Source of the DNA: a bacterium
GTDB lineage: Bacteria; Patescibacteriota; WWE3; 2-01-FULL-39-13; JAACPI01
Assembly (NCBI GenBank): GCA_009995545.1
Contig: JAACPI010000001.1
Span: 115,698-179,697, forward strand
Direction of reading: 5' to 3'
DNA length: 64,000 nt
Shown here: positions 1 through 64,000 of the stretch, in pieces
Layout of the letters: each line of letters starts with the position of its first letter
How positions within the stretch are numbered: position 1 is the stretch's first letter
Made by a program: the position numbers and the translations under genes
The notes under the pieces: generated by a model
Databases searched by the model: none
The model's input: the letters and a program-made list of their open reading frames with translations, nothing else
What the model was told of the DNA's origin: nothing

Positions 1-331
1 TACTTGAGCTTAAAGGCTCGAAACGAAGTATTAACATCAATTAAATACTTCCCTGCGAAACTATAAGTAAATCAAGCACCCTAACGTTAGGAGATATTAT
101 ACACATTAAATGTGTAGTGTAAAGTACTAAAATAACCTATAGTATTAAGGTGCTGCAGTTTAAAAACAGAATTCCTAACCTCTATCTAAACTTGGAGTGA
201 TTCCTCTGGTTACTACTGTGGGAGGAGTTAATTCTGTGTTCATTTACAAAACCCTTTGATATATCTAAAATAGCAACAGTAAAACTAACACCACATTAAC
301 GACCTCGCCCGTCAAAAATACATTACCTATT

Positions 332-1030
332 ATGATATTAGACAACGTAAACAACTTATCTAACGTATTAAATGTTCCAGTATACGCAATGGTTTTGCTG
401 GGCATTGTACCTACAATAGCTACAATAGTAAGTTTTGGTAGACACGTTTTAGGCTTTAAAAGTTTTAGTATTTATGTGCCTATTATTACCAGTATTGTTT
501 TTTTAGACTTAGGTTTAGTTTATGGCTTGGTAGTAGCCTCAATTGTGTTGTTTACTACTCTTATTACCCGAAGGTTACTGATTAAATTTAGAATGCACTA
601 CTTTGTGCGAATTTCTTTTATATACACAATTGTTTGCTTTTTGCTTTTTGGTGTTTTGGTTACTTTGTCGTTTTTTAGCTATGGTGAGCTTTTAAACTTT
701 AAACCTCTTTTTCCGGTAATTTTATTGGTTACCCTAGTAGAAGAGTATTTTAATAGTGTAGTAAAAGATGGGGAAAACAAAGTTATGCTGATGTTTTTAG
801 AAACCTTAGGTATAAGTACTTTAAGCTACTTTATAATTTCTAGTGCATTTTTTACTTCAGTAATTTTAAATAATTTATGGCTTTTGCTTTTGCTTTTTCC
901 TATAAACATAGCTTTAGCAGGGTGGGAAGGCCTGCGTTTTAGTGAGTTATCTAGGTTTAAATCGGTAATTTTAAACGAAATGAACGCAATAGAAGCGGAG
1001 GCAGATACTAAAAAGGAGAAAAAGAAATGA
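332..1030 (+). CDS. Polytopic (about 7 TM) integral membrane protein; likely membrane partner of the downstream ATP-grasp ligase
   Basis: 232-aa ORF with about 7 hydrophobic helices and a Lys/Glu-rich C-terminus. TGA stop overlaps the next ATG (ATGA), indicating translational coupling with the ATP-grasp gene. Resembles the 7TM partner of TIGR02291-type ligase systems (established family association; assignment by inference). Confidence 0.5.
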   Translation: MILDNVNNLSNVLNVPVYAMVLLGIVPTIATIVSFGRHVLGFKSFSIYVPIITSIVFLDLGLVYGLVVASIVLFTTLITRRLLIKFRMHYFVRISFIYTIVCFLLFGVLVTLSFFSYGELLNFKPLFPVILLVTLVEEYFNSVVKDGENKVMLMFLETLGISTLSYFIISSAFFTSVILNNLWLLLLLFPINIALAGWEGLRFSELSRFKSVILNEMNAIEAEADTKKEKKK

Positions 1031-2472
1031 ACCGACTTAGCTTATTTTTAAAAGCTAGTCAAAATGTACTGGGAATAAATGAACGCAATCTTTCTTTTAC
1101 CAAACGTTTTAATAGGGGAAAAAGTAGGTTGTTGGCCGATAATAAGTACAAAACTTATCGTTTACTTAGAAAAAACAAAATCCCAGTTCCCAAATCTTAC
1201 GCAATATTAAAAAAACAATCAGATTTAGCTGATTTTTCATTCGAAAGTATTCCCAGTACCTTTGTTGTTAAGCCAGCATTTGGCTTAGGGGGGACAGGAA
1301 ATTTACTAATTTTTAGTAGAAGTACTAAAACAGGGGATTGGATTGGTATTAATGGTAAAAGATATACCGAAAACGAACTAAAAAGTTTTTGCCAGGCTAT
1401 TCTAGAAAATGCTTTTGCTCTAGATTTTGCAAAAAAAGACGACTTTGTAATTATTCAAGAGAGAATAAAAATAACTAAATCTTTTAGGGCTATAAGCTAT
1501 CCTAAGGGGATACCAGATGTTCGAATAGTAGTGTACAAAAAAATTCCTCTAATGGCCATGTTAAGGCTTCCTACTAAAACAAGCGATGGTAAGGCTAATT
1601 TACATTTAGGGGGTATTGGTGTTGGAATTGACCTTGCAACTGGAATTACTACTTCTGCTGTTCATTACGATGAGCCTATTGAAAAACACCCAGATACTGG
1701 GGTTAATTTAAGTGGTTTTAGTATACCTATGTGGAAAGACATTTTAAAAATTGCCCAAAAGTCAGTCGATGTTTTGGGTTTAGACTTTGGTGCTGTAGAT
1801 GTTGTTTTAGATATTGATCAGGGTCCTATGATTTTAGAGCTTAATGCAAGGCCTGGTTTGTCTATTCAGCTTGCAAATCAGGAGGGCTTAAAGGGCAGAA
1901 TTAATCGCGTTAAGGGTATTAAACCCAGATCGCTACTCCATGCACGTAAAATAGGTACAAGCTTGTTTGGCGGTGAAATTGAGGACACTGTTTTTGACGT
2001 AACAGGGATGCAGGTCGCAGGTTTCATAGCTATGGCAAATTTTTATGGAATTGATCAAAAAGTAGCTAAAAGAATTAAAGTTAAAAATGACACCGGGGCT
2101 CTTTACAGTAGTATTGATAGGGATTTAGCTGATAAATTAGGTTTTGATAAAGCATTAAGTGATTTTGACGAATTAGAGCTTAATAAAACCTACCACGATA
2201 GGGTAGAGGCTTTGCAGCATAAAAAACAAATGGCCAAATTGGTTAAAGATCACCCTGAGATCATTGGTTTAACGGTGGTAAAGTCAGGAAATGGTATCAC
2301 AATTAGACCAAAAGTTAGGATTGGTATAGAGATGGAGGGAAAGAGAATTGAGGCCATTGTTAACATTGCTGATCGAAGTAACATGCTCTATAAAGGTATA
2401 ATTGGAAGAAGAACCTTGCGCAAAAACTTTTTAGTAGATAGCAATAAAATATTTAACAGGTACAAAGACTAA
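1027..2472 (+). CDS. RimK-related ATP-grasp ligase (alpha-L-glutamate ligase-related type) fused to a C-terminal retropepsin-like (DTGA) aspartyl-protease-like domain
   Basis: N-terminus 'VLGINERN...RLLADNKYKTYRLLRKNKIPVPKSYAIL' matches the RimK-like ATP-grasp N-terminal signature. ATP-grasp core motifs include 'ILELNARPG'. C-terminal 'RIKVKNDTGALYSSIDRDLADKLGF ... YKGIIGRRTLRK' has the D-T-G-A retropepsin motif typical of the 'putative ATP-dependent Zn protease' (PF05618-like) family. Confidence 0.6.
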   Translation: MNRLSLFLKASQNVLGINERNLSFTKRFNRGKSRLLADNKYKTYRLLRKNKIPVPKSYAILKKQSDLADFSFESIPSTFVVKPAFGLGGTGNLLIFSRSTKTGDWIGINGKRYTENELKSFCQAILENAFALDFAKKDDFVIIQERIKITKSFRAISYPKGIPDVRIVVYKKIPLMAMLRLPTKTSDGKANLHLGGIGVGIDLATGITTSAVHYDEPIEKHPDTGVNLSGFSIPMWKDILKIAQKSVDVLGLDFGAVDVVLDIDQGPMILELNARPGLSIQLANQEGLKGRINRVKGIKPRSLLHARKIGTSLFGGEIEDTVFDVTGMQVAGFIAMANFYGIDQKVAKRIKVKNDTGALYSSIDRDLADKLGFDKALSDFDELELNKTYHDRVEALQHKKQMAKLVKDHPEIIGLTVVKSGNGITIRPKVRIGIEMEGKRIEAIVNIADRSNMLYKGIIGRRTLRKNFLVDSNKIFNRYKD

Positions 2473-2588
2473 GATTACTAATTTCAAATTACTAACTGCA
2501 CTAATTGTTCTAAGTGAAGAACAGAAGAACTATTACTGAAAGAAAACAAAAAAGTGTAAATTAATAAGTATTAAGTTTCGACTATTCT

Positions 2589-3461
2589 ATGAAAATTGCA
2601 TATATAACATCTAAACCAAATATGAAAGAAACCTACAGGGTTAGAGAAGAAATGGAGGCTTTAGGTCATAGCGTAATTTTAATTAATCTGAGCGACAGCA
2701 GCTTTATATTTAATGAAAGTGGGGTTAAAAATACCCTAATTTCTAAAGAAACCTTTGACATTATCATCGCAAGAGATGTGTTGTCCTACATTAAGCATTA
2801 TGCAACTTTAGTAGAAACTTACCGTAAAAGAGGTATAAAAGTTTACGATAATGGTTTAACAGAGCTAAAATATGTAATAAACAAGCCTGTAGATTTAATG
2901 AAGTTAGCAAGTGTGGGGGTAGCTATACCTAAAACTTTTTTTACAAAAGATTTTGGAGACTATCGAAAAGCTGCAAAGTCGTTTGGTTTTCCTTTAATCT
3001 TTAAAAAAACCAATATGGGAAAAGGAGTAGGTATTTATTTAATGAAAAGCGAAGAAGAATTTGCCGCCTTTTTAGATCAAGAAATTAAAGATGAGGTAAA
3101 GGCAACTAGTTATTTAATGCAGGAGTTTATTGAGTACGAGCACGATTTGCGAGTTTTAGTAATAGGTGATCAAATGTTCGCAATGAAGAGAATTCCAAAA
3201 GAAGGGGATTTTAGAGCAAATTACTCTTTAGGCGGAACGGTAAAATTATTTGAAATAACACCTGAAATAAAAGAATTAGCAACAAAAGCTATAAATGCAG
3301 TCGGAATGAACTATGGAGGTGTAGATGTTTTAATAGACAAAAGTGGAAAACTCTATATTTTAGAGGTAAACCATAATGCAGGGTTTGCAGGAATGGAAGA
3401 AGCCACAGGCAAAAATATAGGAAAAATGTATGTAGAACATGCATTAAAAAGTGCCAAATAA
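2589..3461 (+). CDS. RimK-family ATP-grasp ligase (paralog 2)
   Basis: 290 aa. 'EFIEYEHDLRVLVIGDQMFAMKRIPKEGDFRANYSLGGTV...GGVDVLIDKSGKLYILEVNHNAGF' are classic RimK / glutamate-ligase ATP-grasp motifs. Confidence 0.75.
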   Translation: MKIAYITSKPNMKETYRVREEMEALGHSVILINLSDSSFIFNESGVKNTLISKETFDIIIARDVLSYIKHYATLVETYRKRGIKVYDNGLTELKYVINKPVDLMKLASVGVAIPKTFFTKDFGDYRKAAKSFGFPLIFKKTNMGKGVGIYLMKSEEEFAAFLDQEIKDEVKATSYLMQEFIEYEHDLRVLVIGDQMFAMKRIPKEGDFRANYSLGGTVKLFEITPEIKELATKAINAVGMNYGGVDVLIDKSGKLYILEVNHNAGFAGMEEATGKNIGKMYVEHALKSAK

Positions 3462-3510
3462 ATTTGTAATATTACTTTTCATTTTGCATTTTAAATTTTA
3501 AACTACTCTT

Positions 3511-4443
3511 ATGAACATATTAATCGCTGGTTTAGTTAAAGGTTCACAAGCCACAAGGTTGATTGAAGAAGGAACAAAATTAGGACATGCCGTTCATGGC
3601 ATTTTCGGGTCTCATTTAGTTAGCAGATTTAATGGTAATTTTGTAGATATTGAATTTAGAGATCACCCTTTAAAGCCCCAAGACTACGATATTGTATATT
3701 TAAAGCTAACTGGAAAAACTAAGTTCGACTGGTACCTGGTAGCAAGGCATTTACACGATAAGTTTGGTTTACAGGTTGTGCCCGATAAATACGTATTAGA
3801 CGATTACACCGTTTTTTATTCCCCTCAGGCAGATTATTTAAAACAGGCCGAAGATGCTTCTTTAAAATACCCAAAATCAGTTATCTTTAAGAATGCTGCA
3901 AGTTTAAAAAACGCCATTAAAGGGTTTGAATTTCCTTTAATCTTAAAGCTGTCTGGAGGAAGTTTTGACAGAAAGGGTAGGGGAGTAAAGTTAGTTAGTA
4001 GTTTGGGGGAGCTAAAAGCTTTAATTAAGGAACACAGAGAAGACTCCGAAAGATTTACCTTACGTGAGTTTATACCTAATAATGGAGATTTAAGGGTTTT
4101 TACGGTGGGTTATAAAGCAATAGGTGCTATGAAGCGAACACCTAAAGAAGGGGATTTTAGAAGCAACATAAGCCAAGGAGGAGACGGGGAAGAGTTTGAT
4201 TTGTCTACCAGACCCGATATTGTTCAAATGGCAGAAAAACTTAGCAAAATTACTCGAACGGAGGTTGCAGGTGTGGATATTATGTTACATAAAGAAACGG
4301 GTGAGCCCTATATTTTAGAAATTAACCCCGGTCCGCAATTCGAAGGGTTAGAGAAATACACAAAGGTAAATGCTGCAAAGGAAATAATTAGATATTTTGA
4401 GAGTAAGGTTAAGGGGTTAGGTTACCTTCCTGAGAGTTCATAA
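3511..4443 (+). CDS. RimK-family ATP-grasp ligase (paralog 3)
   Basis: 310 aa. 'LREFIPNNGDLRVFTVGYKAIGAMKRTPKEGDFRSNISQGGDGE...AGVDIMLHKETGEPYILEINPGPQFEG'. Confidence 0.75.
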   Translation: MNILIAGLVKGSQATRLIEEGTKLGHAVHGIFGSHLVSRFNGNFVDIEFRDHPLKPQDYDIVYLKLTGKTKFDWYLVARHLHDKFGLQVVPDKYVLDDYTVFYSPQADYLKQAEDASLKYPKSVIFKNAASLKNAIKGFEFPLILKLSGGSFDRKGRGVKLVSSLGELKALIKEHREDSERFTLREFIPNNGDLRVFTVGYKAIGAMKRTPKEGDFRSNISQGGDGEEFDLSTRPDIVQMAEKLSKITRTEVAGVDIMLHKETGEPYILEINPGPQFEGLEKYTKVNAAKEIIRYFESKVKGLGYLPESS

Positions 4444-4773
4444 TCTTACTTTATAGTATTTTTGAATTTACCTAAATTTTCCTCTTTTAAGGGTGATAAC
4501 TCGCTTTTTGACAACATAGATAAAATTACCCCAAACTTTAATACTTGAATTTCCAATATGGATAAAAAAATTGTACAGAATTTTTTATTTATACCTTGAA
4601 ATCACCCGAGATCTATCCGTATTAAAATGGCTCTCATTAGGGGTTTATAGGGTTTATTGAACAAAAAATTTAAGAAGTAAATAAAATTGTTTGGCAATAA
4701 TCTAGGTGGTTTAAGTAAAGGGTTTTTAGATGGTTTAAAACTTATAATCGGTTAATTTGATATAATTTAAAAT

Positions 4774-6217
4774 ATGACAGAAAAAAGAGAAAAAATTGTT
4801 TGCATAGTTGATAATTTCGCGGAAGTACCAATGCCTGAGGTTGGGGATGTTAAGCTACAAGGACGATTAGATGCTCTTTTACAAGAACAGGATTACGCCC
4901 AAATTTATGAGTTGGGGTCTACTAATCCCAGTGCCTACCCCTATGCAATAGTTTTAGCTTTTAATTTAGGCTACTTGGAATCTATATCTGGTCACCTAAA
5001 GTTCTTTTATCACAATGATATAGAACCTTCCTCGCTCACTGTTAAAAACGGAGGTGATTTAGCTGTGGTTGCTGCTGCTTATACCTCTTTTTATACTAGG
5101 TGGGGTAATAGAGACAACCATTGGTGCAATATGGGGGTTTTAACAGGTCCACGTATCCCCATTAATGAAGATTACTTTCCTAGAATTAATTTTGGTTCTG
5201 AAAAACTTGATCAAGAAATATTAGAACTACTGCAAAAGGTTAATGGGGTTACCTACCAACAAGCCCTGGATCCGGAATACCTTACTTTTTATAAACAACT
5301 GTCTTTTCTAAGTAGAAAACGTGCAATTTACCACGGGGTTTATCCCCAAGGGAAAACACGAGAGGAAGGAGTGGACTACGTATTAACCCATGCAGTTTGT
5401 GAGGCTTTAATTGCCCAGAGTCAACTCGAAGACCCCACTTTACAGGGTTATCGAAAAGATTTTGTTACAGGTCGTGCAAGAAGAGCCTACACCCTTGCCC
5501 AAAAAACTATGGAGAGTATCTATGGTTTTAATATACCTGATTTAGAGAATGGGGGTTTAGATCGTTTAGGAGAATCCCGTAGAATAAAGTATTTGGCTTA
5601 TTATCAGGAGGTAATTCAGCGACTTTTAGCTTATGACCCTGAAGATAGCCGGGTAATATCTAGGGATATGAGCAGCTGGTACCTTGATAAATCTACAAAA
5701 TGGAGGGATTTCTCAAGGGCAGTCAGGCCGTTAGCTACCTCTCTAGGTCCTTTTTGGTTTTATGCTGAGGATAATGTGCCAAAAGAGGTTAAGGATAAAG
5801 GGGGGGGGGTATCGTAAACGCAGAGAAGCCTATAACGATTGGTTTATGAACCGAATGAGGAAAGAGAAATCAGAATCTAGGAGAGAAGAGCTGCTTGCAA
5901 ATGCAAAAGGAGATATTGCAGTTTGGAATTCCCGATTTGCAGGCAAAGTTCCCTTCTTTATTCGAGGGGACAACGGTGAGCTAGAGGTTACTTTTGAAAT
6001 AGACTTACGCGAAGCGGAACTGTGCCTTGGTTCACCGCAGGAGCTGGGGAGAATTCAGGCCACGGTTAGAACATCCTTTGCTATTGATTCTTCTAGAAAA
6101 TCCAAGCTTGCCAAAATTTTACACCCTGACGCTCTAGGAATACCCGCCGAACTTGAGGAATCCTACGCTTTAGAACGAAAACTAAAGGAGGAGATTTTTA
6201 AAATCCGTAATATTTGA
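4774..6217 (+). pseudogene. GC-rich hypothetical gene split by a +1 frameshift at a G10 homopolymer (frame 1 ORF 4774-5817, frame 2 ORF 5762-6217); phase-variable or degraded
   Basis: The two overlapping ORFs change frame exactly at G10 (5800-5809). Local GC is about 42-46% against a window background of about 34%. No recognisable domain. Confidence 0.5.
5800..5809. repeat. G10 homopolymeric tract (slipped-strand candidate)
   Basis: Ten consecutive G at the frameshift point of the 4774-6217 gene. Confidence 0.9.
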
Positions 6218-6384
6218 TATTAGGTGCAAAGACCTCTATTTAGGGCCTTTATCGGAATATTTCCGCCAACAATTTTCATTAGGGTTTATATTTTGTAATT
6301 GCTTGGGTACAACTTGCTTTAAGCTGATTTAGCACCTAACAAGGTTGCAAATCACCCTAAGAGTAGTATATAATCACCCCTGTT

Positions 6385-6699
6385 ATGAAAGACAAGATAC
6401 ACCCAAAAGTTAATAAAAAAGCTAAAGTTACTTGTAACTGTGGCCACACCTTTACAACTACCAGTGTTTTAGAAGAAATTAGGGTAGAAGTTTGTAGTCA
6501 ATGTCACCCCTTTTATACAGGTGTTGAGAAGTTTATAGACACAGAGGGTAGAGTAGACAGCTTTAAGAGAAAACAAGATGTCGCAAAAGAAAGACAAAAA
6601 GTTATTTTGCAAAAATTAAAAGTAAAAAAGACTAAAGAAAAAGAACAAAAACAAGGCCCCTTGTCCTTAAAAGATTTACTTAAACAGGCGGGTAAATAA
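6385..6699 (+). CDS. rpmE: 50S ribosomal protein L31 with Lys-rich C-terminal extension
   Basis: 'MKDKIHPKV...[13 protein letters not shown]...[13 protein letters not shown]' is the L31 zinc-ribbon signature. Confidence 0.85.
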
Positions 6700-6734
6700 T
6701 TCTTTAACTCCCAAATTGCCTCGGATTACTCTAG

Positions 6735-7544
6735 ATGCGATCGTTTAATTCCTCTATACTTATTGTAATGTCTAGGGTATTACATCGTTTTTATTATAAA
6801 AAATATATATTTATTCTTTCCTCTATTGCCTTTATTACGGTAATTTTTGGATTGTTTTCTTACTATAATCAAAATAAAAACTATACAGATATTAACGTTA
6901 TTGATCTGATTGAAGAAGAGGAGCAGTCAAACCTAGATAAGAAACCTAGCAAGGGGACTGAAGAGGGAGATTCGAAACTAAATTTTACCATAAAAGGAAA
7001 AGTTACGGGTATTACCAATAACTTAGATAGGCCTTCCGTAAAAGTAAGAATATCTACAAAAAATTTGACCGGCGAGATAGTTCAACGAGTTTTAGGTCTG
7101 GATTATGATAATAGTTTTTTATTTGAAGCAGGGGAAATAAGTAGAAACGAGGAGGTTGTGATTTTACTTGAAAGTCCCGACTATATATTTTACCCCTCAC
7201 GGAAGGCTGTATTAACAGATAGATCTGTGGAGTCGTTGGAATTTAAAGCTACCGTAAAAGAACTGTCTTCGGATAACCTAAATCTAACTGGCAAAATAAG
7301 TGCCCCCGGAAATTTAACGGGGATTGTTTATTTAATAGGTTGGGATGCTGCCGATAACTCTAGAATTAAAAAATTTACTAGCATAAATTCTGCAGGAGAG
7401 TTTAAATTTTTAGACTTGCAGAGTGGTACTTACTTAATTCTTCCCGAGATTAAAGATTATAGATTTTTTCCTGAGAGCAAGCAGGTTGAATTGGTTAACA
7501 AAGATACTAGAATAAACTTTATAGGGACTAAAAGTTTATTCTAA
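6735..7544 (+). CDS. Membrane-anchored protein with carboxypeptidase-regulatory-like (transthyretin-like) beta-sandwich repeats
   Basis: N-terminal TM helix. C-terminal 'GKISAPGNLTGIVYLIGWDAADNSRIKKFTSINSAGEFKFLDLQSGTYLILPEIKDYRF' resembles a CarboxypepD_reg domain. True start may be the internal Met near 6768. Confidence 0.4.
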   Translation: MRSFNSSILIVMSRVLHRFYYKKYIFILSSIAFITVIFGLFSYYNQNKNYTDINVIDLIEEEEQSNLDKKPSKGTEEGDSKLNFTIKGKVTGITNNLDRPSVKVRISTKNLTGEIVQRVLGLDYDNSFLFEAGEISRNEEVVILLESPDYIFYPSRKAVLTDRSVESLEFKATVKELSSDNLNLTGKISAPGNLTGIVYLIGWDAADNSRIKKFTSINSAGEFKFLDLQSGTYLILPEIKDYRFFPESKQVELVNKDTRINFIGTKSLF

Positions 7545-7587
7545 ATGAATTGTACTTGTTAGTTACGGGGGGTTATACTTACTTACT

Positions 7588-9066
7588 GTGAGAAAAGATG
7601 TACAAGAAATTATTGATCGGTATGAAAGCTACCACCCAAACCCCCGTTCACATATTATAAAAAGTGCATACAAGTTAGCTGAAATTTTATATTTTGGTGA
7701 AAAGCGAGTTAATGAAGAACCTTGGCTAGATCATGCAATCAGAATTTCCAATTATTTATCAAAACTTGGATTAGACTCCATTACTATATCAGCAGGATTA
7801 CTTCACGACTCCTTAGAGTTTGGTTTAACCTATAAAGAGATTGAACAAGAGGTTGACCCTGATGTAGCCGAGTTAGTGCAAAACATTATTACTATAAAGG
7901 AGATTAGAGGGAAGGGAGTTGTTAATGGGTCCGACGGGGGCCAAGTAGAGTATTTGAGAAGATTAATTATTTCTACTGCAAAAGATGTTAGGGCTGTAAT
8001 AATAAGATTAGTAGAAAAACTGGATTCTCTTAAAACTGTGGAGTATTTAGAGGGACAAAAAAAACAATTGGTTTTAGATAACGCTTTAAATTTATATGCC
8101 CCCCTGGCAGAACAAATTGGTTTAAATAACCTTAAGTCAGATATAGAAGATGCCGCTTTTGAAAGACTCGACCCAGAAACTTTTAAAAAACTTCAGCATA
8201 CATTGGACACACACCCAGTAACTAACGACAAATATATTAAAGAGGTTACTGAAATTATTAAAGATATTATTCAATCAGAAAAAATAGATCTAGTGGACTA
8301 TTATGGTCGAAAAAAGCGACCTTACTCACTTAATAAAAAAATCATTCGGTACATGCAAAAATTTAATTATAGTGAGGCATCCGCTATAGAGAGTATCCAC
8401 GATAAAGTAGCCTTTAGAATAATTTTAAATTCTGTGGAAGATTGTTATAAAGTATTAGATCTGCTCCATAATAGTTTTAAATACATCCCTTCGGAATTTG
8501 ATGACTATATCTCTAAGCCTAAACCAAATGGATATAAAAGTTTGCAGACTTCTTTAGAATTACTAAACGGTCATTTTGCTGAGGTGCAAATAAGAACTTT
8601 AGATATGCACCGCCACAACGAATACGGTATGGCTAGTCATATCATTTACAAGTTAAATGACGCAAAATCAGATGCTCCTGCAAGTGAAAAGATAGAGGTG
8701 CTAAAAAGATTAATATCTTGGAAAGATGGTATTTTAACAACAGATAAGAGTGGGGTTAATATTGAGGAGATAGAAAAATACCTTTTTGTTTTTACTCCAA
8801 AGGGTGATCTATTTGAATTACCTAAAAATTCTACAGCCTTAGACTTTGCATATATACTACACTCCGATCTTGGACATAAGGCCGTTAGAGCAAAAATAAA
8901 TGGGGTACTAAAGCCCCTTAATGTTATACCAAAAAATGGCGACGTAATAGAAATTATTTGTGACATTAAAAAAAAGGGTCCTAGCAGGGATCACTTAGAA
9001 TTTGTAGTGAGTAAGGAGGCCCGGTTAAATATCAAAAAATGGCTACGTAGAGATTTAAAGATATAA
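7588..9066 (+). CDS. rel: Bifunctional (p)ppGpp synthetase/hydrolase, RelA/SpoT family (HD + synthetase + TGS; no ACT domain)
   Basis: HD motif 'AGLLHDSLE', synthetase motif 'YKSLQTSL...EVQIRTLDMHRHNEYGMASHIIYK', TGS-like 'FVFTPKGDLFELPKNSTALDFAYILHSDLGHK'. GTG start. Confidence 0.85.
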   Translation: MRKDVQEIIDRYESYHPNPRSHIIKSAYKLAEILYFGEKRVNEEPWLDHAIRISNYLSKLGLDSITISAGLLHDSLEFGLTYKEIEQEVDPDVAELVQNIITIKEIRGKGVVNGSDGGQVEYLRRLIISTAKDVRAVIIRLVEKLDSLKTVEYLEGQKKQLVLDNALNLYAPLAEQIGLNNLKSDIEDAAFERLDPETFKKLQHTLDTHPVTNDKYIKEVTEIIKDIIQSEKIDLVDYYGRKKRPYSLNKKIIRYMQKFNYSEASAIESIHDKVAFRIILNSVEDCYKVLDLLHNSFKYIPSEFDDYISKPKPNGYKSLQTSLELLNGHFAEVQIRTLDMHRHNEYGMASHIIYKLNDAKSDAPASEKIEVLKRLISWKDGILTTDKSGVNIEEIEKYLFVFTPKGDLFELPKNSTALDFAYILHSDLGHKAVRAKINGVLKPLNVIPKNGDVIEIICDIKKKGPSRDHLEFVVSKEARLNIKKWLRRDLKI

Positions 9067-9135
9067 TTTTTCTGTGTTCTATAGATTGTAGGGACATAGC
9101 TTTCTTATAATTTGGTGTTAATCTATAATTTATAA

Positions 9136-10059
9136 ATGCCTAAAGACCTTAAACCTATTCTTGCCCTAATTACTGTGTCCGCCATTTGGGGAGGAGCCTC
9201 TGTAATCATTAAATATACTTTACAGTTTATCTCCCCTTTTTCTTTTTTATACATCAGGTTTGTTCTGGCTAGCATAATTTTATATTTTTTAGTTGACTGG
9301 GATAAACATGAGTACCTTATGAGGGTGAATAAAAAAGGTCTCTTTAAAATCTTTTTATTAGGTTCCTTGGGTAGTGCTGTTAACTTAGGGTTGTACTTTT
9401 TTGGTATTAAATACACTACAGCTATAGAGGCTACAATAATATATTCATTTACGCCCATATTTGTTTTATTCGGGAGTGTTTTTTTACTAAAAGAGAAAAT
9501 AACTAAACGTATTTGGTTGGGTTACGGCATAACTATTTTGGGTTTTTTGGTGGTAATTTTGCAGCCAATTTTAGATAGAAATGTGGAGGGGAGTGAGACA
9601 AGACTCTACGGTAATTTTTTAATTTTTCTATCCGTTTTAGCTTGGGCAATGTTTACGTTGATAAGTAAGAACGTGTTTAATCATGATAAGACAGGAAAGA
9701 GATCTTCTCCTCTATTTATAACATTTGTCACTTTTTTTAGTGGTGCCCTTGTGCTTATGCCCTTTGGTCTATATGAAATTTGGAATTCAGATATAGATTA
9801 TGTCCATGCTTTACCCGGGATTTTGTATATGACTATTTTTAGTACTGTTATCGCTTACAGTTTTTTTGAATATGGTGTGAAAAAAATAAAAGTTAGTCAG
9901 GCAAGTATTTTTCAGTATATACAGCCTGTTTTTACAATACCAATTGCGATGATAGCGCTTAATGAAAAATTCAGTATTTACTATATAGCTGGGGGAGCTT
10001 TATTATTACTGGGGTTATATTTTAGTGAAAGTAATGGTTCAAAAAAGTCTAATTTTTAA
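9136..10059 (+). CDS. EamA/DMT-superfamily transporter (10 TM)
   Basis: Two EamA-like halves of hydrophobic helices; 307 aa. Confidence 0.7.
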   Translation: MPKDLKPILALITVSAIWGGASVIIKYTLQFISPFSFLYIRFVLASIILYFLVDWDKHEYLMRVNKKGLFKIFLLGSLGSAVNLGLYFFGIKYTTAIEATIIYSFTPIFVLFGSVFLLKEKITKRIWLGYGITILGFLVVILQPILDRNVEGSETRLYGNFLIFLSVLAWAMFTLISKNVFNHDKTGKRSSPLFITFVTFFSGALVLMPFGLYEIWNSDIDYVHALPGILYMTIFSTVIAYSFFEYGVKKIKVSQASIFQYIQPVFTIPIAMIALNEKFSIYYIAGGALLLLGLYFSESNGSKKSNF

Positions 10060-10111
10060 TTCTTTTATCTAACCGTTTAACAATTTATCAATTAACACCT
10101 ACAATACATTC

Positions 10112-10819
10112 ATGGAAATAATATATTTAAATCACTCAAGCTTTTTAATTAAAACTAAATTGCAAGGAAACAAAATTATAAAAATTCTTTTGGATCCTTT
10201 TTCTAAAGAAATAGGACCAGATTTTAAAAGTACCGAGGCTGATATAGTTTTGATCTCCCACGACCACCCTGATCACAATAATTTGGCCGGTGTAAAAGGC
10301 TTGGACTTAAATACAGTAGGGGATGAATCCTTGGGTTCCAAGGGCTTAGGTCCTTACATTATTACTAAAGCGGGTCAATATGAGGTTGGTGGGATTCATA
10401 TAAAAGGGATATCTAGTTATCACGATAATAAAAAAGGAGAAGAAAGAGGTAAAAATATCATTTACACTATTTTTAGCGAAGGTTACAGAGTATGCTTTTT
10501 GGGCGATCTAGGACATAACTTAACAGATAATCAAGTAGAGGCTATTGGTGATATAAATACCTTGCTAATACCTGTTGGGGGTATTTACACTATTGATCCT
10601 GAAACTGCCAGTGAAGTAATTGGCCAAATAGAACCAAGTTTTGCAATTCCGATGCATTATAAAACTTCCTCGCACAAAGAAGAGTTAACCTTAAAACCTT
10701 TAGAGGAATTTACTAAACAAATGGGTGAGTCTGATCTTAAAACAAAAGACAGTTTTGAACCTCACGAAAGCTTATCTGACGAAACAGAAATAATAGTTTT
10801 AAAACCAACCTATTCTTAA
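10112..10819 (+). CDS. MBL-fold metallo-hydrolase
   Basis: 'LISHDHPDHNN' metal-binding motif and 'FLGDLGH'. Confidence 0.7.
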   Translation: MEIIYLNHSSFLIKTKLQGNKIIKILLDPFSKEIGPDFKSTEADIVLISHDHPDHNNLAGVKGLDLNTVGDESLGSKGLGPYIITKAGQYEVGGIHIKGISSYHDNKKGEERGKNIIYTIFSEGYRVCFLGDLGHNLTDNQVEAIGDINTLLIPVGGIYTIDPETASEVIGQIEPSFAIPMHYKTSSHKEELTLKPLEEFTKQMGESDLKTKDSFEPHESLSDETEIIVLKPTYS

Positions 10820-10905
10820 GATCTACAGACATCTTCTTGAAGTCCGTGGCTCCGTGGCTCTGAAAAGTATTTTGGCGTTGGGGACTTACGCAATAAAAAC
10901 GATTT

Positions 10906-12222
10906 ATGGAAAATATTAAACTTCAACCTCAAGATTTAGAAGCAGAAAAATCTGTTTTAGGAAGTATCTTAATTGATGACGAGGCAATGTTCGATATTGC
11001 AGAAATACTTCAGCCTGAGCTATTTTATGCCTCAAAGCATCAAAAAATATATGCAGGTATGCAAAGCCTATTTGAAAAAAGAGATCCCATTGACATGGTG
11101 TCCTTACCCGCAGAGTTAAAAAGACTTAAAACTTTAAAAGAAATTGGTGGGACAGCCTACTTAGCAACTCTAGTAGAGGGTACACCCACGAGCGCCCATA
11201 TTAAAAAGTATTCTCAAATAATTAAAGAAAACTACACACGAAGGGAGCTTATTAAAACTGGGGCTAGAATAAACGAGTTAGCTTTCGATGATGGTACTGA
11301 CAGCTCAGAACTTATAGATAAGGCTGAACAACTTTTGTTTGCAGTTTCACAAGACTTTGTAGAAAGAGATTTTAGCCATATAAAAGATGTATTAGCCATA
11401 ACTTTTGAAAAGATAGATGAAGTTCATAAAAATAAAGGTCAATTAAGGGGTGTGCCTACTGGGTTTCCTACCTTAGACAAAAAAACCAATGGTTTGCAAG
11501 AAAACAACCTAATTATTTTGGCTGCAAGGCCTTCTGTAGGTAAATCTTCTTTAGCATTAAATATTGCTCAGTTTGCAGCTAACCAAAAAAAGTACCCGGT
11601 AGCCATATTTTCACTTGAAATGAGTAGTGAAGAGATTGCAGATAGAATGTTAAGTGCGGAGGCGAGTTTGGATATGTTTAAGCTTAAAACAGGCAATATG
11701 TCCAAAAGCGAAATGGCCGAACTGGGGAATGCTTACGGTAAATTAGCAGAATCCCCAATTTTTATTGAAGACACTCCCGGCATTTCTATTATGGAGCTTA
11801 GAACCAAGGCTAGGCGTTTGGCGATGGAACAAGGCATAAAACTCATAATAGTTGATTACATTCAGTTAATGCGTGGAAGGGGTTTAGATAATAGGGCACA
11901 GGAGGTTGCTGAAATTTCACAGTCATTAAAAAATTTAGCCCGTGAGTTAAAAGTTCCTGTTTTGGCTTTAAGTCAGCTTAATAGGCAGGTTGAAAGCAGG
12001 GGAGGGGGACCGCAGCTTTCCGACTTGCGAGAATCTGGGGCCTTGGAGCAGGATGCTGACATTGTAATGTTTTTACATAGACCAGAGGAGGAAAATAGAC
12101 AAAGAATAGAATTATACATAGCAAAACATAGAAATGGGCCAACAGGAAAAATTGATCTGTACTTTAAGGGGGAACAAACAAGGTTTTTTGAGATTGATAA
12201 AACTGACCCCAATGAAGGTTAA
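10906..12222 (+). CDS. dnaB: Replicative DNA helicase DnaB
   Basis: N-terminal DnaB domain, Walker A 'ARPSVGKSSLALN', 'IIVDYIQLM', 'ALSQLNRQVESR...SDLRESG'. Confidence 0.9.
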   Translation: MENIKLQPQDLEAEKSVLGSILIDDEAMFDIAEILQPELFYASKHQKIYAGMQSLFEKRDPIDMVSLPAELKRLKTLKEIGGTAYLATLVEGTPTSAHIKKYSQIIKENYTRRELIKTGARINELAFDDGTDSSELIDKAEQLLFAVSQDFVERDFSHIKDVLAITFEKIDEVHKNKGQLRGVPTGFPTLDKKTNGLQENNLIILAARPSVGKSSLALNIAQFAANQKKYPVAIFSLEMSSEEIADRMLSAEASLDMFKLKTGNMSKSEMAELGNAYGKLAESPIFIEDTPGISIMELRTKARRLAMEQGIKLIIVDYIQLMRGRGLDNRAQEVAEISQSLKNLARELKVPVLALSQLNRQVESRGGGPQLSDLRESGALEQDADIVMFLHRPEEENRQRIELYIAKHRNGPTGKIDLYFKGEQTRFFEIDKTDPNEG

Positions 12223-12613
12223 AATTTTTCCTTCTTTTTTATTCTCTCTTTTATTTTTAGATTTAATCTTAAAGTTTGTATTTGTTAGGTGGGGGATGGT
12301 TACTATAAATAAAGGCATCTCTTTTTCATTATTTTCTAATTCTAATCTTACTTTTTCTCTCCACCTCGGTGCTCTTATTGTTCTAACTAATGGTTATTTT
12401 CTATTTTCTAGTAAAGCAACTTGGGCAGTTAATAAATTTTATCTTTTTTTAATTATACTGGCGGGATTTAGTAATTTTTTTGATCGAATTTTTTATGGTG
12501 GTGTAGTGGATTATATAAATCTCTATTTTTTTAAAAATAATTTAACGGATTTAGTAATTTTTTTGGGAGTTTGTGGTTTAATTTTGAATCAGTACATAAA
12601 ACCCTCAAAATAA
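12212..12613 (+). CDS. lspA: Lipoprotein signal peptidase (signal peptidase II)
   Basis: 'FDRIFYGGVVDYINLYFF...NLTDLVIFLGV' matches the LspA conserved region. Start chosen at the internal ATG at 12212, overlapping the dnaB stop by 11 nt; the longer ORF from 12134 is unlikely. Confidence 0.6.
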   Translation: MKVKIFPSFLFSLLFLDLILKFVFVRWGMVTINKGISFSLFSNSNLTFSLHLGALIVLTNGYFLFSSKATWAVNKFYLFLIILAGFSNFFDRIFYGGVVDYINLYFFKNNLTDLVIFLGVCGLILNQYIKPSK

Positions 12614-12725
12614 AACAGTTTAGCCGGTGACTGATGGCTAACTTATAATTATATGTTTATAATCTATACTATTGAGAACGGTACGGTCTCTTTTAAGAAA
12701 TTTATTTACTAGTTTAGGATAAAGA

Positions 12726-13628
12726 ATGATGGATTTAACAAAATTAATAGTCGAGGATAACCTTAATTTTTTTGCAGTAAACAAGCCAAAAGGTTTAATT
12801 GTTAATGTCTCCAATACAACTAGATCCGAAACCTTACAAGATTTAGTAAAAAAGCATATTGATCAGTCCTTAGATTATCATTTACAAATTCTTAATGTTT
12901 TAGAAAAAAAAGAAATTAAAGTTTTAAAAGAATCTAACTATGATAGTATTTCTAAATTGCTAATTAATGACCAGGTTAGAGAGGTGCTAAAGTCCTTAAT
13001 GGGTGTTTCGACTGAACTTATTAAAGAATTTACTGATAGAAATGGAATAGTCCATAGGTTAGATAAAGACACAAGTGGTGTTATATTGATTGCTAAGAAT
13101 GCTCCAGCCTTTAAAGAGCTAAAAAGTAAATTTGTAAAAAGAAGAGTCAGAAAAACATACTACGCAATAACCTTTGGTGATATTGTAAACACCTTAAAAG
13201 GTAATGACTTTATTCATGTAGATTTACCTTTAGGTAGAAATCCCAGACACCGAACTGAGTTTGCTATTGTTGCCACAGGTAGAAGTGCCGAAAGTTTTGT
13301 TTATGCAAGTAACCCTTACGAAATGCAAATTAGTGACTATAAAGAGTCAGCTAAAAAGAAAAAGGATAGCACTTTTTCCTGTGTTAAAGTTTTACCCAAG
13401 ACTGGAAGAACTCACCAGATAAGAGTTCACTTAAAAGCTTTAAATCATGAAATTTTAGGAGATAATACCTATATGGGTAAAAGTCAGAGTAAAGTAGCCA
13501 AAAAACTTTCTGCCCCGCTTATGTTACATGCCCACACTATTGAATTTAAATTTTTAACAAAAAGTTATAAACTTTCAGCTTCTTTTCCAAAGGAATTTGC
13601 TGAAGTTGTAAATAATATTTTTAAGTAG
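12726..13628 (+). CDS. RluA-family pseudouridine synthase
   Basis: Catalytic motif 'HRLDKDTSGVILIAKN', followed by 'TGRTHQIRVH'. Confidence 0.8.
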   Translation: MMDLTKLIVEDNLNFFAVNKPKGLIVNVSNTTRSETLQDLVKKHIDQSLDYHLQILNVLEKKEIKVLKESNYDSISKLLINDQVREVLKSLMGVSTELIKEFTDRNGIVHRLDKDTSGVILIAKNAPAFKELKSKFVKRRVRKTYYAITFGDIVNTLKGNDFIHVDLPLGRNPRHRTEFAIVATGRSAESFVYASNPYEMQISDYKESAKKKKDSTFSCVKVLPKTGRTHQIRVHLKALNHEILGDNTYMGKSQSKVAKKLSAPLMLHAHTIEFKFLTKSYKLSASFPKEFAEVVNNIFK

Positions 13629-13637
13629 TTAATTAAA

Positions 13638-15359
13638 ATGGATTACAGCCTGCTCATAGATTTAACCATTATATTATTCGGAGGTACTCTTGGGGGAATA
13701 ATAGCCACAAAGTTAAAACAACCCATTGTTGTTGGTTATATAGTTTCTGGATTACTTTTGGGATCATTAATACCTCATATTCGGGACGAGAGGGAGTTAA
13801 TAACCGTTATTGCTGAAATAGGGGTTTCTTTATTACTTTTTACTTTAGGGCTGGAATTTTCTTTAAATAGATTAAAGAGTGTAGGGAAGCCTGGAGTCTT
13901 GGGTGCAATAATTCAAATTCTTTTTATAATTTTAATATTTTTTGGTATTTTGCCTTCAATACTTAATATTGACTTTAATGTTGCCCTGTTTATTGGTGGG
14001 ATATTTGCTTTGTCGTCAACGGCAGTTGTTGCTAAAATTCTTACAGACAAGGGTGAGCTGGACAGTAGTCACGGGGATTTAATAATGGCTTGGTTAATTG
14101 TACAAGATATAGCTGTTGTCCCTTTGGCTTTAATTTTGCCGCAACTTGCTAGCAGCAACGGCTTTGAACTTATTCCTTTGCTTTTAACTACCGCAAAAAG
14201 TTTAGTGGCAATTTACCTTTTACTAATTTTAGGAAAAAAAACAGTTCCGTATTTGTTTAAAAGACTAGCACTATTTGATAACAGAGAACTCCTTTTAGTT
14301 AGTGCTTTTATGTTTTGTATAGGGGTTTCATTGGTGGCAAGTTTTTTGGGTTTATCTTTTGCTATTGGGGCTTTTTTGGCTGGACTTTTACTTTCGACTA
14401 GTGCAGTAAATCACGAGGTATTTACCGAAATTAGGCCCTTAAAAGACCTATTTAGTAGTGTGTTTTTTGTTTCTTTAGGGTTTTTAATTTCGCTGGGGGT
14501 TCTTTTTCACTACTTTTTTATTGCCTTAATGCTAGCGCTGTTAGTAATGATAATTAAAGTTTTAGTAATTTTAGTTTTAGTAATATTTTTTAATTATCAT
14601 TCTAAGTTAGCATTTTTAACTGCAGTTGCTCTTTTTCAAATTGGTGAGTTTAGTTTTATTTTGGCTAAAGTGGGTTTAGAGGCAAACATACTTTCAACTG
14701 AAATTTTTCAAATAGTAATTGCCTCTTCAATAATAACTATTTTACTTACCCCCGTTGCTTATAATTATGCCCCATCTGTATATAAAGGATTTAGAAATTT
14801 TGTAAAACAGTATGTTCCTAAATTTTACGATTTAATTTTTAACATAGCAGATAGTGACGCAAAAATGCCCAGACCCCGAAGATCTAAACTCAAAAACCAT
14901 ATGATTTTGGTAGGGTACGGGCGGGTAGGATCTTATATTGGTAAGGTTTTAAGTTTAACTGCAATACCTTATGTAGTTATAGATTTGCATTTTAGAACCT
15001 TGCAAGATTTACGAAAAAGGGGAGTATTTAGCATTTATGGCGACGCTATAAATAAAGATATTTTAAAATTAGCAAATATATCCCAAGCTAAGGGGGTAAT
15101 AATTGCTGTTCCAGATATTGTAACTAATGAGCTTATTTTAAATAATATTCGAAGTTTAAATCCAAGTGCCGAGGTTATAGTTAGAGCTCACCGACCTGAA
15201 GATATAGCTAAGCTTACCATAAGAGGGGTTAAACACATTATTGAGCCAGAGTTTGAGGCAAGTATGCAAATAGGGGAGAAGGTGCTTAAATTTTTTGGCA
15301 CAGAACGTAAAGAAATAAACGCTCTTTTAAGAAAGACGAGAGAAGATAGAAAGTACTAG
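13638..15359 (+). CDS. CPA2-family cation:proton antiporter (Kef-type) with C-terminal TrkA-N/RCK domain
   Basis: About 12 TM helices, then a Rossmann motif 'ILVGYGRVGSYIGKVL'. Confidence 0.75.
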   Translation: MDYSLLIDLTIILFGGTLGGIIATKLKQPIVVGYIVSGLLLGSLIPHIRDERELITVIAEIGVSLLLFTLGLEFSLNRLKSVGKPGVLGAIIQILFIILIFFGILPSILNIDFNVALFIGGIFALSSTAVVAKILTDKGELDSSHGDLIMAWLIVQDIAVVPLALILPQLASSNGFELIPLLLTTAKSLVAIYLLLILGKKTVPYLFKRLALFDNRELLLVSAFMFCIGVSLVASFLGLSFAIGAFLAGLLLSTSAVNHEVFTEIRPLKDLFSSVFFVSLGFLISLGVLFHYFFIALMLALLVMIIKVLVILVLVIFFNYHSKLAFLTAVALFQIGEFSFILAKVGLEANILSTEIFQIVIASSIITILLTPVAYNYAPSVYKGFRNFVKQYVPKFYDLIFNIADSDAKMPRPRRSKLKNHMILVGYGRVGSYIGKVLSLTAIPYVVIDLHFRTLQDLRKRGVFSIYGDAINKDILKLANISQAKGVIIAVPDIVTNELILNNIRSLNPSAEVIVRAHRPEDIAKLTIRGVKHIIEPEFEASMQIGEKVLKFFGTERKEINALLRKTREDRKY

Positions 15360-15382
15360 TTTTTTTGTCTTTAATTAACCTT

Positions 15383-16066
15383 TTACTCTTGTATGCCGAT
15401 TGAATCGGCAATTTCGTCGAGCATTTTTGTTGCAATCTCTGCAAGTTTCAAGGATTCTCTTAAATCTTGTGCTGTGGGTGACAAAAATCTACTACCCCAT
15501 TGTACCTCTAGATCTAAAATTCTCCCCATCCCAACCTGTCTAGAAGTAGCTACATCACTATAGATGGGAAATACATTCGGATCGTTGGGTACATGTTTAT
15601 CAATTACTAGGGTTTCGGGTTCACTGAATCCTGTATGAAGCAGCCAGGTTTTGTATGTACCTCACTGTCCGTAGATAAGCTGCATTGGTTGAGCAATTGC
15701 CTTCCCATTTTTGCCTAGTGTTACATAGGCATAAGCTTTTTTTAAATCTTTTTTGTTTTTTATCTCGATTATGACGCCCACTGCGGGGGATTCGTTATAT
15801 AAAGTGTCTATTAAGACCGCTTCAGGGAGGTAGGATTTATCCACGCCGTCCAACATAAATGATTCAAAATCTCCCCTGACAACAACCGCTTGTCCCTCTG
15901 TTCTAAGCTGTTGATTAGGAAAATCAAAATTCCTTGTTTCAAATAAATCTAGTAGTCTGCTTACTACTGGATGTTCAGAAACTCTATCTCTTGCTGTTTT
16001 ATACTCTGTTATTAATTGCGCATCTCTTTGTCTTCCTTCGTTAAAATAGCCGGGTGGTGGTGACAT
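15383..16066 (-). pseudogene. GC-rich foreign-looking gene with an in-frame TGA (15662-15664) followed by 92 more sense codons in the same frame; possible PD-(D/E)xK-like nuclease
   Basis: Manual reverse-complement translation shows the 134-aa ORF (…QLIYGQ*) continues in frame as 'GTYKTWLLHTGF…IADSIGIQE' to TAA at 15383-15385. GC is about 45%. The motif 'LIDTLYNESPAVGVIIEIK' (D…E-I-K) is nuclease-like; that assignment is weak. Confidence 0.4.
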
Positions 16067-16192
16067 AGTTTAAAATAAATTACATATTTTTTTACATACT
16101 CAATATAGTAAAAAAACTATAAGGTGTCAGTTTAGAATAGACTTAATCATGTTTAAATTATCTACTTACTTAAAGTTACTACTTTTGCAATA

Positions 16193-17224
16193 ATGGTAGT
16201 AATGCTTTTAACTATTTTAACTTTACTCCTTGGATTTGTTCTGCTAATTGGCGGAGCTAATTATTTAGTAAATGGGTCTTCTGCTATAGCTAAAAAACTA
16301 GGTATAAGTGAGTTGGTAATTGGTTTAACGGTTGTTGCTTTTGGCACATCCATGCCAGAGCTTGTAGTAAATATTATAGCAAGTTTTGAGGGAGCTAGCC
16401 AAATAGCTATTGGGAATGTTTTAGGTAGTAATGTATCTAATATTTTTTTAGTGTTGGGAGTTACTGCTCTTATTTACCCTTTAACAATTAAAAAAACAAC
16501 CGTAATAGGGGAGATACCTTTTGCCCTTTTTACAGTACTTTTGTTATTTGTTTTAGCTAACGATTCTCTTTTGCGATTTAAAAATGGTAATGGGGTGGGT
16601 ATTGATAGGGCAGATGGGCTAATATTGATTTTAGTTTTTAGCGTTTTCTTATATTACACTTTTGCAATTTCAAGATCTAGTAACAAAAATACCCCAAATT
16701 TTATAAAAAGATTTTTATCGTTAAATGGTGACACGGCCAAACAATTAATTGAGGATGTTTTGAATGTAAAAAAAGTTTCTTACTCAAAATCGGCGGGTCT
16801 AATACTGTTGGGTCTTTGTGGTTTAACTTTAGGTGGCAAAATAATTGTGGATGGTGCTGTTTCAATTTCACAGTCTTTAGGGTTAAGTCAGTTTGCAATT
16901 GGCGTAACTGTAGTGGCTGTTGGAACATCGTTACCTGAACTTGTCACTGGTGTTGTAGCTGCTTTAAAGAAAAAAAGTGATATTGCCATCGGAAACATTG
17001 TTGGTTCAAATATTTTCAATATTTTATGGATTTTAGGTTTAACCTCCATTATAAACCCCTTACCGTTTGATTTAAAAAATAATTTAGATATAGGTTTTAA
17101 CTTTTTAGCTACGCTTTTACTGATGCTTGGTTTAATGCTTAGTAAAAAACATATACTAGGAAGAGTTTGGGGAGCTGTATTCTTAGTTTCGTACGTAGTT
17201 TATATAACATTGCAATTTATATAA
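16193..17224 (+). CDS. CaCA-family Na+/Ca2+ exchanger (YrbG-like)
   Basis: Duplicated alpha-repeats 'GTSMPELVV' and 'GTSLPELVTG', with 'GNVLGSNVSNIFLVLGV' and 'GNIVGSNIFNILWILGL'. Confidence 0.75.
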   Translation: MVVMLLTILTLLLGFVLLIGGANYLVNGSSAIAKKLGISELVIGLTVVAFGTSMPELVVNIIASFEGASQIAIGNVLGSNVSNIFLVLGVTALIYPLTIKKTTVIGEIPFALFTVLLLFVLANDSLLRFKNGNGVGIDRADGLILILVFSVFLYYTFAISRSSNKNTPNFIKRFLSLNGDTAKQLIEDVLNVKKVSYSKSAGLILLGLCGLTLGGKIIVDGAVSISQSLGLSQFAIGVTVVAVGTSLPELVTGVVAALKKKSDIAIGNIVGSNIFNILWILGLTSIINPLPFDLKNNLDIGFNFLATLLLMLGLMLSKKHILGRVWGAVFLVSYVVYITLQFI

Positions 17225-17444
17225 GCCGATAAGTTTGTAGTTAGCAACAAAAAACTTACTTTACACAAAGCGTAATCTCTCTTACAATAGGGCTTAAAGA
17301 TCTAGTAAATAATATAAACCCTCGTTAAATCGAAAGATAACGTGTTATTTACTCAAATAAGGGGAACACCTACTTTGTAGCTATTCCACTTATCTTTTTA
17401 ACTTTTTGTAAGTTAAGTAGTTTTATTAATTAATTTAAAAAACA

Positions 17445-18437
17445 ATGAAAACAGCTATACCGAGCGCTCAAGAGCTATTACAGGCAGGAGTACATTTTGG
17501 ACATCAAACTAGAAGATGGCATCCAAAAATGGATAAATACATCCATAAAAAGCATTCTGGGATTCACGTTATCGACTTATTTAAAACTAAAGAATTACTA
17601 GAGGAAGCTGCCAAATTTGCTTACGAAACAGCAAGAACAGGAAAAAAGGTAATTTTTGTAGGTACTAAAGAGCAGGTAAAAGAAGTTGTAGAAATAGAGG
17701 CAAAAAGATCTGGGGCTTTATTTGTAACCGAAAGATGGTTTGGCGGTACCCTGACCAATTTTGAAGGGATTAAAGATAACAGACAAAAAATGTTAGATTT
17801 AAAAGCCAAAATGGAAGATGGAACTTTTAAAGATCTTACTAAAAGAGAAAGATTATTAATATCTAGGGATATAGAGAAACTAGACTTAAGCTACGGTGGT
17901 TTAGTAGGTTTACATGAACAACCCGGGGTACTTTTTATAGTAGACCCTAGAAAAGAAAAAACAGCTGTAAAAGAGGCTTTATTAAAGAATGTACCTATTA
18001 TTGCTTTAATAGATACAAACACGGATCCTACTAAAATAGATTATCCAATTCCTGGAAACGACGATGCCATAAAAAGTGTTGCTTTAATAACAAGAGTTAT
18101 TGCAGATGCAATTTTAGAAGGCTATAAAGACTTTGCTAGTGCAGAAAAAACTAAAGTAGTTGTCGAAGAAGGATCTGCTTATCCAGAGCTTGCTGGTAGA
18201 GATACCGAAAAAAAGGCTGCAACTAAAGAAAAAAACGAGCCTAAAGTAGTAGCTAAGGCCGATAAAAAAGAAAAATTACTTAAAGATTCCGATTTATCTG
18301 TAAAAACGGTAGATGCATTGAAGGCCGCAAAAATTTCTAACAGATCACAACTAGATAAAATGAGCGATGAGGAACTCGAGGCTGTTAAAGGTATAAGTAC
18401 AGCAGATATTAAAGAAATTAAACACTGGTTACAATAG
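17445..18437 (+). CDS. rpsB: 30S ribosomal protein S2 with about 80-aa Lys/Glu-rich C-terminal extension
   Basis: 'LLQAGVHFGHQTRRWHPKM' and 'ALIDTNTDP' signatures; 330 aa. Confidence 0.9.
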   Translation: MKTAIPSAQELLQAGVHFGHQTRRWHPKMDKYIHKKHSGIHVIDLFKTKELLEEAAKFAYETARTGKKVIFVGTKEQVKEVVEIEAKRSGALFVTERWFGGTLTNFEGIKDNRQKMLDLKAKMEDGTFKDLTKRERLLISRDIEKLDLSYGGLVGLHEQPGVLFIVDPRKEKTAVKEALLKNVPIIALIDTNTDPTKIDYPIPGNDDAIKSVALITRVIADAILEGYKDFASAEKTKVVVEEGSAYPELAGRDTEKKAATKEKNEPKVVAKADKKEKLLKDSDLSVKTVDALKAAKISNRSQLDKMSDEELEAVKGISTADIKEIKHWLQ

Positions 18438-18483
18438 AATAAAATTTCTAATTAATCTAATTTATTTAAATTTCTACTAAAAA

Positions 18484-18939
18484 ATGGACAAAAAATTAAT
18501 ATTACAATTAAAAGAAGAGACAGGTGCAGGAATAATGGATGCAAAAAGAGTATTAGATGAAACAAAAGGGGACTATGAGGCTGCAAAAAAAGTATTACTT
18601 AAAAAAGGTTTAGAAAAAGCAGGAAAAAAATCTGACCGAGAAATTAAAGCAGGTTTGGTTTGGAGTTATATTCATGGCGGTGAGCAAGGAGGAAGAATAG
18701 GCGTAATAGTTAAAGTAGGTTGCGAAACAGACTTTGTAGCAAAAACAGCCGATTTTACTACTCTTTGTAAAGAGGTAGCTATGCAAGTAAGTGCTATGGA
18801 TCCTAAAGATGTTAAAGCTTTGCTAAAACAAGAGTATATTAGAGATACGAGTAAAAATATTGAACAACTAATTAAAGAAACAATTGCAAAAGTAGGTGAA
18901 AATATTGTAGTTGCAGACTTTAGTAGGTTAGAAATATAA
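18484..18939 (+). CDS. tsf: Elongation factor Ts (minimal form)
   Basis: 'LKEETGAGIMDAKRVL' UBA-like N-terminus and the EF-Ts core; 151 aa, immediately downstream of rpsB. Confidence 0.85.
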   Translation: MDKKLILQLKEETGAGIMDAKRVLDETKGDYEAAKKVLLKKGLEKAGKKSDREIKAGLVWSYIHGGEQGGRIGVIVKVGCETDFVAKTADFTTLCKEVAMQVSAMDPKDVKALLKQEYIRDTSKNIEQLIKETIAKVGENIVVADFSRLEI

Positions 18940-19009
18940 GTTACCTAACTCCTTCTACATAAAAATACTGGTTCCAGTATTTAATATATCTTATGTTAAG
19001 TGTGTTTTG

Positions 19010-19993
19010 TTATTGAATATTATCTATACTCATAAAACCTTTTTCAAGTTTGTTAGTTTGGTCTAAGAATTCTATCAACCCCTTGTATTCTCTTAAACCT
19101 CTTAATACTATGTCTAGCATATTGTATGTTGGTTGGTTTTCAGCTCCAGAAAATGGAGTATGAGTTATATTTATGATTTCACCAAATTTACTAACTGTAA
19201 TTCTTCCTACAGAATTTTCAGAACCGTTCTCCTTTTTTATCGCTTCCGCAATTAAGGTATTTTCCACAATGTCGATTCTGTAAAATAAACCAGGTTCTGC
19301 GTCGTCGTTAAACTCAATCTGAGGCATTTTCCACCCAATTTGATGTAGCTTATCCGATATTTGATTGTAAATATAGGGCCATGCTAATTCCTCTATAAGC
19401 TGTTCTCTCTCCTCCTCTTCTATTTTAGTAACTTCTATACTGTACCCTAAGTTGCCTGTAGTTATCTGGTGCACCATTAGCCATAAGTAGCCCATGTCAG
19501 ATCTAAAAGCTTGTGTAGTTTTATCAAAAGTAGTGTACTCTGGTGGCTCGTAGCTAGGGGGCATTTTTACTAAAAATCCATCTGAGGGGTTACAAGTCAC
19601 GTAATAAACAATATCCTCATCGTATTTAGTGTGAAGAGTGAGGCAGTGATACTGGTAAATAGGCTTCATTATTGTGATGCCTGTAATCTCTCTAGGACCC
19701 CTTTCAGCAAGTGTTAGGGTGATACTTTCATCTTCTGCGTTACCTACTTTATCAATTTTTAACCCAGCAAGTCCCCTTAGCCAATTATGTAGGATTCCTA
19801 TATCGTAAGTTTTTTCTACGAGCATAAACCTCTCCTCCGGACGTGGGATATCCGCAACCTGCATTTGCATTTGCTCTTTTCCTGCTGGAATCCAATTAAA
19901 TAGTTCGAGAGTTGTAAAAGTGTTAAGTTGTGGTTCTTCTAAAGCAGCAGTTACTATATCAATTTCGTCGAATATTGGTGTTCTATTGGTCAT
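19010..19993 (-). CDS. Hypothetical protein (327 aa), no recognisable domain
   Basis: Long ORF with coding-like composition, slightly GC-enriched. Divergent from 20104-21159. Confidence 0.5.
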   Translation of the reverse strand: MTNRTPIFDEIDIVTAALEEPQLNTFTTLELFNWIPAGKEQMQMQVADIPRPEERFMLVEKTYDIGILHNWLRGLAGLKIDKVGNAEDESITLTLAERGPREITGITIMKPIYQYHCLTLHTKYDEDIVYYVTCNPSDGFLVKMPPSYEPPEYTTFDKTTQAFRSDMGYLWLMVHQITTGNLGYSIEVTKIEEEEREQLIEELAWPYIYNQISDKLHQIGWKMPQIEFNDDAEPGLFYRIDIVENTLIAEAIKKENGSENSVGRITVSKFGEIINITHTPFSGAENQPTYNMLDIVLRGLREYKGLIEFLDQTNKLEKGFMSIDNIQ

Positions 19994-20103
19994 ACCTTTA
20001 AAATAACCTATAGCCTAAATTAATTCGTGACAAAACATTGCCAATTGAGGTTTAGGCGGGGAGGGGTGTTGTTCAAAGTAACCCATAGTAGTATAATATA
20101 CTT

Positions 20104-21159
20104 ATGGATAGTGTAAAATTAGAATATTCTTTACAAACCGAGGCAAAAAGCCTTGTACATGCTATTTTTGGAGTTTCTAACGGCTTTTATATAAAAAATG
20201 GTTGGTATGTTCTGCCTACAAAAACAGCCTATTTAAAAGATAGAAGTACAGTCTATTTACCAAAAATGGATTATACAATTTTGCTTGGTAGTTATGTAAA
20301 AATATCTGAAACGGACAAAATAAACAATAATAGCGATGTGGCCCAAAACAATAAAGCTTGGGTAAATGCTTTAGAAGATCAGCTTAAAAATAATAAACTT
20401 TATATAAATATTTCTACAACTAAAAAGCAAAAGTTGCTAACAGAATATCAACAGCTACTTTTCCCTGCAATAAAAAAATTAAAGTTAGCAATACCTCTTT
20501 ATAAAAATAAAGAATTTAACATTATAGTAAACCCTACCAATTTTGGTGTTGGGTTGTCGTTTACAGTGTTAAGAAATAAATCTCTACAACAAAAAAACAT
20601 AGACATTAATATTAAAATTAGAAACGACGTTCCCTTAGCATATTTAATTGAGGGGTTAGCAAGCAGTGTTAGTAGGGGATTGTATGAAAAAGATGTTAAT
20701 AACATAGGGTGGAGAGAAACAGAGTCTATAAGCGACTTTTTAACTAAATATGTTTTTGAGCAAGAAGACTGTGTTCCTACATTAAGTGTTGTTTCTAAAA
20801 GAAAAATTAAGTTACTAGAGCAAAGCCTAAACTATTTAATATCTTTAAATGCTCCCACAGGAGTACCTTTTAAATACGTTGAAAGCACAAATACAGTAAT
20901 GCTTTTTGAGGATAATATTACTTCTGATTTTACCCCATATGAGTTTAAAGCATTAAGAGCTTTATTAAAAAACAGAAATAAAACAATTACTTTTGATCAA
21001 ATATCCGAACAGCTTTATGGTGAAGAAACAGACATTAAATTTACAATTTGGGGCATTACAAAAACTATTCAACGAATACGTGATAAGCTGCAAAACTATG
21101 GTTTACCGAGAGATATTATTTTAAATGTGAAAGGTCAGGGGTTTAAGCTACTAGAATAG
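20104..21159 (+). CDS. Protein with C-terminal OmpR/PhoB-type winged-helix DNA-binding domain and no receiver domain
   Basis: C-terminal 'ITFDQISEQLYGEETDIKFTIWGITKTIQRIRDKLQNYGLPRDIILNVKGQGFKL' matches the Trans_reg_C pattern. The N-terminal 270 aa are unassigned. Confidence 0.5.
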   Translation: MDSVKLEYSLQTEAKSLVHAIFGVSNGFYIKNGWYVLPTKTAYLKDRSTVYLPKMDYTILLGSYVKISETDKINNNSDVAQNNKAWVNALEDQLKNNKLYINISTTKKQKLLTEYQQLLFPAIKKLKLAIPLYKNKEFNIIVNPTNFGVGLSFTVLRNKSLQQKNIDINIKIRNDVPLAYLIEGLASSVSRGLYEKDVNNIGWRETESISDFLTKYVFEQEDCVPTLSVVSKRKIKLLEQSLNYLISLNAPTGVPFKYVESTNTVMLFEDNITSDFTPYEFKALRALLKNRNKTITFDQISEQLYGEETDIKFTIWGITKTIQRIRDKLQNYGLPRDIILNVKGQGFKLLE

Positions 21160-21237
21160 GGTAGTGATACCCCACTGTCAAAAAAAGTATTTCCATTAAC
21201 CCATCTTTATACGTACCCTATAATTATTCTTAATACA

Positions 21238-21266
21238 AAGAGCTCCGCCTTAAAACGGAGCTCCTT
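21238..21266. terminator. GC-rich hairpin between convergent genes (putative bidirectional terminator)
   Basis: 'GAGCTCCG-ccttaaaa-CGGAGCTC', a perfect 8-bp stem. Flanks are only modestly T-rich. Confidence 0.35.
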
Positions 21267-21292
21267 AAGTATAAGTTAGTTACTATCCCGAT

Positions 21293-21559
21293 TTATTGGA
21301 AAGACATCAGTATAAAGTCATCCTCATTTCTGGGGTCATCAAGGCAAGCCTCTGGGTCGCCCAAAATAGCTTCTTTCTCTTGACCTCGTATATCATAATA
21401 GTCTACAAATCTTTCGACGTAGGCAATCATTCCAGCCTTTATATGTGCCTCTGTTTCTATTTCATTCAGGCCCTGATCCGCTGCTTCTTGACCGTAAACT
21501 CTTCTAGCGGTATCTGCCATCGTTGGTATTTCTATTCCGGGTTTTCTTTTTTCAGACAT
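21293..21559 (-). CDS. Small acidic hypothetical protein (88 aa)
   Basis: GC-enriched ORF with plausible protein composition. The overlapping + strand ORF looks like low-complexity junk. Confidence 0.35.
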   Translation of the reverse strand: MSEKRKPGIEIPTMADTARRVYGQEAADQGLNEIETEAHIKAGMIAYVERFVDYYDIRGQEKEAILGDPEACLDDPRNEDDFILMSFQ

Positions 21560-21734
21560 GATCTATTATTTAAATTTCTACTGCGATTATATTACAACCT
21601 ATAGTAATAATTGTCAAGTATACTATGTAAAATTTGTTTCAAATTTAGTACCTTTAATTTGAAATACGGTTTTGATCTATAGTATTTTGAACTTAATAAA
21701 TACTAAATGATTGTAAATACCGTATACTATCAAC

Positions 21735-22994
21735 ATGTTTTATAAGCAAACAGGAAAGCACCCCAGTGTGGGTGAAATACATACAGATCACGGGATTGTA
21801 AAAACTCCTAATTTTACCCCCGTTGGAACTAAAGCAAATGTTAAGTCTTTGGTGTCAGAAGATTTAGAAAATGCAGATTTAATTTTTGCCAATACTTACC
21901 ACTTATTTTTTTCACCTGGGGTGGAAGTATTGCAAAAATTTGGTGGGGTTCATAAATTCATGAATCGTAATAAGCCTATAATTACTGATAGTGGGGGATT
22001 TCAGGTTTTTAGTTTGGGGTTTGGTAACAGTCTATCTAATATGGCTAGTATTACTGATAAAGGTGTGGAATTCACTAAACCAGAAAATGGTTTAAAGTAC
22101 TTTTTTTCGCCAAAAGTTAGTATACAGACTCAGCGAAAAATTGGGGCTGACATAATTTTAGCTTTTGATGATTGCGCCCCTTATTACGATCAGTTTTTAA
22201 GTAATGTCGCTAATCTTTCTAATAATAAACTTAAAGAGTTTTTAAAAACCCTACCTTTTGATAAAGCAGCCGTAGGTTTAAAGATAGAAGATTACGTAAA
22301 AGAAAACGCTCAGAAGCTTTACCGAGATTATATAGAGATTTCTTTAGCTAGAACCCATAATTGGTCAGAACAAAGCCTTTTGGAGTTTAATAGTACAAAA
22401 AATTTGTACAAGTATAACCAACATCTTTTAGGTATAGTACAGGGGGGTACTTTTGATGATCTACGAGAGGAAAGTGCCAAATATATAGCCTCATTACCCT
22501 TTGAGGGTTTTGCAATTGGTGGGGTTAGTGTTGGAGAAACAAAAGACGAAATGGTAAGCGCTGTTAAATCTGCTACAAAGCATATGCCGGTAGGCAGAAA
22601 ACCAATCCACCTATTAGGGGTAGGGGAGATAGACGACTTTTTTAATACTGTGGAATACGGAATAACAACTTTTGATTGCGTTATCCCCACTAGGTGGGCT
22701 CGGACAGGTTATGCCTTAACAAAAGGAAAAGAAAACAATTTTAGGTTAGATTTACGTAAAGCAGATTTACTTTTTGATAAAGGCCCTATACTTAAAGGTT
22801 GTAGTTGCTCTACGTGTAAAAATTATAGTAGGGGATATCTAGCTCATTTAGTTAGAAACAAAGAAATATCCGCATCAAGACTAATTAGTATTCACAATCT
22901 ATATTTTTTAAATGAGTTATTAGAAAAAATTAGAAAAGCTTTAGGCGAAGGAAAGAGTTTGTCTGCGTTAAAGAGCGAGTACTACGGGGGATAG
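21735..22994 (+). CDS. tgt: Queuine tRNA-ribosyltransferase (elongated, 419 aa)
   Basis: 'LLGIVQGGTFDDLR', 'FEGFAIGG', 'DCVIPTRWARTG' and the zinc motif 'CSCSTCKNYSRGYLAHL'. Confidence 0.85.
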   Translation: MFYKQTGKHPSVGEIHTDHGIVKTPNFTPVGTKANVKSLVSEDLENADLIFANTYHLFFSPGVEVLQKFGGVHKFMNRNKPIITDSGGFQVFSLGFGNSLSNMASITDKGVEFTKPENGLKYFFSPKVSIQTQRKIGADIILAFDDCAPYYDQFLSNVANLSNNKLKEFLKTLPFDKAAVGLKIEDYVKENAQKLYRDYIEISLARTHNWSEQSLLEFNSTKNLYKYNQHLLGIVQGGTFDDLREESAKYIASLPFEGFAIGGVSVGETKDEMVSAVKSATKHMPVGRKPIHLLGVGEIDDFFNTVEYGITTFDCVIPTRWARTGYALTKGKENNFRLDLRKADLLFDKGPILKGCSCSTCKNYSRGYLAHLVRNKEISASRLISIHNLYFLNELLEKIRKALGEGKSLSALKSEYYGG

Positions 22995-23147
22995 AAATTA
23001 AATTTGATTAATTTCTGATGTAAAATTTACCTAATTGTATTGTTTTTAAGCCTTAGGTAACTTTAAAATCACTGTCTTCGTTTGCTAACCAAAATCCCAG
23101 CAACTTACCCCTAGCTACTAGCTACTGTCTCCTATATACTGGTTCCA

Positions 23148-24239
23148 ATGCCTGCCCGCAGAAGAGTTACTAGAAAACATACTTCATATAAACGTACAAA
23201 GCGCTATAAAAGTTTAAAGCGTGTGATTAGGGTGTTTACAATGTCCCTAACCGGGTTTTTTCTTTTAGGTGTATCCTATTATATCTACGTATTGGCCGTA
23301 AATATACAAAAACCCTTTGCTCAAGCTTCTGAGGGTTTAGACTATAGCTCCCAAGCTTACAATTCTACCAAACCAGCTAATATACTATTTATAAATTTAG
23401 AAGATATCAGTGCTACAAACCCCTCGGTTTTAAATTTACACCTATTAAATGTAAACCCTGTTGATTCAAAAACTTTGTTAGTAAGTATTCCTGCAGATTA
23501 TAATATTGAAGATTATAACGGTTTGGGTAATGTACCTATTTCAAAAATTTTTACATTAAATTCACAGACCTCATTCGACAATGGTTTAAAATCACTAGTT
23601 AGAACTGTTGAAACAACCCTAGCCATAAACATTAATGGTTATGTAATTTACGATAATCAAACTTTAACCTTACTAAATTCAGCAGAAATTCACCTAACTT
23701 CTAGTGATTTACCTAAAAATTTAAACTACTCCGATTACTTTAAAATTAAGCAATTATTTGAAATTTCTAGAAAAACAGTTAAGTCAGATTTAAATACTTT
23801 AGAATTCATCAGAATAATTGCGGATATAAAAGATTCTGGATCTAATTTTAACTATAAAAAACTTGATTCTGATAATCTTACAGTCAGTTTTGATGAGGCT
23901 TGGCAACAGGGTTATACCTATGAAATGGTAAAAAAAGAAAGAAATTCAGTTATTATATTAAACTCTACTTCAAAGTCAGGGTTAGCTACCTGGGCATCTA
24001 GATACGTGTCTAATATTGGTGGTTTAATTACAGAACTTGGAAATTCCGAAAAGGTTTATGCAAAAAATGAGATATATTCTACTCTACCTCCTGATAATCA
24101 AACTTTAGGTTATATAATGAGCTTTTTTAACGTGAGTACTGTTAAATCACCTGATGAATTCACAAAAGACCCCTTTCTGGCAAAAAGAGCCGATATTCTT
24201 CTGGTGTTAGGTGAGCAGACAGTAGTAGAATTATATTAA
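23148..24239 (+). CDS. Membrane-anchored LytR-CpsA-Psr (LCP)-like protein
   Basis: N-terminal TM helix. 'LLVSIPADYNI…GLGNVPISKIF' and 'ININGYVIYDNQTL' resemble the LCP core; weak. Confidence 0.35.
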   Translation: MPARRRVTRKHTSYKRTKRYKSLKRVIRVFTMSLTGFFLLGVSYYIYVLAVNIQKPFAQASEGLDYSSQAYNSTKPANILFINLEDISATNPSVLNLHLLNVNPVDSKTLLVSIPADYNIEDYNGLGNVPISKIFTLNSQTSFDNGLKSLVRTVETTLAININGYVIYDNQTLTLLNSAEIHLTSSDLPKNLNYSDYFKIKQLFEISRKTVKSDLNTLEFIRIIADIKDSGSNFNYKKLDSDNLTVSFDEAWQQGYTYEMVKKERNSVIILNSTSKSGLATWASRYVSNIGGLITELGNSEKVYAKNEIYSTLPPDNQTLGYIMSFFNVSTVKSPDEFTKDPFLAKRADILLVLGEQTVVELY

Positions 24240-24276
24240 GAATTTTTTGTTTTAAAATCACTTTGAAACCCGTCTT

Positions 24277-26718
24277 ATGATTTATTTTATAGTTTTAATT
24301 GTAACTTTAGTAGTAATTGCCGCAGGCTATCTTTCTTTCCAAAAGGTACAAAAATTAAATAGTAAAAGTATACTTCCCTCAAACCTAGTAGTTTTAAATG
24401 TTCGTGTCCCAAAAGCTATTGAAAAGGAGGAGGTAGAAAATGCCTCGACTGCAGCAGAAAGAATGTTCTCTAGCTTACACGGTATTTTAAATAGTGCCCA
24501 GAAAAGATCCGAGGAGGTTATAAATTTAGAAATTTACTCTTCTAAGTCAGGTATAAGCTTTTATGTGGTTATACCCGAAGGGATAAAAAGCTTTGTAGAA
24601 AATCAAATATACGCTCAGTACAAAGGAGCTCAGATTACTGTTAAAGAAGACTATTTATCAGAGTTTAATTTAGAGAATAAAAAATCTAAATTAGTAAATC
24701 TAACCTTATCAAAAAAAAGTTTTTTCCCCTTAAAAACGTTTTTAGAATTCGATGTGGACCCTTTGTCTTCGGTTACGGCAGCCCTCTCTGAGGTTAAGGG
24801 TGAAGATAAGATTGTACTGCAACTCTCCGTTTTACCTCTGGCTGACTCTTGGCAAGAGGAGGGGCATGAGTACACCACTGCTTTAAAAGCGGGTACTTTA
24901 AACTCTCCTGGAATTTTTGGGATAATATTTTCTGCTCTAATGAAAGGGTTTAATAACTTATTATTTGGTTTTTCTGAAGAATCTTCTAAGGCGGTTTCTG
25001 GAAAGTCTTTGTCTGTTGTAGAAGAAAAGCATATCCAAATAATTGAGGAAAAACTAGCAAAAATGGGTTTTGACTCCCAGATAAAAATATTTGTAAGTTC
25101 AGATGATGACGCATCCTCTAGCTCTTATCTTAGGTCTGTAATAGGTAGTTTTAGACAATACACTAGTGCACAACATAATGCTTTAATTCAGGGATCTTTA
25201 TCTTACGAGGATAGCTTTGCCTTGGACTTTTTAAAGTCACGAACGTTGATTTCTGAGGACTCTTACATTTTTAATACAGAGGAGCTTGCTAGTATTTACC
25301 ATTTTCCCTCCGGTGTTGTTGCAACTCCAAACATTGCTTGGACAAACTCTAAAAAAGGTGAACCACCTTTAAATTTACCTATAGAAGGCGATGTGAATTT
25401 TTTTGGTACCACTAACTTTAGAGACAAAGAAGTAAAATTTGGGATTAAAAACAACCAAGATAGAATGAGGCACATGTACTTTGTAGGTAAAACTGGAACA
25501 GGTAAATCTACAGTTTTTGAAAACATGATTATTCAAGACATTATTGATGGTAGGGGTTGCTGTTATATCGATCCACACGGTGAAACTATAGAAAAAATAC
25601 TTTCAAGAGTTCCTAAAGATCGAATTGACGACGTAGTTTTAATCGATCCTTCTAATGCAGATAGGCCCCCCGCAATTAATATTATGGAGTGTCCCGACCC
25701 TTCACAAAAAAATCTTTTATCTTCGAGCATACTTTCTGCTTTTAAATTACAGTTTGGTTACAGCTGGGGTCCGAGATTAGAATATCTTTTAAATTTTGCC
25801 CTACTTACCTTAACTGAAATCGAAGGTACATCTCTTTTGGGTATTACAAGACTTTTAACTGATAAGAACTATAGAAAATATATATTACAAAAAACAGATG
25901 ATCCTGTGGTTCTAAGATTTTGGAATGAGGAGTACGCTGAGCTAGAGCAGAGCTTTGGAGCAGAGGCTGTAAGCCCTATTCAAAATAAAGTTGGTAGACT
26001 ATTGTCCTCAACTACCTTAAGAAATATCTTTGGACAAAGAAATTCTACAATTCAGTTTGACGAAATAATGAACGAAAAGAAAATTTTACTTGTTAATTTG
26101 AGTAAGGGAAAAATTGGAGACGATAACGCAAACTTAATGGGTTCATTAATAGTTAACCGACTAACCTTTTATGCAATGCAAAGGGCTAGTTTATTAGAAA
26201 AAGACCGAGTGCCCTTTTATTTGTATGTAGATGAGTTTCAGAACTTTGCAACAGAGAGTTTTATTACAATATTGAGCGAGGCCCGAAAATACGGCCTATC
26301 TTTACATTTAACTCACCAGTACACTGCTCAGCTTCCAGAACCCATTAGAGATGCTATTTTGGGTAATGTGGGTACAATGATAGCACTAACTCTTGGAGCT
26401 CAAGACGCCTCCACATTAGCACCCGAATTTATGCCCACCTTTGACGAGACTGACCTAATTAGCCAGGAAAAATATAATTTTTACTGTAAACTTCAAATAG
26501 ATGGAGCTACTAGTAAGCCATTTTCTGGTAGGGGATTGCCTCCAGTGTATTTAGAAGAGTCTAACTACAGTAAAGAAATAAAGGCTCTATCCTCGGAAAA
26601 GTACGGTAGAGACAAAGCTTATGTACAAGAAAAAATTAAAATTTGGTTGAATAGACCTTTTGATGTCGGTATGGCAATAGCCGAAAATTATCGAAAAACA
26701 GCCAATAATAAATCTTAG
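24277..26718 (+). CDS. Membrane-anchored P-loop NTPase of the TraD/TraG/VirD4 (type IV coupling protein) / FtsK-HerA superfamily
   Basis: N-terminal TM helix. Walker A 'FVGKTGTGKST', Walker B 'FYLYVDEFQNF', C-terminal 'HLTHQYTAQL'. 813 aa. Confidence 0.5.
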   Translation: MIYFIVLIVTLVVIAAGYLSFQKVQKLNSKSILPSNLVVLNVRVPKAIEKEEVENASTAAERMFSSLHGILNSAQKRSEEVINLEIYSSKSGISFYVVIPEGIKSFVENQIYAQYKGAQITVKEDYLSEFNLENKKSKLVNLTLSKKSFFPLKTFLEFDVDPLSSVTAALSEVKGEDKIVLQLSVLPLADSWQEEGHEYTTALKAGTLNSPGIFGIIFSALMKGFNNLLFGFSEESSKAVSGKSLSVVEEKHIQIIEEKLAKMGFDSQIKIFVSSDDDASSSSYLRSVIGSFRQYTSAQHNALIQGSLSYEDSFALDFLKSRTLISEDSYIFNTEELASIYHFPSGVVATPNIAWTNSKKGEPPLNLPIEGDVNFFGTTNFRDKEVKFGIKNNQDRMRHMYFVGKTGTGKSTVFENMIIQDIIDGRGCCYIDPHGETIEKILSRVPKDRIDDVVLIDPSNADRPPAINIMECPDPSQKNLLSSSILSAFKLQFGYSWGPRLEYLLNFALLTLTEIEGTSLLGITRLLTDKNYRKYILQKTDDPVVLRFWNEEYAELEQSFGAEAVSPIQNKVGRLLSSTTLRNIFGQRNSTIQFDEIMNEKKILLVNLSKGKIGDDNANLMGSLIVNRLTFYAMQRASLLEKDRVPFYLYVDEFQNFATESFITILSEARKYGLSLHLTHQYTAQLPEPIRDAILGNVGTMIALTLGAQDASTLAPEFMPTFDETDLISQEKYNFYCKLQIDGATSKPFSGRGLPPVYLEESNYSKEIKALSSEKYGRDKAYVQEKIKIWLNRPFDVGMAIAENYRKTANNKS

Positions 26719-26727
26719 TAATAAAAC

Positions 26728-27441
26728 ATGGATTCAAATAACAGAAATAAAAATAGAAGATTTCAGGGCAAAAATAATTACAAAACCCCGAGTAGGGGAC
26801 AGTCTTCGGACGCATCAAGCAAAGAGCAATTGCTAGAAAAAATAAAAGATTTAGAACAGCAAATTGTTGATCTTAAAAATCAAAACGTCCCTGCTAAAAC
26901 TAGTGCTTCTGATATAGCGGGTCAAAAAGAACAAATTACGACATCTTTTATGGTGTCTAAAGATTCTAAAGTTTCTCCTAAATTTGAAGCCTTAATGTCC
27001 GAGGACTTTACGGCAGTTTCTAAAGAAGATAGTAAAGTTAAAGTTAAACTCTGTGAAAAAGATATAGTAGACAACGAAATAATTTTGGGGGACACCTTAC
27101 TAATTGAAGTACATAAAGACCTTAATATTAAGAGTGTTAAAGTAGCTCAAAGAGCTAAAAGAGCAGAGGTTGAGTCTTTGGTTACTCAGCGAGATAACAC
27201 GTTTTATGCTGTTTCACAATTTGCTACCCACAAACTTCTTAATTACGAAGTTATGGCTAAGGCTATCTTAAAAGGTTTTGAGGTCACTTTAATTCTTCCA
27301 GAAGGGCACGAAAAGGAATCTTATTATGCACTAGTAAAATTCGTTGAGGGTGTAGTCTCAACTGAAGACAGTGTGTATGCCCCAACACACACCAAGCCTA
27401 CCTTTGATCCTAGAGTTATCGAAGACGACGATTTAGTTTAG
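26728..27441 (+). CDS. Hypothetical coiled-coil protein with basic disordered N-terminus
   Basis: 237-aa ORF containing 'LLEKIKDLEQQIVDLKNQ'. Confidence 0.45.
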   Translation: MDSNNRNKNRRFQGKNNYKTPSRGQSSDASSKEQLLEKIKDLEQQIVDLKNQNVPAKTSASDIAGQKEQITTSFMVSKDSKVSPKFEALMSEDFTAVSKEDSKVKVKLCEKDIVDNEIILGDTLLIEVHKDLNIKSVKVAQRAKRAEVESLVTQRDNTFYAVSQFATHKLLNYEVMAKAILKGFEVTLILPEGHEKESYYALVKFVEGVVSTEDSVYAPTHTKPTFDPRVIEDDDLV

Positions 27442-27588
27442 ATTGCCTAATTTTAAACTTAATACTTGGGCTTTAGATTTAACCTTTACAATTTGTTGAC
27501 AAGCTTAGGTATGTACTCTAAATTCTCTACTAGACAGACTCTGCCAGATATACTAATTTTCAATTATAAAGAGTTTTGTGATTAAAAT

Positions 27589-28248
27589 ATGGATAGTATA
27601 GAGCAACAAGCAATAAAAGCTGCTATAGCAGGAGACTGGGAAACAGCTATAAAATTAAATAACCAAGTTTTAGACTCCGGTACTAAATCAGTAGCCTTAT
27701 TTAATCGTCTGGGTAAAGCATATTCTGAAGTTTCTAATTGGGCTAAGGCTGTAAGTAGTTTTGAAAGTGCCTTAGAGCTAGACCCTGTAAATTCAGTTGC
27801 CGAAAGGGGAATTACTTCTGCAAAATTAAATAAAAGAGCTGGCGTTTCTACACTAAATCCAAGTGACACCGTGGTTAAAGATATGAGTACGGTTAAAATA
27901 ATAGAAACAAGTAGCTTTAAGTTAGAACTAAATAAAGATTATGAGCTAGTTATAGGTAATAACGATACTTTTTACTTCTTATTGGATAGTTTAAGCGGAA
28001 AAAAATTAAGAAGAATTAGTAAAAAGAATTTAGGGCTAAAGTCTGGAGCCCGACCCCAAAAGTTGCAAGCTAAAGTTATCGAAATCAATGATGATATAGC
28101 TAGAATTAAAATCTCTTCTGATTTGCCTTCGTTTACCGCAGAAAAAGCCCAGACAGACCCTTTTTTAGAGGTAAAATCTAAAGTTCTTGAGGAAGAGAAG
28201 CTCCATTTTACGAAGCTTTATGAGGCTGAACAAGAGATTGAAGAATAA
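27589..28248 (+). CDS. TPR-repeat protein
   Basis: N-terminal TPR-like helices ('AIKLNNQVLD…LGKAYSEVSNWAKAVSSFESALELDP'). Confidence 0.5.
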   Translation: MDSIEQQAIKAAIAGDWETAIKLNNQVLDSGTKSVALFNRLGKAYSEVSNWAKAVSSFESALELDPVNSVAERGITSAKLNKRAGVSTLNPSDTVVKDMSTVKIIETSSFKLELNKDYELVIGNNDTFYFLLDSLSGKKLRRISKKNLGLKSGARPQKLQAKVIEINDDIARIKISSDLPSFTAEKAQTDPFLEVKSKVLEEEKLHFTKLYEAEQEIEE

Positions 28249-28314
28249 TTAAGATTTAGTCTTTTGAGGTTCTTTTATCCTTTACAACTTTAATAACTCT
28301 ATTAAACTTAACTC

Positions 28315-28845
28315 ATGTCAGGTCATTCTAAATGGAGTACTATAAAAAGAAAAAAAGCTATAGAAGATAACAAAAGAGGTAAGGATTTTACCAAGCTTGC
28401 TAAAGCGATTACTGTTGCAGTTAAAAAAGGTAACAATGGTGATCCAGAACTAAATTCATATTTAAGGATAGCTGTAGAAAAAGCCAAGCAATTAAATTTA
28501 CCCAAAGATAAAATCCAGTCTGCAATTGATAGGGCACTTGGCAAGGAAGGTGAGGCACTTATAGAAGTCAATTATGAGGCTTATGTTTACGGTGGAATAG
28601 GCCTTATTATTTATTGTGGAACAGATAACACTAATCGTTCAATAAACGAAGTAAAAGCAATTCTTTCTAAACACGATTCCGGTATAGGTACACCTAATTC
28701 CGTAGCCTATCTATTTAATTCTGAGGGACAACCTTCATTTAAAATACCTTTACAAAAAGAATTGACGGATAGATTTAATGATTTACTTGACGAGCTTGAG
28801 GACTTAGATGACGTTATGGAGCTTGCACACAATGCTGAATTTTAA
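28315..28845 (+). CDS. YebC/PmpR-family (DUF28) regulator, minimal 176-aa form
   Basis: 'MSGHSKWSTIKRKKAIEDNKRGKDFTKLAKAITVAVKKG' and C-terminal 'LEDLDDVMELAHNAEF'. Confidence 0.75.
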   Translation: MSGHSKWSTIKRKKAIEDNKRGKDFTKLAKAITVAVKKGNNGDPELNSYLRIAVEKAKQLNLPKDKIQSAIDRALGKEGEALIEVNYEAYVYGGIGLIIYCGTDNTNRSINEVKAILSKHDSGIGTPNSVAYLFNSEGQPSFKIPLQKELTDRFNDLLDELEDLDDVMELAHNAEF

Positions 28846-28875
28846 AATCCCTAATCCCACCCACCTGAGTATTAC

Positions 28876-29751
28876 TTGTTCCCCAGTACTATCCCTATGA
28901 AAACTTTAGATAATGCTTTAAATAGGTTAAAAAGTGTGGATCAATCCATTGAAAAGAGATACAAGTTTCTGTTTGTAACGGGAATTTTTTTAGCATTACA
29001 AACCATATTCATACTTTTTTATAGTGACTATGATTTGATTCAAAAGGGGATTGTCTCACAACTAATTATTTTTTTTACGGTTTCCATAATAGTGTTCTTA
29101 TATCCTATAGTATATCAAATTACTTTATCTAACTTGCCTAAAATAATTTCTGTGCCCTTTGGTTACGTTATAAGTAGTTTTTTGTTACTAAGATTTTTTC
29201 CCAATTTAAATATCTTATTTAAGCTATCTTTCTCAATCTTTTCTACTTTTATATTTTATTATCTAGTGTTGGCTACAAATGTTTTTCTAGTTGTAGAAGA
29301 GCGGGGGAGAAATATACCTTTAGTACGGCCGGCTAAAACTGTTTTTTTGTTTATCGAGATCATAACCTTGTTTTTCGTTCTAACTAATACCTTTAAAATG
29401 ATTCTTCCGGGTGCTTTTTTGGAGCTGTCATTTATTTTTCACATGTTTGTTGTTTTTATTTCTACTTACTTTTTTGCACTTCAATATTGGTGGTCACAGA
29501 ACTTGGAGCAGGAGCTAAACAGTTTAGTAGGTAACGAGTCTTTTGTAATTGCGCTCGTAATGGGAATATCAGCTCTCACTATTTCCTTTTTTCCTTTAGA
29601 AAGCTTTTTTAAGGCATTAGCTTTAACAACTGTTTATTATATTTTTATAAGCTTTTTTCAAGCAGTGGCATTGCATAGGGTATATAAAGGTTTATATATA
29701 GAATTCTTATCTATTATTCTAGCTGTAGTAGCGTTTTTGCTTATCTCCTAA
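28876..29751 (+). CDS. Polytopic membrane protein, hypothetical
   Basis: 291 aa with at least 7 hydrophobic helices. Confidence 0.5.
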   Translation: MFPSTIPMKTLDNALNRLKSVDQSIEKRYKFLFVTGIFLALQTIFILFYSDYDLIQKGIVSQLIIFFTVSIIVFLYPIVYQITLSNLPKIISVPFGYVISSFLLLRFFPNLNILFKLSFSIFSTFIFYYLVLATNVFLVVEERGRNIPLVRPAKTVFLFIEIITLFFVLTNTFKMILPGAFLELSFIFHMFVVFISTYFFALQYWWSQNLEQELNSLVGNESFVIALVMGISALTISFFPLESFFKALALTTVYYIFISFFQAVALHRVYKGLYIEFLSIILAVVAFLLIS

Positions 29752-29762
29752 GTAGGGAAGTA

Positions 29763-29771
29763 GGGGGGGGG
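29763..29771. repeat. G9 homopolymeric tract
   Basis: Nine consecutive G immediately 3' of the 28876-29751 gene; rare in this AT-rich sequence. Confidence 0.9.
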
Positions 29772-30213
29772 ATTTAGACCTATAGTAAATACCCTATAGT
29801 AATTATTGCAATATATAACGACATATTATCAACAAATTGTATTCTTGTCAGGTGACACTAGTGCCTGTATAAAAGCTTTTTATATGTGGATAACTGTATC
29901 TCACAAACAAACAAAAAATTTGATCTGGTCGCAGAGTAGGGGGCTATGTGATAATGTCATATAACTATAGGTCTAAATTGTCATAGTTTATATCTTGTAG
30001 TATTGTCATAGTTTTTGTAGGACCCTTGCTAAACTACTTTATTACTCCTATAAATGCTATTTTTATGGATGCAGTATTTATTTGATAAATTTTAAAAAAC
30101 AAATAAAAACAAATAAATAGCTTTTTTTAGTTAGTAGGTAGCTTGGTAGGTCCCCTGATTTTTATTTGACTATAAATTGTGACAATACCTTTTGTCATCT
30201 AAAAAGCTATTTA

Positions 30214-30241
30214 ATGTCGTTAAATATACAGATTACGACAA
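30214..30241. promoter_or_regulatory. Candidate dif-like Xer recombination site (11-6-11 imperfect palindrome with TATACA/TGTATA spacer)
   Basis: ATGTCGTTAAA-TATACA-GATTACGACAA, whose reverse-complement spacer TGTATA equals the canonical dif spacer. The arms are only weakly similar to consensus dif. Sits between convergent gene blocks, about 4 kb from the Xer-like recombinase. Confidence 0.2.
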
Positions 30242-30599
30242 CTAATTTCTTTCTTATAAATAGTAAAAGTATTCCCTACTTTGGGTTTTTATACTTATTT
30301 TAAATCTGCTCGTGTATCCTTTTAATTATGTCTGCTTCCCTATTTTGTTTTTGAGTTCCCTATTTTAAGTGAATTCCCTTGTTATCCTTTTTGAATTCGA
30401 AAATATTACGAAATTAAATTACGAACTTTACGTATTTACTTAGTTCGTATATATTGTCGTTTGTGTCTAAGTGTAAGTTTACCTATCTAAAGCTGCTTTT
30501 GGTGTAATGTTGCTGTAACTAAACATCAATATGGTCAATAAATGCTTTAGGTAAAGCAATAAATCAAAATAATCGTTTTAAGGGGTTTTAAATAATACA

Positions 30600-30625
30600 A
30601 GGTGTTGGAACACCTTTATTTTTTA
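30600..30625 (+). terminator. Rho-independent terminator-like hairpin plus T-tract (orientation favours a + strand transcript)
   Basis: AGGTGTT-GG-AACACCT, a perfect 7-bp stem, followed by TTATTTTTTAT. The nearest + strand CDS ends about 850 bp upstream. The hairpin is about 45 nt from the stop of the minus-strand gene 30669-31364, but its minus-strand flank is less T-rich. Confidence 0.5.
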
Positions 30626-30668
30626 TATTTCTCTGCACTAGAAGCTTAAAACTACCCAAGGCGATAAT

Positions 30669-31364
30669 TTAGAGTTCAAAATCTAAAATCATTGGTAAGT
30701 GATCTGAGATTTCTATATAGGGAACTTTAAAATGCTTAACTTTTATTTTAGAATCCGTAAAAGTGTAATCTGCATAAAGCTGTTTTTTCCCGGGATGAAT
30801 TTTCCAAGATTTTTTATTTCTGGTGGTTTGTATTTTATATTCGTTTACTAAGTTTATAAATCCTTTTTGCTCAAACATTCTTATACTTTCGGTTTGGGGC
30901 AATAAATTAAAGTCTCCGCCAATTATTATTGGATCAGTTAGTTTACTACAATGTTTTAGAATGGTTTTTGATTGCTGTAGTCTTTCGTCTGTGTCCAGTT
31001 TGGTGCCTGGAAAAGCTACTCCATGAACATTTATTATATTAAAGTTTTTATTTTTATAATTTAGTGTCAGGTTTATGGCTAGTCCAATATTTAAAAAGCT
31101 ATTGTCCATTAAAGAGGTTATATCTAAGGTTTTTATAGGTTTTTTAACTAATATGGCGTTAGAAAAACTACTATTTTTATCTATATATTTAAAAACAGTG
31201 TAGCTTTTAAACTCTTGTAAGTATTTGAAGATAACTTTTTGAATATTGTAGTGGCACTCTTGTAAGCAAAAAATATCTGTAGTTGGAGCTAAAGCTTGTA
31301 GAAATTTTCTTATTCCTATTGGGTCGATTTCGTTGTTTGCAGTGTTTAAGAATATAACTTTCAC
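30669..31364 (-). CDS. Endonuclease/exonuclease/phosphatase (EEP) family protein
   Basis: 'IFCLQEC', 'IINVHG', 'IIGGDFN', 'EISDHLPMILDFEL' are EEP-fold motifs. Confidence 0.75.
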   Translation of the reverse strand: MKVIFLNTANNEIDPIGIRKFLQALAPTTDIFCLQECHYNIQKVIFKYLQEFKSYTVFKYIDKNSSFSNAILVKKPIKTLDITSLMDNSFLNIGLAINLTLNYKNKNFNIINVHGVAFPGTKLDTDERLQQSKTILKHCSKLTDPIIIGGDFNLLPQTESIRMFEQKGFINLVNEYKIQTTRNKKSWKIHPGKKQLYADYTFTDSKIKVKHFKVPYIEISDHLPMILDFEL

Positions 31365-31376
31365 AGACGTCGTATA

Positions 31377-31724
31377 TTAAATTTTGCTTCTATTTAAATA
31401 CGTTATGTAGAATTCTAACTGAGTTTTCATGACTTCGTGTAAATTGGATTTCTGTGTTCTATAGAATTCCCCTATCCCTTCTTCGGATACTTCTATTATA
31501 TCTGTATTTTCCTTATCTATAAGTTTTGTGATCTCTACTTCGCTATAAACTAAGAAATTTATTCTAGAAGACTTAGGATATTCATAGTACATACCTATAA
31601 TTTTTACGTTATTAATATTTTGTGCGTCAGTTTCTTCTTCTAGTTCTCGTATAGTCTCCTTTAAAATATACTTAGGGAATTCCTCGTCTGTTATTTCAGT
31701 CTTGTAGTCTATCACTCCGCCCAA
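31377..31724 (-). CDS. Hypothetical protein (TTG start); possibly the C-terminal half of a gene frameshifted at a homopolymer
   Basis: 115-aa ORF containing a Nudix-box-like 'ETIRELEEETD'. Its reading frame stays open about 25 codons upstream, overlapping the preceding ORF in another frame. Confidence 0.4.
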   Translation of the reverse strand: MGGVIDYKTEITDEEFPKYILKETIRELEEETDAQNINNVKIIGMYYEYPKSSRINFLVYSEVEITKLIDKENTDIIEVSEEGIGEFYRTQKSNLHEVMKTQLEFYITYLNRSKI

Positions 31725-31744
31725 ATTATCAAATGTATTTTTAC

Positions 31745-32089
31745 CTATGGCAACATTAGAAGATTTTTTAACAAAATAATAGGAATTTTTTTAGGGTTTT
31801 TGGCTATTGTACTTATACCTGTGGAGTAGCTACCGGGTATATAATAATTTTCTTGTCTAGCCCAAAGGTAGGTTTTATAGTCAGTCTTATTTATATTAAT
31901 CACATATTTCCCATTTTCAAATTCTACCCCAGAGCAACCATAAGACACTCCGCTAAAAGCATTTGGTGATTTTTTAATTATTTCTTCCCATAGATGGTCT
32001 TTCTCGGTGACCTGTTCCTTGTTTAGCTGGGGGAATTTATGTGAAATCTGAAATTGTAGGTTTTCTTGATCCGAAAATATGAAGATCAT
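31745..32089 (-). CDS. Hypothetical protein; possibly the N-terminal half of the same frameshifted gene
   Basis: 114-aa ORF ending 20 nt from the next ORF's start. A T7/A7 homopolymer lies at 31785-31791 in the overlap region. Confidence 0.4.
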   Translation of the reverse strand: MIFIFSDQENLQFQISHKFPQLNKEQVTEKDHLWEEIIKKSPNAFSGVSYGCSGVEFENGKYVININKTDYKTYLWARQENYYIPGSYSTGISTIAKNPKKIPIILLKNLLMLP

Positions 32090-32136
32090 ATTAATATATT
32101 ATCACACCCAAAGGTGGCTAATCGGATTTTTGATTT

Positions 32137-33414
32137 TTACCCTATTATTTTCTTAGACACTATTGGGCCTGCAGAAACCATTCCTAATAATAAAACAATG
32201 GCTATGTACCCTTTAGTTTTATCGGTTTGTGGCTGTTGTTTGACGCCTACATCTTTACTAGTCCCCTGCTCTGTGTTGGGATCTAAGATTTTGGATTCAG
32301 GATTTTGTTTGGTTATACTATCTTTATTTGTTGCTTCTGATTTTATATCGTTTTCTTCAATAATAGTTTCTTGTGTGTTGCTACTTTTACCTTGTTTGCT
32401 TTCGCTAGTAGATTTAGTCTTTTTGTTTGAGTCTTTAGTTTTTATATTCTTTTGTCCCTCAGGTTGAACATTTCCCACGGGAGGAATACCGCCTATTGCT
32501 GGTATATTATCATAAATCGAATCACCTGGATTATCGTTAACAGGAGGGATATTTGGTTGTTCTGTTACTACAACAGGGTCTAGTTTTTGACTTTCATCAA
32601 TACCTTCTCCTTCTACCTTAATTTTAAAAGTAGGGTGGTTAGTATCGTTACTACTAAAAACTATTTCTTCGTAATACAGTTTACTGTCTTTTGGTTTAAA
32701 TTTTATAAACAACGTCTTTGATTCTCCTGCATTTACTGATAAATCGCTGTTTGTAGAACAAGCATCAAAAGTTTTTCCCTCTAAAACTGCGGTATACGAG
32801 TCGTGTTTTGATGTACACTTAAAAGACAAAAAATAGAACTTTGGTGTGGTATTTTCAATTTTAATTTCTTTTGTAACGCTTTTTCCTACTTCTAACTTTC
32901 CAAAATACAAGGCATTTGGTGAATACTTTAAAGAAGGATTATTTGGTAAACCCTTACCTGTAAGCCTAAATGGTATTTGTTCAATTATATTGTTCATTTC
33001 ACTATCTGTGGCTACCCTGACGTAAATGGTTCCAGTTTGATCTCCAGATTTGTTAGGCATAAATCCTAAACCTATACTCCAGGCATTATCGTCGTTACTG
33101 TTAAACTGAACTACTCTGCCTGAGGCATAAGGGTCATAAAAACCATCAGTTGAATTAGGGTCGTAAATATCTATGTAAACATAATTAGGAACATTAGAAT
33201 TAACCGTAGATTTAGGTTTTTTAACTATAAAAATACTAATATTGTTACTTATATTAGAACCATCTGTGGTAATTACGGTATCCTCAAACTTGTAGCTTGA
33301 TGGAGTTACAGTAATATTACTAATACCCGCATTTATAGGGTTAAAAGTACTTCCAATTAAAAATGAACTAAGCACTGAAGCAAGTACGGCTAAAGGCTTT
33401 TTCAATATACTCAT
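32137..33414 (-). CDS. Secreted or cell-surface protein with signal peptide, low-complexity Lys/Thr/Ser/Gln-rich stalk and C-terminal TM anchor
   Basis: N-terminus 'MSILKKPLAVLASVLSSFLIGSTFNPINA'. C-terminus 'GYIAIVLLLGMVSAGPIVSKKIIG' is hydrophobic. Middle region is beta-rich. Confidence 0.55.
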   Translation of the reverse strand: MSILKKPLAVLASVLSSFLIGSTFNPINAGISNITVTPSSYKFEDTVITTDGSNISNNISIFIVKKPKSTVNSNVPNYVYIDIYDPNSTDGFYDPYASGRVVQFNSNDDNAWSIGLGFMPNKSGDQTGTIYVRVATDSEMNNIIEQIPFRLTGKGLPNNPSLKYSPNALYFGKLEVGKSVTKEIKIENTTPKFYFLSFKCTSKHDSYTAVLEGKTFDACSTNSDLSVNAGESKTLFIKFKPKDSKLYYEEIVFSSNDTNHPTFKIKVEGEGIDESQKLDPVVVTEQPNIPPVNDNPGDSIYDNIPAIGGIPPVGNVQPEGQKNIKTKDSNKKTKSTSESKQGKSSNTQETIIEENDIKSEATNKDSITKQNPESKILDPNTEQGTSKDVGVKQQPQTDKTKGYIAIVLLLGMVSAGPIVSKKIIG

Positions 33415-33510
33415 ATATGTGTATTATACCATATTTAGAGTAATGAGTATACTATGGGTTATGTAAGATGCTTTATTTGTAATGTTTAACTAGCAGGGGT
33501 GGGTATTAAT

Positions 33511-34281
33511 CTAGTTTGTTTTAGTAAGTTTTTTATATAGATTTAGTGTAGTTAAGGATGTTAAAATTCCAATAAAAAGTGAGTAAAAGGTTACAAACAT
33601 TGACCAGGTTCCAAAGTATTCTCTTTCGTAAGATTTAACTACAAAACTTTTATATAAAATACCGCCTATATCTATCCAGGCAGGGATATTAACTACCAAA
33701 ATAAAAAATCCAAAAAACAGTACAGTTTTAAAATTATTCTTAACTAACCTAAAACTTTTTAATACAGAATGCTTTGCCGAAATTTTTTCGTTTATAACTA
33801 TTGCTGTGGTAAAGGTATTAATTAAAAGCCAGCTTAGTGTGCTAAGTGAAAAAATGGTCCCAAATAAACCCAATTGTACTGTGGTTAAATTTTGGTAGGC
33901 CCCCGCCAAATTTTTATTTGTACTAAAAACTAGCCAGGCTATGAATATTACTAAAAAACTGGCCAAAACACCTGCAAATATAATAACGTTTGCCCAGAGG
34001 TATTTAAGATACAGTCTGACTTTAACTACAACTTTTTTATCTAGTGATATCTCATTTAATTTTATTAAAAGAATTAACCCTAGGTAAAGGCTAAATAGTG
34101 TTGAGGTTAAGGTGTATAGAGATGCTAATATGTCTGATCCGGTAGCCAGCAAAAAATTGTTCTGCATCAAATAATCAAAAATATCAAAAAACAGTAAAGC
34201 TAATACAACTTTTTGGATCTGTTTATAATCCTTTAGTATTTGATCTACCGACTTGTTAAACAAGGAAAATACTGTTTTCAT
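33511..34281 (-). CDS. Polytopic membrane protein, hypothetical
   Basis: 256 aa with multiple hydrophobic helices. Confidence 0.5.
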   Translation of the reverse strand: MKTVFSLFNKSVDQILKDYKQIQKVVLALLFFDIFDYLMQNNFLLATGSDILASLYTLTSTLFSLYLGLILLIKLNEISLDKKVVVKVRLYLKYLWANVIIFAGVLASFLVIFIAWLVFSTNKNLAGAYQNLTTVQLGLFGTIFSLSTLSWLLINTFTTAIVINEKISAKHSVLKSFRLVKNNFKTVLFFGFFILVVNIPAWIDIGGILYKSFVVKSYEREYFGTWSMFVTFYSLFIGILTSLTTLNLYKKLTKTN

Positions 34282-34381
34282 TCCCTAAATTATAGCATTT
34301 AAATATTATCCTCTGTATTGGGTAAACTCTAAACGTCGTTAAATATTGACTAATCCCCTACTTACTTTTAAACTTGTTTTA

Positions 34382-35365
34382 ATGCCAAATCTTAACAGCT
34401 TAATAGCTGGTTTTTTACAACACGCCGAGGTGGAGCGTAATTTATCTCAGGGTACTATAAAGATGTACCATATGTATCTAGATAAATTTGAGGAGTTTAG
34501 CAAAGATCACTTACATAAAAAGGAGCTAACCGAAAAAGATATTGATAAAGACTTAATTACCGCCTACAGAATCTACCTGAACCGTAAAACTTCTGAGACC
34601 AACCCCACAGAAACCTTGAGTAAGGCTACTCAAAATTGTTTTTTAATAGGTCTTAGGTCGTTTTTAAAATATTTATCGGTACAAAAAGATTTAAAATCTT
34701 TAGATGCTAACAAAATAACATTAGCAAAAACTGGTGACAGGGTACCTAAATTTTTAACGAAAGAAGATTTAGAACGATTATTTAGTAGGCAAAACGTTAG
34801 TAAGCGATCCGGTCTTAGAGATCGGGCTATTTTAGAGCTTTTATATTCCACCGGCCTCAGGGTTAGTGAATTAACAGCTCTAAATCTAACTGATCTCAGC
34901 CCCCAAGTACTAGAAAGTAAGGAATTTACTGTAATAGGTAAAGGAAGAAAAGCTAGAACGGTTTACTTAACGGACCCGGCTGTAAATTGGTTAAAAAGAT
35001 ACTTGTCTATTAGAAAAGATCCGTTTAAACCCTTATTTGTTAGGTACAGCGGTAAAAGTATGGACCTAAACGATGCCGACGGTAAAAGTTTAAGGTTAAC
35101 GCCTAGAAGCGTGCAAAGAATGATTAAAAAATACTCGGTACAGGCGGGTATCGCTGTAGATGTTACGCCTCATGTTTTAAGACACAGTTTTGCCACACAT
35201 ATTCTAAAAAAAGGGGCAGATATTAGAAGTGTGCAAGAGCTTCTAGGGCACAGCAATATTAGTACAACCCAAATATACACTCACTTAACAAATCAAGACT
35301 TAAAAAAGACCCATCAAAAGTTTCATAACGATACACACGACTCCGCCACATCTAGTATTCTTTAG
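34382..35365 (+). CDS. Tyrosine site-specific recombinase, XerC/XerD-like
   Basis: N-terminal SAM-like domain 'LIAGFLQHAEVERNLSQGTIKMYHMYLDKF', 'LRDRAILELLYSTGLRVSELTALNL', catalytic 'HVLRHSFATHIL…GHSNISTTQIYTHL'. The ORF track starts at 34346; the Met at 34382 aligns better with the Xer N-terminus. Confidence 0.8.
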   Translation: MPNLNSLIAGFLQHAEVERNLSQGTIKMYHMYLDKFEEFSKDHLHKKELTEKDIDKDLITAYRIYLNRKTSETNPTETLSKATQNCFLIGLRSFLKYLSVQKDLKSLDANKITLAKTGDRVPKFLTKEDLERLFSRQNVSKRSGLRDRAILELLYSTGLRVSELTALNLTDLSPQVLESKEFTVIGKGRKARTVYLTDPAVNWLKRYLSIRKDPFKPLFVRYSGKSMDLNDADGKSLRLTPRSVQRMIKKYSVQAGIAVDVTPHVLRHSFATHILKKGADIRSVQELLGHSNISTTQIYTHLTNQDLKKTHQKFHNDTHDSATSSIL

Positions 35366-35444
35366 ATTCATCCTACGCTTTTAATTAGTTGTTGACTATC
35401 GATGTATAGTTTATATACTTTAATATAATTAAAAAGTTATTTAA

Positions 35445-36209
35445 GTGACAATGAGTGATAGTTTATTAACAATAAAAGAATCTGCAGCTTACTTAAAAGT
35501 TCACTGGCAAAGTGTAAGAACTTATATAAAAAACGGGACACTCCCCTACTCTAAAATTGGTAAAAATATTCGTATTAAAAAAAGTGATTTAGATAATTTT
35601 ATTTCTGGTAAAAAACAAATTAAGTCTTTTGAGGTGGATACTTGGTATAAAGTGGCCGATATAAAAGATATTCAGGGTAAGTTGCTAAACTTAAATGCCA
35701 AAGTCGCTTATTCTGCAAATATTATTGATCACTGGTTTTGTCCCTTAAACGTCTCTAGTTTAAAAGAAAATTCTGTGTTTTATGAGAACTCAAAAGGGTT
35801 TGGTTTAAGGATAAGAGAATTAAGTAATGACTTGCTAGGAAGTAAGGTTTCTATTGATGTAAAAAAACAGACAGAGGAAGGTGGTTATCATGACCACAGA
35901 GTAGTGTTTGAAACTAATATGTCGGTTAGTTCTTATAATTCTGCAAAAGCCTTATTAAAGGCCATGGGTCAAAAGGAGTTTTGCACAGTTTACAGAGATA
36001 GAACTATGTATCAACTAAATGGTTTAAAAATTAGTGTAGAAAACATTAAAGAGTTGGGTATGTTTATAGATATTGGGATAACAAGAATTAGCGAAACCGA
36101 GGGTATTAAGGAGATTAATAATCTGGCTAACAAACTTAACTTAAAAGAATCTCAAAAATTAGATAAAAGCATTGGTTATTTGGCTATTCAAAAAATGTCA
36201 CATTTTTAA
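35445..36209 (+). CDS. Excisionase-family HTH DNA-binding domain fused to a CYTH-like (CyaB/ThiTPase triphosphate-tunnel) domain
   Basis: N-terminal 'LLTIKESAAYLKVHWQSVRTYIKNGTLPYSKIGKNIRIKKSDLDNFI' is an excisionase-type HTH. Downstream 'FEVDTWYKV' (ExExK-like), 'GFGLRIRE' (RxR) and 'FIDIGITRISETE' resemble CYTH motifs (moderate). Confidence 0.45.
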   Translation: MTMSDSLLTIKESAAYLKVHWQSVRTYIKNGTLPYSKIGKNIRIKKSDLDNFISGKKQIKSFEVDTWYKVADIKDIQGKLLNLNAKVAYSANIIDHWFCPLNVSSLKENSVFYENSKGFGLRIRELSNDLLGSKVSIDVKKQTEEGGYHDHRVVFETNMSVSSYNSAKALLKAMGQKEFCTVYRDRTMYQLNGLKISVENIKELGMFIDIGITRISETEGIKEINNLANKLNLKESQKLDKSIGYLAIQKMSHF

Positions 36210-36210
36210 T

Positions 36211-36666
36211 ATGCATAAGAAATTTCTAATGACAACGCGAACTAAGCAAAGATTAGATTCTGACCTTATTCGACTTAAAAACAGGTTAAGTGAGGTATTG
36301 CTAGAAATGGGCGACGCTGCTAAAAATAACCCAGATTTACGCGAGAACTTTGCCTATATGGAGAGTGAACGAGATAGCGAGTATATAAAGGGTAGAATAA
36401 TGGAAATTAGAGAAAAAATAGCCTTTTCTAAAATAATAAATCCTGTATTAGGTACTAAAAAAATTAAAATTGGCAGTAAAGTTACTATAAAATTTTTAAA
36501 AACTGGGGAAAAAGTAACCTATACTATTTTAGGAGAAGAGGATGCTTTAACAAAACCGGGAGAGTGGTTAAATTATAAATCTCGTTTGGGTCAGGTACTG
36601 CTAGATAGGTTAGAAGAAGAACTGGAATTTAATGATTCTAAAATAAAGGTTTTAAAGATACATTAA
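36211..36666 (+). CDS. greA: Transcription elongation factor GreA
   Basis: N-terminal coiled coil with 'RENFAYMESERD', C-terminal FKBP-like 'IGSKVTIKFLKTGEKVTYTILGEEDA…GEWLNYKSRLGQVLL'. Start set at the first ATG after the upstream stop. Confidence 0.8.
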   Translation: MHKKFLMTTRTKQRLDSDLIRLKNRLSEVLLEMGDAAKNNPDLRENFAYMESERDSEYIKGRIMEIREKIAFSKIINPVLGTKKIKIGSKVTIKFLKTGEKVTYTILGEEDALTKPGEWLNYKSRLGQVLLDRLEEELEFNDSKIKVLKIH

Positions 36667-36695
36667 AATTAATTTATACTATTTTAGGGCTAGTA

Positions 36696-37136
36696 TTAGC
36701 TTCCTACTTGGCAGGAGTAATCACACAATCCAATTCTTTGGCTCATTAAATTGTAAGTTTCCCTTACTAACATAAATCCCATAGCCCATTCTTCAAAGTC
36801 TTCAGTACTGACTTCTATCCCCATTGCCCTTAGCTCCTCAAATAGCTGTGGGCACTGTGTGTGGAAGAAGGCGGGGTCAAAAATAGTAGCCACAGTATTT
36901 TCTACAGTTCTTCTGTTTGCTTGTCTACTTGCGTTCCAATTTAAAAATTGGCACGCGTAAGACATCCCTGAGAGGAACTCAGTTTTTATCAAAACGTTAA
37001 TAGGGTCTTCTTTTTCAGTGATTATGCCTTGTTCTATGAGAGATTTTGTTAAAAAGGGTAGTGATCTGCTAAAAATGGAAAGAGTTTCACATAAATCTTT
37101 AGGGCTATCTAGATTTTCTTGCAATGTTGTTTGCAT
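36696..37136 (-). CDS. Hypothetical protein
   Basis: ORF 36696-37181 trimmed to the internal Met to reduce overlap with rnhB. No recognisable domain. Confidence 0.35.
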   Translation of the reverse strand: MQTTLQENLDSPKDLCETLSIFSRSLPFLTKSLIEQGIITEKEDPINVLIKTEFLSGMSYACQFLNWNASRQANRRTVENTVATIFDPAFFHTQCPQLFEELRAMGIEVSTEDFEEWAMGFMLVRETYNLMSQRIGLCDYSCQVGS

Positions 37137-37914
37137 CTTTGAAGATTTTATAGCTAAGTCGGTGTATTTTACAAGGACCATTTAACTTTATGGATTCTAT
37201 ATGTTGTTTTGTTCCGTACCCAACGTGTACATTAAAACCATATTTTGGGTAGGGGGTATGAAAATCCGCCATTATTTTGTCTCTGCTAACTTTAGCAATT
37301 ATACTAGCAGCCGCGATACAAAAAGACCTAGAATCGCCTTTATCAAAGGATAAGTATTTAGCAGTAATGTTAGCAGTCATAGGGGTAGAAAGTTTTACTT
37401 TAGATATATCCAAATGGTCTGTAAGAATAAAGTGTCCCCCTTTAGTAATCATAGGTAGAGTATTAATCATACTTTTTATATTGGCCTTTTGTAATCCTAT
37501 TTTATCTATTTCGGTACTATCGACTATTCCCAATTTAAACTCCCCTATTTTGGTAAGAATTTTATAAAGTTTTTCGCGATTAAGTTTAGTAACCTTTTTG
37601 CTGTCGTTTAAAGTTACCAAGGTACTAATTATTTTTTCGTTTTCGGAAGTATTTATAGCTTCTTCTTCTAAGTCAGTTATTTGTTCTGTAACTTTAATAT
37701 CAAACTCAATCAGCTTTTTTAGTCTGTCTATGTTTTTAACAAACGATTTACTACTAGTATCTTTTTGTAGATTTTGTAATTGAGATAAGGTTTGATTAAG
37801 AAAACTAAAGGAGGTGGTGAATGATGCAGAAACAACAGGACCAGCTAAAGCTCCCCTACCTACTTCGTCAACTCCTGTTATCCGCATCTTGCTTAGCATA
37901 TTGATAAAATTCAA
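37105..37914 (-). CDS. rnhB: Ribonuclease HII with a large (about 80 aa) insertion after the first catalytic motif
   Basis: '[18 protein letters not shown]' and C-terminal 'AASIIAK…R…G.GY' RNase HII motifs. 269 aa against a typical size of about 200. Confidence 0.8.
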   Translation of the reverse strand: MNFINMLSKMRITGVDEVGRGALAGPVVSASFTTSFSFLNQTLSQLQNLQKDTSSKSFVKNIDRLKKLIEFDIKVTEQITDLEEEAINTSENEKIISTLVTLNDSKKVTKLNREKLYKILTKIGEFKLGIVDSTEIDKIGLQKANIKSMINTLPMITKGGHFILTDHLDISKVKLSTPMTANITAKYLSFDKGDSRSFCIAAASIIAKVSRDKIMADFHTPYPKYGFNVHVGYGTKQHIESIKLNGPCKIHRLSYKIFKDANNIARKSR

Positions 37915-38509
37915 AAATCAGTCTTAACGCTTCCGCGGGACTTTCATAAAGACTATTACCATTAAACTTTATTTGTTGGAAATTTCCTACTAGTGTTAAA
38001 ACTCTGTTGGATATAGCCATCCTAGAGTACATAATGTTATCTTTTTCAAAAGCACCCACTACTAGGTTGATTTGCCCAATCTTAGTCTCACATACCTTTT
38101 TAGATTCATTAGAGTTTATTTTAGAAAAGCTCATTTTTGGGTTAATTTCTTGAATTTTTAAAATGAAATTCTTTATAATTTCTTCTACAATACTTACTTC
38201 TTCCGCATTTATATCTAGGTTTGTAACGGAAAAAGATACGCCGTATCCTTCTCCCGCCCAAGGGGACTCTATATTTTGATAATTAAATTGTAAACCGTTC
38301 TCAGGGTTTATGATTATACACCATGAATCTTGGTTATTTAGTAATTGGAAAAATATACAGTCTTCAGTTTCGAAGGATCTAATATACGTCTCACGTTCGA
38401 GATCTTCTAGAAGTACTTCTCGTTTATAGCCATTATAATTATCTGGTTCGTGAGAGGTTTCAATCTCTAGTTTTTCCTCGTCCTTTGGACTTGGTTGTGT
38501 TTTACTCAT
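37868..38509 (-). CDS. Hypothetical protein (213 aa)
   Basis: ORF in the gyrA operon with coding-like composition and no recognisable domain. Confidence 0.45.
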
Positions 38510-41129
38510 CCAAATAAGTTACTGTGGACAGGTAGTCAGTTTTTCCTTTAAATTTCATTAATATAACGCCTTGTGTACTTCTTGAAAGTATAGGGACCTT
38601 TTTAATGGATATTCTAATAACTACACCCTCTGCGCTAGTTAGTAGCAGGTCGCCCTGGTTACTTACAATTAAACTATCAGTTAGATTTCCCGTCTTAGGT
38701 GTAATGTTAGTAGTTTTAACCCCTTTACCCCCTCTGGTTATCTTGCTGTACTCTGTAAGTCTAGTTTTTTTACCATAACCTTTTTCGCTTACAGTTAGGG
38801 TGTAAAGGTTTTCTTCGTCTTCAGGTTTAAATGTTTGTACCGAAATTACTTCATCGTCTTTTCCAAGTTTTATTCCTCTTACTCCCCCAGCAGATCGGCC
38901 CATTACTCTCACATCACTTTCATTAAATCTGATACTTTTACCCTGTCTTGTAGTTATAAGTATGTTTTGATTCCCACCTGTAAAATCCGTAGAAGCTAGG
39001 GTATCACCTTCTTTTAACCCAATGGCAATTATTCCATTTTGCCTTACATTTTGAAAATCTTCTAAAGGTGTTCTTTTTACTGACCCCTTTTTAGTAGTAA
39101 ATAACACATACTTGATTTCAGACTTAGTCTCTGGATCATAACTACAGAATTCAGTTACTGTTTCGTTACTCTTTAAATCTAAAAGGTTAATTACATTAGT
39201 ACCTTTAGACTGCCTTGAGCTTTCAGGTACATCCCAGGCGCGTTTTTTGTATGCCCTACCTAAATTGGTAAAAAACAACATCTCATCGTGTGTTGTAACG
39301 TAAGTTACACTTTTAATTTGGTCTGCCTCTTTTGTAGACATTCCTAATACTCCCTTACCTCCCCTGGTTTGTTTTTTGTAGGTACTTGGTTGAAGTCTTT
39401 TTATGTAGCCTGTTTTTGTTAAAGATATAATAGCCTCCTCTTTTGCTACTAGATCTTCCTCGTTTAAAATTCCTACTTTTCCAGCAACAATTTCTGTTTT
39501 TCTTTCATCACCGTAGTTCTTTTTTATTTCGGTAAGTTCATCTGTAATAATCGAAAGGATTTTTTCGGGGCTAGCAAGAATTGCTTTTAATTCGCCAGTT
39601 TTTCTTAAGACTTCTTTAAGCTCTTCTTCTATTTTTTCTCTTTCTAATTGAGCAAGTCTTCTTAGCTGCATATCTAAAATAGCTACAGCCTGCATTTCAC
39701 TAAAGCCAAATTTAGCCATTAAGCTTGTTTTTGCTTCTTCTGTGTCCTGGGATGCCCTTATTGTTTTAATTACTTCTTCAATATTATCTAAAGCTATTTT
39801 GTAACCTAAGAGTATGTGTTCTCTCTCTTGTAGTTTAGCCAAATTATATTCACTTCTTCTAATTATGATGTTTTGTCTATGTCTTACAAACTCCTCAAGA
39901 ATCATTTTTAGATTCATTACTCGGGGTTCGTTGTTTACTAGAGCTACAAAGTTAGAATTAAAGTTTGACTGAAGTTCTGTGTGTTTATAAAGTTTATTTA
40001 AAATCTTTTGAGGTCTAGCGCCCTGTTTAGTCTCGATTACTACTCTTATCCCAGTTCTATCACTTTCATCTCGTAAATCGGTAATGCCTTCAACTTTTTT
40101 ATCTCTTACTAGGTCAGCTATTTTACTTACTAGTCTTGCTTTGTTCACCTGATAAGGTAGTTCAGTAACAATAATGGCAAATTTTCCATTTTTAAGTTCT
40201 TCGATATTTGTTCTTGCTCTCGTAACTACTCTGCCTTTTCCTGTTGCGTACATCTGTAGTAGCTCTGTTTTATCATAAATAATTCCAGCAGTTGGAAAAT
40301 CCGGTCCTTGTACATGTTGTACTAGCTGTTCTATAGTAGCCTCACCATCAAATACAGGGATTTGTCTTTCTTCCATTATTTGCTCTCTTACTAAATAGGC
40401 GTCTTTATCCTCAAAAGGTACTCTTGCTTGTGGTAAAAGAATTTTATTCTCAATATCTGGTTTGTAGCTTTTAATTAAGGTAATTGTTGCATCTACAACT
40501 TCGTTTAAGTTATGTGGTGGCATACTTGTTGCCATCCCTACCGCTATCCCTTGGGCACCATTTAGTAATAAGTTTGGTACTACACTTGGTAAAAGAATAG
40601 GCTCTCGGTATTCTGCGGAGTAGTTATCCATAAAAACGACTGTTTCTTCGTTAATATTTTGCATTAACTCTAGTGATATTTTACTTAATTTGGCTTCGGT
40701 ATATCTCATTGCTGCAGCACTGTCGCCGTCAATTGAACCAAAGTTTCCCTGCCCATTAATAAGTGGGTATCTTAAAGAAAAAGGTTGGGCCATTCTAACC
40801 ATTGCATCGTACACAGAAACATTATCGTGCGGGTGGTACTTTGCTAAAACTTCTCCAACTATTTTTGCACATTTCTGATGCTTGCTGCTTGGAAGCGCCC
40901 CTATCTCTAAAGCCGCATATATTATTCTTCTTTGTACTGGCTTTAAACCATCTCTAGCATCGGGTAGGGCTCTAGCTACGATAACACTCATTGCATAGTC
41001 TAAGTAGGCCTTTTGCATTTCATCTACAATCTTTACGTCTCTTATTTTGTCATTCCCCTCCCCAACTGCGGAGTTTAAATCTTCAGCTTCGTTTGGTATT
41101 AATGAATCTACTGCATCTATGTTTTTCAT
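38502..41129 (-). CDS. gyrA: DNA gyrase subunit A
   Basis: '[17 protein letters not shown]' active-site region, and a GyrA C-terminal beta-pinwheel with repeated 'GGKG' motifs. 875 aa. Confidence 0.95.
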
Positions 41130-41132
41130 ATG

Positions 41133-41681
41133 TTAGTTAAGTTTAAACTTTTCATTATAATCTTCCATTGATTTCAAAATATGTATATAGGCCTCTTTAG
41201 GACCTAAAAAATTTCCTACAGTAACGCTCTGTGGTCCTGTTTGAGCGTGTTTGTATATTTCAAAAAAATGTTGCATATCTTTAAGTCTCCAAGGCGGTAA
41301 ATCGTCTAATGATTTAACATGGTCGTATCTAGGATCCACATTATTTACGGTAATTATTTTATGATCTTTTTGCCCGTTATCCACCATTTCCATCATACCT
41401 ACTACCCGCCCTGCAACCATGGATCCAGGAATTAGATTTCCCGTGGTAAATAATACCGCGTCTAAAGGGTCGTTATCGTGTTTGTTCCAAGTTCTGGGGA
41501 CATCACAATAGATTACTGGATAGTGAACAGGGCCGTGTAAGACTCTATCTACTTCTAGTATCCCATACTCCTCTCTGTACTCATACTTAATAAAGTCTCC
41601 TTTTTGTATTTCTACTACAAGATTTAAAATTTTAGGAGCTTGCTCTTGTGGGATAATGTGAAAATGTGTTCTTAATTCCAT
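41133..41681 (-). CDS. ppa: Family I inorganic pyrophosphatase
   Basis: 'DPLDAVLF', 'MVDNGQKDHKII' and 'DHVKSLDDL' PPase signatures. Confidence 0.85.
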   Translation of the reverse strand: MELRTHFHIIPQEQAPKILNLVVEIQKGDFIKYEYREEYGILEVDRVLHGPVHYPVIYCDVPRTWNKHDNDPLDAVLFTTGNLIPGSMVAGRVVGMMEMVDNGQKDHKIITVNNVDPRYDHVKSLDDLPPWRLKDMQHFFEIYKHAQTGPQSVTVGNFLGPKEAYIHILKSMEDYNEKFKLN

Positions 41682-41685
41682 CGTT

Positions 41686-43023
41686 CTAAATCTTAATTAA
41701 TATCAAGGCTACCGAAAGAGCCGTTAGTAAGTTTAACAAAATAATCTCTAAATATGTATATCCTACGTCTTTTTTAATTATTTCTTTGGAGAAAGTTCTT
41801 AGGCTGAAATTATTTTTTATGTAAATAAAGCTGATTATGCCAAATAAAAAGGATCCTAAGGATTCTAATTTTCCAGTATCCAGTATAAAAAATAGTAACA
41901 TGGCACAAGAAGCAATAGATACAACGCTAAAAACACCTACCAAACCTTTTTTAATCAGTCTTGATTGTAAAGTTTCTCTTATATCTTGTATTAAATAAAC
42001 TGTAAAAATTCCTGCTATGAGCATTATTAAGTAATCTAAATCTGCAATATTTAGTTTTGTAATTAAACCCCCTGCAGAGAGTGTAAACAGAGCCCCTAAA
42101 AATAAAAACAGATTAGTACTAAAAGATTTCAAATTTAAAAGCCTTGTTGTTAAGTCGTGAAACCTGTCTCTTTTTTCAAAATAAAAAGCATAAAAACTGA
42201 CTACACCAAGAGTTGAGAATAGAATTCCTATATACTTACTAATATTCCAGGGGTAATAAAAAACTAATATTAGAGGGGCAAGTGTGTAAGCAAGTGTGGT
42301 AATAGTTCTTCTGAATCTGAAGTCTTTATTAGAATTCAAGTAGCTAACTACACTTATTATAAGTATTCCCATAAACCCTGTTATATAAGGAAGAATTATA
42401 TTTAGTGATCCTACCTCTAAAAAGGGTTGATATAAAAGTGTCGAGGCAGCTAATATTGTGGTAATAATTACTAAATTAGAGTATGTTACTAAATCTAACT
42501 TTTTATGAAATTTAGATATTACGGTTTGGGATAACCAAACAACTAAAACCAACGTGCTTGTAAATAGTATTACTTTCCAGTCATCCAGTTTGTTTTGTCC
42601 CCTTGTGTCGGCAATTATTTGACTATAGTAAAAATAAAAACTGTATAAAACTTGTATTACAAAGATATTTTTCAAAACGAATGCGCTAAGCTTAAGATTG
42701 TTCGTGTACTCTAGCTCTTCACTTTTAACCAATTTATAATTAACTACTAAATATCCTGCAAAGCTCGTACCTAAAAGTACCCCTGCGAGTTTATGCATGC
42801 CAAAATCATAAAAACCCGAAAAAAATATTATTGGGTATAAGAGGGCGTATAAAAAAGGGTGCTCTTCAAAAGTTTTGTACAGTAAAACTAGTAATATAAT
42901 TAGAACATAAGCTATTGCAAAGAAATTTGCCGTTACGCTTCCCGCAAATATATAGATATAAAAATAGAAAAATAATAAAGCATATGTAATTTCGCTTTTT
43001 AATATCTTTTTAACTAAGTTCAT
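41686..43023 (-). CDS. Large polytopic membrane protein (445 aa), hypothetical, between gyrB and ppa
   Basis: At least 10 hydrophobic helices and no recognisable motifs. Confidence 0.5.
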   Translation of the reverse strand: MNLVKKILKSEITYALLFFYFYIYIFAGSVTANFFAIAYVLIILLVLLYKTFEEHPFLYALLYPIIFFSGFYDFGMHKLAGVLLGTSFAGYLVVNYKLVKSEELEYTNNLKLSAFVLKNIFVIQVLYSFYFYYSQIIADTRGQNKLDDWKVILFTSTLVLVVWLSQTVISKFHKKLDLVTYSNLVIITTILAASTLLYQPFLEVGSLNIILPYITGFMGILIISVVSYLNSNKDFRFRRTITTLAYTLAPLILVFYYPWNISKYIGILFSTLGVVSFYAFYFEKRDRFHDLTTRLLNLKSFSTNLFLFLGALFTLSAGGLITKLNIADLDYLIMLIAGIFTVYLIQDIRETLQSRLIKKGLVGVFSVVSIASCAMLLFFILDTGKLESLGSFLFGIISFIYIKNNFSLRTFSKEIIKKDVGYTYLEIILLNLLTALSVALILIKI

Positions 43024-43026
43024 ATT

Positions 43027-44946
<1,920 letters not shown>

Positions 44947-45043
44947 TTAAGAGTTTAGGCGGTATTTATAAAATTCAGTAATTTTGCTTCTGTTTAGACG
45001 TATCTGATTATATCATAAAGAAACAGTGTTTCCATCTATACTT

Positions 45044-45670
45044 TTAAAGTAAATCTAAAAATAAGTTAGTTAATTGAATATCTTTATTTAAAGTTATACC
45101 ACTTAATAACCGCTTTTTAAGTAGCATAATTTTTTTTGCAGATTTTGTGTAATTCTTAGGTTTATTTTCTTTAAGGTATGTTTCTAGACTGTTTATAAAC
45201 TCATTAACATTTTCCTTTTTTACATCCCATACTTTACTAACTTGTTTATCTTTAATTATCAAACCGATATTCTCCATACGTTTCTTGTTAACACTTTCAG
45301 TACTTATTAAAGTACTCACAACTACTCTTGAGAGTGTTGTAGGTAAAATATTTGCTATAGAGTTGGCGTGAAGTAAAATCTTTACCCTACCCTCCTCTAG
45401 TGTTTTTAAAAGCATGTTTTGTATTCTCTCACCTACTCTATCGTAATTATAAAAACAAATGTACTTGGAATTAAGGGTATTGGGTTTTAATGAAGTTTCC
45501 GATAAAAGAGTTCTAACTTCTTTTGTGGATAAAATAGTATCTCCCCTATTGCAGTTAATAATATCTATGTTGTTCAAAATATTTATGGGTGTACCTTCAA
45601 CCTCAGAGATGTATTTTGCAAGGTGATTTTCGGCATTTTTTTCGTTATTACCTATAATTAAAATAGACAT
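45044..45670 (-). CDS. DNA polymerase III delta-prime (HolB)-like clamp-loader subunit, degenerate (no P-loop)
   Basis: 'NMLLKTLEEGRVKILLHANSIANILPTTLSRV' resembles the clamp-loader sensor-2/lid 'NALLKTLEEP…LPTIRSR' region. Confidence 0.4.
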   Translation of the reverse strand: MSILIIGNNEKNAENHLAKYISEVEGTPINILNNIDIINCNRGDTILSTKEVRTLLSETSLKPNTLNSKYICFYNYDRVGERIQNMLLKTLEEGRVKILLHANSIANILPTTLSRVVVSTLISTESVNKKRMENIGLIIKDKQVSKVWDVKKENVNEFINSLETYLKENKPKNYTKSAKKIMLLKKRLLSGITLNKDIQLTNLFLDLL

Positions 45671-45871
45671 TATTATCAGAATAATTTTAGAGACTTTTTA
45701 ATAAAATTGAAATACATTTATCTTACAGTTATAGTTATATTAGTATAAAAGAAATAAACACTATATGTTTAGGTGTAGTTTTTTTGTATTTAATATAAAA
45801 TATCATTAAGTTGCCCATACGTATAACATCGAGATAAATAATTTTTTTAAACATTTGTATCTTCTGCCCAA

Positions 45872-47713
45872 ATGACAACGAGTAAAGACATAGCTGAAAT
45901 ACTATTTGACCAAAATAAACTGGATAAAGACCAGTTAAACGCGATTAGAATAGAAAGTGTTAATACAGGTAAAAGTGTAGAAAATATTTTGCAGGAGCGT
46001 AATTTGGTAACCAGTGATGACTTGATAAAAGCTAAAAGCTTCCTGAACGGTTTTGAATACTTTGATCCTAGTCTTAGTACAATACCCAATGAGATTTTAG
46101 ACTTAGTTTCTGAATCTATTGCTAAAAAGAGTCTTTTAATCCCCTTTGATAATAAGAATGGTGTTTTAAGTTTGGCCATGGTGGACCCTTTAGACCTTCC
46201 CACTATAGAATTAATTGAAAGAAGAAGTTCGTTGAGAGTTAAGCCTTTTATGGCATCCTCAGATAGTGTTCAAAAAGCGATTGCATCCCAGTACGGAAAA
46301 AGTATCGGAAAAGATGTTTCTGAAGCCTTAGGTGCCGAGGATGATTCTGCAACTAAACTTGAAGAAAACTTAAAAGACGTTGGCGACGCTGATAAAATAG
46401 TACAGGATTCCTCCGTAGCAAGGGTTGTAAGTATTATTTTGGAGTACGCTGTTAAGGTGGGTGCTTCGGATGTTCATATAGAACCTGGAGAAACATCTAC
46501 ACGTGTCAGGTATAGAGTTGACGGAATTTTACAAGAAAAGCTTTCTAAAATACCTAGAGAAAGTCATGATTCTTTGGTTGCTAGAATTAAAATTTTAGCA
46601 AATTTAAAGATTGACGAAAAAAGAAAACCACAAGACGGTAGGTTTAAAATTGAAATGGCTGGAGAAAAAGTGGATTTGCGAATTTCTATTATCCCCACAG
46701 TCAATGGCGAAAAAGTTGTTATTAGGCTATTAAAAGACCAGGGTAATGTAGTAAAACTTAAAGACTTGGGTCTTAGAGGTGCGGCTCTTAGAAACTTTGA
46801 TAGCAGTCTTTTAAAACCTAACGGAATAATTTTAGTTACTGGGCCAACTGGGTCAGGTAAAACTTTGACGTTGGCAACAGCCCTCAGAAAACTTAATTCA
46901 GTACGTGTAAATATTATGACCTTAGAAGATCCTGTTGAAATTAGAGTACCTGGAATAAATCAAATCCAAATAAACCCTGACGCTGGTTTGACTTTTGCCT
47001 CAGGTCTTAGGTCATTTTTAAGACAAGATCCTAACGTAATAATGGTGGGAGAAATTCGAGATAGTGAAACAGCTAACTTAGCTGTGCAAGCTGCCTTAAC
47101 GGGTCACTTAGTTTTAGCAACTTTACATACGAATTCTGCCGCAGGTTCTATACCTCGGCTTTTAGATATGAAGGTTGAAAACTTTTTGCTTTCCTCCACT
47201 ATTAATACAGTTTTAGCTCAAAGGCTTGTGCGTAATCTTTGCCCCTATTGTAAAGTTAGGTACGATGCCCCCGAGGGTACGGTTAAAGATATACAAGAGG
47301 TTTTGGGTAAGTTTTATTCCACCGAACTTATAAAAATCAATGCAAGTGTTCCCCTGCCACAAGAAAAGACTTCAACTGCTCAAGAACAGGAATCAAAGGC
47401 GTTCGATGAGAAAATTAGTGAGCTCAATCTAGAGAATGCGGATACAAAATCTACAGAAAATAAAATAAATTTGTATAGGGGCGAGGGCTGTGATAGGTGT
47501 AATAAAGTTGGTTACCTGGGTCGTGTCGGTATTTACGAGGTTTTAAACGTAACTGATAAAATTTCCTCAATGATTGCAGGAGATATTACTACCCAAGATT
47601 TGGAAAAAGAGGCTATAGCAGGTGGGATGATGACTTTAAAACAAGATGGATTTATAAAAGCCTTAGAGGGTATCACTAGTCTAGAAGAGGTTCTAAGAGT
47701 GGCTAGTGAGTAG
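45872..47713 (+). CDS. pilB: Type IV pilus assembly ATPase PilB (GspE family)
   Basis: N-terminal GSPII_E_N domain, Walker A 'GPTGSGKTLTLA', and a tetracysteine motif 'CPYCK…CDRCN'. Confidence 0.9.
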   Translation: MTTSKDIAEILFDQNKLDKDQLNAIRIESVNTGKSVENILQERNLVTSDDLIKAKSFLNGFEYFDPSLSTIPNEILDLVSESIAKKSLLIPFDNKNGVLSLAMVDPLDLPTIELIERRSSLRVKPFMASSDSVQKAIASQYGKSIGKDVSEALGAEDDSATKLEENLKDVGDADKIVQDSSVARVVSIILEYAVKVGASDVHIEPGETSTRVRYRVDGILQEKLSKIPRESHDSLVARIKILANLKIDEKRKPQDGRFKIEMAGEKVDLRISIIPTVNGEKVVIRLLKDQGNVVKLKDLGLRGAALRNFDSSLLKPNGIILVTGPTGSGKTLTLATALRKLNSVRVNIMTLEDPVEIRVPGINQIQINPDAGLTFASGLRSFLRQDPNVIMVGEIRDSETANLAVQAALTGHLVLATLHTNSAAGSIPRLLDMKVENFLLSSTINTVLAQRLVRNLCPYCKVRYDAPEGTVKDIQEVLGKFYSTELIKINASVPLPQEKTSTAQEQESKAFDEKISELNLENADTKSTENKINLYRGEGCDRCNKVGYLGRVGIYEVLNVTDKISSMIAGDITTQDLEKEAIAGGMMTLKQDGFIKALEGITSLEEVLRVASE

Positions 47714-47790
47714 TTTTATTACGTTGAACTTAGAAAGTCATTCAAAGAGAGATTAAATAGTATATAATTTAAACATAAATTTAACTGCCC

Positions 47791-48861
47791 ATGGAAATAA
47801 ATCTTAAAGAACTTCTTCAAAATATCGTTGATCGTAATTCTTCTGACTTGCATTTAACAGTTGGTTTGCCCCCCATGATGAGGATAGACCGAGCCTTACA
47901 GCCGGTCCCAGGGTTTGCTAGTTTAACTAATGCAGACGTTGAAAGTTTAGTTTATCCTATATTAAATGACATCCAGACTAACCAATTAAAAACAGAGCGT
48001 GAATTGGATTTTAGTTTTTCTCATGGAGAAAAAGCTAGGTTTAGAGGTAACGCCTTTCATCAAAAAGGGTTTTTATCTGCCGCGTATAGAATGATCCCTT
48101 ACACAGTCCCTACTTTGGACCAACTAAATCTTCCATCCAAAGTTGCTGAATTTTGTAAATTACCCCGCGGGTTTGTTTTGGTTACTGGAGCTACAAGCCA
48201 GGGTAAGTCTACAACTTTGGCCTCCATGATTGATCACATAAATACATATCAAGCTAAGCACATAATTACAATCGAGGATCCAATTGAATATGTTTTTAAA
48301 AACAATAAAAGTATTATTCAACAAAGAGAACTTTTTCAAGACACTATGTCTTGGGCTAGAGCCCTAAAGTCAGTTTTAAGAGAAGACCCTGATGTTGTTT
48401 TGGTTGGTGAAATGCGTGATTACGAAACAATTAGTAATACTGTAACAATAGCTGAAACAGGCCATTTGGTCTTTGCCACTTTACACACAAACTCAGCCGC
48501 CCAGTCTGTAAATCGTTTAATAGACGTTTTTCCAGATATTCAGCAAGCCCAGGTTAGAACTCAACTTGCGGACTGTTTACAGGCCATTTTGTCGCAAAGG
48601 TTAGTTCCTGCTGCTGGGGGTGGCATGGTACCCGCTGTAGAAGTTTTAATTGCTAATAGTGCAGTTCGGAACACTATTAGAGAGGGTAAAACCCATATGC
48701 TAGATAATATTATTAATACCAACTTAGACTCTGGAATGATAAGTTTAGAAAGATCCCTTGCCGATTTAGTTAACACTGGTAAAGTAACTTTAGATACAGC
48801 CCTAGGTCAAACTTTAAAACCAGACGAACTAAAAAGATTAGTTAGAAATACTACTAGATAA
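47791..48861 (+). CDS. pilT: Type IV pilus retraction ATPase PilT
   Basis: 'VLVTGATSQGKSTTLASMIDHIN', 'VGEMRD', 'ATLHTNSAAQSVNRLIDVF'. Confidence 0.9.
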   Translation: MEINLKELLQNIVDRNSSDLHLTVGLPPMMRIDRALQPVPGFASLTNADVESLVYPILNDIQTNQLKTERELDFSFSHGEKARFRGNAFHQKGFLSAAYRMIPYTVPTLDQLNLPSKVAEFCKLPRGFVLVTGATSQGKSTTLASMIDHINTYQAKHIITIEDPIEYVFKNNKSIIQQRELFQDTMSWARALKSVLREDPDVVLVGEMRDYETISNTVTIAETGHLVFATLHTNSAAQSVNRLIDVFPDIQQAQVRTQLADCLQAILSQRLVPAAGGGMVPAVEVLIANSAVRNTIREGKTHMLDNIINTNLDSGMISLERSLADLVNTGKVTLDTALGQTLKPDELKRLVRNTTR

Positions 48862-48868
48862 TAGATAA

Positions 48869-50074
48869 ATGCCTAAATACTCTTACAAAGCAAAGAACGG
48901 AACTGGACAAGATGTTGGTGGTGTAGTTGAGGCTGACTCTCAAAATATTGCAGTTTCCCTTTTAAAAGATCGGGGTTACATAGTTTACTCTTTACGACCC
49001 TATAAAAAAGAACTAACTGTGGAGTCCCTTCTATCCTTTAGAGGAGTTTCGGATACCGATAAAGTAAATTTTACCCAAAGTTTAGCCAGTATGACCAAGG
49101 CAGGATTGCCTTTAGCCAGTGCCCTAGAAATACTGACAGACCAGTCTAAAAACCCTAAAATGCGTGAGGTAGTACAAACGGCTCTTACTGATGTTGAGGC
49201 GGGTATGCCTTTATCTCAGTCATTAGCCAAATACCCGGACGTGTTTCAAGAAAATATAGTTTCATTAATTCAAGCCGGGGAGGCTTCCGGAAAAATCGCA
49301 GAGGTTTTGGAACGTCTTTCTTATACTTTAGAAAAACGTAGGGAGTTTACCGCTAAGGTTAAGGGAGCAATGATTTACCCTGTTATTATAATGATTGCAA
49401 TGAGTGCAGTTTTTTTGGTAATTGTAGTTTTTGTTATTCCAAAACTTGTTGATATGTACTCTAGTTTTGGAGTCGAGTTACCCTGGGCCACAAAAGCAAT
49501 GATATGGTTTTCCAACTTTATTAAAACAAAATGGTATTTAGTTTTGGCAATTATAGCGGGGTCGGTATACGGTTTTAAAACCTATGCTAAAACTACCAGT
49601 GGAGCACATAATTTAGGAAGGATGACCTTAAAAATACCTGTTTTCGGTTCAATTATGATTAAGCGTGATTTAACAGAGTTTACCAGATCGCTCTCCTTAC
49701 TTGTTTCAAGTGGTGTTGCTATTATTGATGCCTTATCTATATCTAGAGATTCTGTAGGCAATATTTTATTTAAAGAGGATATTTCAAGGTTTGTGGATGC
49801 TGTAAAAAGCGGAGGGTCTCTTTCGGATGCTATTAAGAAAAGTAGCAACTTTCCTCCAATTGTTTCTAAACTTATTAGAGTTGGTGAGGAGACCGGTACT
49901 ACGGATGATAGCTTAACTAATATTAGTAACTATTATGAAAAAGAAGTAGACACTTTAGTTAAAAACCTTTCAACTGCACTAGAACCCATGATTATGGTGG
50001 TTTTAGGGGTAATGGTTGGTGGTTTAATTGTTTCGGTAATTACCCCTATCTACAAATTAATGAGTCAATTCTAG
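48869..50074 (+). CDS. pilC: Type IV pilus platform protein PilC (GspF family)
   Basis: Duplicated GspF domains with three TM helices; 401 aa. Confidence 0.9.
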   Translation: MPKYSYKAKNGTGQDVGGVVEADSQNIAVSLLKDRGYIVYSLRPYKKELTVESLLSFRGVSDTDKVNFTQSLASMTKAGLPLASALEILTDQSKNPKMREVVQTALTDVEAGMPLSQSLAKYPDVFQENIVSLIQAGEASGKIAEVLERLSYTLEKRREFTAKVKGAMIYPVIIMIAMSAVFLVIVVFVIPKLVDMYSSFGVELPWATKAMIWFSNFIKTKWYLVLAIIAGSVYGFKTYAKTTSGAHNLGRMTLKIPVFGSIMIKRDLTEFTRSLSLLVSSGVAIIDALSISRDSVGNILFKEDISRFVDAVKSGGSLSDAIKKSSNFPPIVSKLIRVGEETGTTDDSLTNISNYYEKEVDTLVKNLSTALEPMIMVVLGVMVGGLIVSVITPIYKLMSQF

Positions 50075-50104
50075 TTATAATATGACTACAAGGAGGTGGT
50101 ATTT

Positions 50105-50611
50105 ATGAATAACAAAGCAAAAGCTTTTACTCTTATTGAACTTTTAGTTGTTTTAGCTATTGTTACTGTACTAGCCTTAGTATTCACTGTGGCCCTTAAT
50201 CCTTTTAAGAGGATTCAAGAATCTAGAGATAGTAAAAGACAAGCCGATTTACAGAGCGTTAGATCTGCTTTAGACATAGCTTTAACTGACGGAACTATAA
50301 CTTTAACTGGAACTGAGCTATCCCCCACTACTGGAAACTCTAAAACTGATACACGTGTTGCAGATGGTACCGGTTGGGTTAAATACACATTAATTGCCGA
50401 GAGTGGTTTAGCCGAACAAATTTCTATATTGCCTGAGGACCCACTTGGTAATAGTGCACCTTGTAACGGTTACGAATTTTCTTCTGATGGAACTTACTAC
50501 GAACTAAAAACTTGTTTTGAGACCACTAAGTATCAAGGATATTACACTACAGATGGTGGGAATAACGCAGATCGATGGGAACTCGGTAGCAAACCTGGTT
50601 TAACATTGTAA
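50105..50611 (+). CDS. Type IV pilin (likely major pilin); prepilin with Ala at -1
   Basis: 'MNNKAKA|FTLIELLVVLAIV' class-III signal with Glu at +5. Followed by a strong terminator; located between pilC and pilD. Confidence 0.75.
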   Translation: MNNKAKAFTLIELLVVLAIVTVLALVFTVALNPFKRIQESRDSKRQADLQSVRSALDIALTDGTITLTGTELSPTTGNSKTDTRVADGTGWVKYTLIAESGLAEQISILPEDPLGNSAPCNGYEFSSDGTYYELKTCFETTKYQGYYTTDGGNNADRWELGSKPGLTL

Positions 50612-50624
50612 ATTTATTATTTTT

Positions 50625-50660
50625 GTTCCGGGGGCCTTTCGTTCCCGGAACTTTAAGTTT
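50625..50660 (+). terminator. Rho-independent terminator after the major pilin gene
   Basis: GTTCCGGG-(11-nt loop)-CCCGGAAC, an 8-bp GC-rich stem, followed by TTTAAGTTTT. Confidence 0.55.
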
Positions 50661-50782
50661 TCCTACTATATCTAGTTTCTAAACTAGCTTGGTAAGTTCA
50701 AAAGTGCTTTTTGTTCCAACCTTGTTATTTTTTTTTGATTAATATTCTGTATCCAAAATTCTAAATCCTATATACTAACCCC

Positions 50783-51673
50783 ATGCTTTATTTGTTACCT
50801 GCTTTTATATTTGGTACTGCACTGGGGTCATTTATAAATATGGCGGTTTATCGTTTAAATAAAAATCAGGGCTTTGGTGGTAGGTCATACTGCGATTACT
50901 GTAAAAAGACACTGAGTACAACGGCCCTAATCCCATTTTTTTCCTATTTTTTACTAAAAGGTAAGTCTAATTGTTGCAATAAAAAACTTTCTAAAGAATG
51001 TGTGTTTGTGGAGTTTATGAGTGGTATTTTTATATTTGTTATATCTTTGTATTTTTTAGGTTACCTAAACAGTTTTGGTGTGGTCCCCTTTTATTCTTTT
51101 AATAAGTCTATTTTAATAGGTTATTTTTTGTTTTATTCAAGTATTTTTGTAATTTTAGCAACTATATTTATTTACGATTTAAAATTTATGGTGGTTCCGA
51201 TGTTTTTTGTATACTGGGGATATGCTCTTGTGGCTGCCTTTAAGATTGTTGAATACTTTTTGTACAGAACTTATCTTGTTAATTCTCTGTCGTCGACAAC
51301 CCTGGGAAAATATATCTTACAAACAGACTATTTAAATAACAGATTAAATTTTTTTATTCAGGATAACATGTGGAGTTTATTAGTAGCCTCCGGTATTGCC
51401 TTATTCTTTATTTTTTTGGTATTTATTACTAAAGGTAAAGGAATGGGTGTTGGTGATATTTTTGTAGCTCCTTTATTATCGTTCTTACTCCCATACCCCA
51501 ATGCTGTTTTATACGTATTTTTATCGTTTATTATCGGTGGGATTTTTGGGTCTTTTTTGCTTTTATTTACAAAAGCAGGTAGAAAAACAGCTGTTCCATT
51601 TGTGCCTTTTTTAATTATTGGGTATCTATTTGCACTAATTTTTGGAGATGCTATTATTAGTTTATTAGTGTAA
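50783..51673 (+). CDS. pilD: Prepilin peptidase PilD (A24 family)
   Basis: N-terminal zinc motif 'CDYCKK…CCNKK', polytopic membrane domain, 'DIFVAPLLSF…GGIFG'. Confidence 0.85.
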   Translation: MLYLLPAFIFGTALGSFINMAVYRLNKNQGFGGRSYCDYCKKTLSTTALIPFFSYFLLKGKSNCCNKKLSKECVFVEFMSGIFIFVISLYFLGYLNSFGVVPFYSFNKSILIGYFLFYSSIFVILATIFIYDLKFMVVPMFFVYWGYALVAAFKIVEYFLYRTYLVNSLSSTTLGKYILQTDYLNNRLNFFIQDNMWSLLVASGIALFFIFLVFITKGKGMGVGDIFVAPLLSFLLPYPNAVLYVFLSFIIGGIFGSFLLLFTKAGRKTAVPFVPFLIIGYLFALIFGDAIISLLV

Positions 51674-51703
51674 GACTATTAATATAAATTTTGTCCAACT
51701 GCC

Positions 51704-52102
51704 ATGTTTAAATCAAAATCCCAAGGATTCACACTTATTGAACTTTTAATTGTTATTGCTATTTTAGGTATGCTTATGGTAGTTGTTTTAGTTTTAATAA
51801 ACCCCGCCAAAGTATTAGACAAATCTAGAACAAAAACGGCAGCTACAGTTGCTGCTAAGATCTGTACGGCTGTTCAGGTTTGCCAGGTTAACGCCGCTGA
51901 TGGAATCTGTAATGCTGCCGGTCTTACGGCTGCAACGCCAGCTAATGTACCCAATGGTATAACTTCTATGGTGGCTGCAGACAATCTTATAACAGTAAAA
52001 ACACCACAGTCTACAGGTATCAAAAATTGTACTGTTACATGTGTTCCTAACGTTGGTGAAATAGTATTCCTTGCAGATGCTACAAGTGCTTGTACTCAGT
52101 AA
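51704..52102 (+). CDS. Prepilin-type (pseudo)pilin, Cys-rich
   Basis: 'MFKSKSQG|FTLIELLIVIAILGML'. Confidence 0.75.
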   Translation: MFKSKSQGFTLIELLIVIAILGMLMVVVLVLINPAKVLDKSRTKTAATVAAKICTAVQVCQVNAADGICNAAGLTAATPANVPNGITSMVAADNLITVKTPQSTGIKNCTVTCVPNVGEIVFLADATSACTQ

Positions 52103-52107
52103 TTTTA

Positions 52108-52494
52108 ATGAAAAAAAGCGCTTTTACACTAATTGAATTGTTGATAGCCTTTACAATTTTAGGTCTTTTAACCAGTACGATAATACTTCTTATAAAACCT
52201 CAAGAGATGAGAAATAGAGCACAAGATGCGGTTAGAAAACAAGATATTAGTGTAATCGCCGGATCCTTAGAAAGATACTACGCAGACAATAATAAATACC
52301 CTGCTAGCTTACCTGTGTCACCAAATTCCTTTGCAGCAAATAGTATTACTTATCTTAAGGTTATGCCTAAAGATCCAGACGGTGCTGTTGGTTATGTTTA
52401 TTCCCAAACTACCAACCAGGATTTTAGTATCTGTACCACCTTAGAAGTACCTGGTAGTGAAACTAATCCTTTTTGTATAAAGAACGCTTTTTAA
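52108..52494 (+). CDS. Prepilin-type minor pilin
   Basis: 'MKKSA|FTLIELLIAFTILGLL'; start trimmed from 52090. Confidence 0.7.
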   Translation: MKKSAFTLIELLIAFTILGLLTSTIILLIKPQEMRNRAQDAVRKQDISVIAGSLERYYADNNKYPASLPVSPNSFAANSITYLKVMPKDPDGAVGYVYSQTTNQDFSICTTLEVPGSETNPFCIKNAF

Positions 52495-52505
52495 TTAAAG
52501 TAAAA

Positions 52506-52988
52506 ATGTTTAAGTCTAAATATTTTGCCTTTACCCTTTTAGAACTTTTATTTGTAATTGCCCTGCTTAGTATTTTAAGCGGAGTAACTTATTTAATAAT
52601 CAATCCAAAAAAACAATTAGCAAAATCTAGAGACGCTCAACGGCTTGCGGATATCGCCACACTAGTTACTGCTATTCAGGAATATAATTCAGAACATGGT
52701 ACCTTTCCTGACGATGCAGAGGTTACTCGAGTTAGTAATCAACTCGCAGTAGGAGACAACTTATATTTATCTACGGGTAGTTGGATAAACGTTAATCTTT
52801 CTGAATTTTTGCCTAAAATTGTGATTGATCCCTTAAATACAGGGCAATATGTTTATAGATACCAGCACAATAATATTGGTTACGAGGTAGATACTACGTT
52901 CGAAAATTATAGTACTAAGCAAATAGAAGACGGGGGTAATAACGCAAATAAGTTTGAACTTGGCACAGACTTAACTATATTGGATTAG
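52506..52988 (+). CDS. Prepilin-type minor pilin
   Basis: 'MFKSKYFA|FTLLELLFVIALLSIL'; start trimmed from 52473. Confidence 0.7.
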   Translation: MFKSKYFAFTLLELLFVIALLSILSGVTYLIINPKKQLAKSRDAQRLADIATLVTAIQEYNSEHGTFPDDAEVTRVSNQLAVGDNLYLSTGSWINVNLSEFLPKIVIDPLNTGQYVYRYQHNNIGYEVDTTFENYSTKQIEDGGNNANKFELGTDLTILD

Positions 52989-53131
52989 TTAATTCAGTGT
53001 AATTGGTAATGAGGTGTTTTAAATATTCATGTCCGGTTAGTTTAAATAAATTCTAAATCTTGTATTCAATATCTGTCCTTTTTAACACTCCCCTATTCAT
53101 AAACAAGTTAAAATGCTCTACAATATAAGTA

Positions 53132-53641
53132 ATGCCAAACTCATTTTATTCGAATAGCTTAGGTTTTACTTTAATAGAACTTTTAATAACTATTTCTATT
53201 ATGGCTATACTGTCTGCTATGGTTTTTCCTGGTTTTGCAGGATTTGCCGATAATCAACAGGTACAACAACAAACTTTAAACGTAGTCTCCGACGCAGAAA
53301 TTTCCAAAAACAAAGCTTTAGCTGGAGCCTACTCTACTGGATCTACTACTAAGTCTGCTTACTGGGGAATTATTTTTTGTAGCAATAGTAATAATGACGA
53401 ATATACTTTAACTGCTTTCGACGACACCGGATCTCCTTTAACTGGAATTTCTACTTCAGATACTAAACTTGTAAAGCTTCAAGGTGGGGTGTCATTTAAT
53501 TGTGGTACTACAGAAAAAAGTTGGGTGTTCGAAAGATTAACAGGGGCACCTTTTTTAGACGAGGGGGATGTTAAAATCAGTAAAGGGACCCGGGCAAGAA
53601 CTATATTATTGGAGCCCTCCGGTGCTATTTCCATACAATGA
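53132..53641 (+). CDS. Prepilin-type minor pilin
   Basis: '…SNSLG|FTLIELLITISIMAIL'. Confidence 0.7.
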   Translation: MPNSFYSNSLGFTLIELLITISIMAILSAMVFPGFAGFADNQQVQQQTLNVVSDAEISKNKALAGAYSTGSTTKSAYWGIIFCSNSNNDEYTLTAFDDTGSPLTGISTSDTKLVKLQGGVSFNCGTTEKSWVFERLTGAPFLDEGDVKISKGTRARTILLEPSGAISIQ

Positions 53642-53642
53642 T

Positions 53643-54089
53643 ATGTTTATAAAAAAGTATAAAGCACAAACTTTAGTTGAGGTTACAATGTCTATAGGAA
53701 TTGCAGTTATTGTAATTGTGGCTTTAGTAGTTTTAGCAACTAGTGCCCTTCGAAATGCACAAGAATCTTTACGTAAAAGTGAAAGTAGTAAGTTTGCTAA
53801 TGCAGGTATAGAAGCAGTTATTTTTTATAAGAATGTAAAGGGCTTTTCCGGAGTAGCTGGTGGAAATTATCAAATAGATAATGCCGGGGGAACTTCCGTT
53901 TTAACCCCTGTATCTACTCCAATAGACGGATTTGTAACTATAGCATCCCCCAGTGGGTTAGTATACCAAAGAAAAATTGAAGTTACTAAAGCCGGCACAA
54001 CAATGGATGTTACAAGCACTGTTAGGTGGGAAAGTACCCAAGGTACTAAGCAATCGCAAGTTAACCGAAAAATTACAGATTGGCGATGA
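53643..54089 (+). CDS. Prepilin-like minor pilin (degenerate signal)
   Basis: 'MFIKKYKA|QTLVEVTMSIGIAVIVIVALVV' with Glu at +5; start trimmed from 53568. Confidence 0.55.
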   Translation: MFIKKYKAQTLVEVTMSIGIAVIVIVALVVLATSALRNAQESLRKSESSKFANAGIEAVIFYKNVKGFSGVAGGNYQIDNAGGTSVLTPVSTPIDGFVTIASPSGLVYQRKIEVTKAGTTMDVTSTVRWESTQGTKQSQVNRKITDWR

Positions 54090-54649
54090 AAAATATAAAT
54101 AACAAAAAACGAGGTTTTACTTTAGTCGAGTTACTACTTTCGATCGGAATTATGGGTATAGTTGTAGGTATTCTAGGAGATGTTTTTGCAACCGTGATTA
54201 GAGCATATCGACGTGCTGAGGTTTTCGGCTTAACTGAAAAAAATGGAAACTTTATATTAACTACAATTGAGCAAGACATTAGGGCTTCTATCGGTGTCAC
54301 TGTTGACGAAAGTACTAATAAAATTACTATTATTAAACCTACGTCATCTGGTACCGAGTCAATAGCATATCAGTTTACGTTTTGTAACGGCAGTGACAGT
54401 GGGGCTGTAACTAGAAATGGAAATGACTTACTTACTTCTGACAACCCTGTATCAAACTCCACTTTATACCTAGAGGCATTTCCAAACGGCAACCCTACAG
54501 GTTTAGAGCCTATAAAAAGAATAAATGATACAGCTAAATACGATATAGTTTATATATCTTTTGTTTTGTCAGATAAATGCGATCCTACTGTACAGAATAA
54601 CGAAGGGTACTATCAGACAGCTGTCAATTTACGGGGAGGTATACAGTAG
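54080..54649 (+). CDS. Prepilin-type minor pilin
   Basis: '…NNKKRG|FTLVELLLSIGIMGIVVGIL'. Confidence 0.7.
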   Translation: MAMKNINNKKRGFTLVELLLSIGIMGIVVGILGDVFATVIRAYRRAEVFGLTEKNGNFILTTIEQDIRASIGVTVDESTNKITIIKPTSSGTESIAYQFTFCNGSDSGAVTRNGNDLLTSDNPVSNSTLYLEAFPNGNPTGLEPIKRINDTAKYDIVYISFVLSDKCDPTVQNNEGYYQTAVNLRGGIQ

Positions 54650-54707
54650 TTTTAGTGACCTAAACACTTATTTAAAATGTAAAAATGTGTTAAATTTTTA
54701 TTAATCA

Positions 54708-55523
54708 ATGCCTAATATTTTATATCTTTTAAATCAAAAAAAACCTGCTTTTGCAACATTGGTTGCGGTTTCGATAGTTATGTTTACCTCACTACTGGTA
54801 GGTTTGGCAGTGTCTCAACGGGCTGGGTCGGGAATTCGCAGGTCTACTTATACTGGGCAAACAGATCAAGCTTTTTCTTGTGCTACTTCAGGTGTAGAGG
54901 ATGCCTTACTTTGTGTTACAGACAAAGAAAAAGCTGGCCAAGACCCTACAACTTGTGTAAAACCACCACAAGACTTAACCAGCTGTTCATATAGTTATAC
55001 TGTCTCTTCTCTTACGGATACTAGCATAACTATCGACTTATTAGAAAAAGACTCTGTACAACAGTTTAATGTGGCTGGTGATGCAAGTGTAAAAGTTACT
55101 TGGGGTGTAAATTCCTCGGGTGGAGAAAAGCCGGGTATTGAGATTTCTTATGTTTATAAAAATGGTACTGCTTTTGAAATGAAAAAGAGTGCTTATATTT
55201 GTAACGGTATTCCTAATACTTCCGATCACTCGCCTACCCCTACGGGTTTTACTAGTTCAACAGCGGTATCAGAAAAATGTAGTCAAACAATTACACTTGG
55301 TTCAACAAATTCTCCTGCAGTACTTAGAATAAGGCCATTTTTTTCTGATGTGAGCTTAACCGTAGGTGGCCTAAGTGGTTCGAATAGCCAGGGTTATAAA
55401 ATTAATTCACAAGGAACTGCGGGTACGGTTACTAGAAACATCGAGGTTTTACGAATGAACCCCCAGCTGCCAGCAATATTTGACTATGTTTTATACTCTG
55501 AAGAAGGTTCCATCACCAAGTAA
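54708..55523 (+). CDS. PilX/ComGG-like minor pilin (hydrophobic N-terminus, no Glu+5)
   Basis: '…NQKKPA|FATLVAVSIVMFTSLLVGLAV' followed by a Cys-containing globular domain. Confidence 0.5.
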   Translation: MPNILYLLNQKKPAFATLVAVSIVMFTSLLVGLAVSQRAGSGIRRSTYTGQTDQAFSCATSGVEDALLCVTDKEKAGQDPTTCVKPPQDLTSCSYSYTVSSLTDTSITIDLLEKDSVQQFNVAGDASVKVTWGVNSSGGEKPGIEISYVYKNGTAFEMKKSAYICNGIPNTSDHSPTPTGFTSSTAVSEKCSQTITLGSTNSPAVLRIRPFFSDVSLTVGGLSGSNSQGYKINSQGTAGTVTRNIEVLRMNPQLPAIFDYVLYSEEGSITK

Positions 55524-55529
55524 CAGGCT

Positions 55530-56159
55530 ATGAAATATATAAAAAACAAAAAGATATATGTTTTTATACCTGTTTCTATGGGTGTGTTATTTATTGTACT
55601 TGGATACTTATTTTTTGACTCTTATTTTTTAAAACAAAAGAAAGTCTCTCCACAAAATCCCTCCTTGGAGAATTCCAAAGAATACTCTAATTATAGTGAA
55701 GAATCTTTGTCTGTTTATGACAAGGTTATTGAACAATCTTTAACAGACTATTTTAATAAGAACTCAACAGATTCCCCTGTATCTTACTCTTCTAGGTCTC
55801 TTCCTCTTGAATACTTGCAAGATTTACCAAAAAAAGCCCGCTACAGTATACAAGGCACTGACTATGTTAGACATTTGGCCTACCTAAAGCAGGTGGTTAA
55901 AGAAGGTCAGCTTTATAAGTTTGATTTAGTGGGTGGGTATGTTGCGGATGTAAACTATAGCGACAAAGTAAAACTTCTAGATGCGGACTACGGTTTTGAC
56001 TCAGATAAAAATCTTGTCAGAAACGAGTTTTTTCCTGTCGATACTAAAAATATAAATCTTCTAAAAGTGGGTGCCCCTGTTTATCTAGTTTTTACAGAGG
56101 ATCAAGTAGATTCATTAACCTTATTCCCTACAGAAGTTGTAATACTAAACTATGAATAG
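55530..56159 (+). CDS. Membrane-anchored hypothetical protein in the pilus locus
   Basis: Single N-terminal TM helix ('IYVFIPVSMGVLFIVLGYLFF'); 209 aa. Confidence 0.45.
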   Translation: MKYIKNKKIYVFIPVSMGVLFIVLGYLFFDSYFLKQKKVSPQNPSLENSKEYSNYSEESLSVYDKVIEQSLTDYFNKNSTDSPVSYSSRSLPLEYLQDLPKKARYSIQGTDYVRHLAYLKQVVKEGQLYKFDLVGGYVADVNYSDKVKLLDADYGFDSDKNLVRNEFFPVDTKNINLLKVGAPVYLVFTEDQVDSLTLFPTEVVILNYE

Positions 56160-59100
56160 AACCTTATTTTTAACATTATTTATTTTGCCGTTGGTTTTTT
56201 TATCTGTGAAAAATAAACCGGTTAACGCCGGAATTTCGTGTGGTTGGGAGTGTAGCGGTACTAGTTATAGTTGTAAAGATGCTAACGGTACAACGGAAAC
56301 TAGGGATACTACTTGTTCTGATGGTTCTCCTGGAACCTGTGTGGATACTTGTACCGGCAGTATAAGTGGTGCGGAGAAAGAATGCGGTGGTAAGAAGGTA
56401 AGCGTGTCCTGCAGTTCTGCAACTAAGTCTTCTACAGGATGTTGTGGTGGGGGTGGTATTACTACCTCAAACCCTCCGGAAGGTTTTTTAGATATAGCTA
56501 GTTGTACTAACTTAAAACTTCGTACAGTTGGTTGGGCGAAAGACAGAGATGTGCCTGATAAAGTCAAGGTTGATATCTACCTTGACGGTACTGATCCCTC
56601 TAATAAAGTAGCTACTCTAACCTCAGATCAGTTTAGACAGAGTCTTCATGATGGGGGTTACGGAGACGTTCAATTTAGTGGCGATAATCTTAAAACTCTT
56701 ACAGTTGGTACCCACCAACTTCGTGCTAAAGCAAAAGACCCAAACGGTACTGAAGATAACTGGCTTTTTTGTGGCGCAAATAACCCCAATTGTAAGGGCG
56801 GTACTGACTTAGGCGGGTGGGTAGTTGGTGGTTACTTGGAATTTACATGCGACTCCCCTATAGATACGGAGGCTCCTGCATGTGGAACTATTACGGTTAC
56901 CCCTACACCTCCGGTTAGTTCTGGTAGTGTAACAATAACTGCTACTGCTACAGACAACGTGGCTGTTACCCGTGGCGGTCTTTATGTATTAGAGCCAAAT
57001 GGTAATAATGCTGAGTTATACTCTAACAATAATCCTAGCTCTGGTAGTTTAAGTAAGGTTTGGACAACCCCCTCAACTGACGGCAGCTACCATATTCAAG
57101 CTAATTGGTATGATGCCGCTGGAAACTTTAAACAATGCCCTTACGATTTTGTAATAGACAAAACTCCCCCGGTGTGTGGCCCAATAACTTTTACACCAGA
57201 TGTAAATAATTCTAAAAAAGTAATAATTAAAGGAAGAGCAAGTGATAGTGGCTCCGGTCTTGTACGGGGAGGTCTATACGTAGGAACTTCTCCAGGAAGT
57301 GGTAGTGCTAACTACCCTATTATTCCCAATACCTATACTTTTGGACCTCAGGCTAATGGGGAAATTTCCGAAGAGTGGGATACAACATCCTTGCCCCAAG
57401 GAAAGTACGCAGTTGCATTTAATTGGTGGGATGCCGCCGATAATGGTGATTCTGCAACCTACGCGGGTAATCACCCAGGAAACTTTGTTCAATGTAGATC
57501 AGAATATAATGTAGCTCCCCCAGTTCCGGACTGTGTTGGTTTAAAGGTTTACGATGCAGATTTTAACCCTGTAGCATCTAACAAGCTAATCTCAGGTGAG
57601 GAGTATTACTCACTCGTCACCGCAGATCCCGGGCCTTACGCCAAGCAAGTAGATACTGTTGGGGTGAGCGTACTAGATTCTGCTCTGTCCTTTGTGCCAA
57701 ATAATTACAACCCTAATGTTAACGATGTAAATAAACAAGTATGTACTACTAAAAATATTGGTTATTATACCTCTAAATTTGGGTATAACCTTACTAAGGT
57801 AGAATCTAGATATGTAGGCCCTATAAAATTTGATAATCCTGGAACTTACTCTCTATACGGTAGGGTTTGGAACGACAGTATTTCTGAGTGTAAGTCCGCT
57901 TGTGTCGACGGGCCTCCCAGGTATTTATGCAATCAGGGCCAGAGTGTTTGTAAATCTGAGGTTACGGTTACAGATCTGCCTACCCCTAATGATTTAAGCT
58001 GTGAGAGTATAACCTCAAACCCTCTTGGACCGGTTTTAGCTACCGACTCAACCTCTTCTTTGGAATTAGTAGTAAATAACTTCACTAATCAAGTTGGTTT
58101 TTATAATTGGAGTGCTCAAGCGGGATCGATTTCTACTCTACAAGATCCTAACTGTGCACCGGGAAGCCCTACCTGCAATCTTCCGGTTGGAAATAGAGTT
58201 TTAAGTGGTGCTGTGTATAGTACTCCTACAAATATAAAAGGTTCATCTGTTATTGATACTATAACTTTTAGTGCCACTGCTAATTCTAAAACCGTAAACT
58301 GTACAAAACAATTTAAAGTATGCTCCCCTATAAATGTGGTGTTATCGTTTGATCCGCCTGAGGTGAATTTTGTTAAGGGGGAGAGTTTTGAAATTTTTGT
58401 TAATTCAAGCATTAAAGATTTTAGTAATGTAAACACGTATCCAGATTTTGATTATGAACTCCTCCTAAATTGCCCCACGGGAGTTAGCTGTGTTTTTGAA
58501 AACGGTACCACAAGTAACGTAGTAAAATTTTCCATATTAAATGGCAATACATTTAGTTCTAAAGTAATTGTTAATTCGGCTAATGCGGCTAGTGGACTAT
58601 TGACAGTGGTTGGTAATTCTTTAGATAATAGTCTTTGTCTGGAAAATCCCAATAATACTGTCAGCGCTCCTTTAGAAGTTTCCGGTACCTTTGATATTGA
58701 CTTGAAGGTTGAAAAAGTTGATACAAGTAATGCCCTGAGTCCTTCAAGTGAATATTGTAAAAACGGGGTTAGCCGAAATACTTATAGTGACAATTTAGAG
58801 CTGAAAGTATCTAAATACACCTTGTCTGGAATCTTTAGGGATAGTACCTCCGCTGGGCTGAAAAATGGCAGTAAGTTTCCAAACCTTGTCTTTGGTTTTG
58901 ACTACCAGATCTCTGCTTCGCTAGCTGGAAATACTGGATTAGAGGTAAAATGTATTAAAAGTGACTACGAAAATGTCTCGGGTAATCAGATTTCTCTTTT
59001 AAATAAAAATCTTGATACCACTAAAACTTCAACACCTTTGTTAGTAGTTGTAGGTCCCCCTACGCCAGATTCTTGGTTTCAGGCACTAGGTGGTTCTGTT

Positions 59101-59739
59101 TTTTCTTTTGGGGATATAAAATCTGCGGTTCCGGATAACAAAGGAAAGTTTTTGGACAGCTATTCGAATGTTTCCTCTGGGGTGCTAATTGCTGGAAACG
59201 ATATAAATCCCCCTGTGGATACCTCTAAACAGTCGGACAGGGTAGTTAAAAGTTATCCGAGTGTATCTAAACCCAGCTTAAAAAACTTGGCAAAATTATT
59301 TACGGCAAATTCCAATTCTTCAAATCTTTCTGACATAGACTTTGATGCTACAAAAACTAAGTTTTATTTTATTGACGGTGATTTAGACTTTGATAATAAC
59401 GATGAATTTGAGGCTAAAAAGGGCTATGTACCGGTTGTATTTGTAAACGGTGATGTGAATATCTCTGGAGAGGTTAAACGTTTAGATTCTTATATATTTG
59501 CAAAAGGTAAGATAACGATTAACTCCAATATTAAAGACCCCTCGGATAGTGAGGTTAATATTATAGTTAACGGGGCTCTAATAGCCAAAAACATAGAGTT
59601 TGGAAAACTTCCCTTTTTACTTTCCACAGACCCTTCAGAAAAAATTCAGTTTACACCTAATATATTTCTGGGTGCCACTTCAGATATTTTAGGATTTCCT
59701 GCTCACGAGGTTAAGATATATGTAAAAAACATTGATTAA
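56152..59739 (+). CDS. Giant (1195 aa) secreted Cys-rich protein with internal about 100-aa repeat domains and a beta-helix-like C-terminus; candidate pilus-associated adhesin
   Basis: Signal peptide 'MNRTLFLTLFILPLVFLSVKNKPVNA'. Cys-rich N-terminus. Duplicated 'VTRGGLYV…WYDAAGN…PPVCGPITFTP' and 'LVRGGLYV…WWDAADN…PPVPDC' modules. Embedded between the minor pilins and pilMNO. Confidence 0.6.
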   Translation: MNRTLFLTLFILPLVFLSVKNKPVNAGISCGWECSGTSYSCKDANGTTETRDTTCSDGSPGTCVDTCTGSISGAEKECGGKKVSVSCSSATKSSTGCCGGGGITTSNPPEGFLDIASCTNLKLRTVGWAKDRDVPDKVKVDIYLDGTDPSNKVATLTSDQFRQSLHDGGYGDVQFSGDNLKTLTVGTHQLRAKAKDPNGTEDNWLFCGANNPNCKGGTDLGGWVVGGYLEFTCDSPIDTEAPACGTITVTPTPPVSSGSVTITATATDNVAVTRGGLYVLEPNGNNAELYSNNNPSSGSLSKVWTTPSTDGSYHIQANWYDAAGNFKQCPYDFVIDKTPPVCGPITFTPDVNNSKKVIIKGRASDSGSGLVRGGLYVGTSPGSGSANYPIIPNTYTFGPQANGEISEEWDTTSLPQGKYAVAFNWWDAADNGDSATYAGNHPGNFVQCRSEYNVAPPVPDCVGLKVYDADFNPVASNKLISGEEYYSLVTADPGPYAKQVDTVGVSVLDSALSFVPNNYNPNVNDVNKQVCTTKNIGYYTSKFGYNLTKVESRYVGPIKFDNPGTYSLYGRVWNDSISECKSACVDGPPRYLCNQGQSVCKSEVTVTDLPTPNDLSCESITSNPLGPVLATDSTSSLELVVNNFTNQVGFYNWSAQAGSISTLQDPNCAPGSPTCNLPVGNRVLSGAVYSTPTNIKGSSVIDTITFSATANSKTVNCTKQFKVCSPINVVLSFDPPEVNFVKGESFEIFVNSSIKDFSNVNTYPDFDYELLLNCPTGVSCVFENGTTSNVVKFSILNGNTFSSKVIVNSANAASGLLTVVGNSLDNSLCLENPNNTVSAPLEVSGTFDIDLKVEKVDTSNALSPSSEYCKNGVSRNTYSDNLELKVSKYTLSGIFRDSTSAGLKNGSKFPNLVFGFDYQISASLAGNTGLEVKCIKSDYENVSGNQISLLNKNLDTTKTSTPLLVVVGPPTPDSWFQALGGSVFSFGDIKSAVPDNKGKFLDSYSNVSSGVLIAGNDINPPVDTSKQSDRVVKSYPSVSKPSLKNLAKLFTANSNSSNLSDIDFDATKTKFYFIDGDLDFDNNDEFEAKKGYVPVVFVNGDVNISGEVKRLDSYIFAKGKITINSNIKDPSDSEVNIIVNGALIAKNIEFGKLPFLLSTDPSEKIQFTPNIFLGATSDILGFPAHEVKIYVKNID

Positions 59740-60168
59740 ATGACCTTTAAGCAAAAAATATTAAGAATCGTTAAACCCACTTTAAAATTTGTAATGTTAG
59801 TGCTTTTTATATCTTTTTTGGCCCTTCCGGTTATCCAGAAATACAAGGTTAGTAATTCTGGTGTATTTTTGCAAAATAACTTTGACGTTTTAAATTTATC
59901 CAAAGATGCAAAGGTTAATCAAATATATGAGGTATCCCTGTTACAAGATTCCGTGGAACCAGAATCTATCTATTTATATTCGGGAGATGTTATTAGATTT
60001 ATTAATAAACAAGACTCAGAAGTGACTATACTTATAAATGGTAATCAGGCTGTAGTCAATCCTTCTAAAGACTATTTTAGTATCTTTGATACTCCCGGAG
60101 TCTTTAAAGTAGGAGTTAATTATAAACGTATTCCAAAAACTTTTAGTGTGGAGGTGCATGTTAAATAG
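59740..60168 (+). CDS. Small membrane-anchored hypothetical protein, translationally coupled to the giant protein
   Basis: ATG immediately follows the upstream TAA. N-terminal TM helix. Confidence 0.45.
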   Translation: MTFKQKILRIVKPTLKFVMLVLFISFLALPVIQKYKVSNSGVFLQNNFDVLNLSKDAKVNQIYEVSLLQDSVEPESIYLYSGDVIRFINKQDSEVTILINGNQAVVNPSKDYFSIFDTPGVFKVGVNYKRIPKTFSVEVHVK

Positions 60169-60408
60169 GACTTTGGCCCTTCCTAAATCACCCCCCTTTC
60201 GCTAAAAAACTTTACTTAACCCAAAATTGGGGGTATAGCTAAAATTTATTGGGAGTAATTTCAAAATTAAATCCGTTACTTTAGGTTTTGAGTTAGATAT
60301 GATATGTTCTATACTTGTATATAGATTTAGCTAATGCAAAGTAAAGTAATTATTTTTTTGTAAATTTTTGGTTTGTTTTACAGAAGCTATACTATATAAC
60401 CACCTGCT

Positions 60409-61449
60409 ATGAACTTACTTGGTATAGATCTAGGATCTCAATATTTAAAATCGGTCGAAATTCAGAGAAATTCTGATGGTACAACAGAGCTGATTTCCTT
60501 ATCTAAGGTAGACATATCTGGCTTAGATATGTTTTCTGGTAAAGTCTTCGATCCTAAACCCATAACCGACTTTTTACGAGATTACGTGATGCAAAATAAA
60601 TATATTGGTAAATCTGTAAATTTGGGACTACCCTCTTCCTTAACTTATATCAGAATAGATTCTTTCCCTAAGCTTACTGGTAAGGAGTTAGAAAATGCCG
60701 TTAACTTAGAGTTACAAAATCAGACAGTTGTACCTTTAGCCGAGTCTAGTGTTAGTTTTCAAGTTTTGCCTAATTCTGGTAATACAGAAAAGACCGATGT
60801 TCTTTCCGTTATTGCACCAAAAACACTTACAAATAATCTTTTAGCTGTTATAAAAGACTCAGGTCTTAATCTGCAATCCATCGAACCCAATGTTTTAGGT
60901 ACTATAAGGGGTGTTTTAAACGAGGAGGCCGTTAACCCCGCCACAGTAGTTTTAGATATTGGGTATAAGTTCTCCGATATTTCGGTTTTTGCAGACAATG
61001 CTCTTAGATTTACTAGAAATGTTCCTACAGGAATGTCCTCTTTAATTAAAACTGTAGCTCAGGGTTTAAATTTGGAAGTAATTCAAGCCGAAGAATATAT
61101 TAAAACTTATGGACTCTCGGCGGAAAAGCTTAACGGTAAGGTAAGAGACGCAGCTGCTTCTGTAATAACCCTTCTTTTAGACGAAGTTAAAAGGTCAAAC
61201 ACCTTTTATGAAACAAGAGGCGGTAGCTCAAAAATTAAAAGACTTGTATTGGCAGGTGGCGGTGCCTATATTCCTGGATTAGTTGTACATGCTGCTAATT
61301 ATCTTGGCTTGGAGGTAGAAATAGCAAACCCTTGGGACCAAATAAGAAATTTAGGTGCCTACTCTAGTAACTTGGCCGATTTAGAGCCCCAAGCTCCTTT
61401 GTACACAACTTCTGTTGGTCTATCCCTTAAAAAATTGTTGGATAGTTAA
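60409..61449 (+). CDS. pilM: Type IV pilus assembly protein PilM (actin-like ATPase fold)
   Basis: 'MNLLGIDLGSQYLK' N-terminus and an actin-like fold; 346 aa. Confidence 0.85.
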   Translation: MNLLGIDLGSQYLKSVEIQRNSDGTTELISLSKVDISGLDMFSGKVFDPKPITDFLRDYVMQNKYIGKSVNLGLPSSLTYIRIDSFPKLTGKELENAVNLELQNQTVVPLAESSVSFQVLPNSGNTEKTDVLSVIAPKTLTNNLLAVIKDSGLNLQSIEPNVLGTIRGVLNEEAVNPATVVLDIGYKFSDISVFADNALRFTRNVPTGMSSLIKTVAQGLNLEVIQAEEYIKTYGLSAEKLNGKVRDAAASVITLLLDEVKRSNTFYETRGGSSKIKRLVLAGGGAYIPGLVVHAANYLGLEVEIANPWDQIRNLGAYSSNLADLEPQAPLYTTSVGLSLKKLLDS

Positions 61450-61488
61450 TACTTTCAAAAACAGTATTAACAATATAGAATATTAGTA

Positions 61489-62061
61489 ATGCCAGACAAT
61501 ATTAATCTAATTCCTTCTGAAGTAGTAAAAGAAAGGTCTCTAAAGAGGACTTACCTAAGAGTATTGTACGGGTCTTTGATTTTCTTAGTAATGATCTTGT
61601 TAGTTTTAGGAGTGGTGGTTTTTTTGCAGTCTAAATCTCAATCAGACTTAAATTTAACAAAATCAAGGATTAGTTCAAAGCAGGATGAGATTGAGAGTTT
61701 AAAGGATGTCGAGCGTAAAGCTTCCTCTTTAACTGCAAAGCTTAACTACATTGATCAACTACTGAAAAACAAAATTTATTTCTCTAAGATAATGAACGAG
61801 TTGGATTTAAAATCCAAGCCCGGTATAACTATCACACAGGCCAATGTAACTGATGCTTACACAGTTGAAATTACAGGTCTTTCTACTAGTACCACCACTT
61901 TACAGACATACATTAATGATTTGGTCAAAGAGCCCGATAACTTATTTTCCGATGCTAGAATCTTAGAAGTAAGTATAAAAGAAGGCTCTGGTCTTGCATC
62001 ATTTAAGGTTTCGGTTAAGGTGTCTAAAGAAGATTTAATAAAAACTACTGCATTAAAGTAA
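61489..62061 (+). CDS. pilN: Type IV pilus assembly protein PilN
   Basis: 'INLIPSEV' motif, a single TM helix and a coiled coil. Confidence 0.7.
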   Translation: MPDNINLIPSEVVKERSLKRTYLRVLYGSLIFLVMILLVLGVVVFLQSKSQSDLNLTKSRISSKQDEIESLKDVERKASSLTAKLNYIDQLLKNKIYFSKIMNELDLKSKPGITITQANVTDAYTVEITGLSTSTTTLQTYINDLVKEPDNLFSDARILEVSIKEGSGLASFKVSVKVSKEDLIKTTALK

Positions 62062-62063
62062 AA

Positions 62064-63074
62064 ATGGAAACAGGAATAGATAAAGAACAAATCGTAAAGG
62101 CTAAATACCAAGTAAAGGAGTATGCACAGTTGATACTATCTTTTTTGGTTTTTGTTGGGGCTATTTTATTATTTGTATTTGTTATAAAACCAACATTTGC
62201 AAAATATCAAAATAATAAACTAGAGATTACCAATCAACTAAGTCAAGAAATGCTCTTAGACAAAAAGTTGGCTGAATTGCAAAAGGCTAAAGAGCTTCAA
62301 TCTAGTATCGAAAGTAATATTTTATTAGCTAATCAAGCAGTCCCCGACGATTCAGATATACCTACAGTTATGGCAATGATTCAAGACGTGTCTTCTAAAT
62401 CGGGTGTGAAGGTATCTGCTTTTAGTTATATTGGTTTAGGTAACTCTGTAGTTGTAGTAGAAACCCCCACTCCCGCTGTTCCTCAAGATGGATCCTCAGG
62501 TGAGTCCCCTGTTAATAATGGTCTTGAATCTCCTGTGGATTCAGAATACTTCGATGCCTTTAACCTGAGTATTTCTGTTCTTGGAAAATTTGACAATCTT
62601 AAGGATTTTACAAAAAAAATCGAGAGTTCCCGAAGGGTTTTAGATATGAGTGGTTTTTCTTATAGTATTGAAAAAGAAAACGAACAAATAACTAGTGATT
62701 TTTATACTCTTAAAGTTCAATTGACTTCTTATTATAGGTCCTTTGCAAATGTGGCTCCCCTAGTAGCTCTAGATCAATATTCTGGAACTATCTCGGACCT
62801 AAATGAAATGGTTTACTACGAGGTAGATTTATCTAACACCACAATAGGCAGAGATGACCCATTTAAAACTAATAATGCTAACCCTAGCTCTGGTTCAACG
62901 TCAGGCTCTACTTTTTTTGGAGGTTCAGGTAGCGGAGGTACTACTACAAATTCTAGTGCTCCAAATCAAGAGAATCCCGGTGTAAATGTAGTAGAACCTG
63001 TTCCTGACCAAGGAGCTCAGACCGTAGACGTTCAGCAGATGCTTAAGGATATGGTTGCCAAAGAGGGTTTATAA
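62064..63074 (+). CDS. pilO: PilO-like pilus assembly protein with Gly/Ser/Thr-rich C-terminal tail
   Basis: N-terminal TM helix, a coiled coil and a PilO-like domain. The 'GSTSGSTFFGGSGSGGTTT' tail is unusual. Confidence 0.55.
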   Translation: METGIDKEQIVKAKYQVKEYAQLILSFLVFVGAILLFVFVIKPTFAKYQNNKLEITNQLSQEMLLDKKLAELQKAKELQSSIESNILLANQAVPDDSDIPTVMAMIQDVSSKSGVKVSAFSYIGLGNSVVVVETPTPAVPQDGSSGESPVNNGLESPVDSEYFDAFNLSISVLGKFDNLKDFTKKIESSRRVLDMSGFSYSIEKENEQITSDFYTLKVQLTSYYRSFANVAPLVALDQYSGTISDLNEMVYYEVDLSNTTIGRDDPFKTNNANPSSGSTSGSTFFGGSGSGGTTTNSSAPNQENPGVNVVEPVPDQGAQTVDVQQMLKDMVAKEGL

Positions 63075-63713
63075 ACTAGGTTTAAATCTAGAATTGGCTT
63101 TTCTCCAATCTTCAATTTCTTTATGATTTCCCTCTGTTAGAACTTTAGGTACTTCTGTAGAGTCGTACAGCGCGGGTTTAGTGTAAACTGGGTGTTTAGA
63201 CAAGACGTTCTTACCATAAGATTCTTTTTCGGTAGATTCTAGTTTCCCTAAAACTCCGGGTATTAGTCTAATAGCACTTTCTATCAGACACAAAGAAGGA
63301 GCTTCTCCACCCATAGTTATAAATTCACCTATACTAATCTTATAGTCCACATATTTAAAAACTCTTTCATCAAAGCCCTCATAACGGCCATTTAAAATTG
63401 TTACTGATGAAGATTTTGAAATTAGAATTGCAGTTTTCTGGCTGTATAGATCTCCTTTTGCGGTTAAGGCTATTACCTTACCCTTATTTTTAAGGGAATC
63501 CAGTGCTTTTTTAACCACGTCTACTTTGATAACCATCCCCGCTCCCCCACCGTACTGTGTGTCGTCTATTCTTGGAAACCTACCTACCCCAAATAATTTT
63601 AAATCAACAATATTAAATTCTATTATGTTATTGTTGATGGCTTTTTTTACAAGTGATGTATTTATAAAAGAATCGTAGAATTCAGGGAAAGCGGTAACAA
63701 TATTTATGAGCAT
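63069..63713 (-). CDS. trmD: tRNA (guanine37-N1)-methyltransferase TrmD
   Basis: 'GGGAGMV', 'ILNGRYEGFDERV' and 'GGEAPSLCLIESAIRLIPGVLG' SPOUT-knot motifs. Confidence 0.9.
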   Translation of the reverse strand: MLINIVTAFPEFYDSFINTSLVKKAINNNIIEFNIVDLKLFGVGRFPRIDDTQYGGGAGMVIKVDVVKKALDSLKNKGKVIALTAKGDLYSQKTAILISKSSSVTILNGRYEGFDERVFKYVDYKISIGEFITMGGEAPSLCLIESAIRLIPGVLGKLESTEKESYGKNVLSKHPVYTKPALYDSTEVPKVLTEGNHKEIEDWRKANSRFKPSL

Positions 63714-63717
63714 TTTT

Positions 63718-64000
63718 TTACTCTTTATTGTCAGCTGTAGAAGATTCTGGCTCTCTATCGTCTATATTTAGATTAATTTTAATCCCGTCTTTAACAGCCT
63801 TAACTTTAAGTATATTTTTAATGTTATTTATCATTTTTCCCCCTCTTCCAATAATAACACCGTAGTCATTGGGATTGGCTTTAATATATAAGTTAACTAT
63901 TGTTCCATCAACTTCTTCTCTAATCTCTACCTCTTTGGGGTTATCAACCAAAACGGTTATTATTTTTTCTAAAGGCTCTTTGTAATTAAATGAATCTTTC
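63718..64000 (-). CDS. KH-domain RNA-binding protein (YlqC/UPF0109-like), 5' end beyond window
   Basis: 'GVIIGRGGKMINNIKNIL' is a KH GXXG motif. The reading frame stays open to the window edge ('…LEKIITVLVDNPKEV'), so the gene is partial. Confidence 0.7.
   Translation of the reverse strand, partial: KDSFNYKEPLEKIITVLVDNPKEVEIREEVDGTIVNLYIKANPNDYGVIIGRGGKMINNIKNILKVKAVKDGIKINLNIDDREPESSTADNKE

What the first reader, a model, noticed from the sequence alone, without database searches (positions are those of the whole stretch)
332..4443. 7-TM membrane protein plus three tandem RimK-type ATP-grasp ligases: candidate peptide-ligation/tagging system
Seen in sequence: a 7-helix membrane protein is translationally coupled (ATGA overlap) to an ATP-grasp ligase whose N-terminus carries the 'GINERN…' signature of the 'alpha-L-glutamate ligase-related' RimK clade. 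Two further RimK paralogs (290 and 310 aa) follow in the same orientation. Established knowledge: that RimK clade is recurrently linked to a 7TM (often transglutaminase-fused) protein and a retropepsin-like protease in a predicted but experimentally uncharacterised peptide-tagging or small-peptide-synthesis system. Three ligases in a row with a membrane partner in a minimal genome suggests stepwise, non-ribosomal poly-amino-acid or peptide-tail synthesis. The substrate is unknown.
Basis: partly seen in the sequence, partly recalled or inferred. Interest (0 to 1): 0.65.

Follow-up and report, generated by a model that had tools for sequence, protein, structure and literature searches.

The report
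Membrane-linked peptide ligase and protease cluster
A four-gene cluster in a tiny-genome (CPR) bacterium encodes a seven-helix membrane protein, an amino-acid-adding enzyme fused to a retrovirus-type protease, and two more adding enzymes; I found no published description of this compact, rearranged version of the recently named Rlo/Rim polyglutamate systems, which affect bacterial envelope integrity.

Summary
ORFs at 332-1030, 1027-2472 (ATGA overlap), 2589-3461 and 3511-4443 are a PF14402 7TM protein, a PF14397/TIGR02291-type ATP-grasp ligase and two RimK-family ligases.

It forms the C-terminal third of ORF2 (aa ~334-478), with invariant D-T/S-G-A and I-I-G-R motifs. It also keeps the basic residues that RloA uses to bind polyglutamate.

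The system is no longer uncharacterised. Its proteobacterial counterpart was named rloABC in 2025, and RimK/RimB is the cytoplasmic analogue.

The window carries a distinct CPR-wide variant:
- The 7TM protein has no transglutaminase-like domain.
- The ligase and protease are fused, in the opposite order to the known RimBK hybrid, which puts the protease in the cytoplasm.
- Between 0 and 3 highly diverse accessory RimK-like ligases follow the fusion gene.

The 7TM gene precedes the fusion gene in 82/82 related loci, and 55/75 loci carry accessory ligases. 7TM-ligase and protease-7TM fusions found elsewhere indicate that the modules work as one complex.

Most likely mechanism: a membrane-docked synthase makes acidic (poly-alpha-glutamate-like) peptides, and the built-in endopeptidase clips them. 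The product, the export step and the role of the two paralogues are inferred, not shown.

Verdict: new variant of a known kind, of moderate interest.

The parts
243..271 (+). Best sigma-70-like promoter match upstream of ORF1 (TTTACA-17-TAAAAT). Weak evidence only.
   Evidence: 10/12 match, about 60 nt upstream of the ORF1 start. Promoter-like sites in the region are no more frequent than in shuffled sequence (20 found vs 20.1 expected).
332..1030 (+). ORF1, 232 aa. RloB-like seven-TM membrane protein with no extracytoplasmic transglutaminase-like domain.
   Evidence: PF14402 at 57.8 bits; NCBIfam RloB C-terminal part 319-506/508; 25% identity to Legionella RloB aa 318-429, E=2e-7. AF2 model; conservation of aa 11-19 in 60-80%-identity homologues supports the start at 332.
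929..958 (+). Cytoplasmic motif G-L-R-F-S-E-L-S-R-F directly after TM7 (R202, E205, R208 and F209 invariant). Proposed docking surface for the ligase.
   Evidence: invariant across CPR proteins and Legionella RloB; present as RLKEYYRF in the haloarchaeal 7TM-ligase fusion; coordinates.
1027..2472 (+). ORF2, 481 aa. RloC-type ATP-grasp ligase fused to a C-terminal retropepsin-like protease. Translationally coupled to ORF1 (ATGA).
1069..1089 (+). N-terminal signature L-G-I-N-E-R-N (L15, N18, R20, N21 invariant). It lies in a low-confidence, probably flexible segment of the model.
   Evidence: (pLDDT <50 at residues 10-15).
1084..1914 (+). ATP-grasp ligase domain (aa 20-296). Invariant residues include K82, E145/R146, D258, E271, N273 and R275.
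   Evidence: PF14397 E=8e-68; 41% identity to Legionella RloC, E=4e-69. Foldseek top hits are ArgX, RimK and LysX..
1963..1986 (+). Invariant Glu-rich linker motif L-F-G-G-E-I-E-D (family consensus LFGGE[IV]EE) between the two domains. Function unexplained.
   Evidence: L313, F314, G315, G316, E317 and E319 are 26/26; pLDDT <50 at 317-322; absent from the Legionella RloC C-terminus.
2026..2460 (+). Retropepsin-like aspartic protease domain (aa ~334-478), RloA/RimB family (PF05618).
   Evidence: PF05618 E=4e-5, 24 bits, below the gathering cut-off of 27. NCBIfam RloA3 E=1.9e-9; family profile vs PDB 9g58/9g59 at 1e-6 and 4e-6. PF05618 in 23/26 family members, best 1.9e-10; pLDDT 80-92.
2077..2100 (+). 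Catalytic motif K-V-K-N-D355-T-G-A, with K353 equivalent to RloA K46. Further substrate-binding equivalents: R427-P428 at nt 2305-2310, R450 at nt 2374-2376, and I-I-G-R-R at nt 2398-2412.
   Evidence: D355, G357, A358, R427, P428, R450 and G460 are 26/26; K/R353 is 26/26. Mapped onto RloA K46/D48/R114/R137 through the alignment and PMC12239564.
2589..3461 (+). ORF3, 290 aa. RimK-family ATP-grasp ligase, full-length RimK-like. Accessory ligase.
   Evidence: TIGR00768 at 156.8 bits, above the 143.4 cut-off. Pseudomonas RimK 7qyr, E=2e-25 over aa 1-286. Mg/ATP motifs GVDVL and ILEVN.
3511..4443 (+). ORF4, 310 aa. Divergent RimK-family ATP-grasp ligase, 30% identical to ORF3. Accessory ligase.
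   Evidence: PF08443 at 97.6 bits; TIGR00768 at 123.4, below cut-off. RimK hits at E~1e-16 over aa 141-298..

Best explanation
The locus is a compact CPR-type relative of the Rlo/Rim polyglutamate systems. It most likely works as a membrane-docked 'synthesise-and-clip' machine.

(1) INFERRED from homology: the N-terminal RloC-type ATP-grasp domain of ORF2 uses ATP to add acidic amino acids, most likely L-glutamate through alpha-peptide bonds as RimK does, onto a carboxylate acceptor. This builds an oligo- or poly-glutamate chain.

(2) INFERRED from conserved catalytic and substrate-binding residues: the fused C-terminal retropepsin domain dimerises between ligase protomers and cuts glutamate-rich chains endoproteolytically in the cytoplasm. 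That would limit chain length and release product, as RimB does for RimK.

(3) The association is SHOWN by comparative genomics; the function is INFERRED: ORF1, the RloB-like 7TM protein, binds the ligase at its conserved cytoplasmic face (R37/G41, R93, E137, R202-x-x-E-x-x-R-F). It couples the reaction to the membrane, most plausibly by passing the product, or a signal, to the cell surface.

(4) Recurrent linkage is SHOWN; chemistry is UNKNOWN: ORF3 and ORF4 are optional, lineage-variable RimK-family ligases that prime, extend or diversify the same product.
For: Family placement:
- ORF2 N-domain: PF14397 at 229 bits, TIGR02291 at 266 bits, 41% identity to Legionella RloC. The fold is closest to ArgX, RimK and LysX.
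- ATP/Mg residues K82, D258, E271, N273 and R275 are invariant.

Protease domain:
- NCBIfam RloA3 at 1.9e-9.
- Family profile vs PDB 9g58/9g59 at 1e-6.
- PF05618 in 23/26 family members.
- D355-T/S-G-A and I-I-G-R are invariant.
- The residues equivalent to RloA K46, R114 and R137 are conserved 26/26. Mutating R114 or R137 most strongly reduced polyE cleavage and abolished complementation; K46 is a predicted polyE contact.

Experimental precedent:
- RloA and RimB cleave runs of at least 8 Glu.
- RimB stimulates RimK polyE synthesis.
- Deleting rloB or rloC suppresses the loss of the proteases, which means the protease removes what the ligase and 7TM protein make.

Complex formation:
- ATGA coupling.
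- The 7TM gene lies directly upstream of the fusion gene in 82/82 loci, across at least 6 different flanking contexts.
- Rosetta-stone fusions: 7TM+ligase on a Halobacterium plasmid, protease+7TM in Chloroflexi-type proteins, and ligase+protease here.
- The cytoplasmic-face motif is shared with RloB.

Accessory ligases:
- They lie directly downstream in 55/75 loci (0:20, 1:22, 2:24, 3:9).
- They occur in 8/18 loci that sit outside the RuvC-flanked gene context typical of Moranbacteria, and in the 67%-identity relative L092 with the same order as the window.
Against: - No biochemical product is known, even for Pseudomonas RloC. Glutamate specificity is extrapolated from RimK and from the protease's conserved basic pocket.
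- The window protein's own PF05618 score (24 bits) and TIGR02291 score (266 bits) fall below the curated cut-offs, so the domain call rests on family-level evidence.
- In Pseudomonas, and in the Chloroflexi-type fusions, the protease is outside the membrane. Here it is inside. The logic of the system may therefore differ from Rlo and be closer to cytoplasmic Rim.
- 20/75 loci, and the 59%-identity relative L093, have no accessory ligase, so ORF3 and ORF4 are dispensable for the core function and might act on something else.
- The neighbourhood counts come mostly from one CPR class and are not phylogenetically independent.
Confidence: 0.5

Rival explanations
1. Cell-wall-directed system. The ligases add amino acids or a short peptide to a peptidoglycan precursor or another wall polymer. 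The 7TM protein hands the product to the outside, and the protease edits it. The variable accessory ligases would then set lineage-specific wall decoration.
For: - In Moranbacteria/Paceibacteria the cluster is followed on the same strand, with short gaps, by a class A PBP in 44/55 loci. RuvA, FemAB and a Mur-type ligase come next.
- In L008 three Mur ligases start 15 nt after the fusion gene.
- mreB lies convergently next to the fusion gene in L077, L078 and L088.
- YdjC-type deacetylase and MATCAP-type carboxypeptidase genes are interspersed.
- Pseudomonas rlo mutants show cell-shape, hypo-osmotic and beta-lactam phenotypes, and the authors speculate about peptidoglycan homeostasis.
- A Shewanella RloB mutant over-produces membrane vesicles.
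- PF14397 is named 'sugar-transfer associated'.
Against: - The PBP linkage is confined to one lineage, where the cluster sits between ruvC and ruvA, so it may be inherited synteny.
- The window and its close relatives have translation and stringent-response neighbours instead: S21, YqeY, L31, RelA/SpoT.
- My rough estimate is that wall or shape genes fall within +/-5 genes by chance about 20% of the time in a ~1000-gene genome. Three of about six contexts is therefore not significant.
- The fused protease is cytoplasmic.
- No glycosyltransferase or flippase is present in the window cluster.
Confidence: 0.2
2. Cytoplasmic protein-tail regulator of the Rim type. The ligases polyglutamylate the C-terminus of a protein, such as ribosomal protein S6 or another translation factor, and the fused protease removes the tail. 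The 7TM protein only anchors or regulates the enzyme in response to envelope or osmotic cues.
For: - The protease domain is cytoplasmic, like RimB, and an active RimB-RimK hybrid is known.
- ORF3 is a full-length RimK homologue that passes the TIGR00768 cut-off.
- In the window lineage the cluster sits among S21, YqeY, L31 and RelA/SpoT genes. In L094 it lies about 3.5 kb from ssb-rpsR, the usual partners of rpsF.
Against: - ORF3 and ORF4 score 87 and 68 bits against the S6-ligase equivalog, whose cut-off is 331.
- No rpsF is present in the window, and no acidic-tailed small ORF lies in the cluster.
- The core ligase belongs to the RloC clade, which is genetically separate from Rim in Pseudomonas: a rimB deletion does not interact with rloA mutants.
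- The obligatory 7TM partner (82/82) and the extracytoplasmic domains fused to it elsewhere (PKD, transglutaminase, protease) point to an extracellular aspect.
Confidence: 0.15
3. ORF3 and ORF4 are functionally unrelated neighbours, for example cofactor glutamylation or amino-acid-carrier ligases of the LysX, MptN or CofF type. Only ORF1 and ORF2 form a system.
For: - 20/75 loci and L093 lack accessory ligases.
- The gaps of 116 and 49 nt show no translational coupling.
- The accessory ligases fall into many subfamilies. ORF4 is a singleton and ORF3 groups only with a Dojkabacteria gene that lies 5 kb away on the other strand.
Against: - ATP-grasp ligases lie directly downstream on the same strand in 55/75 loci and in several independent flanking contexts.
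- The same order recurs in the 67%-identity relative.
- Scores against the LysX, MptN and CofF equivalogs are far below cut-off.
- There is no LysW-like carrier ORF.
- CPR genomes generally lack the corresponding cofactor and lysine pathways (my own background knowledge).
Confidence: 0.1

Closest known systems
RloA-RloB-RloC operon of Pseudomonas aeruginosa (Lormand et al., mBio 2025, PMC12239564). The canonical arrangement is also seen here in Legionella adelaidensis (L089) and Aeromonas caviae (L090).
   Same: - Same three modules: a PF14397/TIGR02291 ATP-grasp (41% identity to Legionella RloC), a PF14402 7TM module with the same invariant cytoplasmic motif, and a PF05618 retropepsin with the same catalytic and polyE-binding residues.
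- The membrane-protein and ligase genes share the same 4-nt overlap.
   Different: - The 7TM protein has no inactive transglutaminase domain (PF14400).
- The protease has no signal peptide and is fused to the C-terminus of the cytoplasmic ligase rather than secreted.
- Gene order is 7TM then ligase-protease, instead of protease, 7TM, ligase.
- Up to three extra RimK-like ligases are attached.
- The host is CPR (presumed to have no outer membrane), not Gammaproteobacteria.
RimK-RimB and the RimBK hybrid (Little et al., JBC 2025, PMC11957791; RimK structures 4iwx, 5zct, 7qyr, 7qys).
   Same: - A cytoplasmic ATP-grasp alpha-L-glutamate ligase is paired with, or fused to, a retropepsin that trims polyglutamate.
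- ORF3 aligns full-length with RimK (E=2e-25).
   Different: - Domain order is reversed: RimBK has the protease at the N-terminus, whereas here it is at the C-terminus.
- The fused ligase belongs to the RloC clade, not RimK. RimK structures match only aa 235-273 of the family profile, at 1e-5.
- A membrane partner is obligatory here.
- No link to rpsF could be shown.
Predicted 'RimK-like ATP-grasp + 7TM-transglutaminase + PF05618 peptidase' peptide-modification system of Iyer, Abhiman, Burroughs and Aravind (Mol Biosyst 2009). Cited from my own knowledge; the paper was not available in the library.
   Different: As far as I could check, the fused, transglutaminase-less CPR form with accessory ligases is not described in the papers I could search.
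LysX/ArgX-LysW amino-group carrier ligases.
   Same: They are the best structural matches of the ORF2 ligase domain (3vpb at 1.4e-11), and they are RimK-family enzymes that ligate onto a protein's C-terminal carboxylate.
   Different: - ORF3 scores 130 bits against the LysX model, whose cut-off is 276.
- There is no LysW-like carrier ORF.
- There are no lysine or arginine pathway neighbours.
Tubulin-tyrosine-ligase / MATCAP carboxypeptidase cycle.
   Same: In related Moranbacteria loci the cluster includes a TTL/YheCD-like ATP-grasp and a PF08014 MATCAP-family peptidase. This is again a pair of enzymes that add and remove C-terminal residues.
   Different: These genes are not present in the window, and the resemblance is only at the level of Pfam families.

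Membership tests
Rlo system (RloABC) | RloC-type ATP-grasp ligase (TIGR02291 / PF14397) | tested here: inconclusive
   PF14397 at 229 bits is far above its cut-off, and identity to Legionella RloC is 41% (E=4e-69). However, TIGR02291 scores 266.3 bits, below its 314.2 cut-off. The clade is right, but equivalog status is not reached.
Rlo system (RloABC) | RloB: a periplasmic inactive transglutaminase domain (PF14400) fused to the 7TM module (PF14402) | tested here: not met
   Only the 7TM module is present (PF14402 profile positions 55-247; NCBIfam RloB positions 319-506/508 at 27 bits vs a 900-bit cut-off). There is no PF14400 hit. The canonical proteins have both domains.
Rlo system (RloABC) | RloA: a separate, secreted retropepsin with an N-terminal signal peptide | tested here: not met
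   The retropepsin domain is present but fused after the cytoplasmic ligase, with no TM segment or signal peptide between them.
Rlo system (RloABC) | Retropepsin catalytic Asp and the basic polyE-binding residues (K46, D48, R114, R137 in RloA) | tested here: met
   K353, D355, R427 and R450 are conserved 26/26 in the family (with K/R at position 353).
Rlo system (RloABC) | Operon linkage of the membrane protein and the ligase | tested here: met
   ATGA overlap. Adjacency in 82/82 loci. The same overlap occurs in Legionella.
Rlo system (RloABC) | Hypo-osmotic, envelope and biofilm phenotype, with suppression by loss of the ligase or 7TM protein | not testable with these tools
   This requires genetics, and the organism is uncultivated.
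RimK / RimB (S6 polyglutamylation) | RimK-family ligase (TIGR00768; S6-ligase equivalog NF007764) | tested here: inconclusive
   ORF3 passes the TIGR00768 subfamily cut-off (156.8 vs 143.4), and ORF4 does not (123.4). Both are far below the S6-ligase equivalog cut-off (86.9 and 67.6 vs 331).
RimK / RimB (S6 polyglutamylation) | Substrate: ribosomal protein S6 with a C-terminal Glu-Glu | not testable with these tools
   There is no rpsF in the 64-kb window, and the rest of the genome is not available.
RimBK hybrid | RimB protease domain at the N-terminus of a RimK ligase | tested here: not met
   The order here is ligase (aa 20-296) then protease (aa 334-478), and the ligase is of the RloC type.
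Cyanophycin synthetase | ATP-grasp G domain plus a Mur-ligase-like M domain in a protein of about 870 aa | tested here: not met
   There are only short partial hits (at most 36 bits vs a cut-off of 850), and no Mur-ligase domain is present in ORF2-4.
LysX/ArgX carrier-protein ligases | Equivalog score plus an adjacent LysW-type carrier | tested here: not met
   ORF3 scores 129.8 and ORF4 80.0 vs a cut-off of 275.6. No small carrier ORF is present.

The most novel reading that the evidence does not exclude
The 7TM protein plus the ligase-protease fusion, together with its hypervariable set of accessory ATP-grasp ligases, is a membrane-coupled non-ribosomal peptide synthase and exporter. It would make a lineage-specific anionic (glutamate-rich) peptide that is delivered to, or built onto, the CPR cell envelope. 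That would be a previously unrecognised class of envelope polymer in these ultra-small bacteria. It would also be the ancestral logic behind the Pseudomonas Rlo osmotic and cell-shape phenotype. The invariant LFGGE-E-E linker would serve as an internal primer or self-cleavage site.
Probability: 0.2. Interest if true: 0.8.

Novelty: new variant of a known kind. Interest (0 to 1): 0.55.

Why it matters
The biochemical product of the Rlo system is still unknown, even though the system matters for antibiotic tolerance, biofilm formation and osmotic survival in Pseudomonas.

- **Distribution.** The 2025 paper reports RloB hits as 96% proteobacterial and treats the rlo operon as an innovation of Gammaproteobacteria. 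The window shows that the same three modules are widespread in CPR bacteria. Variants also occur on a haloarchaeal plasmid and in Chloroflexi-type MAGs, in different fusion combinations.
- **What the fusions imply.** They argue that ligase, protease and membrane protein form one physical machine. They also fix the membrane topology, with the 7TM C-terminus and the ligase inside the cell.
- **A simpler experimental system.** The CPR form has two core genes and no periplasm. The protease is in cis, so it can be inactivated with a single D355N change. This makes it a good minimal system for finding out in vitro what the ligase makes.
- **Possible envelope role.** The variable accessory ligases, and the wall-synthesis neighbours in some lineages, hint at an undescribed envelope chemistry in CPR organisms.

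Tried and rejected
- **Single-sequence PDB searches** with ORF2 or its C-terminal 140 aa gave nothing usable. A family profile was needed.
- **Foldseek on the whole ORF2 model** was dominated by ATP-grasp hits and did not show the protease domain.
- **The AFDB library** was unavailable.
- **Rfam and terminator scans** of 1-6400 gave no RNA element and no convincing internal terminator. Promoter-like sites were at background frequency.
- **Substrate search.** There is no rpsF in the window. The only acidic-tailed ORF is a TPR-like protein 23 kb away. There is no small carrier or precursor ORF in the intergenic gaps.
- **Cyanophycin synthetase, LysX/ArgX, MptN, CofF and graspetide maturase readings** were rejected because their scores fall far below the curated cut-offs.
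- **ORF5 and ORF6 as part of the system** was rejected. They follow a 330-nt gap, are absent from the 67%-identity relative L092, and have no Pfam, NCBIfam, PADLOC or PHROG hits.
- **The representative-library search** with the linker plus protease region returned only 249 hits, many of them fragments, so it does not measure family size.
- **Iyer et al. 2009** could not be read.
- **The organism** could not be named beyond 'bacterium'. The nearest named relative of ORF1 (62% identity) is from candidate division WWE3.

Full report
**1. Observation**

- ORF1 and ORF2 overlap by ATGA, and a GGAG lies 9 nt before the ORF2 start.

| ORF | Model | Score | Cut-off |
|---|---|---|---|
| ORF1 | PF14402 7TM_transglut | 57.8 bits | 25 |
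| ORF2 | PF14397 | 229 bits | 31.4 |
| ORF2 | TIGR02291 'alpha-L-glutamate ligase-like' | 266 bits | 314 (not reached) |
| ORF3 | PF08443 RimK | 106 bits | 21 |
| ORF4 | PF08443 RimK | 98 bits | 21 |
| ORF3 | TIGR00768 | 157 bits | 143 |
| ORF4 | TIGR00768 | 123 bits | 143 (not reached) |

- Hydropathy, the positive-inside rule and an AF2 model (pLDDT 74.5) agree on about seven TM helices. The N-terminus is outside, and a long basic C-terminal helix is inside.
- The 'GINERN' motif is real and invariant (L15, N18, R20, N21) in 26 homologues.

**2.

ORF2 is about 165 residues longer than a canonical RloC. Its C-terminal third (aa ~334-478) is a retropepsin-like aspartic protease.

- It hits NCBIfam RloA3 at E=1.9e-9 and PF05618 at E=4e-5. 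The PF05618 score of 24 bits is just under the gathering score.
- 23 of 26 family members hit PF05618, the best at 1.9e-10, and three hit Asp_protease_2.
- A profile of the family matches the solved PF05618 structures 9g58 and 9g59 at 1e-6 and 4e-6, through both retropepsin signatures.
- D355-[T/S]-G357-A358 and I-I-G460-R are invariant.
- Via the alignment, the RloA residues that contact polyglutamate in the published model can be mapped onto ORF2. In RloA these are K46, R114 and R137; mutating R114 or R137 most strongly reduced cleavage and abolished complementation (PMC12239564). They correspond to K353 (K/R in 26/26), R427 (26/26, within R-P) and R450 (26/26).
- AF2 models the domain confidently (pLDDT 80-92).
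- No hydrophobic segment separates it from the ligase, so it is cytoplasmic.

**3. Known relatives**

NCBIfam now carries the names RloA and RloB.

- *Lormand et al. 2025.* In P. aeruginosa, rloA encodes a secreted retropepsin, rloB an inactive transglutaminase fused to a 7TM module, and rloC an ATP-grasp.
  - The three RloA paralogues cleave runs of at least 8 Glu.
  - Losing all three causes hypo-osmotic death, cell-shape defects, and biofilm and beta-lactam defects.
  - Deleting rloB or rloC suppresses these defects.
- *Little et al. 2025.* The cytoplasmic homologue RimB trims polyE tails made by RimK and stimulates RimK's polyE synthesis. [quoted passage not shown]
- *Canonical operons were recovered for comparison.* In Legionella adelaidensis (L089) the genes are PF05618 (152 aa), PF14400+PF14402 (508 aa) and PF14397 (314 aa), with the same 4-nt overlap between the last two. 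Aeromonas (L090) has the same layout.
- *Pairwise comparisons.* The ORF2 N-domain is 41% identical to Legionella RloC (E=4e-69). ORF1 aligns with RloB aa 318-429 (E=2e-7).

**4. The window carries a distinct, widespread CPR variant**

- The exact ORF2 sequence occurs on more than 20 metagenome contigs. In NCBI it is labelled only '[bacterium]'. The nearest named ORF1 relative (62% identity) is from candidate division WWE3.
- More than 6000 homologues were found. The best 120 are nearly all ~470-aa ligase-protease fusions, and the named ones come from Moranbacteria and Parcubacteria.
- I scanned one genome per species and kept 80 loci, all from Patescibacteria-type MAGs and at most 43% identical to ORF2. 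I annotated them, plus four metagenome loci, using seed proteins:

| Feature | Count |
|---|---|
| 7TM gene directly upstream of the fusion gene | 82/82 |
| Same-strand ATP-grasp genes directly downstream: 0 / 1 / 2 / 3 | 20 / 22 / 24 / 9 (n=75) |

- Two accessory ligases, as in the window, is therefore the most common arrangement.
- The 67%-identity relative L092 has the window's order: S21, YqeY, 7TM, fusion, RimK, RimK, L31, then RelA/SpoT further on. It lacks ORF5 and ORF6, which are therefore a lineage-specific insertion. L093 has no accessory ligase, and L094 has one.
- The accessory ligases fall into more than 10 subfamilies in many combinations. ORF3 groups only with a Dojkabacteria gene, and ORF4 is a singleton. 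ORF3 and ORF4 are 30% identical to each other.
- Both retain the RimK nucleotide and Mg motifs. ORF3 aligns end to end with Pseudomonas RimK.

**5. Evidence that the modules form one machine, and the topology**

- A Halobacterium plasmid carries an unannotated 584-aa ORF that fuses the same transglutaminase-less 7TM module (aa 51-243) to an RloC-type ligase (aa 286-557). The conserved 'R-x-x-E-x-x-R-F' and 'LGIN-x-RN' motifs lie about 45 residues apart.
- Chloroflexi-type proteins P0321 and P0322 consist of a signal anchor, a retropepsin and the 7TM module. An overlapping ligase gene follows P0321.
- Some CPR proteins carry a signal peptide and a PKD domain in front of the 7TM module. Others carry an active-type transglutaminase core.
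- All three pairwise fusions therefore exist.
- The N-terminal side of the 7TM module is extracytoplasmic and its C-terminus is cytoplasmic.
- The residues that are invariant or nearly so between the CPR proteins and Legionella RloB are R37, G41, R93, E137, T158 and R202/E205/R208/F209. All of them fall on the cytoplasmic face.
- The CPR form is unusual in placing the protease inside the cell. It lies outside in Pseudomonas and in the Chloroflexi-type proteins. CPR cells are thought to lack an outer membrane (my own knowledge), so a soluble secreted protease would have no periplasm to be retained in.

**6. Mechanism**

I commit, with about 0.5 confidence, to a membrane-docked synthesise-and-clip machine.

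- The RloC-type ligase builds an acidic, most likely alpha-polyglutamate, chain.
- The fused retropepsin, dimerising between ligase protomers, cuts the chain in the cytoplasm.
- The 7TM partner docks the enzyme and passes product or signal to the surface.
- ORF3 and ORF4 are optional tailoring or priming ligases.

What is shown: domain identities, conserved catalytic and substrate-binding residues, obligatory gene linkage, and the fusions. What is inferred: glutamate specificity, protease activity in this protein, export, and any action of ORF3 and ORF4 on the same product.

Two features remain unexplained:
- The invariant LFGGE[IV]EE linker (aa 313-320) has low model confidence and is absent from free-standing RloC.
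- The invariant N-terminal LGINERN segment lies in a low-confidence part of the model.

**7. Rival explanations**

- *A cell-wall-directed role.* Several neighbourhoods suggest it:
  - In Moranbacteria/Paceibacteria, class A PBP follows in 44/55 loci, then RuvA, FemAB and a Mur-type ligase.
  - Three Mur ligases start 15 nt after the fusion gene in L008.
  - mreB lies next to the fusion gene in three Microgenomates-type loci.

  The Pseudomonas and Shewanella envelope phenotypes fit as well. However, the PBP linkage belongs to one lineage where the cluster sits between ruvC and ruvA. The window lineage has translation and stringent-response neighbours instead. My rough chance estimate makes the signal non-significant.
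- *A Rim-like cytoplasmic protein-tail regulator.* This fits the internal protease and the S21/L31/RelA neighbours. It does not explain the obligatory 7TM partner or its extracytoplasmic add-ons, and rpsF could not be examined.
- *ORF3 and ORF4 as unrelated neighbours.* This is unlikely given their recurrence in independent contexts, but it is not excluded.

**8. Novelty and verdict**

- In the literature I could search, I found no description of the fused, transglutaminase-less CPR form.
- The 2025 paper reports RloB as 96% proteobacterial, and the RimBK hybrid has the opposite domain order and a different ligase clade.
- This is a new variant of a known kind, not a new kind of system.
- Interest is moderate (0.55). 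It broadens and rearranges a system whose chemistry is an open question, and it offers a two-gene minimal version for solving that question. Nothing here yet reveals the product.

Noticed in passing
window 4774-6217 (ORF5 347 aa, ORF6 151 aa): Two overlapping ORFs with no Pfam, NCBIfam, PADLOC or PHROG hit sit between ORF4 and rpmE, after a 330-nt gap. They are absent from the 67%-identity relative L092, where rpmE directly follows the second RimK gene. In one strain variant (L004) ORF5 is split into 252 + 113 aa. This looks like a lineage-specific insertion of unknown function.
   Followed up: partly
window 27589-28248 (+), next to yebC at 28315-28845: A 219-aa TPR-like protein ends in '...LYEAEQEIEE'. 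It has the only strongly acidic C-terminus among the window's ORFs, and the ending resembles the E-I-E-E of the fusion-protein linker. It could be an acceptor for a RimK-type ligase. In Moranbacteria, yebC lies just upstream of the ruvC-7TM-fusion cluster.
   Followed up: partly
L091 4167-5921 (Halobacterium sp. DL1 plasmid CP007061, record 106092-107846, minus strand): An unannotated 584-aa ORF encodes a 7TM (PF14402) + ATP-grasp (PF14397) fusion next to transposase genes. It is an archaeal, plasmid-borne member of the system with no retropepsin nearby.
   Followed up: yes
L010 11408-13348 and 13995-15377; L005 9453-10472: Moranbacteria clusters contain a double ATP-grasp protein (646 aa, with RimK-like and TTL/YheCD-like halves) and a 460-aa PF08014 MATCAP-family peptidase, often together with a YdjC-type deacetylase. 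These are bacterial counterparts of the enzyme families in the tubulin tyrosination cycle.
   Followed up: partly
L012, L013, L015, L016, L025, L031, L038, L072 and others (record titles): Many 'TPA_asm' MAGs titled uncultured Bdellovibrionales, Micavibrio, Gammaproteobacteria, Saccharibacteria or Fimivivens carry the same RuvC, 7TM, fusion, ligase, PBP1 gene order as Moranbacteria MAGs. Their taxon labels are probably wrong.
   Followed up: no
L090 (NZ_AP026896.1): A 4.94-Mb Aeromonas caviae record is filed in the plasmid collection as 'plasmid pKAM479_3', with only 18 annotated features. It is evidently a chromosome, and its rloABC-like genes are unannotated there.
   Followed up: no
window 24277-26718 (+): An 813-aa protein gives weak TraG/VirD4 coupling-protein and HerA/DUF87 ATPase hits, which suggests a possible DNA-translocation or conjugation-type ATPase in this small genome.
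   Followed up: no
window ~38000-46000: GC skew and AT skew change sign over a block of minus-strand genes, including gyrA at 38502-41129. Cumulative skew has a local maximum near 38 kb and a minimum near 46 kb. This tracks gene orientation, and no replication origin or terminus was tested.
   Followed up: no
A2 alignment columns 330-380 (C-terminal tails of ORF1 homologues); window 959-1027: In the WWE3-like clade the cytoplasmic tail of the 7TM protein is an acidic patch (E/D-rich) followed by a lysine-rich run of variable length, up to about 60 residues. In the window it reads NEMNAIEAEADTKKEKKK. Moranbacteria and Legionella homologues lack this tail.
   Followed up: no

What the first reader, a model, noticed from the sequence alone, without database searches (positions are those of the whole stretch)
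1027..2472. ATP-grasp ligase fused to a retropepsin-like DTGA domain
The C-terminal about 190 aa of this ligase contain 'VKNDTGALYSSIDRDLADKLGF' and a terminal 'YKGIIGRRTLRK…VDSNK'. This is the Asp-Thr-Gly-Ala active-site pattern and C-terminal strand of the retropepsin-like family long mis-annotated as 'ATP-dependent Zn protease'. The ligase and its usual trans-acting protease partner are therefore fused in one polypeptide. That implies coupled ligation and proteolytic processing, such as tag addition with self-cleavage or maturation.
Basis: partly seen in the sequence, partly recalled or inferred. Interest (0 to 1): 0.55.

Follow-up and report, generated by a model that had tools for sequence, protein, structure and literature searches.

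The report
Glutamate-type ligase fused to retropepsin protease
One gene encodes an amino-acid ligase joined to a small HIV-protease-like peptidase, next to a seven-helix membrane protein; this is a compact, fused version, widespread in tiny-genome (Patescibacteria/CPR) bacteria, of the RloABC stress-tolerance system described in Pseudomonas in 2025.

Summary
ORF 1027..2472 (+, 481 aa) has an RloC-type ATP-grasp ligase at residues ~12-296. It has a retropepsin-like RimB/RloA-type (PF05618) domain at residues ~329-477, with an intact DTGA site. The two are joined by a conserved acidic linker. Sequence profiles, an AlphaFold model and a fold search all agree on the protease domain. The fusion is not an artefact. 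The best 80 species-level genomes, nearly all labelled as Patescibacteria, carry it full-length. In 79 of those 80 a 7TM (PF14402, RloB-like) gene sits directly upstream. RimK-family ligases often follow, and two follow here.

It is a compact rearranged relative of the Pseudomonas rloABC operon and is analogous to the published RimBK hybrid. It differs in the ligase family, in domain order, in lacking a signal peptide and in lacking the transglutaminase domain on the membrane partner.

The most likely mechanism, by inference, is a cytoplasmic, membrane-associated ligase that builds acidic (poly-alpha-glutamate-like) chains. The fused dimeric protease trims or regulates them.

Self-cleavage is untested. 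The conserved Glu-rich linker keeps that idea alive, but only weakly. I rate this a new variant of a known kind, of moderate interest.

The parts
332..1030 (+). 7TM membrane protein (232 aa). It corresponds to the C-terminal 7TM half of RloB and has no transglutaminase domain. Its stop overlaps the start of the fusion gene (ATGA).
   Evidence: PF14402 7TM_transglut E=1.5e-15, profile positions 55-247 of 248. NCBIfam RloB positions 319-506 of 508, E=1.5e-6. 25% identity to Legionella RloB residues 318-429, E=2e-7. A homologue lies directly upstream of the fusion gene in 79 of 80 related loci. The overlap is read.
1027..2472 (+). Fusion gene: RloC-type ATP-grasp ligase, acidic linker, retropepsin-like peptidase (481 aa). 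It has no signal peptide and no TM segment.
   Evidence: Maximum Kyte-Doolittle 19-residue hydropathy is 1.3. The sequence is identical to NCBI NCT55313.1, annotated 'ATP-grasp domain-containing protein [bacterium]'.
1027..1914 (+). ATP-grasp ligase domain (residues 1-296), alpha-L-glutamate-ligase-like / RloC type
   Evidence: PF14397 E=8e-68 for residues 20-296. TIGR02291 E=2.9e-79 at 266 bits, below the 314-bit equivalog cut-off. 41% identity to Legionella RloC over residues 7-304, E=4e-69. K82, D258, E271 and N273 are conserved in 82 of 82 sequences. The nearest solved folds are RimK with RpsF, ArgX/LysX and cyanophycin synthetase.
1915..2010 (+). Inter-domain segment (residues 297-328). 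It comprises a helix ending in the invariant LFGG (nt 1963-1974), then the acidic linker at residues 317-325 (nt 1975-2001). The family consensus is E-[IV]-E-E-E-[IVL]-E-E; this protein reads EIEDTVFDV.
   Evidence: L313, F314, G315, G316 and E319 are invariant in 47 homologues. Residues 317-325 are the only internal segment with pLDDT below 50 in the full-length model. Canonical unfused RloC proteins end at the LFG motif, so the acidic stretch is the true fusion linker.
2011..2457 (+). Retropepsin-like (RimB/RloA, PF05618) peptidase domain, residues 329-477. DTGA is at nt 2089-2100. K353, R427 (nt 2305-2307) and R450 (nt 2374-2376) are putative poly-Glu-binding residues. The G460-R461 'GR' motif is at nt 2404-2409. 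Residues about 365-406 are predicted to be helical.
   Evidence: Conservation in 82 sequences: D355 80/82, T356 80/82, G357 81/82, R427 77/82, R450 67/82, K353 64/82, G460 81/82. RloA residues K46, D48, R114 and R137 are described in PMC12239564.
2589..3461 (+). RimK-family ATP-grasp ligase, paralogue 1 (290 aa), probably in the same operon
   Evidence: TIGR00768 rimK_fam scores 156.8 bits, above the 143.4 cut-off. PF08443 E=2.6e-30. RimK-like genes follow the fusion gene in about half of 80 related loci.
3511..4443 (+). RimK-like ATP-grasp ligase, paralogue 2 (310 aa)
   Evidence: PF08443 E=8.7e-28. TIGR00768 scores 123 bits, below the cut-off.

Best explanation
The locus encodes a compact, rearranged Rlo-type system. 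Gene 332..1030 makes a seven-helix membrane protein equivalent to the membrane half of RloB. The translationally coupled gene 1027..2472 makes one cytoplasmic polypeptide. In it an RloC-type ATP-grasp amino-acid ligase is followed by an acidic flexible linker and a RimB/RloA-type retropepsin-like aspartic peptidase.

Shown here:
- the domain identities
- intact ATP-grasp and DTG catalytic residues
- the retropepsin fold
- conservation of the fusion and of the 7TM neighbour across Patescibacteria

Inferred from characterised relatives (RimK/RimB, RimBK, RloA):
- The ligase adds glutamate or similar acidic residues to a carboxylate. This gives poly-alpha-glutamate-like chains on a protein, peptide or envelope precursor at the membrane.
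- Two fusion proteins dimerise through their protease domains to form the two-Asp active site.
- That site binds the acidic chain through K353, R427 and R450 and cuts it. This limits chain length, and/or the protease domain stimulates the ligase, as RimB does for RimK.
- The two downstream RimK-family ligases probably act on the same product.
For: Domain identities:
- Searches give the profile hits.
- One search gives profile hits to solved RloA, RloA2 and Lpg0085.
- Searches give the fold (pLDDT 84.7); the top PDB folds are 2pma, 9g58 and 9g59, then Ddi1 and HIV protease.
- One search shows the N-domain is nearest to RimK with RpsF, ArgX/LysX and cyanophycin synthetase.

All three canonical rlo components have homologues here. 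RloC is 41% identical (E=4e-69). RloA matches by hhalign at 97%. The RloB 7TM half matches at E=2e-7.

Selection acts on both active sites. K82, D258, E271 and N273 are kept in 82/82 sequences. D355 is kept in 80/82, G357 in 81/82 and R427 in 77/82.

The fusion is full-length in all of the best 80 GTDB species genomes. The 7TM gene is directly upstream in 79 of 80. The two genes overlap by ATGA.

The protein has no signal peptide or TM segment, and the protease domain has no Cys pair. This fits a cytosolic protease such as RimB.

Precedents:
- RloA cleaves poly-Glu through K46, R114 and R137. Mutations in rloB or rloC suppress the rloA triple mutant (PMC12239564).

Further fusions of the same ligase-protease unit to MATCAP, YdjC or a second ATP-grasp domain, and of protease domains to the 7TM protein, show that the parts work together.
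Against: - No substrate or product is known, even for the Pseudomonas system.
- The ligase scores below NCBI's equivalog cut-off for TIGR02291 (266 vs 314 bits), so the amino acid it adds is inferred, not shown.
- PF05618 is borderline by Pfam's own threshold (24 bits in the full protein, 27.6 bits on the isolated domain, cut-off 27).
- The segment between DTGA and the flap hairpin is predicted helical here, whereas it looks beta-rich by composition in the RloA sequences. Substrate access may therefore differ.
- K353 and R450 are less conserved (64/82 and 67/82).
- In Pseudomonas the protease is secreted and the RloB transglutaminase domain is periplasmic. The compartment logic of the fused system therefore differs and may reflect a different role.
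- The D. psychrophila RimBK hybrid showed no glutamylation of Pseudomonas RpsF.
- No candidate protein with an acidic tail was found in the window.
- Dimerisation and contact with the 7TM protein were not modelled.
Confidence: 0.6

Rival explanations
1. Retrovirus-style autoprocessing. The protease domain dimerises and cuts the conserved acidic linker (residues ~317-325). This releases a free RloA/RimB-like protease and a ligase with a new Glu-rich C-terminus. Alternatively, the linker sits in the cationic cleft as a pseudo-substrate that keeps the protease off until substrate arrives.
For: The linker lies immediately N-terminal of the protease domain. It is strongly conserved (LFGG-E-[IV]-E-E-E-[IVL]-E-E-[ILV]-S-G) although it is the only low-confidence internal segment of the model. 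Canonical RloC proteins stop just where it begins. Relatives cleave Glu-rich sequences, both internal and C-terminal.
Against: RimB needs 5-6 contiguous Glu and RloA needs 8. Interruptions abolish or slow cleavage. The family linker has at most about 3 contiguous Glu, and this protein has EIEDTVFD. Conservation of a stable fusion in hundreds of genomes does not require cleavage. No experiment bears on it.
Confidence: 0.15
2. An envelope-glycan or peptidoglycan modification system. The ATPgrasp_ST ligase amidates a sugar acid or a muropeptide/lipid-linked precursor rather than building poly-Glu. The 7TM protein translocates the product. The protease domain removes or edits the peptide stem.
For: Pfam describes PF14397 as 'sugar-transfer associated'. 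In relatives the ligase-protease unit is fused to YdjC, a carbohydrate deacetylase family (P0132). In a Moranbacteria genome the cluster also holds YdjC and a class A PBP. Loss of RloA in Pseudomonas gives cell-shape defects and sensitivity to cell-wall antibiotics.
Against: The nearest solved folds of the ligase domain are ligases acting on protein or peptide C-termini: RimK, ArgX/LysX and cyanophycin synthetase. The protease keeps the basic residues used by RloA for poly-Glu. YdjC and the PBP are absent from this window's cluster. MATCAP, a carboxypeptidase family acting on acidic tails, is an equally frequent fusion partner.
Confidence: 0.2
3. The C-terminal domain is a catalytically dead retropepsin fold kept only as a dimerisation or scaffolding module for the ligase.
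For: The Pfam score is borderline. The flap-preceding region is altered and helical. A few family members have lost the motif: L051 has NTG, L053 has NPS, and L084 has DTGE.
Against: D-T-G is retained in 80 of 82 species-level sequences, together with A358, R427, G460 and R/K461. Such conservation of catalytic and substrate-binding residues is not expected for a mere scaffold. The analogous RimBK hybrid is proteolytically active.
Confidence: 0.05

Closest known systems
RloABC operon of Pseudomonas aeruginosa and other Gammaproteobacteria (Lormand et al., mBio 2025, PMC12239564). A canonical example was read here on Legionella adelaidensis plasmid NZ_LR134414.1 (L087).
   Same: It has the same three protein families. 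The RloC-type ATP-grasp is 41% identical. The RloA-type retropepsin-like peptidase has DTGA and the Lys/Arg/Arg positions. The PF14402 7TM protein is shared. The genes are clustered and probably co-transcribed.
   Different: - Here the protease is fused to the C-terminus of the ligase. In the canonical operon it is a separate gene upstream, in the order rloA-rloB-rloC.
- It has no signal peptide and no disulfide Cys pair, so it is cytoplasmic rather than secreted.
- The membrane protein lacks the inactive transglutaminase domain (232 aa versus 508 aa).
- Extra RimK-family ligases are present in the cluster.
- The host is a Patescibacteria-type organism. The paper reported 96% of RloB hits in Proteobacteria.
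RimBK hybrid protein (Desulfotalea psychrophila DP2392; Little et al., JBC 2025, PMC11957791)
   Same: It is a single polypeptide combining a PF05618 retropepsin-like peptidase with a glutamate-ligase-type ATP-grasp. The hybrid's protease domain is active on polyglutamylated RpsF. Both are cytoplasmic.
   Different: In RimBK the protease is N-terminal (residues 1-163) and the ligase is RimK proper. Here the protease is C-terminal and the ligase is the RloC/ATPgrasp_ST family (PF14397 at 229 bits versus PF08443 at 36 bits). RimBK has no 7TM partner. It is found mainly in Flavobacteriales and Rhodobacterales.
RimK / RimB (/RimA) ribosomal protein S6 glutamylation module of Pseudomonas
   Same: It is a ligase plus a retropepsin-like endopeptidase acting antagonistically on poly-alpha-L-glutamate. 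RimB also stimulates RimK. The window has RimK-family genes next to the fusion.
   Different: The proteins are separate. The known target is RpsF. There is no membrane component. No evidence here links the window's system to S6.
Lpg0085 / DUF785 (PDB 2pma) and the retropepsin fold generally (Ddi1 RVP domain, HIV-1 protease, Rickettsia APRc)
   Same: 2pma is the best structural match of the modelled C-terminal domain (Foldseek E=2.6e-6, probability 1.0). The DTG(A) loop, the G-R motif before the C-terminal helix and the terminal strand are shared.
   Different: Sequence identity is low (11-20%). The segment between the DTGA strand and the flap hairpin (residues ~365-406) is predicted to be three helices here. 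Homodimer formation was not tested.

Membership tests
PF05618 RimB/RloA-like retropepsin peptidases (formerly 'putative ATP-dependent Zn protease', DUF785) | Significant profile match over the whole domain | tested here: met
   PF05618 matches profile positions 15-134 of 138 with E=4e-5 at 24 bits in the full protein, which is below the 27-bit cut-off. On the isolated domain it scores 27.6 bits, E=3e-6. RloA3 scores E=1.9e-9. A family profile hits 9g58, 9g59 and 2pma at 5e-9 to 4e-6. hhalign gives 97%. Most homologues carry a precomputed PF05618 hit.
PF05618 RimB/RloA-like retropepsin peptidases | Catalytic Asp-Thr/Ser-Gly-Ala motif | tested here: met
   D355-T-G-A358 is present. D, G and A are invariant in 47 homologues. 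In 82 species-level sequences D is kept in 80 and G in 81.
PF05618 RimB/RloA-like retropepsin peptidases | Retropepsin half-barrel fold | tested here: met
   The AF2 model has pLDDT 84.7 and pTM 0.74. The top Foldseek PDB hits are 2pma, RloA, RloA2, Ddi1, HIV-1 PR and APRc, all at probability 1.0. This is a prediction, not an experimental structure.
PF05618 RimB/RloA-like retropepsin peptidases | Homodimer that forms the two-Asp active site | not testable with these tools
   Only monomer prediction was available and no coordinates were returned.
PF05618 RimB/RloA-like retropepsin peptidases | Basic residues that bind poly-Glu (RloA K46, R114, R137) | tested here: inconclusive
   K353 lies at D-2. 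R427 sits in the 'RP' motif and R450 in the 'DRS' motif, 23 residues apart as R114 and R137 are. They align with the same motifs in 9g58, 9g59 and Legionella RloA. They are conserved in 64/82, 77/82 and 67/82 sequences. The equivalence to the RloA(Pa) numbering is inferred from motifs, not from its sequence.
RloA sensu stricto (secreted Rlo peptidases) | N-terminal signal peptide and a conserved disulfide Cys pair | tested here: not met
   The domain is internal and C-terminal to a cytoplasmic ATP-grasp. The protein has no hydrophobic segment. The only Cys is C122, in the ligase domain. NCBIfam scores are far below the equivalog cut-offs (37 vs 210 bits).
RloC / TIGR02291 alpha-L-glutamate ligase-like ATP-grasp (PF14397 ATPgrasp_ST) | Profile match and ATP-grasp catalytic residues | tested here: met
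   PF14397 scores 229 bits against a 31.4-bit cut-off. TIGR02291 scores 266 bits, E=3e-79, which is below its 314-bit equivalog cut-off. Identity to Legionella RloC is 41%. K82, D258, E271 and N273 are invariant. It is a member of the Pfam family but not an NCBI equivalog.
RloB (7TM + inactive transglutaminase) for the upstream gene | N-terminal inactive transglutaminase domain plus a C-terminal 7TM domain | tested here: not met
   Only the 7TM half is present. PF14402 covers positions 55-247 of 248 at 57.8 bits. NF052267 covers positions 319-506 of 508 at 27 bits against a 900-bit cut-off. Some CPR relatives carry a signal peptide and a PKD domain instead.
RimBK hybrid | N-terminal RimB domain followed by a bona fide RimK ligase | tested here: not met
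   The domain order is reversed. The ligase scores 51 bits on TIGR00768 rimK_fam against a 143-bit cut-off.

The most novel reading that the evidence does not exclude
The strictly conserved Glu-rich flexible linker between ligase and protease (LFGG-EIEEEIEE-SG in the family) may be a built-in substrate or pseudo-substrate of the retropepsin domain. If so, this bacterial enzyme would autoprocess or auto-inhibit like a retroviral polyprotein. Cleavage would leave a Glu-ending C-terminus on the ligase that could prime poly-glutamylation.

More broadly, the CPR module would be the minimal Rlo system, with ligase and protease acting on one cytoplasmic, membrane-bound acidic polymer. That would point to the long-sought Rlo substrate.
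Probability: 0.15. Interest if true: 0.65.

Novelty: new variant of a known kind. Interest (0 to 1): 0.42.

Why it matters
The Rlo system (2025) affects osmotic stress tolerance, biofilm formation, cell shape and antibiotic sensitivity in Pseudomonas. Its substrate and the roles of RloB and RloC are still unknown. The fused form found here adds several constraints:

- It is widespread in bacteria with roughly 1-Mb genomes and no periplasm.
- The ligase and protease are kept together to the point of covalent fusion.
- The transglutaminase domain and secretion of the protease are dispensable for the core function.
- The 7TM protein is the invariant partner.
- Recurrent fusion partners (MATCAP carboxypeptidase, YdjC, further RimK-type ligases) point to where the substrate might be sought.

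The result also extends bacterial retropepsin-like peptidases to Patescibacteria. The public record names this protein only as an 'ATP-grasp domain-containing protein', so the protease domain is not reflected in the product name.

Tried and rejected
- Artefactual fusion (frameshift or misassembly) is rejected. The identical protein occurs on at least 23 independent contigs. The full-length architecture occurs in 80 of the best 80 species genomes.
- Chance DTGA motif is rejected by the profile, profile-profile and fold evidence.
- LysX/ArgX-type carrier-protein ligase for the fusion or the downstream RimK genes: scores are far below the equivalog cut-offs. No LysW-like small ORF was seen in 1-6400.
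- A scan of all 64 kb for a protein substrate with an acidic tail or an internal Glu run found only EEEE runs in two unrelated ORFs and one '...EQEIEE' tail at 27589-28248. Nothing was convincing.
- A second, stand-alone retropepsin gene in the window: none found.
- The downstream ORFs 4774-5817 and 5762-6217 as part of the module: they have no Pfam or NCBIfam hits. Homologues occur only in the same organism's contigs. I did not count them as parts.
- The promoter/terminator scan was not above shuffled expectation, so the operon limits rest on spacing only.
- Iyer et al. 2009 (PMC3268129) first catalogued ATP-grasp and peptidase contexts. It could not be read, so whether it already lists this exact fusion is unknown.
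- phmmer of the ligase domain against PDB sequences found nothing. Only the fold search linked it to RimK and ArgX.
Full report
OBSERVATION

The window has an ORF at 1027..2472 on the + strand, encoding 481 aa. The quoted peptides are present. KVKNDTGALYSSIDRDLADKLG is encoded at 2077-2142, so DTGA is residues 355-358, nt 2089-2100. YKGIIGRRTLRKNFLVDSNK lies near the C-terminus.

Pfam assigns residues 20-296 to PF14397 ATPgrasp_ST (E=8e-68). It assigns residues 348-477 to PF05618 (E=4e-5, 24 bits, just under the 27-bit cut-off). On the isolated C-terminal 185 residues PF05618 reaches 27.6 bits, E=3e-6.

NCBIfam gives TIGR02291 'alpha-L-glutamate ligase-like protein' (E=2.9e-79; 266 bits, below the 314-bit equivalog cut-off). 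It also gives 'retropepsin-like aspartic peptidase RloA3' for residues 347-478 (E=1.9e-9).

IS THE PROTEASE DOMAIN REAL?

- A 30-sequence profile of the C-terminal region (A2) finds three solved structures: P. fluorescens RloA (9g58, 5e-9), P. aeruginosa RloA2 (9g59, 4e-8) and Legionella Lpg0085 (2pma, 4e-6). Ddi1 follows as a weak tail.
- AlphaFold2 models the region with mean pLDDT 84.7 and pTM 0.74.
- Foldseek against the PDB returns 2pma, 9g58 and 9g59, then Ddi1 retroviral-protease-like domains, HIV-1 protease and Rickettsia APRc. All have probability 1.0.
- hhalign against a canonical RloA-like protein from a Legionella adelaidensis plasmid gives 97% probability, E=1.3e-10.

In 47 homologues D355, G357, A358, R427-P428, R450 and G460 are invariant. 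In 82 sequences (81 GTDB species genomes plus the window) the counts are D355 80/82, T356 80/82, G357 81/82, R427 77/82, R450 67/82 and K353 64/82. The ATP-grasp residues K82, D258, E271 and N273 are kept in 82/82.

K353 (two residues before the catalytic Asp), R427 and R450 occupy the motif positions that the RloA paper identifies as poly-glutamate contacts. In RloA these are K46, R114 and R137, with R114A and R137A the most damaging mutations. The 23-residue spacing of the two arginines is the same. This equivalence is inferred from motif alignment. It was not checked against the RloA(Pa) sequence itself.

One difference stands out. Residues ~365-406, between the DTGA strand and the flap hairpin, are confidently predicted as three helices. 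The corresponding RloA stretch looks beta-rich by composition and aligns poorly.

IS THE FUSION REAL AND CONSERVED?

The identical protein is recorded on at least 23 contigs from JGI, ENA, Logan and NCBI. It is NCBI NCT55313.1, annotated only as 'ATP-grasp domain-containing protein [bacterium]'.

The homology search returned more than 100 full-length relatives of 455-502 aa. Most carry both PF14397 and PF05618. Those with names are labelled Moranbacteria or Parcubacteria.

The best 80 all cover query residues ~7-474. Nearly all come from Patescibacteria MAGs (Moran-, Pacei-, Dojka-, Kerfeld-, Nomura-, Shapiro- and Levybacteria). Some auto-labelled 'uncultured' MAGs carry other names.

A profile search of 1.84 billion cluster representatives found 3739 clusters at E<=1e-3 and 564 at E<=1e-10.

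CONTEXT

The upstream ORF 332..1030 (232 aa) is a PF14402 '7TM_transglut' protein. It matches only the C-terminal 7TM half of RloB. Its stop overlaps the ATG of the fusion gene as ATGA, which suggests translational coupling.

A homologue of this 7TM gene lies directly upstream of the fusion gene in 79 of 80 related loci. The exception is a contig that starts inside the fusion gene.

Downstream are two RimK-family ATP-grasp genes at 2589..3461 and 3511..4443. RimK-like genes follow the fusion in roughly half of the related loci. In a complete Moranbacteria genome the cluster also contains YdjC, MATCAP, another ATP-grasp and a class A PBP.

Related proteins show further fusions:
- ligase-protease-MATCAP
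- ligase-protease-YdjC
- ligase-protease-ATP-grasp
- protease-ATP-grasp
- two protease domains fused to the 7TM protein

Some CPR 7TM proteins carry a signal peptide and a PKD domain in place of the transglutaminase domain.

RELATION TO KNOWN SYSTEMS

Lormand et al. 2025 (PMC12239564) described the rloABC operon of P. aeruginosa. RloA is a secreted retropepsin-like peptidase that cleaves runs of 8 or more Glu. RloB is a 7TM protein with a periplasmic inactive transglutaminase domain. RloC is a cytoplasmic ATP-grasp. Loss of rloB or rloC suppresses the defects of the triple rloA mutant. The substrate is unknown.

A canonical rloA-rloB-rloC cluster was read on Legionella adelaidensis plasmid NZ_LR134414.1. 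The window's ligase domain is 41% identical to its RloC over residues 7-304 (E=4e-69). The window's 7TM protein matches its RloB residues 318-429. The window's C-terminal domain matches its RloA.

Canonical RloC proteins end at the motif that is LFGG in the fusion. Aeromonas RloC ends ...KDHFGIFDE and Legionella RloC ends ...KEMFAR. The acidic stretch that follows is therefore the genuine fusion linker.

Little et al. 2025 (PMC11957791) showed three things. RimB is a retropepsin-like endopeptidase needing 5-6 contiguous Glu. [quoted passage not shown] A natural RimB-RimK hybrid (RimBK, protease N-terminal) is proteolytically active.

Neither paper mentions a RloC-RloA fusion or Patescibacteria.

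The window's protein differs from RimBK in domain order, in ligase family and in its 7TM partner. It differs from Rlo in four ways:
- it is fused
- it lacks a signal peptide and the Cys pair
- its membrane partner lacks the transglutaminase domain
- its gene order is rearranged

MECHANISM

The nearest solved folds of the ligase domain are RimK bound to RpsF, ArgX/LysX and cyanophycin synthetase. All of these add amino acids to peptide or protein carboxylates.

The most likely reading has four steps:
1. The cytoplasmic ligase, docked at the 7TM protein, builds an acidic (poly-alpha-Glu-like) chain.
2. Two fusion proteins pair through their protease domains to form the active site.
3. The protease trims the chain and/or activates the ligase.
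4. The RimK paralogues contribute further ligation steps.

Only the domain identities, the conservation and the gene linkage are shown. The chemistry, the substrate, the dimer and the membrane docking are inferred.

Rival explanations are autoprocessing at the linker, an envelope-glycan or peptidoglycan role, and a dead protease scaffold.

The linker consensus is LFGG-E-[IV]-E-E-E-[IVL]-E-E-[ILV]-S-G. It is the only internal low-confidence stretch in the full-length model (residues 317-325). That combination is unusual for so conserved a segment and keeps the self-cleavage or pseudo-substrate idea alive. However, the linker lacks the contiguous Glu run needed by characterised relatives, and here it reads EIEDTVFD.

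VERDICT

Self-cleavage and tagging are unproven.

The finding is a new variant of a recently described kind. The sequences are already in public databases, but the two 2025 papers on this family read here do not describe the fusion, and full-text searches of the held library turned up no other description. It is of moderate interest, mainly because it constrains models of the Rlo system.

Noticed in passing
window 1963-2001 (residues 313-325 of the fusion protein): The inter-domain linker is far more conserved than expected for a flexible segment. LFGG is invariant, followed by E-[IV]-E-E-E-[IVL]-E-E. It is also the only internal stretch with pLDDT below 50. Canonical unfused RloC proteins end exactly at the LFG motif. 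It may be a pseudo-substrate, a cleavage site or a docking element.
   Followed up: partly
window 2589-3461 and 3511-4443: Two tandem RimK-family ATP-grasp ligase genes lie directly downstream of the fusion gene, giving three ATP-grasp ligases in a row. Only the first passes NCBI's rimK_fam cut-off. Their substrates are unknown, and no S6 or LysW-like target was seen nearby.
   Followed up: partly
window 4774-5817 and 5762-6217: Two overlapping ORFs (347 and 151 aa) have no Pfam or NCBIfam hit. Homologues were found only on contigs of the same organism. On one contig (L004) the first is split into two ORFs, so the overlap may reflect frameshifts or mis-called starts.
   Followed up: no
P0133, P0176, P0132, P0196, P0166; L084 5986-8388: Relatives carry larger fusions: ligase-protease-MATCAP (a metallocarboxypeptidase family), ligase-protease-YdjC, ligase-protease-second ATP-grasp, and two retropepsin domains fused to the N-terminus of the 7TM protein. 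This looks like a modular 'ligate and trim' toolkit. The MATCAP link recalls the tubulin tail modification cycle.
   Followed up: partly
L022 1380-2945, L037, L040, L068, L084 (7TM genes of ~520-560 aa): In some Patescibacteria the 7TM partner has a signal peptide, a PKD domain and an unassigned ~150-residue region in place of the proteobacterial inactive transglutaminase domain.
   Followed up: partly
L022 4320-4802 and L033 7119-7664: An additional stand-alone retropepsin-like gene (about 160-180 aa, with intact DTGA) lies immediately downstream of the fusion gene in two genomes.
   Followed up: no
L051 and L053; L084: A few family members have degenerate protease motifs (NTG, NPS, DTGE) while keeping the ATP-grasp residues. 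These may be cases of protease inactivation.
   Followed up: no
window 1-64000: The whole 64-kb window has no tRNA gene (ARAGORN) and no Rfam family at gathering threshold. GC is about 0.29-0.42. GC skew turns negative between about 38 and 46 kb.
   Followed up: no
L087 2005-2463 (Legionella adelaidensis plasmid 5): A complete canonical rloA-rloB-rloC cluster sits on a 54-kb Legionella plasmid. Its RloA-like protein has no obvious signal peptide (it starts MANNEKIIYGFIEK) and is annotated 'RimK/LysX family protein'.
   Followed up: no

What the first reader, a model, noticed from the sequence alone, without database searches (positions are those of the whole stretch)
4774..6217. GC-rich foreign gene split precisely at a G10 tract: phase-variable or decaying horizontally acquired gene next to the ligase cluster
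Two overlapping ORFs (frame 1 to 5817; frame 2 from 5762) switch frame exactly at a G10 run (5800-5809). Removing one G gives a continuous protein of about 480 aa. Local GC (about 42-46%) is well above the window background. Long poly-G is strongly disfavoured in AT-rich genomes and is the classic substrate for slipped-strand phase variation. It could equally be a sequencing or assembly artefact at a homopolymer.
Basis: seen in the sequence. Interest (0 to 1): 0.5.

Follow-up and report, generated by a model that had tools for sequence, protein, structure and literature searches.

The report
Unstable poly-G tract splitting an orphan gene
A run of ten G's really does break one 480-codon gene of unknown function in an uncultivated small-genome bacterium, and the run differs in length (8 to 12 G) between assemblies of the same near-clonal population, so it is a genuine slippage-prone site in a gene that is mostly switched off and probably being lost.

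Summary
G10 lies at 5800-5809. ORF 4774-5817 (347 aa) and ORF 5762-6217 change frame exactly there, and G9 gives one 480-aa protein.

It is not a one-off assembly error. More than 40 contigs from JGI, ENA, Logan and NCBI carry the same locus at over 99.9% identity. The 20 loci fetched here that span the tract carry G8 (1), G9 (2), G10 (12), G11 (4) or G12 (1). A8 and T8 tracts in the same loci never vary. The only other long G run in the window (G9, 29763-29771, intergenic) is also polymorphic (G8/G9).

The tract is therefore a real slipped-strand hotspot. Adaptive phase variation is not shown. In-frame lengths (G9, G12) occur only on short contigs, about 3x coverage where coverage is stated. 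All contigs of 90 kb or more are out of frame (G10 or G11). About a third of contigs carry a second, independent frameshift (T insertion at 5439-5441).

The protein is a strict orphan, with no homologue among 1.84 billion representatives and no Pfam, NCBIfam, PHROGs, PADLOC or PDB match. GC is 41% against 34% (about 2.3 sd above other ORFs), so foreign origin is possible but unproven.

Best reading: a dispensable lineage-specific gene, mostly OFF and decaying at a hypermutable tract. This is a known kind of feature and of modest interest.

The parts
4774..6217 (+). One original protein-coding gene of 480 codons, an orphan of unknown function. In this window it is interrupted by a +1 frameshift at the G tract.
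   Evidence: The intact allele P0012 was found on L006/L007. GC1>GC2>GC3 periodicity is coding-like. There is no homologue anywhere.
5800..5809 (+). Poly-G tract (G10 here), encoding Gly-Gly-Gly at about 72% of the gene. It is length-polymorphic between assemblies (G8, G9, G10, G11, G12).
4774..5817 (+). Upstream reading frame as it stands with G10: a 347-aa truncated product ending ...DKGGGVS*. NCBI annotates it as hypothetical protein GW755_00565.
5810..6217 (+). C-terminal 135 codons in frame 2, joined to the N-terminal part only with G9 or G12. The mechanical ORF starts at ATG 5762. Gene callers chose 5762, 5774, 5846 or 5855 as the start. No good Shine-Dalgarno sequence precedes any of them (read by eye).
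5439..5441 (+). TTT that is TTTT in about a third of the contigs of the same population (L011-L020, L033). This is an independent frameshift that truncates the product to 252 aa whatever the G-tract length.
   Evidence: (P0006).
4642..4737 (+). Four GGTTTA repeats on the + strand in the 330-nt upstream spacer, the densest cluster in the window. They may be a regulator-binding site. TATAAT hexamers at 4743-4748 and 4761-4766 lie just before the ATG. Function is not tested.
   Evidence: The hexamers were read directly from the sequence and were not listed by the promoter scan.

Best explanation
This is a single lineage-specific gene of 480 codons that contains a genuinely unstable poly-G tract. 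The steps marked shown are read from the data and the rest are inferred.

1. Inferred: slipped-strand mispairing during replication adds or removes G's.
2. Shown in silico: G9 and G12 give the full protein; G7, G10 and G13 stop two codons after the tract; G8 and G11 stop after 12 alternative codons.
3. Shown: the sampled population is dominated by out-of-frame lengths (G10, then G11), and a sub-lineage has gained a second, tract-independent frameshift.
4. Inferred: the gene is dispensable under the sampled conditions and is drifting from 'switchable' towards a fixed pseudogene.
For: 1. The same G10 split occurs in 21 contigs up to 275 kb from four independent sources.
2. Loci that are otherwise 99.9-100% identical over about 11.8 kb carry G8, G9, G10, G11 or G12. 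G10 and G11 are each found on contigs of 90 kb or more (L001, L003, L008, L011).
3. Internal controls do not vary. A8 tracts at 8057 and 8968 and T8 at 29069 show no indel in the same loci.
4. The only other long G tract in the window (29763-29771) is also polymorphic. Its G8 allele is linked to SNP 26792 G>A in two assemblies, which points to a heritable strain difference rather than read noise.
5. An intact 480-aa allele exists in the same population.
6. A second frameshift, the T insertion at 5439-5441, is present in 13 contigs. Of the three recurrent polymorphisms seen in 11.8 kb, two are frameshifts in this gene.
7. Several contigs end in or within about 130 nt of the tract, and L018 ends exactly at 5809. 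This is what assemblers do at heterogeneous sites.
8. Coding-like codon-position GC and highly improbable stop-free lengths show it is or was a real gene.
Against: - No reads were available. Within-sample heterogeneity and per-read error at the tract were not measured.
- The extreme lengths (G8, G9, G12) come only from contigs of 5-7 kb. The ENA copy of the G9 contig has about 3x coverage, so some of these could be consensus errors.
- Two cluster members show base changes just after the tract: P0014 (...GGGES*) and P0009 (compensating indels). This indicates some technical noise around poly-G.
- Many contigs are re-assemblies of the same samples by different pipelines, so contig counts overstate independent observations.
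- With no homologues, selection on the gene cannot be measured.
- A truncated 347-aa product might still be functional, in which case 'OFF' would be the wrong word.
Confidence: 0.55

Rival explanations
1. This is an adaptive contingency locus, that is, true phase variation. The tract is kept by selection so that the population always contains cells with and without the C-terminal domain (or with three alternative C-termini). That would give a tiny-genome episymbiont a form of bet-hedging.
For: - The anatomy is the same as in classical poly-G contingency genes. Five tract lengths are observed in one near-clonal population.
- All three reading-frame outcomes are represented.
- Both long G tracts in the window are polymorphic and stand out from the run-length spectrum.
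- A tract late in the gene that switches the C-terminus is a known variant, described in Helicobacter canadensis (title and abstract of PMC2823697, listed).
Against: - In-frame lengths are seen only on short contigs (about 3x coverage where stated) and never on contigs of 90 kb or more.
- A non-reversible frameshift (T3 to T4) has spread to about a third of contigs. This is not expected for a gene kept by selection.
- The product has no signal peptide or membrane segment that I could see, and no similarity to the usual phase-variable classes such as surface proteins, restriction-modification systems or glycosyltransferases.
- Neither the tract nor the gene can be shown to be conserved, because there are no relatives.
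Confidence: 0.25
2. This is a sequencing or assembly artefact. The true gene is intact (G9), and Illumina or PCR errors at the homopolymer give wrong consensus lengths.
For: - Homopolymers of 10 or more are error-prone in PCR-amplified Illumina libraries (general knowledge).
- Odd variants directly after the tract (P0009, P0014) look technical.
- The rarest lengths sit on short contigs, with about 3x coverage where stated.
Against: - G10 is the consensus in 21 contigs, including ones of 167-275 kb made by at least four pipelines. A systematic +1 error in all of them is implausible.
- G11 is also on 91-kb and 183-kb contigs.
- The A8 and T8 control tracts never vary.
- The tract-2 allele is linked to a SNP.
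- The T insertion at a T3 site cannot be a homopolymer artefact, and it shows that the gene tolerates disruption.
Confidence: 0.08
3. This is programmed recoding. G10 is the functional state, and RNA-polymerase slippage or +1/-2 ribosomal slippage on the G run makes a fixed ratio of a short (347 aa) and a long (480 aa) isoform, as in dnaX-type genes.
For: - A homopolymer allows perfect re-pairing after a slip.
- G10 is the commonest state.
- Purine-rich SD-like GAGG and AAGGA motifs lie 4-15 nt upstream (by eye).
- Some leaky rescue is likely on first principles.
Against: - Tract length is not fixed (8-12).
- There is no stimulatory downstream structure: fold z = +0.95.
- Documented transcriptional slippage sites are mostly A/T runs (my own knowledge).
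- A third of contigs carry an upstream frameshift that would abolish both isoforms.
Confidence: 0.07
4. These are two genuine adjacent genes that happen to overlap at a G run.
For: NCBI and other gene callers annotate two ORFs, GW755_00565 and GW755_00570.
Against: - Gene callers disagree on the start of the second ORF (four different starts). None has a convincing ribosome-binding site (by eye).
- The downstream frame is open from exactly the tract.
- A fused 480-aa allele exists in the same population.
Confidence: 0.05

Closest known systems
Poly-G/poly-C contingency (phase-variable) genes of Neisseria, Campylobacter, Helicobacter and Haemophilus, e.g. lgt, pgtA, hmbR
   Same: An intragenic G homopolymer of about 8-12. 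Single-nucleotide length changes move the downstream frame. Several lengths coexist in one clonal population. The long tracts are outliers in an AT-rich genome.
   Different: The organism is an uncultivated, probably CPR/Patescibacteria bacterium. The tract lies at 72% of the gene rather than near the 5' end. The product is an orphan, apparently cytoplasmic protein. In-frame alleles are rare and poorly supported. A second, irreversible frameshift is common. Reversibility and phenotype are untested.
C-terminal sequence switching at 3'-proximal homopolymeric tracts (Helicobacter canadensis; PMC2823697, title and abstract seen)
   Same: The tract sits late in the ORF, so length changes swap or remove the C-terminal part instead of abolishing the protein. 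Three alternative C-termini are predicted.
   Different: Two of the three 'alternative C-termini' here are just 2 and 12 residues before a stop. No evidence shows that the truncated forms are functional.
Homopolymer-frameshifted pseudogenes in reduced genomes, with partial rescue by transcriptional slippage (endosymbiont poly-A tracts; my own knowledge)
   Same: Small AT-rich genome. A gene is disrupted at a homopolymer. Further disabling mutations accumulate.
   Different: Here the tract is poly-G, not poly-A, and the intact allele is still detectable in the population. Slippage rescue is untested.

Membership tests
SSR-mediated phase-variable (contingency) gene | Homopolymeric tract of about 7-8 nt or more inside the ORF or promoter | tested here: met
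   G10 at 5800-5809 lies inside the reading frame.
SSR-mediated phase-variable (contingency) gene | Length changes of 1 nt switch the reading frame between full-length and truncated products | tested here: met
   G9 and G12 give 480 and 481 aa. G10 gives 347 aa. G8 and G11 give 357 and 358 aa.
SSR-mediated phase-variable (contingency) gene | Tract-length heterogeneity within one strain or population | tested here: met
   Lengths of 8-12 occur among assemblies that are otherwise 99.9-100% identical. Read-level, within-sample heterogeneity could not be tested.
SSR-mediated phase-variable (contingency) gene | High-frequency, reversible ON/OFF switching | not testable with these tools
   This needs read pile-ups, time series or culture.
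SSR-mediated phase-variable (contingency) gene | Gene otherwise intact and kept by selection, with the ON state at appreciable frequency | tested here: not met
   In-frame lengths occur only on 5-7 kb contigs (about 3x coverage for the ENA G9 contig). A T-insertion frameshift is in 13 contigs. All contigs of 90 kb or more are out of frame.
SSR-mediated phase-variable (contingency) gene | Tract and gene conserved in related strains or species | not testable with these tools
   No homologue exists in 5.8 billion clusters or 1.84 billion representatives. The nearest genomes share only 55% identity in the neighbouring ligase and lack the gene.
Pseudogene (recent, frameshifted) | Reading frame disrupted relative to an intact reference allele | tested here: met
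   The window allele (G10) was compared with the intact P0012 (G9) from the same population.
Pseudogene (recent, frameshifted) | More than one independent disabling lesion | tested here: met
   Tract frameshifts occur, and a T3-to-T4 insertion occurs at 5439-5441 in other contigs. The window itself carries only the tract lesion.
Pseudogene (recent, frameshifted) | No functional product made | not testable with these tools
   This needs transcript or protein data. The 347-aa truncated product could still be active.
Programmed frameshift / transcriptional-slippage gene (dnaX-, prfB-like) | Fixed, conserved slippery tract | tested here: not met
   The length varies from 8 to 12.
Programmed frameshift / transcriptional-slippage gene (dnaX-, prfB-like) | Stimulatory downstream RNA structure | tested here: not met
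   Folding 5806-5900 gives -12.7 kcal/mol, z = +0.95 against shuffles.
Horizontally acquired gene / genomic islet | Atypical composition | tested here: inconclusive
   GC is 0.411 against 0.341 (sd 0.030). GC3 is 0.33 against 0.268 (sd 0.033). It is the highest in the window but only about 2 sd out.
Horizontally acquired gene / genomic islet | Identifiable donor homologue, mobile-element marks, or an empty site in relatives | tested here: not met
   No homologue was found in any library, including phage and viral sets. Only weak AT-rich flanking repeats are present. Relatives share no synteny beyond the ligase cassette.

The most novel reading that the evidence does not exclude
The two poly-G tracts are part of a set of true contingency loci in a CPR/Patescibacteria bacterium. 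On this reading, an ultra-small, probably episymbiotic organism uses slipped-strand switching to vary a lineage-specific protein, here toggling its C-terminal domain, and an intergenic element. My literature searches found no report of SSR phase variation in this radiation.
Probability: 0.2. Interest if true: 0.55.

Novelty: new member of a known kind. Interest (0 to 1): 0.3.

Why it matters
- Annotation: the two 'hypothetical proteins' deposited for this locus (GW755_00565 and GW755_00570) are one frameshifted gene.
- Method: comparing public re-assemblies of one population can stand in for read pile-ups when asking whether a homopolymer is really variable.
- Biology: if the tracts turn out to be selected switches, they would be a rare example of contingency loci in uncultivated CPR bacteria.

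On present evidence the gene looks dispensable and its function is unknown, so the significance is modest.

Tried and rejected
**Searches for the function of the repaired protein, all empty**
- Pfam at E<=0.01 gave nothing. At E<=10 the only hit was an insignificant Csm6-HEPN match, E 0.087.
- NCBIfam, PHROGs, PADLOC and PDB sequences (best E 0.16) gave nothing.
- The word-indexed search of 5.8 billion clusters and full HMMER against 1.84 billion representatives returned only the protein itself.
- tblastn against phage genomes and relative searches in metagenome and viral contigs gave nothing.

**Structure prediction**
- AlphaFold2 without an alignment gave pLDDT 37 for the whole protein and 45 for the C-terminal 135 aa.
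- No fold search was run, because the models are meaningless at that confidence.

**Scans and look-ups that failed**
- An exact-pattern scan of metagenome contigs for the tract flank found nothing. That collection evidently does not hold these samples.
- Look-ups of P0009 and of the TTG-start ORF 28876-29751 were not on record.
- A first Python alignment timed out and was replaced by BLAST.

**Ideas considered and dropped**
- Mobile-element insertion: only weak AT-rich inverted repeats flank the gene (27 nt, 74% complementary), and there is no integrase or tRNA nearby.
- The gene as a conserved substrate or partner of the ATP-grasp cassette: rejected, because relatives with the cassette lack it.
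- A four-gamete argument for recurrent tract mutation: not used as proof. Two ordinary sites (3669 and the T insertion) also show all four combinations, which may reflect chimeric consensus of mixed strains.
- Identifying the source study by run accession: no paper found.

Full report
**1. The observation**

The sequence shows ten consecutive G's at 5800-5809. An ORF in frame 1 runs 4774-5817 (347 aa) and ends two codons after the tract. An ORF in frame 2 runs 5762-6217. Removing one G joins them into a 480-aa product.

The tract is not a chance feature.
- In this 64-kb, 34% GC window, the expected number of G or C runs of 10 or more is 0.003 under a zero-order model and 0.03 under a first-order model.
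- G runs number 110, 32 and 3 for lengths 4, 5 and 6, and none for lengths 7 and 8. There is then a single run of 9 (29763-29771) and this run of 10. No C run exceeds 6.
- The 135 stop-free codons that follow the tract, in exactly the frame reached by a one-base slip, have P about 3e-4. The 342 upstream codons have P about 2e-10.
- Codon-position GC (0.52, 0.38, 0.33) follows the GC1>GC2>GC3 pattern of the window's real genes.

So this is, or recently was, one protein-coding gene.

The gene is 41.1% GC against 34.3% for the window. It is the highest of 56 ORFs but only about 2.3 sd above their mean. GC3 is about 1.9 sd above the mean.

**2. Context**

The window is ordinary bacterial chromosome.
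- Upstream lies a four-gene cassette: a 7TM_transglut membrane protein, an ATPgrasp_ST ligase with a Zn_protease-like tail, and two RimK-type ATP-grasp ligases (332-4443).
- Downstream lie rpmE (L31), a hypothetical gene, RelA/SpoT, EamA, an MBL-fold protein and DnaB.
- Further on are gyrB/gyrA, S2, TGT and a type IV pilus cluster.

NCBI holds the locus as 'bacterium', with locus tags GW755_00565 and GW755_00570. The nearest genomes among 185,579 species representatives share only 28-55% identity in the adjacent ligase. Most of them are labelled Dojkabacteria, Woesebacteria, Shapirobacteria or Saccharibacteria MAGs. The organism is therefore probably a poorly sampled CPR/Patescibacteria lineage. 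This is an inference from best hits, not a phylogeny.

**3. Is the frameshift real? Evidence from other assemblies**

The protein cluster contains 16 different gene-caller products from this one locus. I fetched 23 loci that cover the gene region, from JGI, ENA and Logan assemblies, and compared them base by base with the window.

Over about 11.8 kb they are 99.84-100% identical to the window. Only three sites vary recurrently:
- a SNP at 3669;
- the G tract;
- a one-base T insertion in the TTT at 5439-5441.

| Tract length | Loci | Notes |
|---|---|---|
| G8 | L034 | 6.2-kb contig |
| G9 | L006, L007 | 5-kb contigs; the ENA copy has about 3x coverage |
| G10 | L001-L005, L012-L014, L016, L017, L032, L033 | includes contigs of 167, 169, 225 and 275 kb; the exact 347-aa product is on 21 contigs |
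| G11 | L008-L011 | includes contigs of 91 and 183 kb |
| G12 | L015 | 6.9-kb contig |

Three lines of evidence argue against technical noise.
- A8 tracts at 8057 and 8968 and a T8 tract at 29069, covered by the same loci, show no indel at all.
- The window's other long G tract (29763-29771) is G9 in one assembly and G8 in two others. The G8 allele goes with SNP 26792 G>A, as expected for a heritable strain difference.
- Several contigs stop inside or within about 130 nt of tract 1, and L018 stops exactly at 5809. Assemblers do this at heterogeneous sites.

Together these results make a simple assembly error very unlikely. They show that long G tracts in this genome are genuinely unstable.

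There are caveats.
- I had no reads.
- Many contigs are re-assemblies of the same samples.
- The most extreme lengths sit on short contigs. The stated coverages are about 3x (ENA G9 contig L006; G11 contig L010).
- Two cluster members carry odd changes right after the tract (P0014, P0009). These look like post-homopolymer sequencing noise.

**4. Switch or decay?**

The in-silico series gives three outcomes.

| Tract length | Product |
|---|---|
| G9 / G12 | full length, 480 / 481 aa |
| G7 / G10 / G13 | ...GGGVS*; G10 gives 347 aa |
| G8 / G11 | ...IVNAEKPITIGL*; 357 / 358 aa |

All three outcomes are observed, which is the anatomy of a poly-G contingency gene. Three observations nevertheless point to relaxed selection.
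- Every contig of 90 kb or more is out of frame (G10 or G11). The in-frame lengths occur only on contigs of 5-7 kb, and the one G12 contig also carries the second frameshift.
- Thirteen contigs carry a T3-to-T4 insertion 360 bp upstream of the tract, against 27 contigs for the T3 products P0001, P0007 and P0012 combined. The insertion truncates the protein at 252 aa whatever the tract does. A T3 run is not a slippage hotspot, so this is an ordinary, effectively irreversible mutation that has spread. It is mostly found with G10.
- The tract lies at 72% of the gene, so 'OFF' still leaves a 347-aa product.

I therefore favour a dispensable gene that is mostly off and accumulating secondary damage. 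An actively maintained switch remains the main rival.

Programmed recoding is unlikely. The tract length is not fixed, and no structure follows it (z = +0.95). Some leaky rescue by polymerase or ribosome slippage on a G10 run is still plausible in principle.

**5. What the protein is**

Unknown. The repaired 480-aa sequence has no significant match in any of the following:
- Pfam, NCBIfam, PHROGs or PADLOC;
- PDB sequences;
- the 5.8-billion-cluster protein set;
- a full HMMER scan of 1.84 billion representatives, which found only itself;
- phage genomes;
- metagenome or viral contigs.

Single-sequence AlphaFold models are unusable (pLDDT 37 and 45). They suggest only a helical N-terminal part, a basic helix after the tract, and a small strand-plus-helix C-terminal part. 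By eye there is no signal peptide or membrane segment.

Relatives that share the 7TM/ATP-grasp cassette have no counterpart of this gene. They also lack L31 next door, so there is no syntenic 'empty site' to compare. No repeats, integrase or tRNA mark an insertion. 'Horizontally acquired' therefore rests only on orphan status and about 7 points of extra GC, and it remains unproven.

**6. Comparison with known systems, and novelty**

Mechanistically this is the familiar slipped-strand frameshifting at a poly-G tract, as in the Neisseria, Campylobacter and Helicobacter contingency genes listed. Its late position resembles the C-terminal switching described for Helicobacter canadensis (PMC2823697; title and abstract only).

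For membership it meets three criteria: tract present, frame-switch logic, and length heterogeneity. It fails the criterion that the gene is otherwise intact with the ON state well represented. Reversibility and conservation could not be tested.

My two literature searches returned no report of SSR phase variation in CPR/Patescibacteria. The host lineage would be the only unusual aspect. I class it as a new member of a known kind.

**7. Verdict**

- Interest is 0.3.
- The most novel reading not excluded is true contingency loci in a CPR bacterium. I give it about 0.2 probability and about 0.55 interest if true.

Noticed in passing
window 29752-30668 (tract at 29763-29771; inverted repeat arms 29772-29786 and 29964-29978): This is a 917-nt gene-free stretch between two convergent genes. 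It opens with the window's second long G tract (G9 here; G8 in L029 and L031, linked to SNP 26792 G>A). A perfect 15-bp inverted repeat, ATTTAGACCTATAGT / ACTATAGGTCTAAAT, follows immediately, with arms 177 nt apart. Short direct repeats are also present (ATTGTCATAGTTT x2, CCTATAGTAA.TA x2). It could be an invertible segment, the ends of a miniature mobile element, or a structured RNA. There is no Rfam match, the RNA fold is only mildly better than shuffles (z = -1.9), and no inversion is seen in three other assemblies.
   Followed up: partly
window 4642-4737: Four GGTTTA/GGGTTTA repeats lie on the + strand within 95 nt of the long (330 nt) spacer upstream of the gene. This is the densest cluster in the window. 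GGGTTTA is also over-represented window-wide (33 against 18 expected), with 5 copies between 4641 and 6288. It may be a regulator-binding array.
   Followed up: partly
window 332-4443; also L021, L023, L024, L025: A conserved four-gene cassette: 7TM_transglut membrane protein, ATPgrasp_ST ligase with a Zn_protease-like C-terminus, and two RimK-type ATP-grasp ligases. It recurs in several CPR MAGs. Both here and in L021 it sits beside ribosomal-protein genes (L31 here; L7/L12 and L10 in L021). Its substrate is unknown.
   Followed up: partly
window 3669: A T/C SNP in the second RimK-type ligase gene is the only recurrent point polymorphism in about 11.8 kb across about 20 assemblies. It occurs in all four combinations with the T3/T4 indel 1.8 kb away. 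This implies either recombination within the population or chimeric consensus of mixed strains.
   Followed up: no
window 17445-18437: The ribosomal protein S2 gene carries a C-terminal extension that matches the RNA polymerase alpha-subunit C-terminal domain (PF03118, E 3.7e-07). This is an unusual fusion.
   Followed up: no
window 4761-4776 and 6345-6387: TATAAT hexamers lie 7-10 nt upstream of the start codons of both the orphan gene and rpmE, with no Shine-Dalgarno sequence between them. This suggests leaderless or near-leaderless transcripts in this organism (partly read by eye).
   Followed up: no
window 1-64000: No tRNA gene and no Rfam family at gathering threshold were found in 64 kb of chromosome.
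   Followed up: no
L021 (CAYRCU010000015.1), L023 (CAYQZQ010000002.1): Public MAG records titled 'uncultured Gammaproteobacteria' and 'uncultured Pseudomonadales' carry the closest and third-closest relatives of the CPR-type ligase cassette (55% and 41% identity in RimK2). Their taxonomic labels look doubtful.
   Followed up: no

What the first reader, a model, noticed from the sequence alone, without database searches (positions are those of the whole stretch)
15383..16066. Foreign-composition gene with an in-frame TGA followed by 92 in-frame sense codons (nonsense mutation, recoding, or origin from a UGA-recoded donor)
Manual translation of the minus strand shows the 134-aa ORF ends at TGA (15662-15664), then continues uninterrupted in the same frame ('GTYKTWLLHTGFSEPETLVIDKHVPND…LAEIATKMLDEIADSIGIQE') to a TAA at 15383. 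The whole 684-bp unit is about 45% GC against about 34% background. TGA is a bona fide stop elsewhere in this window, so this is not the resident code. Options are a young pseudogene, programmed readthrough or selenocysteine (no SECIS-like hairpin noticed), or a gene acquired from a UGA-recoding lineage or phage (code 4 or code 25). A 'ID…VGVIIEIK' motif hints at a PD-(D/E)xK nuclease.
Basis: seen in the sequence. Interest (0 to 1): 0.55.

Follow-up and report, generated by a model that had tools for sequence, protein, structure and literature searches.

The report
Orphan gene split by one TGA
A small gene found only in this one uncultured groundwater-type (Patescibacteria) bacterium is cut in two by a single premature TGA stop codon; it is most likely an ordinary, recently broken gene, not a case of an unusual genetic code.

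Summary
On the minus strand, ATG 16066 opens 134 codons that end at TGA 15662-15664. The same frame then runs 92 more sense codons to TAA 15383-15385. The extension is not chance: shuffle P = 0.0018, and its in-frame coding signal (0.199 nat/codon) equals that of the first half (0.198) and of resident genes. The TGA is identical in independent assemblies, so it is not a sequencing error. The host is a standard-code Patescibacteria genome with no in-frame TGA in about 15,700 resident codons and with ATGA stop/start overlaps. The composition claim is overstated: the unit is 39.9% GC, not 45%, against 34.3% for the window, and several resident genes match it. The 227-codon product is a complete orphan. 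An exhaustive HMMER search of 1.84 billion representatives found only its own two fragments, and Pfam, PHROGs, NCBIfam, PADLOC, PDB, phage, plasmid and IMG/VR searches found nothing. It sits in a variable slot where the closest relatives carry a second Kef-type antiporter gene. No SECIS, tRNA or phage context was found. Best reading: a lineage-specific, probably acquired gene with a young nonsense mutation. Origin from a UGA-recoded donor, or leaky readthrough, cannot be excluded and cannot be tested without homologues. The nuclease hint has no support.

The parts
15383..16066 (-). Whole interrupted coding unit: 134 codons, TGA, 92 codons, TAA (227 sense/TGA codons plus stop)
   Evidence: Translation. 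It is the best of six frames under the resident codon model (-4.005 against -4.32 to -4.74). It is identical in L001 and L002.
15665..16066 (-). N-terminal part, 134 codons, start ATG 16064-16066 one codon after an upstream in-frame TAA. Annotated at NCBI as hypothetical protein GW755_00625 (NCT55328.1).
   Evidence: Coding-frame advantage is 0.198 nat/codon.
15662..15664 (-). In-frame TGA (codon 135), context CAG TGA GGT
   Evidence: Conserved in L001, L002 and L003.
15386..15661 (-). 92 in-frame sense codons after the TGA. There is no ATG/GTG/TTG in the first 44 of them.
   Evidence: Shuffle P = 0.0018. Coding-frame advantage is 0.199 overall and 0.197 for the first 44 codons.
15383..15529 (-). 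48-codon ORF from the first in-frame ATG to the TAA, called as a separate gene (P0002, NCT55327.1, GW755_00620) by annotation pipelines
16102..16130 (-). Sigma-70-like promoter match (CTGACA-17-TATATT, 10 of 12) about 36 nt upstream of the ATG. Consensus match only.
   Evidence: The count in the region is no higher than in shuffles, so this is weak.
15360..16192 (.). Lineage-specific 833-bp segment between the Kef-type antiporter gene (stop at 15359) and the Na/Ca exchanger gene (start at 16193). The closest relatives carry a second Kef-type gene here, and other relatives carry nothing or other orphan genes.
   Evidence: No remnant of the second Kef gene is detectable (tblastn E = 3.8).

Best explanation
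This is a lineage-specific orphan protein-coding gene of 227 codons. It was probably acquired, or at least evolved elsewhere as a real gene. It lies on the minus strand in a hypervariable slot between a Kef-type K+/H+ antiporter gene and a Na/Ca exchanger gene of a standard-code Patescibacteria (Microgenomates-like) chromosome. A single point change has put TGA at codon 135. The resident ribosome therefore terminates there and makes, at most, a 134-residue truncated product. The downstream 92 codons are still open only because the change is recent. In short, it is a young pseudogene or truncated allele.

Shown: the single frame, the coding signature on both sides of the TGA, the real TGA, the standard resident code, the orphan status, and the lineage-specific position.

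Inferred: that the TGA arose by mutation in this lineage (for example TGG>TGA, a G>A transition favoured in an AT-rich genome, or AGA/GGA>TGA), and that the full-length protein is no longer made.
For: - One continuous frame is broken only by the TGA.
- The in-frame codon signal is equal in both halves and in the 44 start-less codons after the TGA, and typical of resident genes.
- The chance of an open 92-codon extension is 0.0018.
- The TGA is present in all independent assemblies.
- The resident code is standard: no in-frame TGA in 46,992 nt of resident genes, and ATGA overlaps are present.
- No recoding apparatus or signal was found: no SECIS-like fold (z = -0.85), no Rfam hit, no tRNA in the window.
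- The segment is absent from all relatives sampled, whose Kef1 proteins are 59-82% identical. Their slot holds different content, which is typical of dispensable accessory genes that decay.
- Codon usage sits at the edge of the resident range and GC is 39.9% against 34.3%, which fits a non-ameliorated newcomer.
Against: - No homologue exists to show a sense codon at the equivalent position, so the mutation itself is not demonstrated.
- No allele without the TGA was found in any assembly. The 'intact ancestor' is therefore hypothetical.
- All available copies are nearly clonal (0-2 differences per 6.4 kb), so there is no signal of relaxed or retained selection on the downstream part.
- The 134-aa product could itself be functional.
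Confidence: 0.6

Rival explanations
1. The gene was acquired from a donor that reads UGA as sense: a code-25 Gracilibacteria or Absconditabacteria relative, a code-25 phage, or a code-4 phage. The TGA was an ordinary Gly or Trp codon in the donor and became a stop on arrival in a standard-code host.
For: - The segment is lineage-specific with raised GC and atypical codon usage.
- The host belongs to the same superphylum as the code-25 lineages.
- Code-25 CPR bacteria and TGA-recoded phages are documented (10.1101/2021.08.26.457843).
- One TGA in 227 codons is a plausible count for such a donor (my own estimate).
Against: - No homologue was found in 1.84 billion representative proteins, in 5.8 billion clusters, or in the phage, IMG/VR and plasmid collections. 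No donor can therefore be named.
- There are no phage or mobile-element genes next to the segment and no flanking repeats.
- There is no suppressor tRNA in the window.
- A single TGA is explained equally well by one mutation.
Confidence: 0.17
2. The TGA is leaky and functional. Near-cognate decoding (for example by tRNA-Trp) gives a minor 226-residue isoform alongside a major 134-residue product, as in the phage Q-beta coat/A1 readthrough.
For: - The downstream frame is fully intact and looks coding.
- The TGA is fixed in every assembly.
- UGA is the leakiest bacterial stop (general knowledge).
Against: - No stimulatory structure was found (z = -0.85).
- There is no conservation evidence, because there are no homologues.
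- Fixation is uninformative in a near-clonal sample.
- Programmed readthrough of chromosomal bacterial genes is rare (general knowledge).
Confidence: 0.1
3. These are two separate genuine genes, as annotated: a 134-aa protein ending at a true TGA stop and a 48-aa protein starting at ATG 15529. They happen to lie in the same frame.
For: - Gene callers and NCBI annotate it this way.
- Adjacent same-frame genes occur elsewhere in the window.
Against: - The 44 codons between the TGA and the ATG have no stop and no canonical start, and they carry the same in-frame coding signal (0.197) as real genes.
- A 132-nt stop-free, coding-like spacer in exactly this frame is unexpected for two independent genes.
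Confidence: 0.08
4. It is a selenoprotein gene: the UGA is decoded as selenocysteine through a SECIS hairpin.
For: Only the in-frame UGA itself.
Against: - The 131 nt around and downstream of the UGA (35 nt before it and 92 nt after) fold no better than shuffles.
- There is no Rfam match, SECIS families included.
- There is no tRNA-Sec in the window.
- There are no Cys codons and no Cys-containing homologues.
- Patescibacteria are not known to carry Sec machinery (general knowledge).
- The rest of the genome was not available to check for selA/B/D.
Confidence: 0.01

Closest known systems
Nonsense-interrupted accessory (ORFan) genes, i.e. young bacterial pseudogenes
   Same: A single premature stop in an otherwise intact, coding-looking frame. 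The gene is lineage-specific, sits in a variable chromosomal slot, and has atypical composition. Annotation pipelines split it into two 'hypothetical proteins'.
   Different: No intact orthologue is available to prove the disruption. The whole family is known only from this one near-clonal population.
UGA-to-Gly (code 25) genes of Gracilibacteria/Absconditabacteria and their phages; UGA-to-Trp (code 4) recoded phages (Borges et al., 10.1101/2021.08.26.457843)
   Same: In-frame TGA within a coding frame, in a CPR/Patescibacteria setting.
   Different: The resident genome uses TGA as a stop. Only one gene and one codon are affected. There is no suppressor tRNA, no phage context and no homologue in any recoded genome.
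Leaky-UGA readthrough extensions (for example phage Q-beta A1 protein)
   Same: A UGA followed by a long in-frame coding extension.
   Different: There is no evidence of conservation, of a stimulatory context, or of expression of the extended form.
PD-(D/E)xK nuclease superfamily
   Same: A D-x13-E-x-K string (LID87...IIE101-I-K103) on two predicted adjacent beta strands.
   Different: No profile match and no structural match. The models are of very low confidence. The motif alone does not define membership.

Membership tests
Gene interrupted by a nonsense mutation (young pseudogene) | Both sides of the stop lie in one frame and both carry a coding signature | tested here: met
   0.198 and 0.199 nat/codon in frame; shuffle P = 0.0018.
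Gene interrupted by a nonsense mutation (young pseudogene) | The stop is real, not an assembly or sequencing error | tested here: met
   Identical TGA in JGI, Logan, ENA and NCBI assemblies.
Gene interrupted by a nonsense mutation (young pseudogene) | Intact homologues carry a sense codon at the equivalent position | not testable with these tools
   No homologue exists in any collection searched.
Gene from a UGA-recoded genome (code 4 or code 25) | Homologues in recoded lineages, with TGA aligned to Trp or Gly columns | tested here: not met
   Zero homologues in 1.84 billion representatives and in the phage and IMG/VR collections. Absence of data does not prove absence of a donor.
Gene from a UGA-recoded genome (code 4 or code 25) | The surrounding genome or element also uses in-frame TGA, or carries a UGA suppressor tRNA | tested here: not met
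   No in-frame TGA in resident genes. No tRNA in the 64-kb window. Neighbouring genes are chromosomal core genes.
Bacterial selenoprotein gene | SECIS hairpin immediately downstream of the UGA | tested here: not met
   Fold z-score -0.85. No Rfam match even at E <= 5.
Bacterial selenoprotein gene | selA/selB/selC/selD present in the genome | not testable with these tools
   Only the 64-kb window is available. It holds no tRNA.
Programmed stop-codon readthrough | Conservation of the stop and of the downstream extension across diverged homologues, or a stimulatory RNA element | tested here: inconclusive
   There are no diverged homologues. No significant structure was found. All copies are near-identical.
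PD-(D/E)xK nuclease superfamily | Profile or structural match to the alpha-beta-beta-beta-alpha-beta core, with D and (D/E)xK on strands 2 and 3 | tested here: inconclusive
   No Pfam, NCBIfam, PHROG or PADLOC hit at E <= 1. PDB phmmer best E = 2.1. AF2 pLDDT 35.5 and 43.1. Foldseek best E = 0.17, to an NTF2-like domain. The motif string is present, and a post-hoc regex matches only 1 of 57 resident ORFs.

The most novel reading that the evidence does not exclude
The TGA is an original sense codon. The gene would then be a recent transfer from an unsampled UGA-recoding CPR bacterium or phage into a standard-code Patescibacteria chromosome, or it would still be expressed full-length through leaky UGA decoding. 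Either way it would be a natural record of gene flow, or of translation, across a genetic-code boundary.
Probability: 0.2. Interest if true: 0.5.

Novelty: new member of a known kind. Interest (0 to 1): 0.15.

Why it matters
As it stands, it matters little. It is one orphan gene with one premature stop in an uncultured bacterium, and annotation pipelines have already (mis)called it as two hypothetical proteins.

It is a useful small annotation correction: GW755_00625 and GW755_00620 are one interrupted gene. It also illustrates a hypervariable slot downstream of the Kef-type antiporter gene in this Patescibacteria lineage.

It would become interesting only if a donor using UGA as a sense codon were found. 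That would document transfer across a genetic-code barrier within the CPR.

Tried and rejected
**Homologue searches that found nothing**
- The word-indexed search of 5.8 billion clusters and the exhaustive HMMER search of 1.84 billion representatives found only the gene's own two fragments.
- Pfam, PHROGs, NCBIfam and PADLOC gave no family at E <= 1.
- PDB phmmer gave only noise.
- Nothing was found in the phage collection by DNA or protein, in plasmids, or in IMG/VR.
- The metagenome contigs and genome-contig scans, by peptide pattern and by a 30-nt DNA pattern with NNN at the stop, found nothing. They did not even find the source genome, so those collections do not hold it.

**Structure**
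- AF2 single-sequence models of the 227-aa and 134-aa products had pLDDT 35.5 and 43.1 and are unusable.
- Foldseek against the PDB gave a best E of 0.17 with TM about 0.3, which is not interpretable.

**Ideas tested and rejected**
- The segment is not a decayed remnant of the second Kef gene seen in relatives (tblastn E = 3.8).
- The neighbouring orphan ORF 19010-19993 is not a paralogue (BLASTP E = 2.1).
- No flanking direct or inverted repeats mark a mobile element; only short AT-rich chance matches appear.
- The GTG overlapping the TGA (A-GTG-A) is not a coupled restart. By reading, that frame hits a stop after 14 codons and is not the frame of the extension.
- The low-coverage variant L003 has 6 differences in the unit (1 synonymous, 5 not) and 1 in the flank. 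At 1.3x coverage this is not distinguishable from sequencing error.

Full report
**1. Observation**

Reading the minus strand, an ATG at 16064-16066 lies one codon after an upstream in-frame TAA. It opens 134 codons that end in TGA at 15662-15664. The same frame then continues for 92 sense codons to TAA at 15383-15385.

The first canonical start codon after the TGA is the ATG at 15529, 44 codons downstream.

The composition figure is not exact:
- The unit is 39.9% GC (39.3% before and 40.9% after the TGA) against 34.3% for the window.
- That is the 95.5th percentile of 684-nt windows.
- Resident genes average 34.6 +/- 3.2%, and several reach 39.5-43.7%.

**2. Is the extension more than chance?**

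Yes, on four counts:
- Only 0.18% of shuffles of the 276-nt extension are free of in-frame stops, and its other five frames carry 2-8 stops.
- Among the 68 long ORFs of the window, the median read-on after the stop is 6 codons. Every longer in-frame read-on is just the next gene. I checked this directly only for 30669-31790, where the downstream EEP-family gene probably starts at a non-ATG codon.
- A codon model trained on 42 resident genes prefers the reading frame over the best alternative frame by 0.198 nat/codon in the N-terminal part and 0.199 in the extension. It gives 0.197 in the 44 codons that lack any start codon. Resident 92-codon chunks give 0.179 +/- 0.069.
- GC1 > GC2 > GC3 holds in both halves.

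Both halves are therefore, or very recently were, one coding sequence.

**3. Is the TGA real, and what is the resident code?**

The 134-aa product (P0001 = NCBI NCT55328.1, GW755_00625) is indexed in 57 blocks of the assembly collection. The DNA is identical across the whole unit in a JGI metagenome and in a Logan assembly. A low-coverage ENA contig also keeps the TGA. It is not a sequencing error.

The resident code is standard:
- The 46,992 nt of long resident ORFs contain no in-frame TGA.
- Five of 57 long ORFs end in TGA, with only 2-7 codons to the next stop.
- Two of these form ATGA stop/start overlaps, at 1027-1030 and 54086-54089.
- One matches its Pfam profile to the last position.

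**4. What is the protein?**

It is a complete orphan:
- The word-indexed search of 5.8 billion clusters returned only itself.
- An exhaustive HMMER pass over 1.84 billion representatives returned only the 134-aa and 48-aa fragments of this same locus.
- Pfam, PHROGs, NCBIfam, PADLOC, PDB sequences, GenBank phages (DNA and protein), PLSDB plasmids and IMG/VR gave nothing.
- Single-sequence AlphaFold models are unusable (pLDDT 35.5 and 43.1). Foldseek gives no significant match (best E = 0.17, to an NTF2-like domain).

The 'LID...VGVIIEIK' string remains only a motif. A regex I designed after seeing it is rare in resident proteins (1 of 57), but that test is post hoc. No profile or fold evidence supports a PD-(D/E)xK nuclease.

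**5. Genomic setting**

The flanking Kef-type antiporter identifies the host as a Patescibacteria (CPR) bacterium, with named hits in Shapirobacteria and Microgenomates. I fetched the syntenic loci of relatives whose Kef1 is 59-82% identical. The order RluD - Kef1 - [slot] - (Na/Ca exchanger) - RpsB - Tsf is conserved, but the slot varies:
- The three closest relatives carry a second 560-566-aa Kef-type paralogue exactly there.
- Two others have nothing.
- One lacks the exchanger too.
- Two carry other orphan genes.

None has anything similar to the unit (tblastn). The 833-bp segment 15360-16192 shows no remnant of the second Kef gene. No flanking repeats, phage genes or tRNA mark a mobile element.

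The unit's codon usage lies at the lower edge of the resident range: -3.95/-3.96 against -3.80 +/- 0.06, with a resident minimum of -3.955. The segment is thus lineage-specific and mildly atypical. That fits a recent acquisition from an unsampled source, but 'foreign' is not proven by composition.

**6. Recoding signals**

The 131 nt around the TGA fold no better than shuffles (z = -0.85). Rfam finds nothing at gathering thresholds in the window, and only noise at E <= 5 in the locus. ARAGORN finds no tRNA in the 64 kb. The unit has no Cys codons, two TGG, ten AGA, five GGA and no CGN codons. One-step ancestors of the TGA could be TGG, AGA, GGA, TTA or TCA, and nothing decides among them.

**7. 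Explanation**

The most economical reading (about 0.6) is a 227-codon accessory gene of unknown function that suffered one nonsense change. It now yields at most a 134-residue product, and the downstream frame is still open because the event is young.

What is shown: one frame, coding signal on both sides, a real TGA, a standard resident code, orphan status, and a lineage-specific position.

What is inferred: that the TGA is a mutation in this lineage, and that the full-length product is lost.

Rivals:
- **A donor that read UGA as sense (about 0.17).** Code-25 CPR bacteria and TGA-recoded phages exist (10.1101/2021.08.26.457843), but no donor homologue can be found.
- **Functional leaky readthrough (about 0.1).** There is no signal and no conservation data.
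- **Two independent genes, as annotated (about 0.08).** The coding-like, start-less 44-codon linker argues against this.
- **Selenocysteine (about 0.01).**

The population data cannot discriminate among these. All copies are near-clonal, with 0-2 differences per 6.4 kb. The one variant contig has 1.3x coverage, with 6 differences in the unit (5 non-synonymous) and 1 in the flank.

**8. Comparison with known kinds and verdict**

The locus behaves like the common case of an accessory or ORFan gene caught early in decay and split by annotators into two hypothetical proteins. It fails the tests available for a selenoprotein gene. It also fails those for a gene embedded in a recoded genome or element. 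Membership in the PD-(D/E)xK superfamily is untested in any meaningful way.

Novelty is limited to a new orphan family and a small annotation correction. Interest is low (0.15). It would rise only if a UGA-sense donor or a readthrough product were demonstrated.

Noticed in passing
window 19010-19993 (-): A second minus-strand orphan gene (327 aa, about 37% GC overall, with 300-nt windows of 0.38-0.40). It has no Pfam, PHROG, NCBIfam or PADLOC family. Its only database hit is a fragment of itself. It is absent from the syntenic position after tsf in all relatives, and it is not similar to the TGA-interrupted unit.
   Followed up: partly
window 15360-16192 versus L004 7748-9448, L007 7686-9368, L008 5961-7643: The slot downstream of the Kef-type antiporter gene is hypervariable in this lineage. 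The closest relatives carry a tandem second Kef-type paralogue (560-566 aa). Others carry nothing, or two unrelated orphan genes (L012 7595-8953).
   Followed up: yes
window 12613-12726 versus L004 1192-5081, L007 1181-5062: Between lspA and rluD, the closest relatives carry four or five extra genes: an unknown gene, an HbpS-like gene, an unknown gene of about 370 aa, a GAF-HisKA sensor kinase and a response regulator. All are missing from the window, which points to a lineage-specific deletion or streamlining.
   Followed up: no
window 4774-6217 (+): This is the most GC-rich stretch of the window (684-nt windows up to 45.5%). It holds a 347-aa ORF (40.4% GC) and an overlapping 151-aa ORF (43.7% GC, ending in TGA). 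Neither has a Pfam hit. It is compositionally more deviant than the finding itself.
   Followed up: no
window, whole: TGA is a rare stop (5 of 57 long ORFs, against TAA 35 and TAG 17). Two of the five form ATGA overlaps, at 1027-1030 and 54086-54089. There is no tRNA gene and no Rfam family hit anywhere in the 64 kb.
   Followed up: yes
window 53132-54649 (+): Three consecutive small genes. Two carry the N-terminal methylation (type IV pilin-like) motif, and the genes overlap each other.
   Followed up: no
window 24277-26718 (+); L009 10648-13107; L010 10221-12668: An 813-aa TraG/TrwB/HerA-like coupling-ATPase homologue (DUF8128 in relatives) is conserved in synteny across this lineage, apparently as a chromosomal core gene.
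   Followed up: no
L003 474-1113 (ENA ERZ17986939, 1.3x coverage): This is the only sequence variant of the unit. It has six substitutions in 640 nt (1 synonymous, 5 non-synonymous, 2 of them downstream of the TGA) against one in the 473-nt flank. The TGA is retained. It could be a strain variant under relaxed constraint or plain read error.
   Followed up: partly
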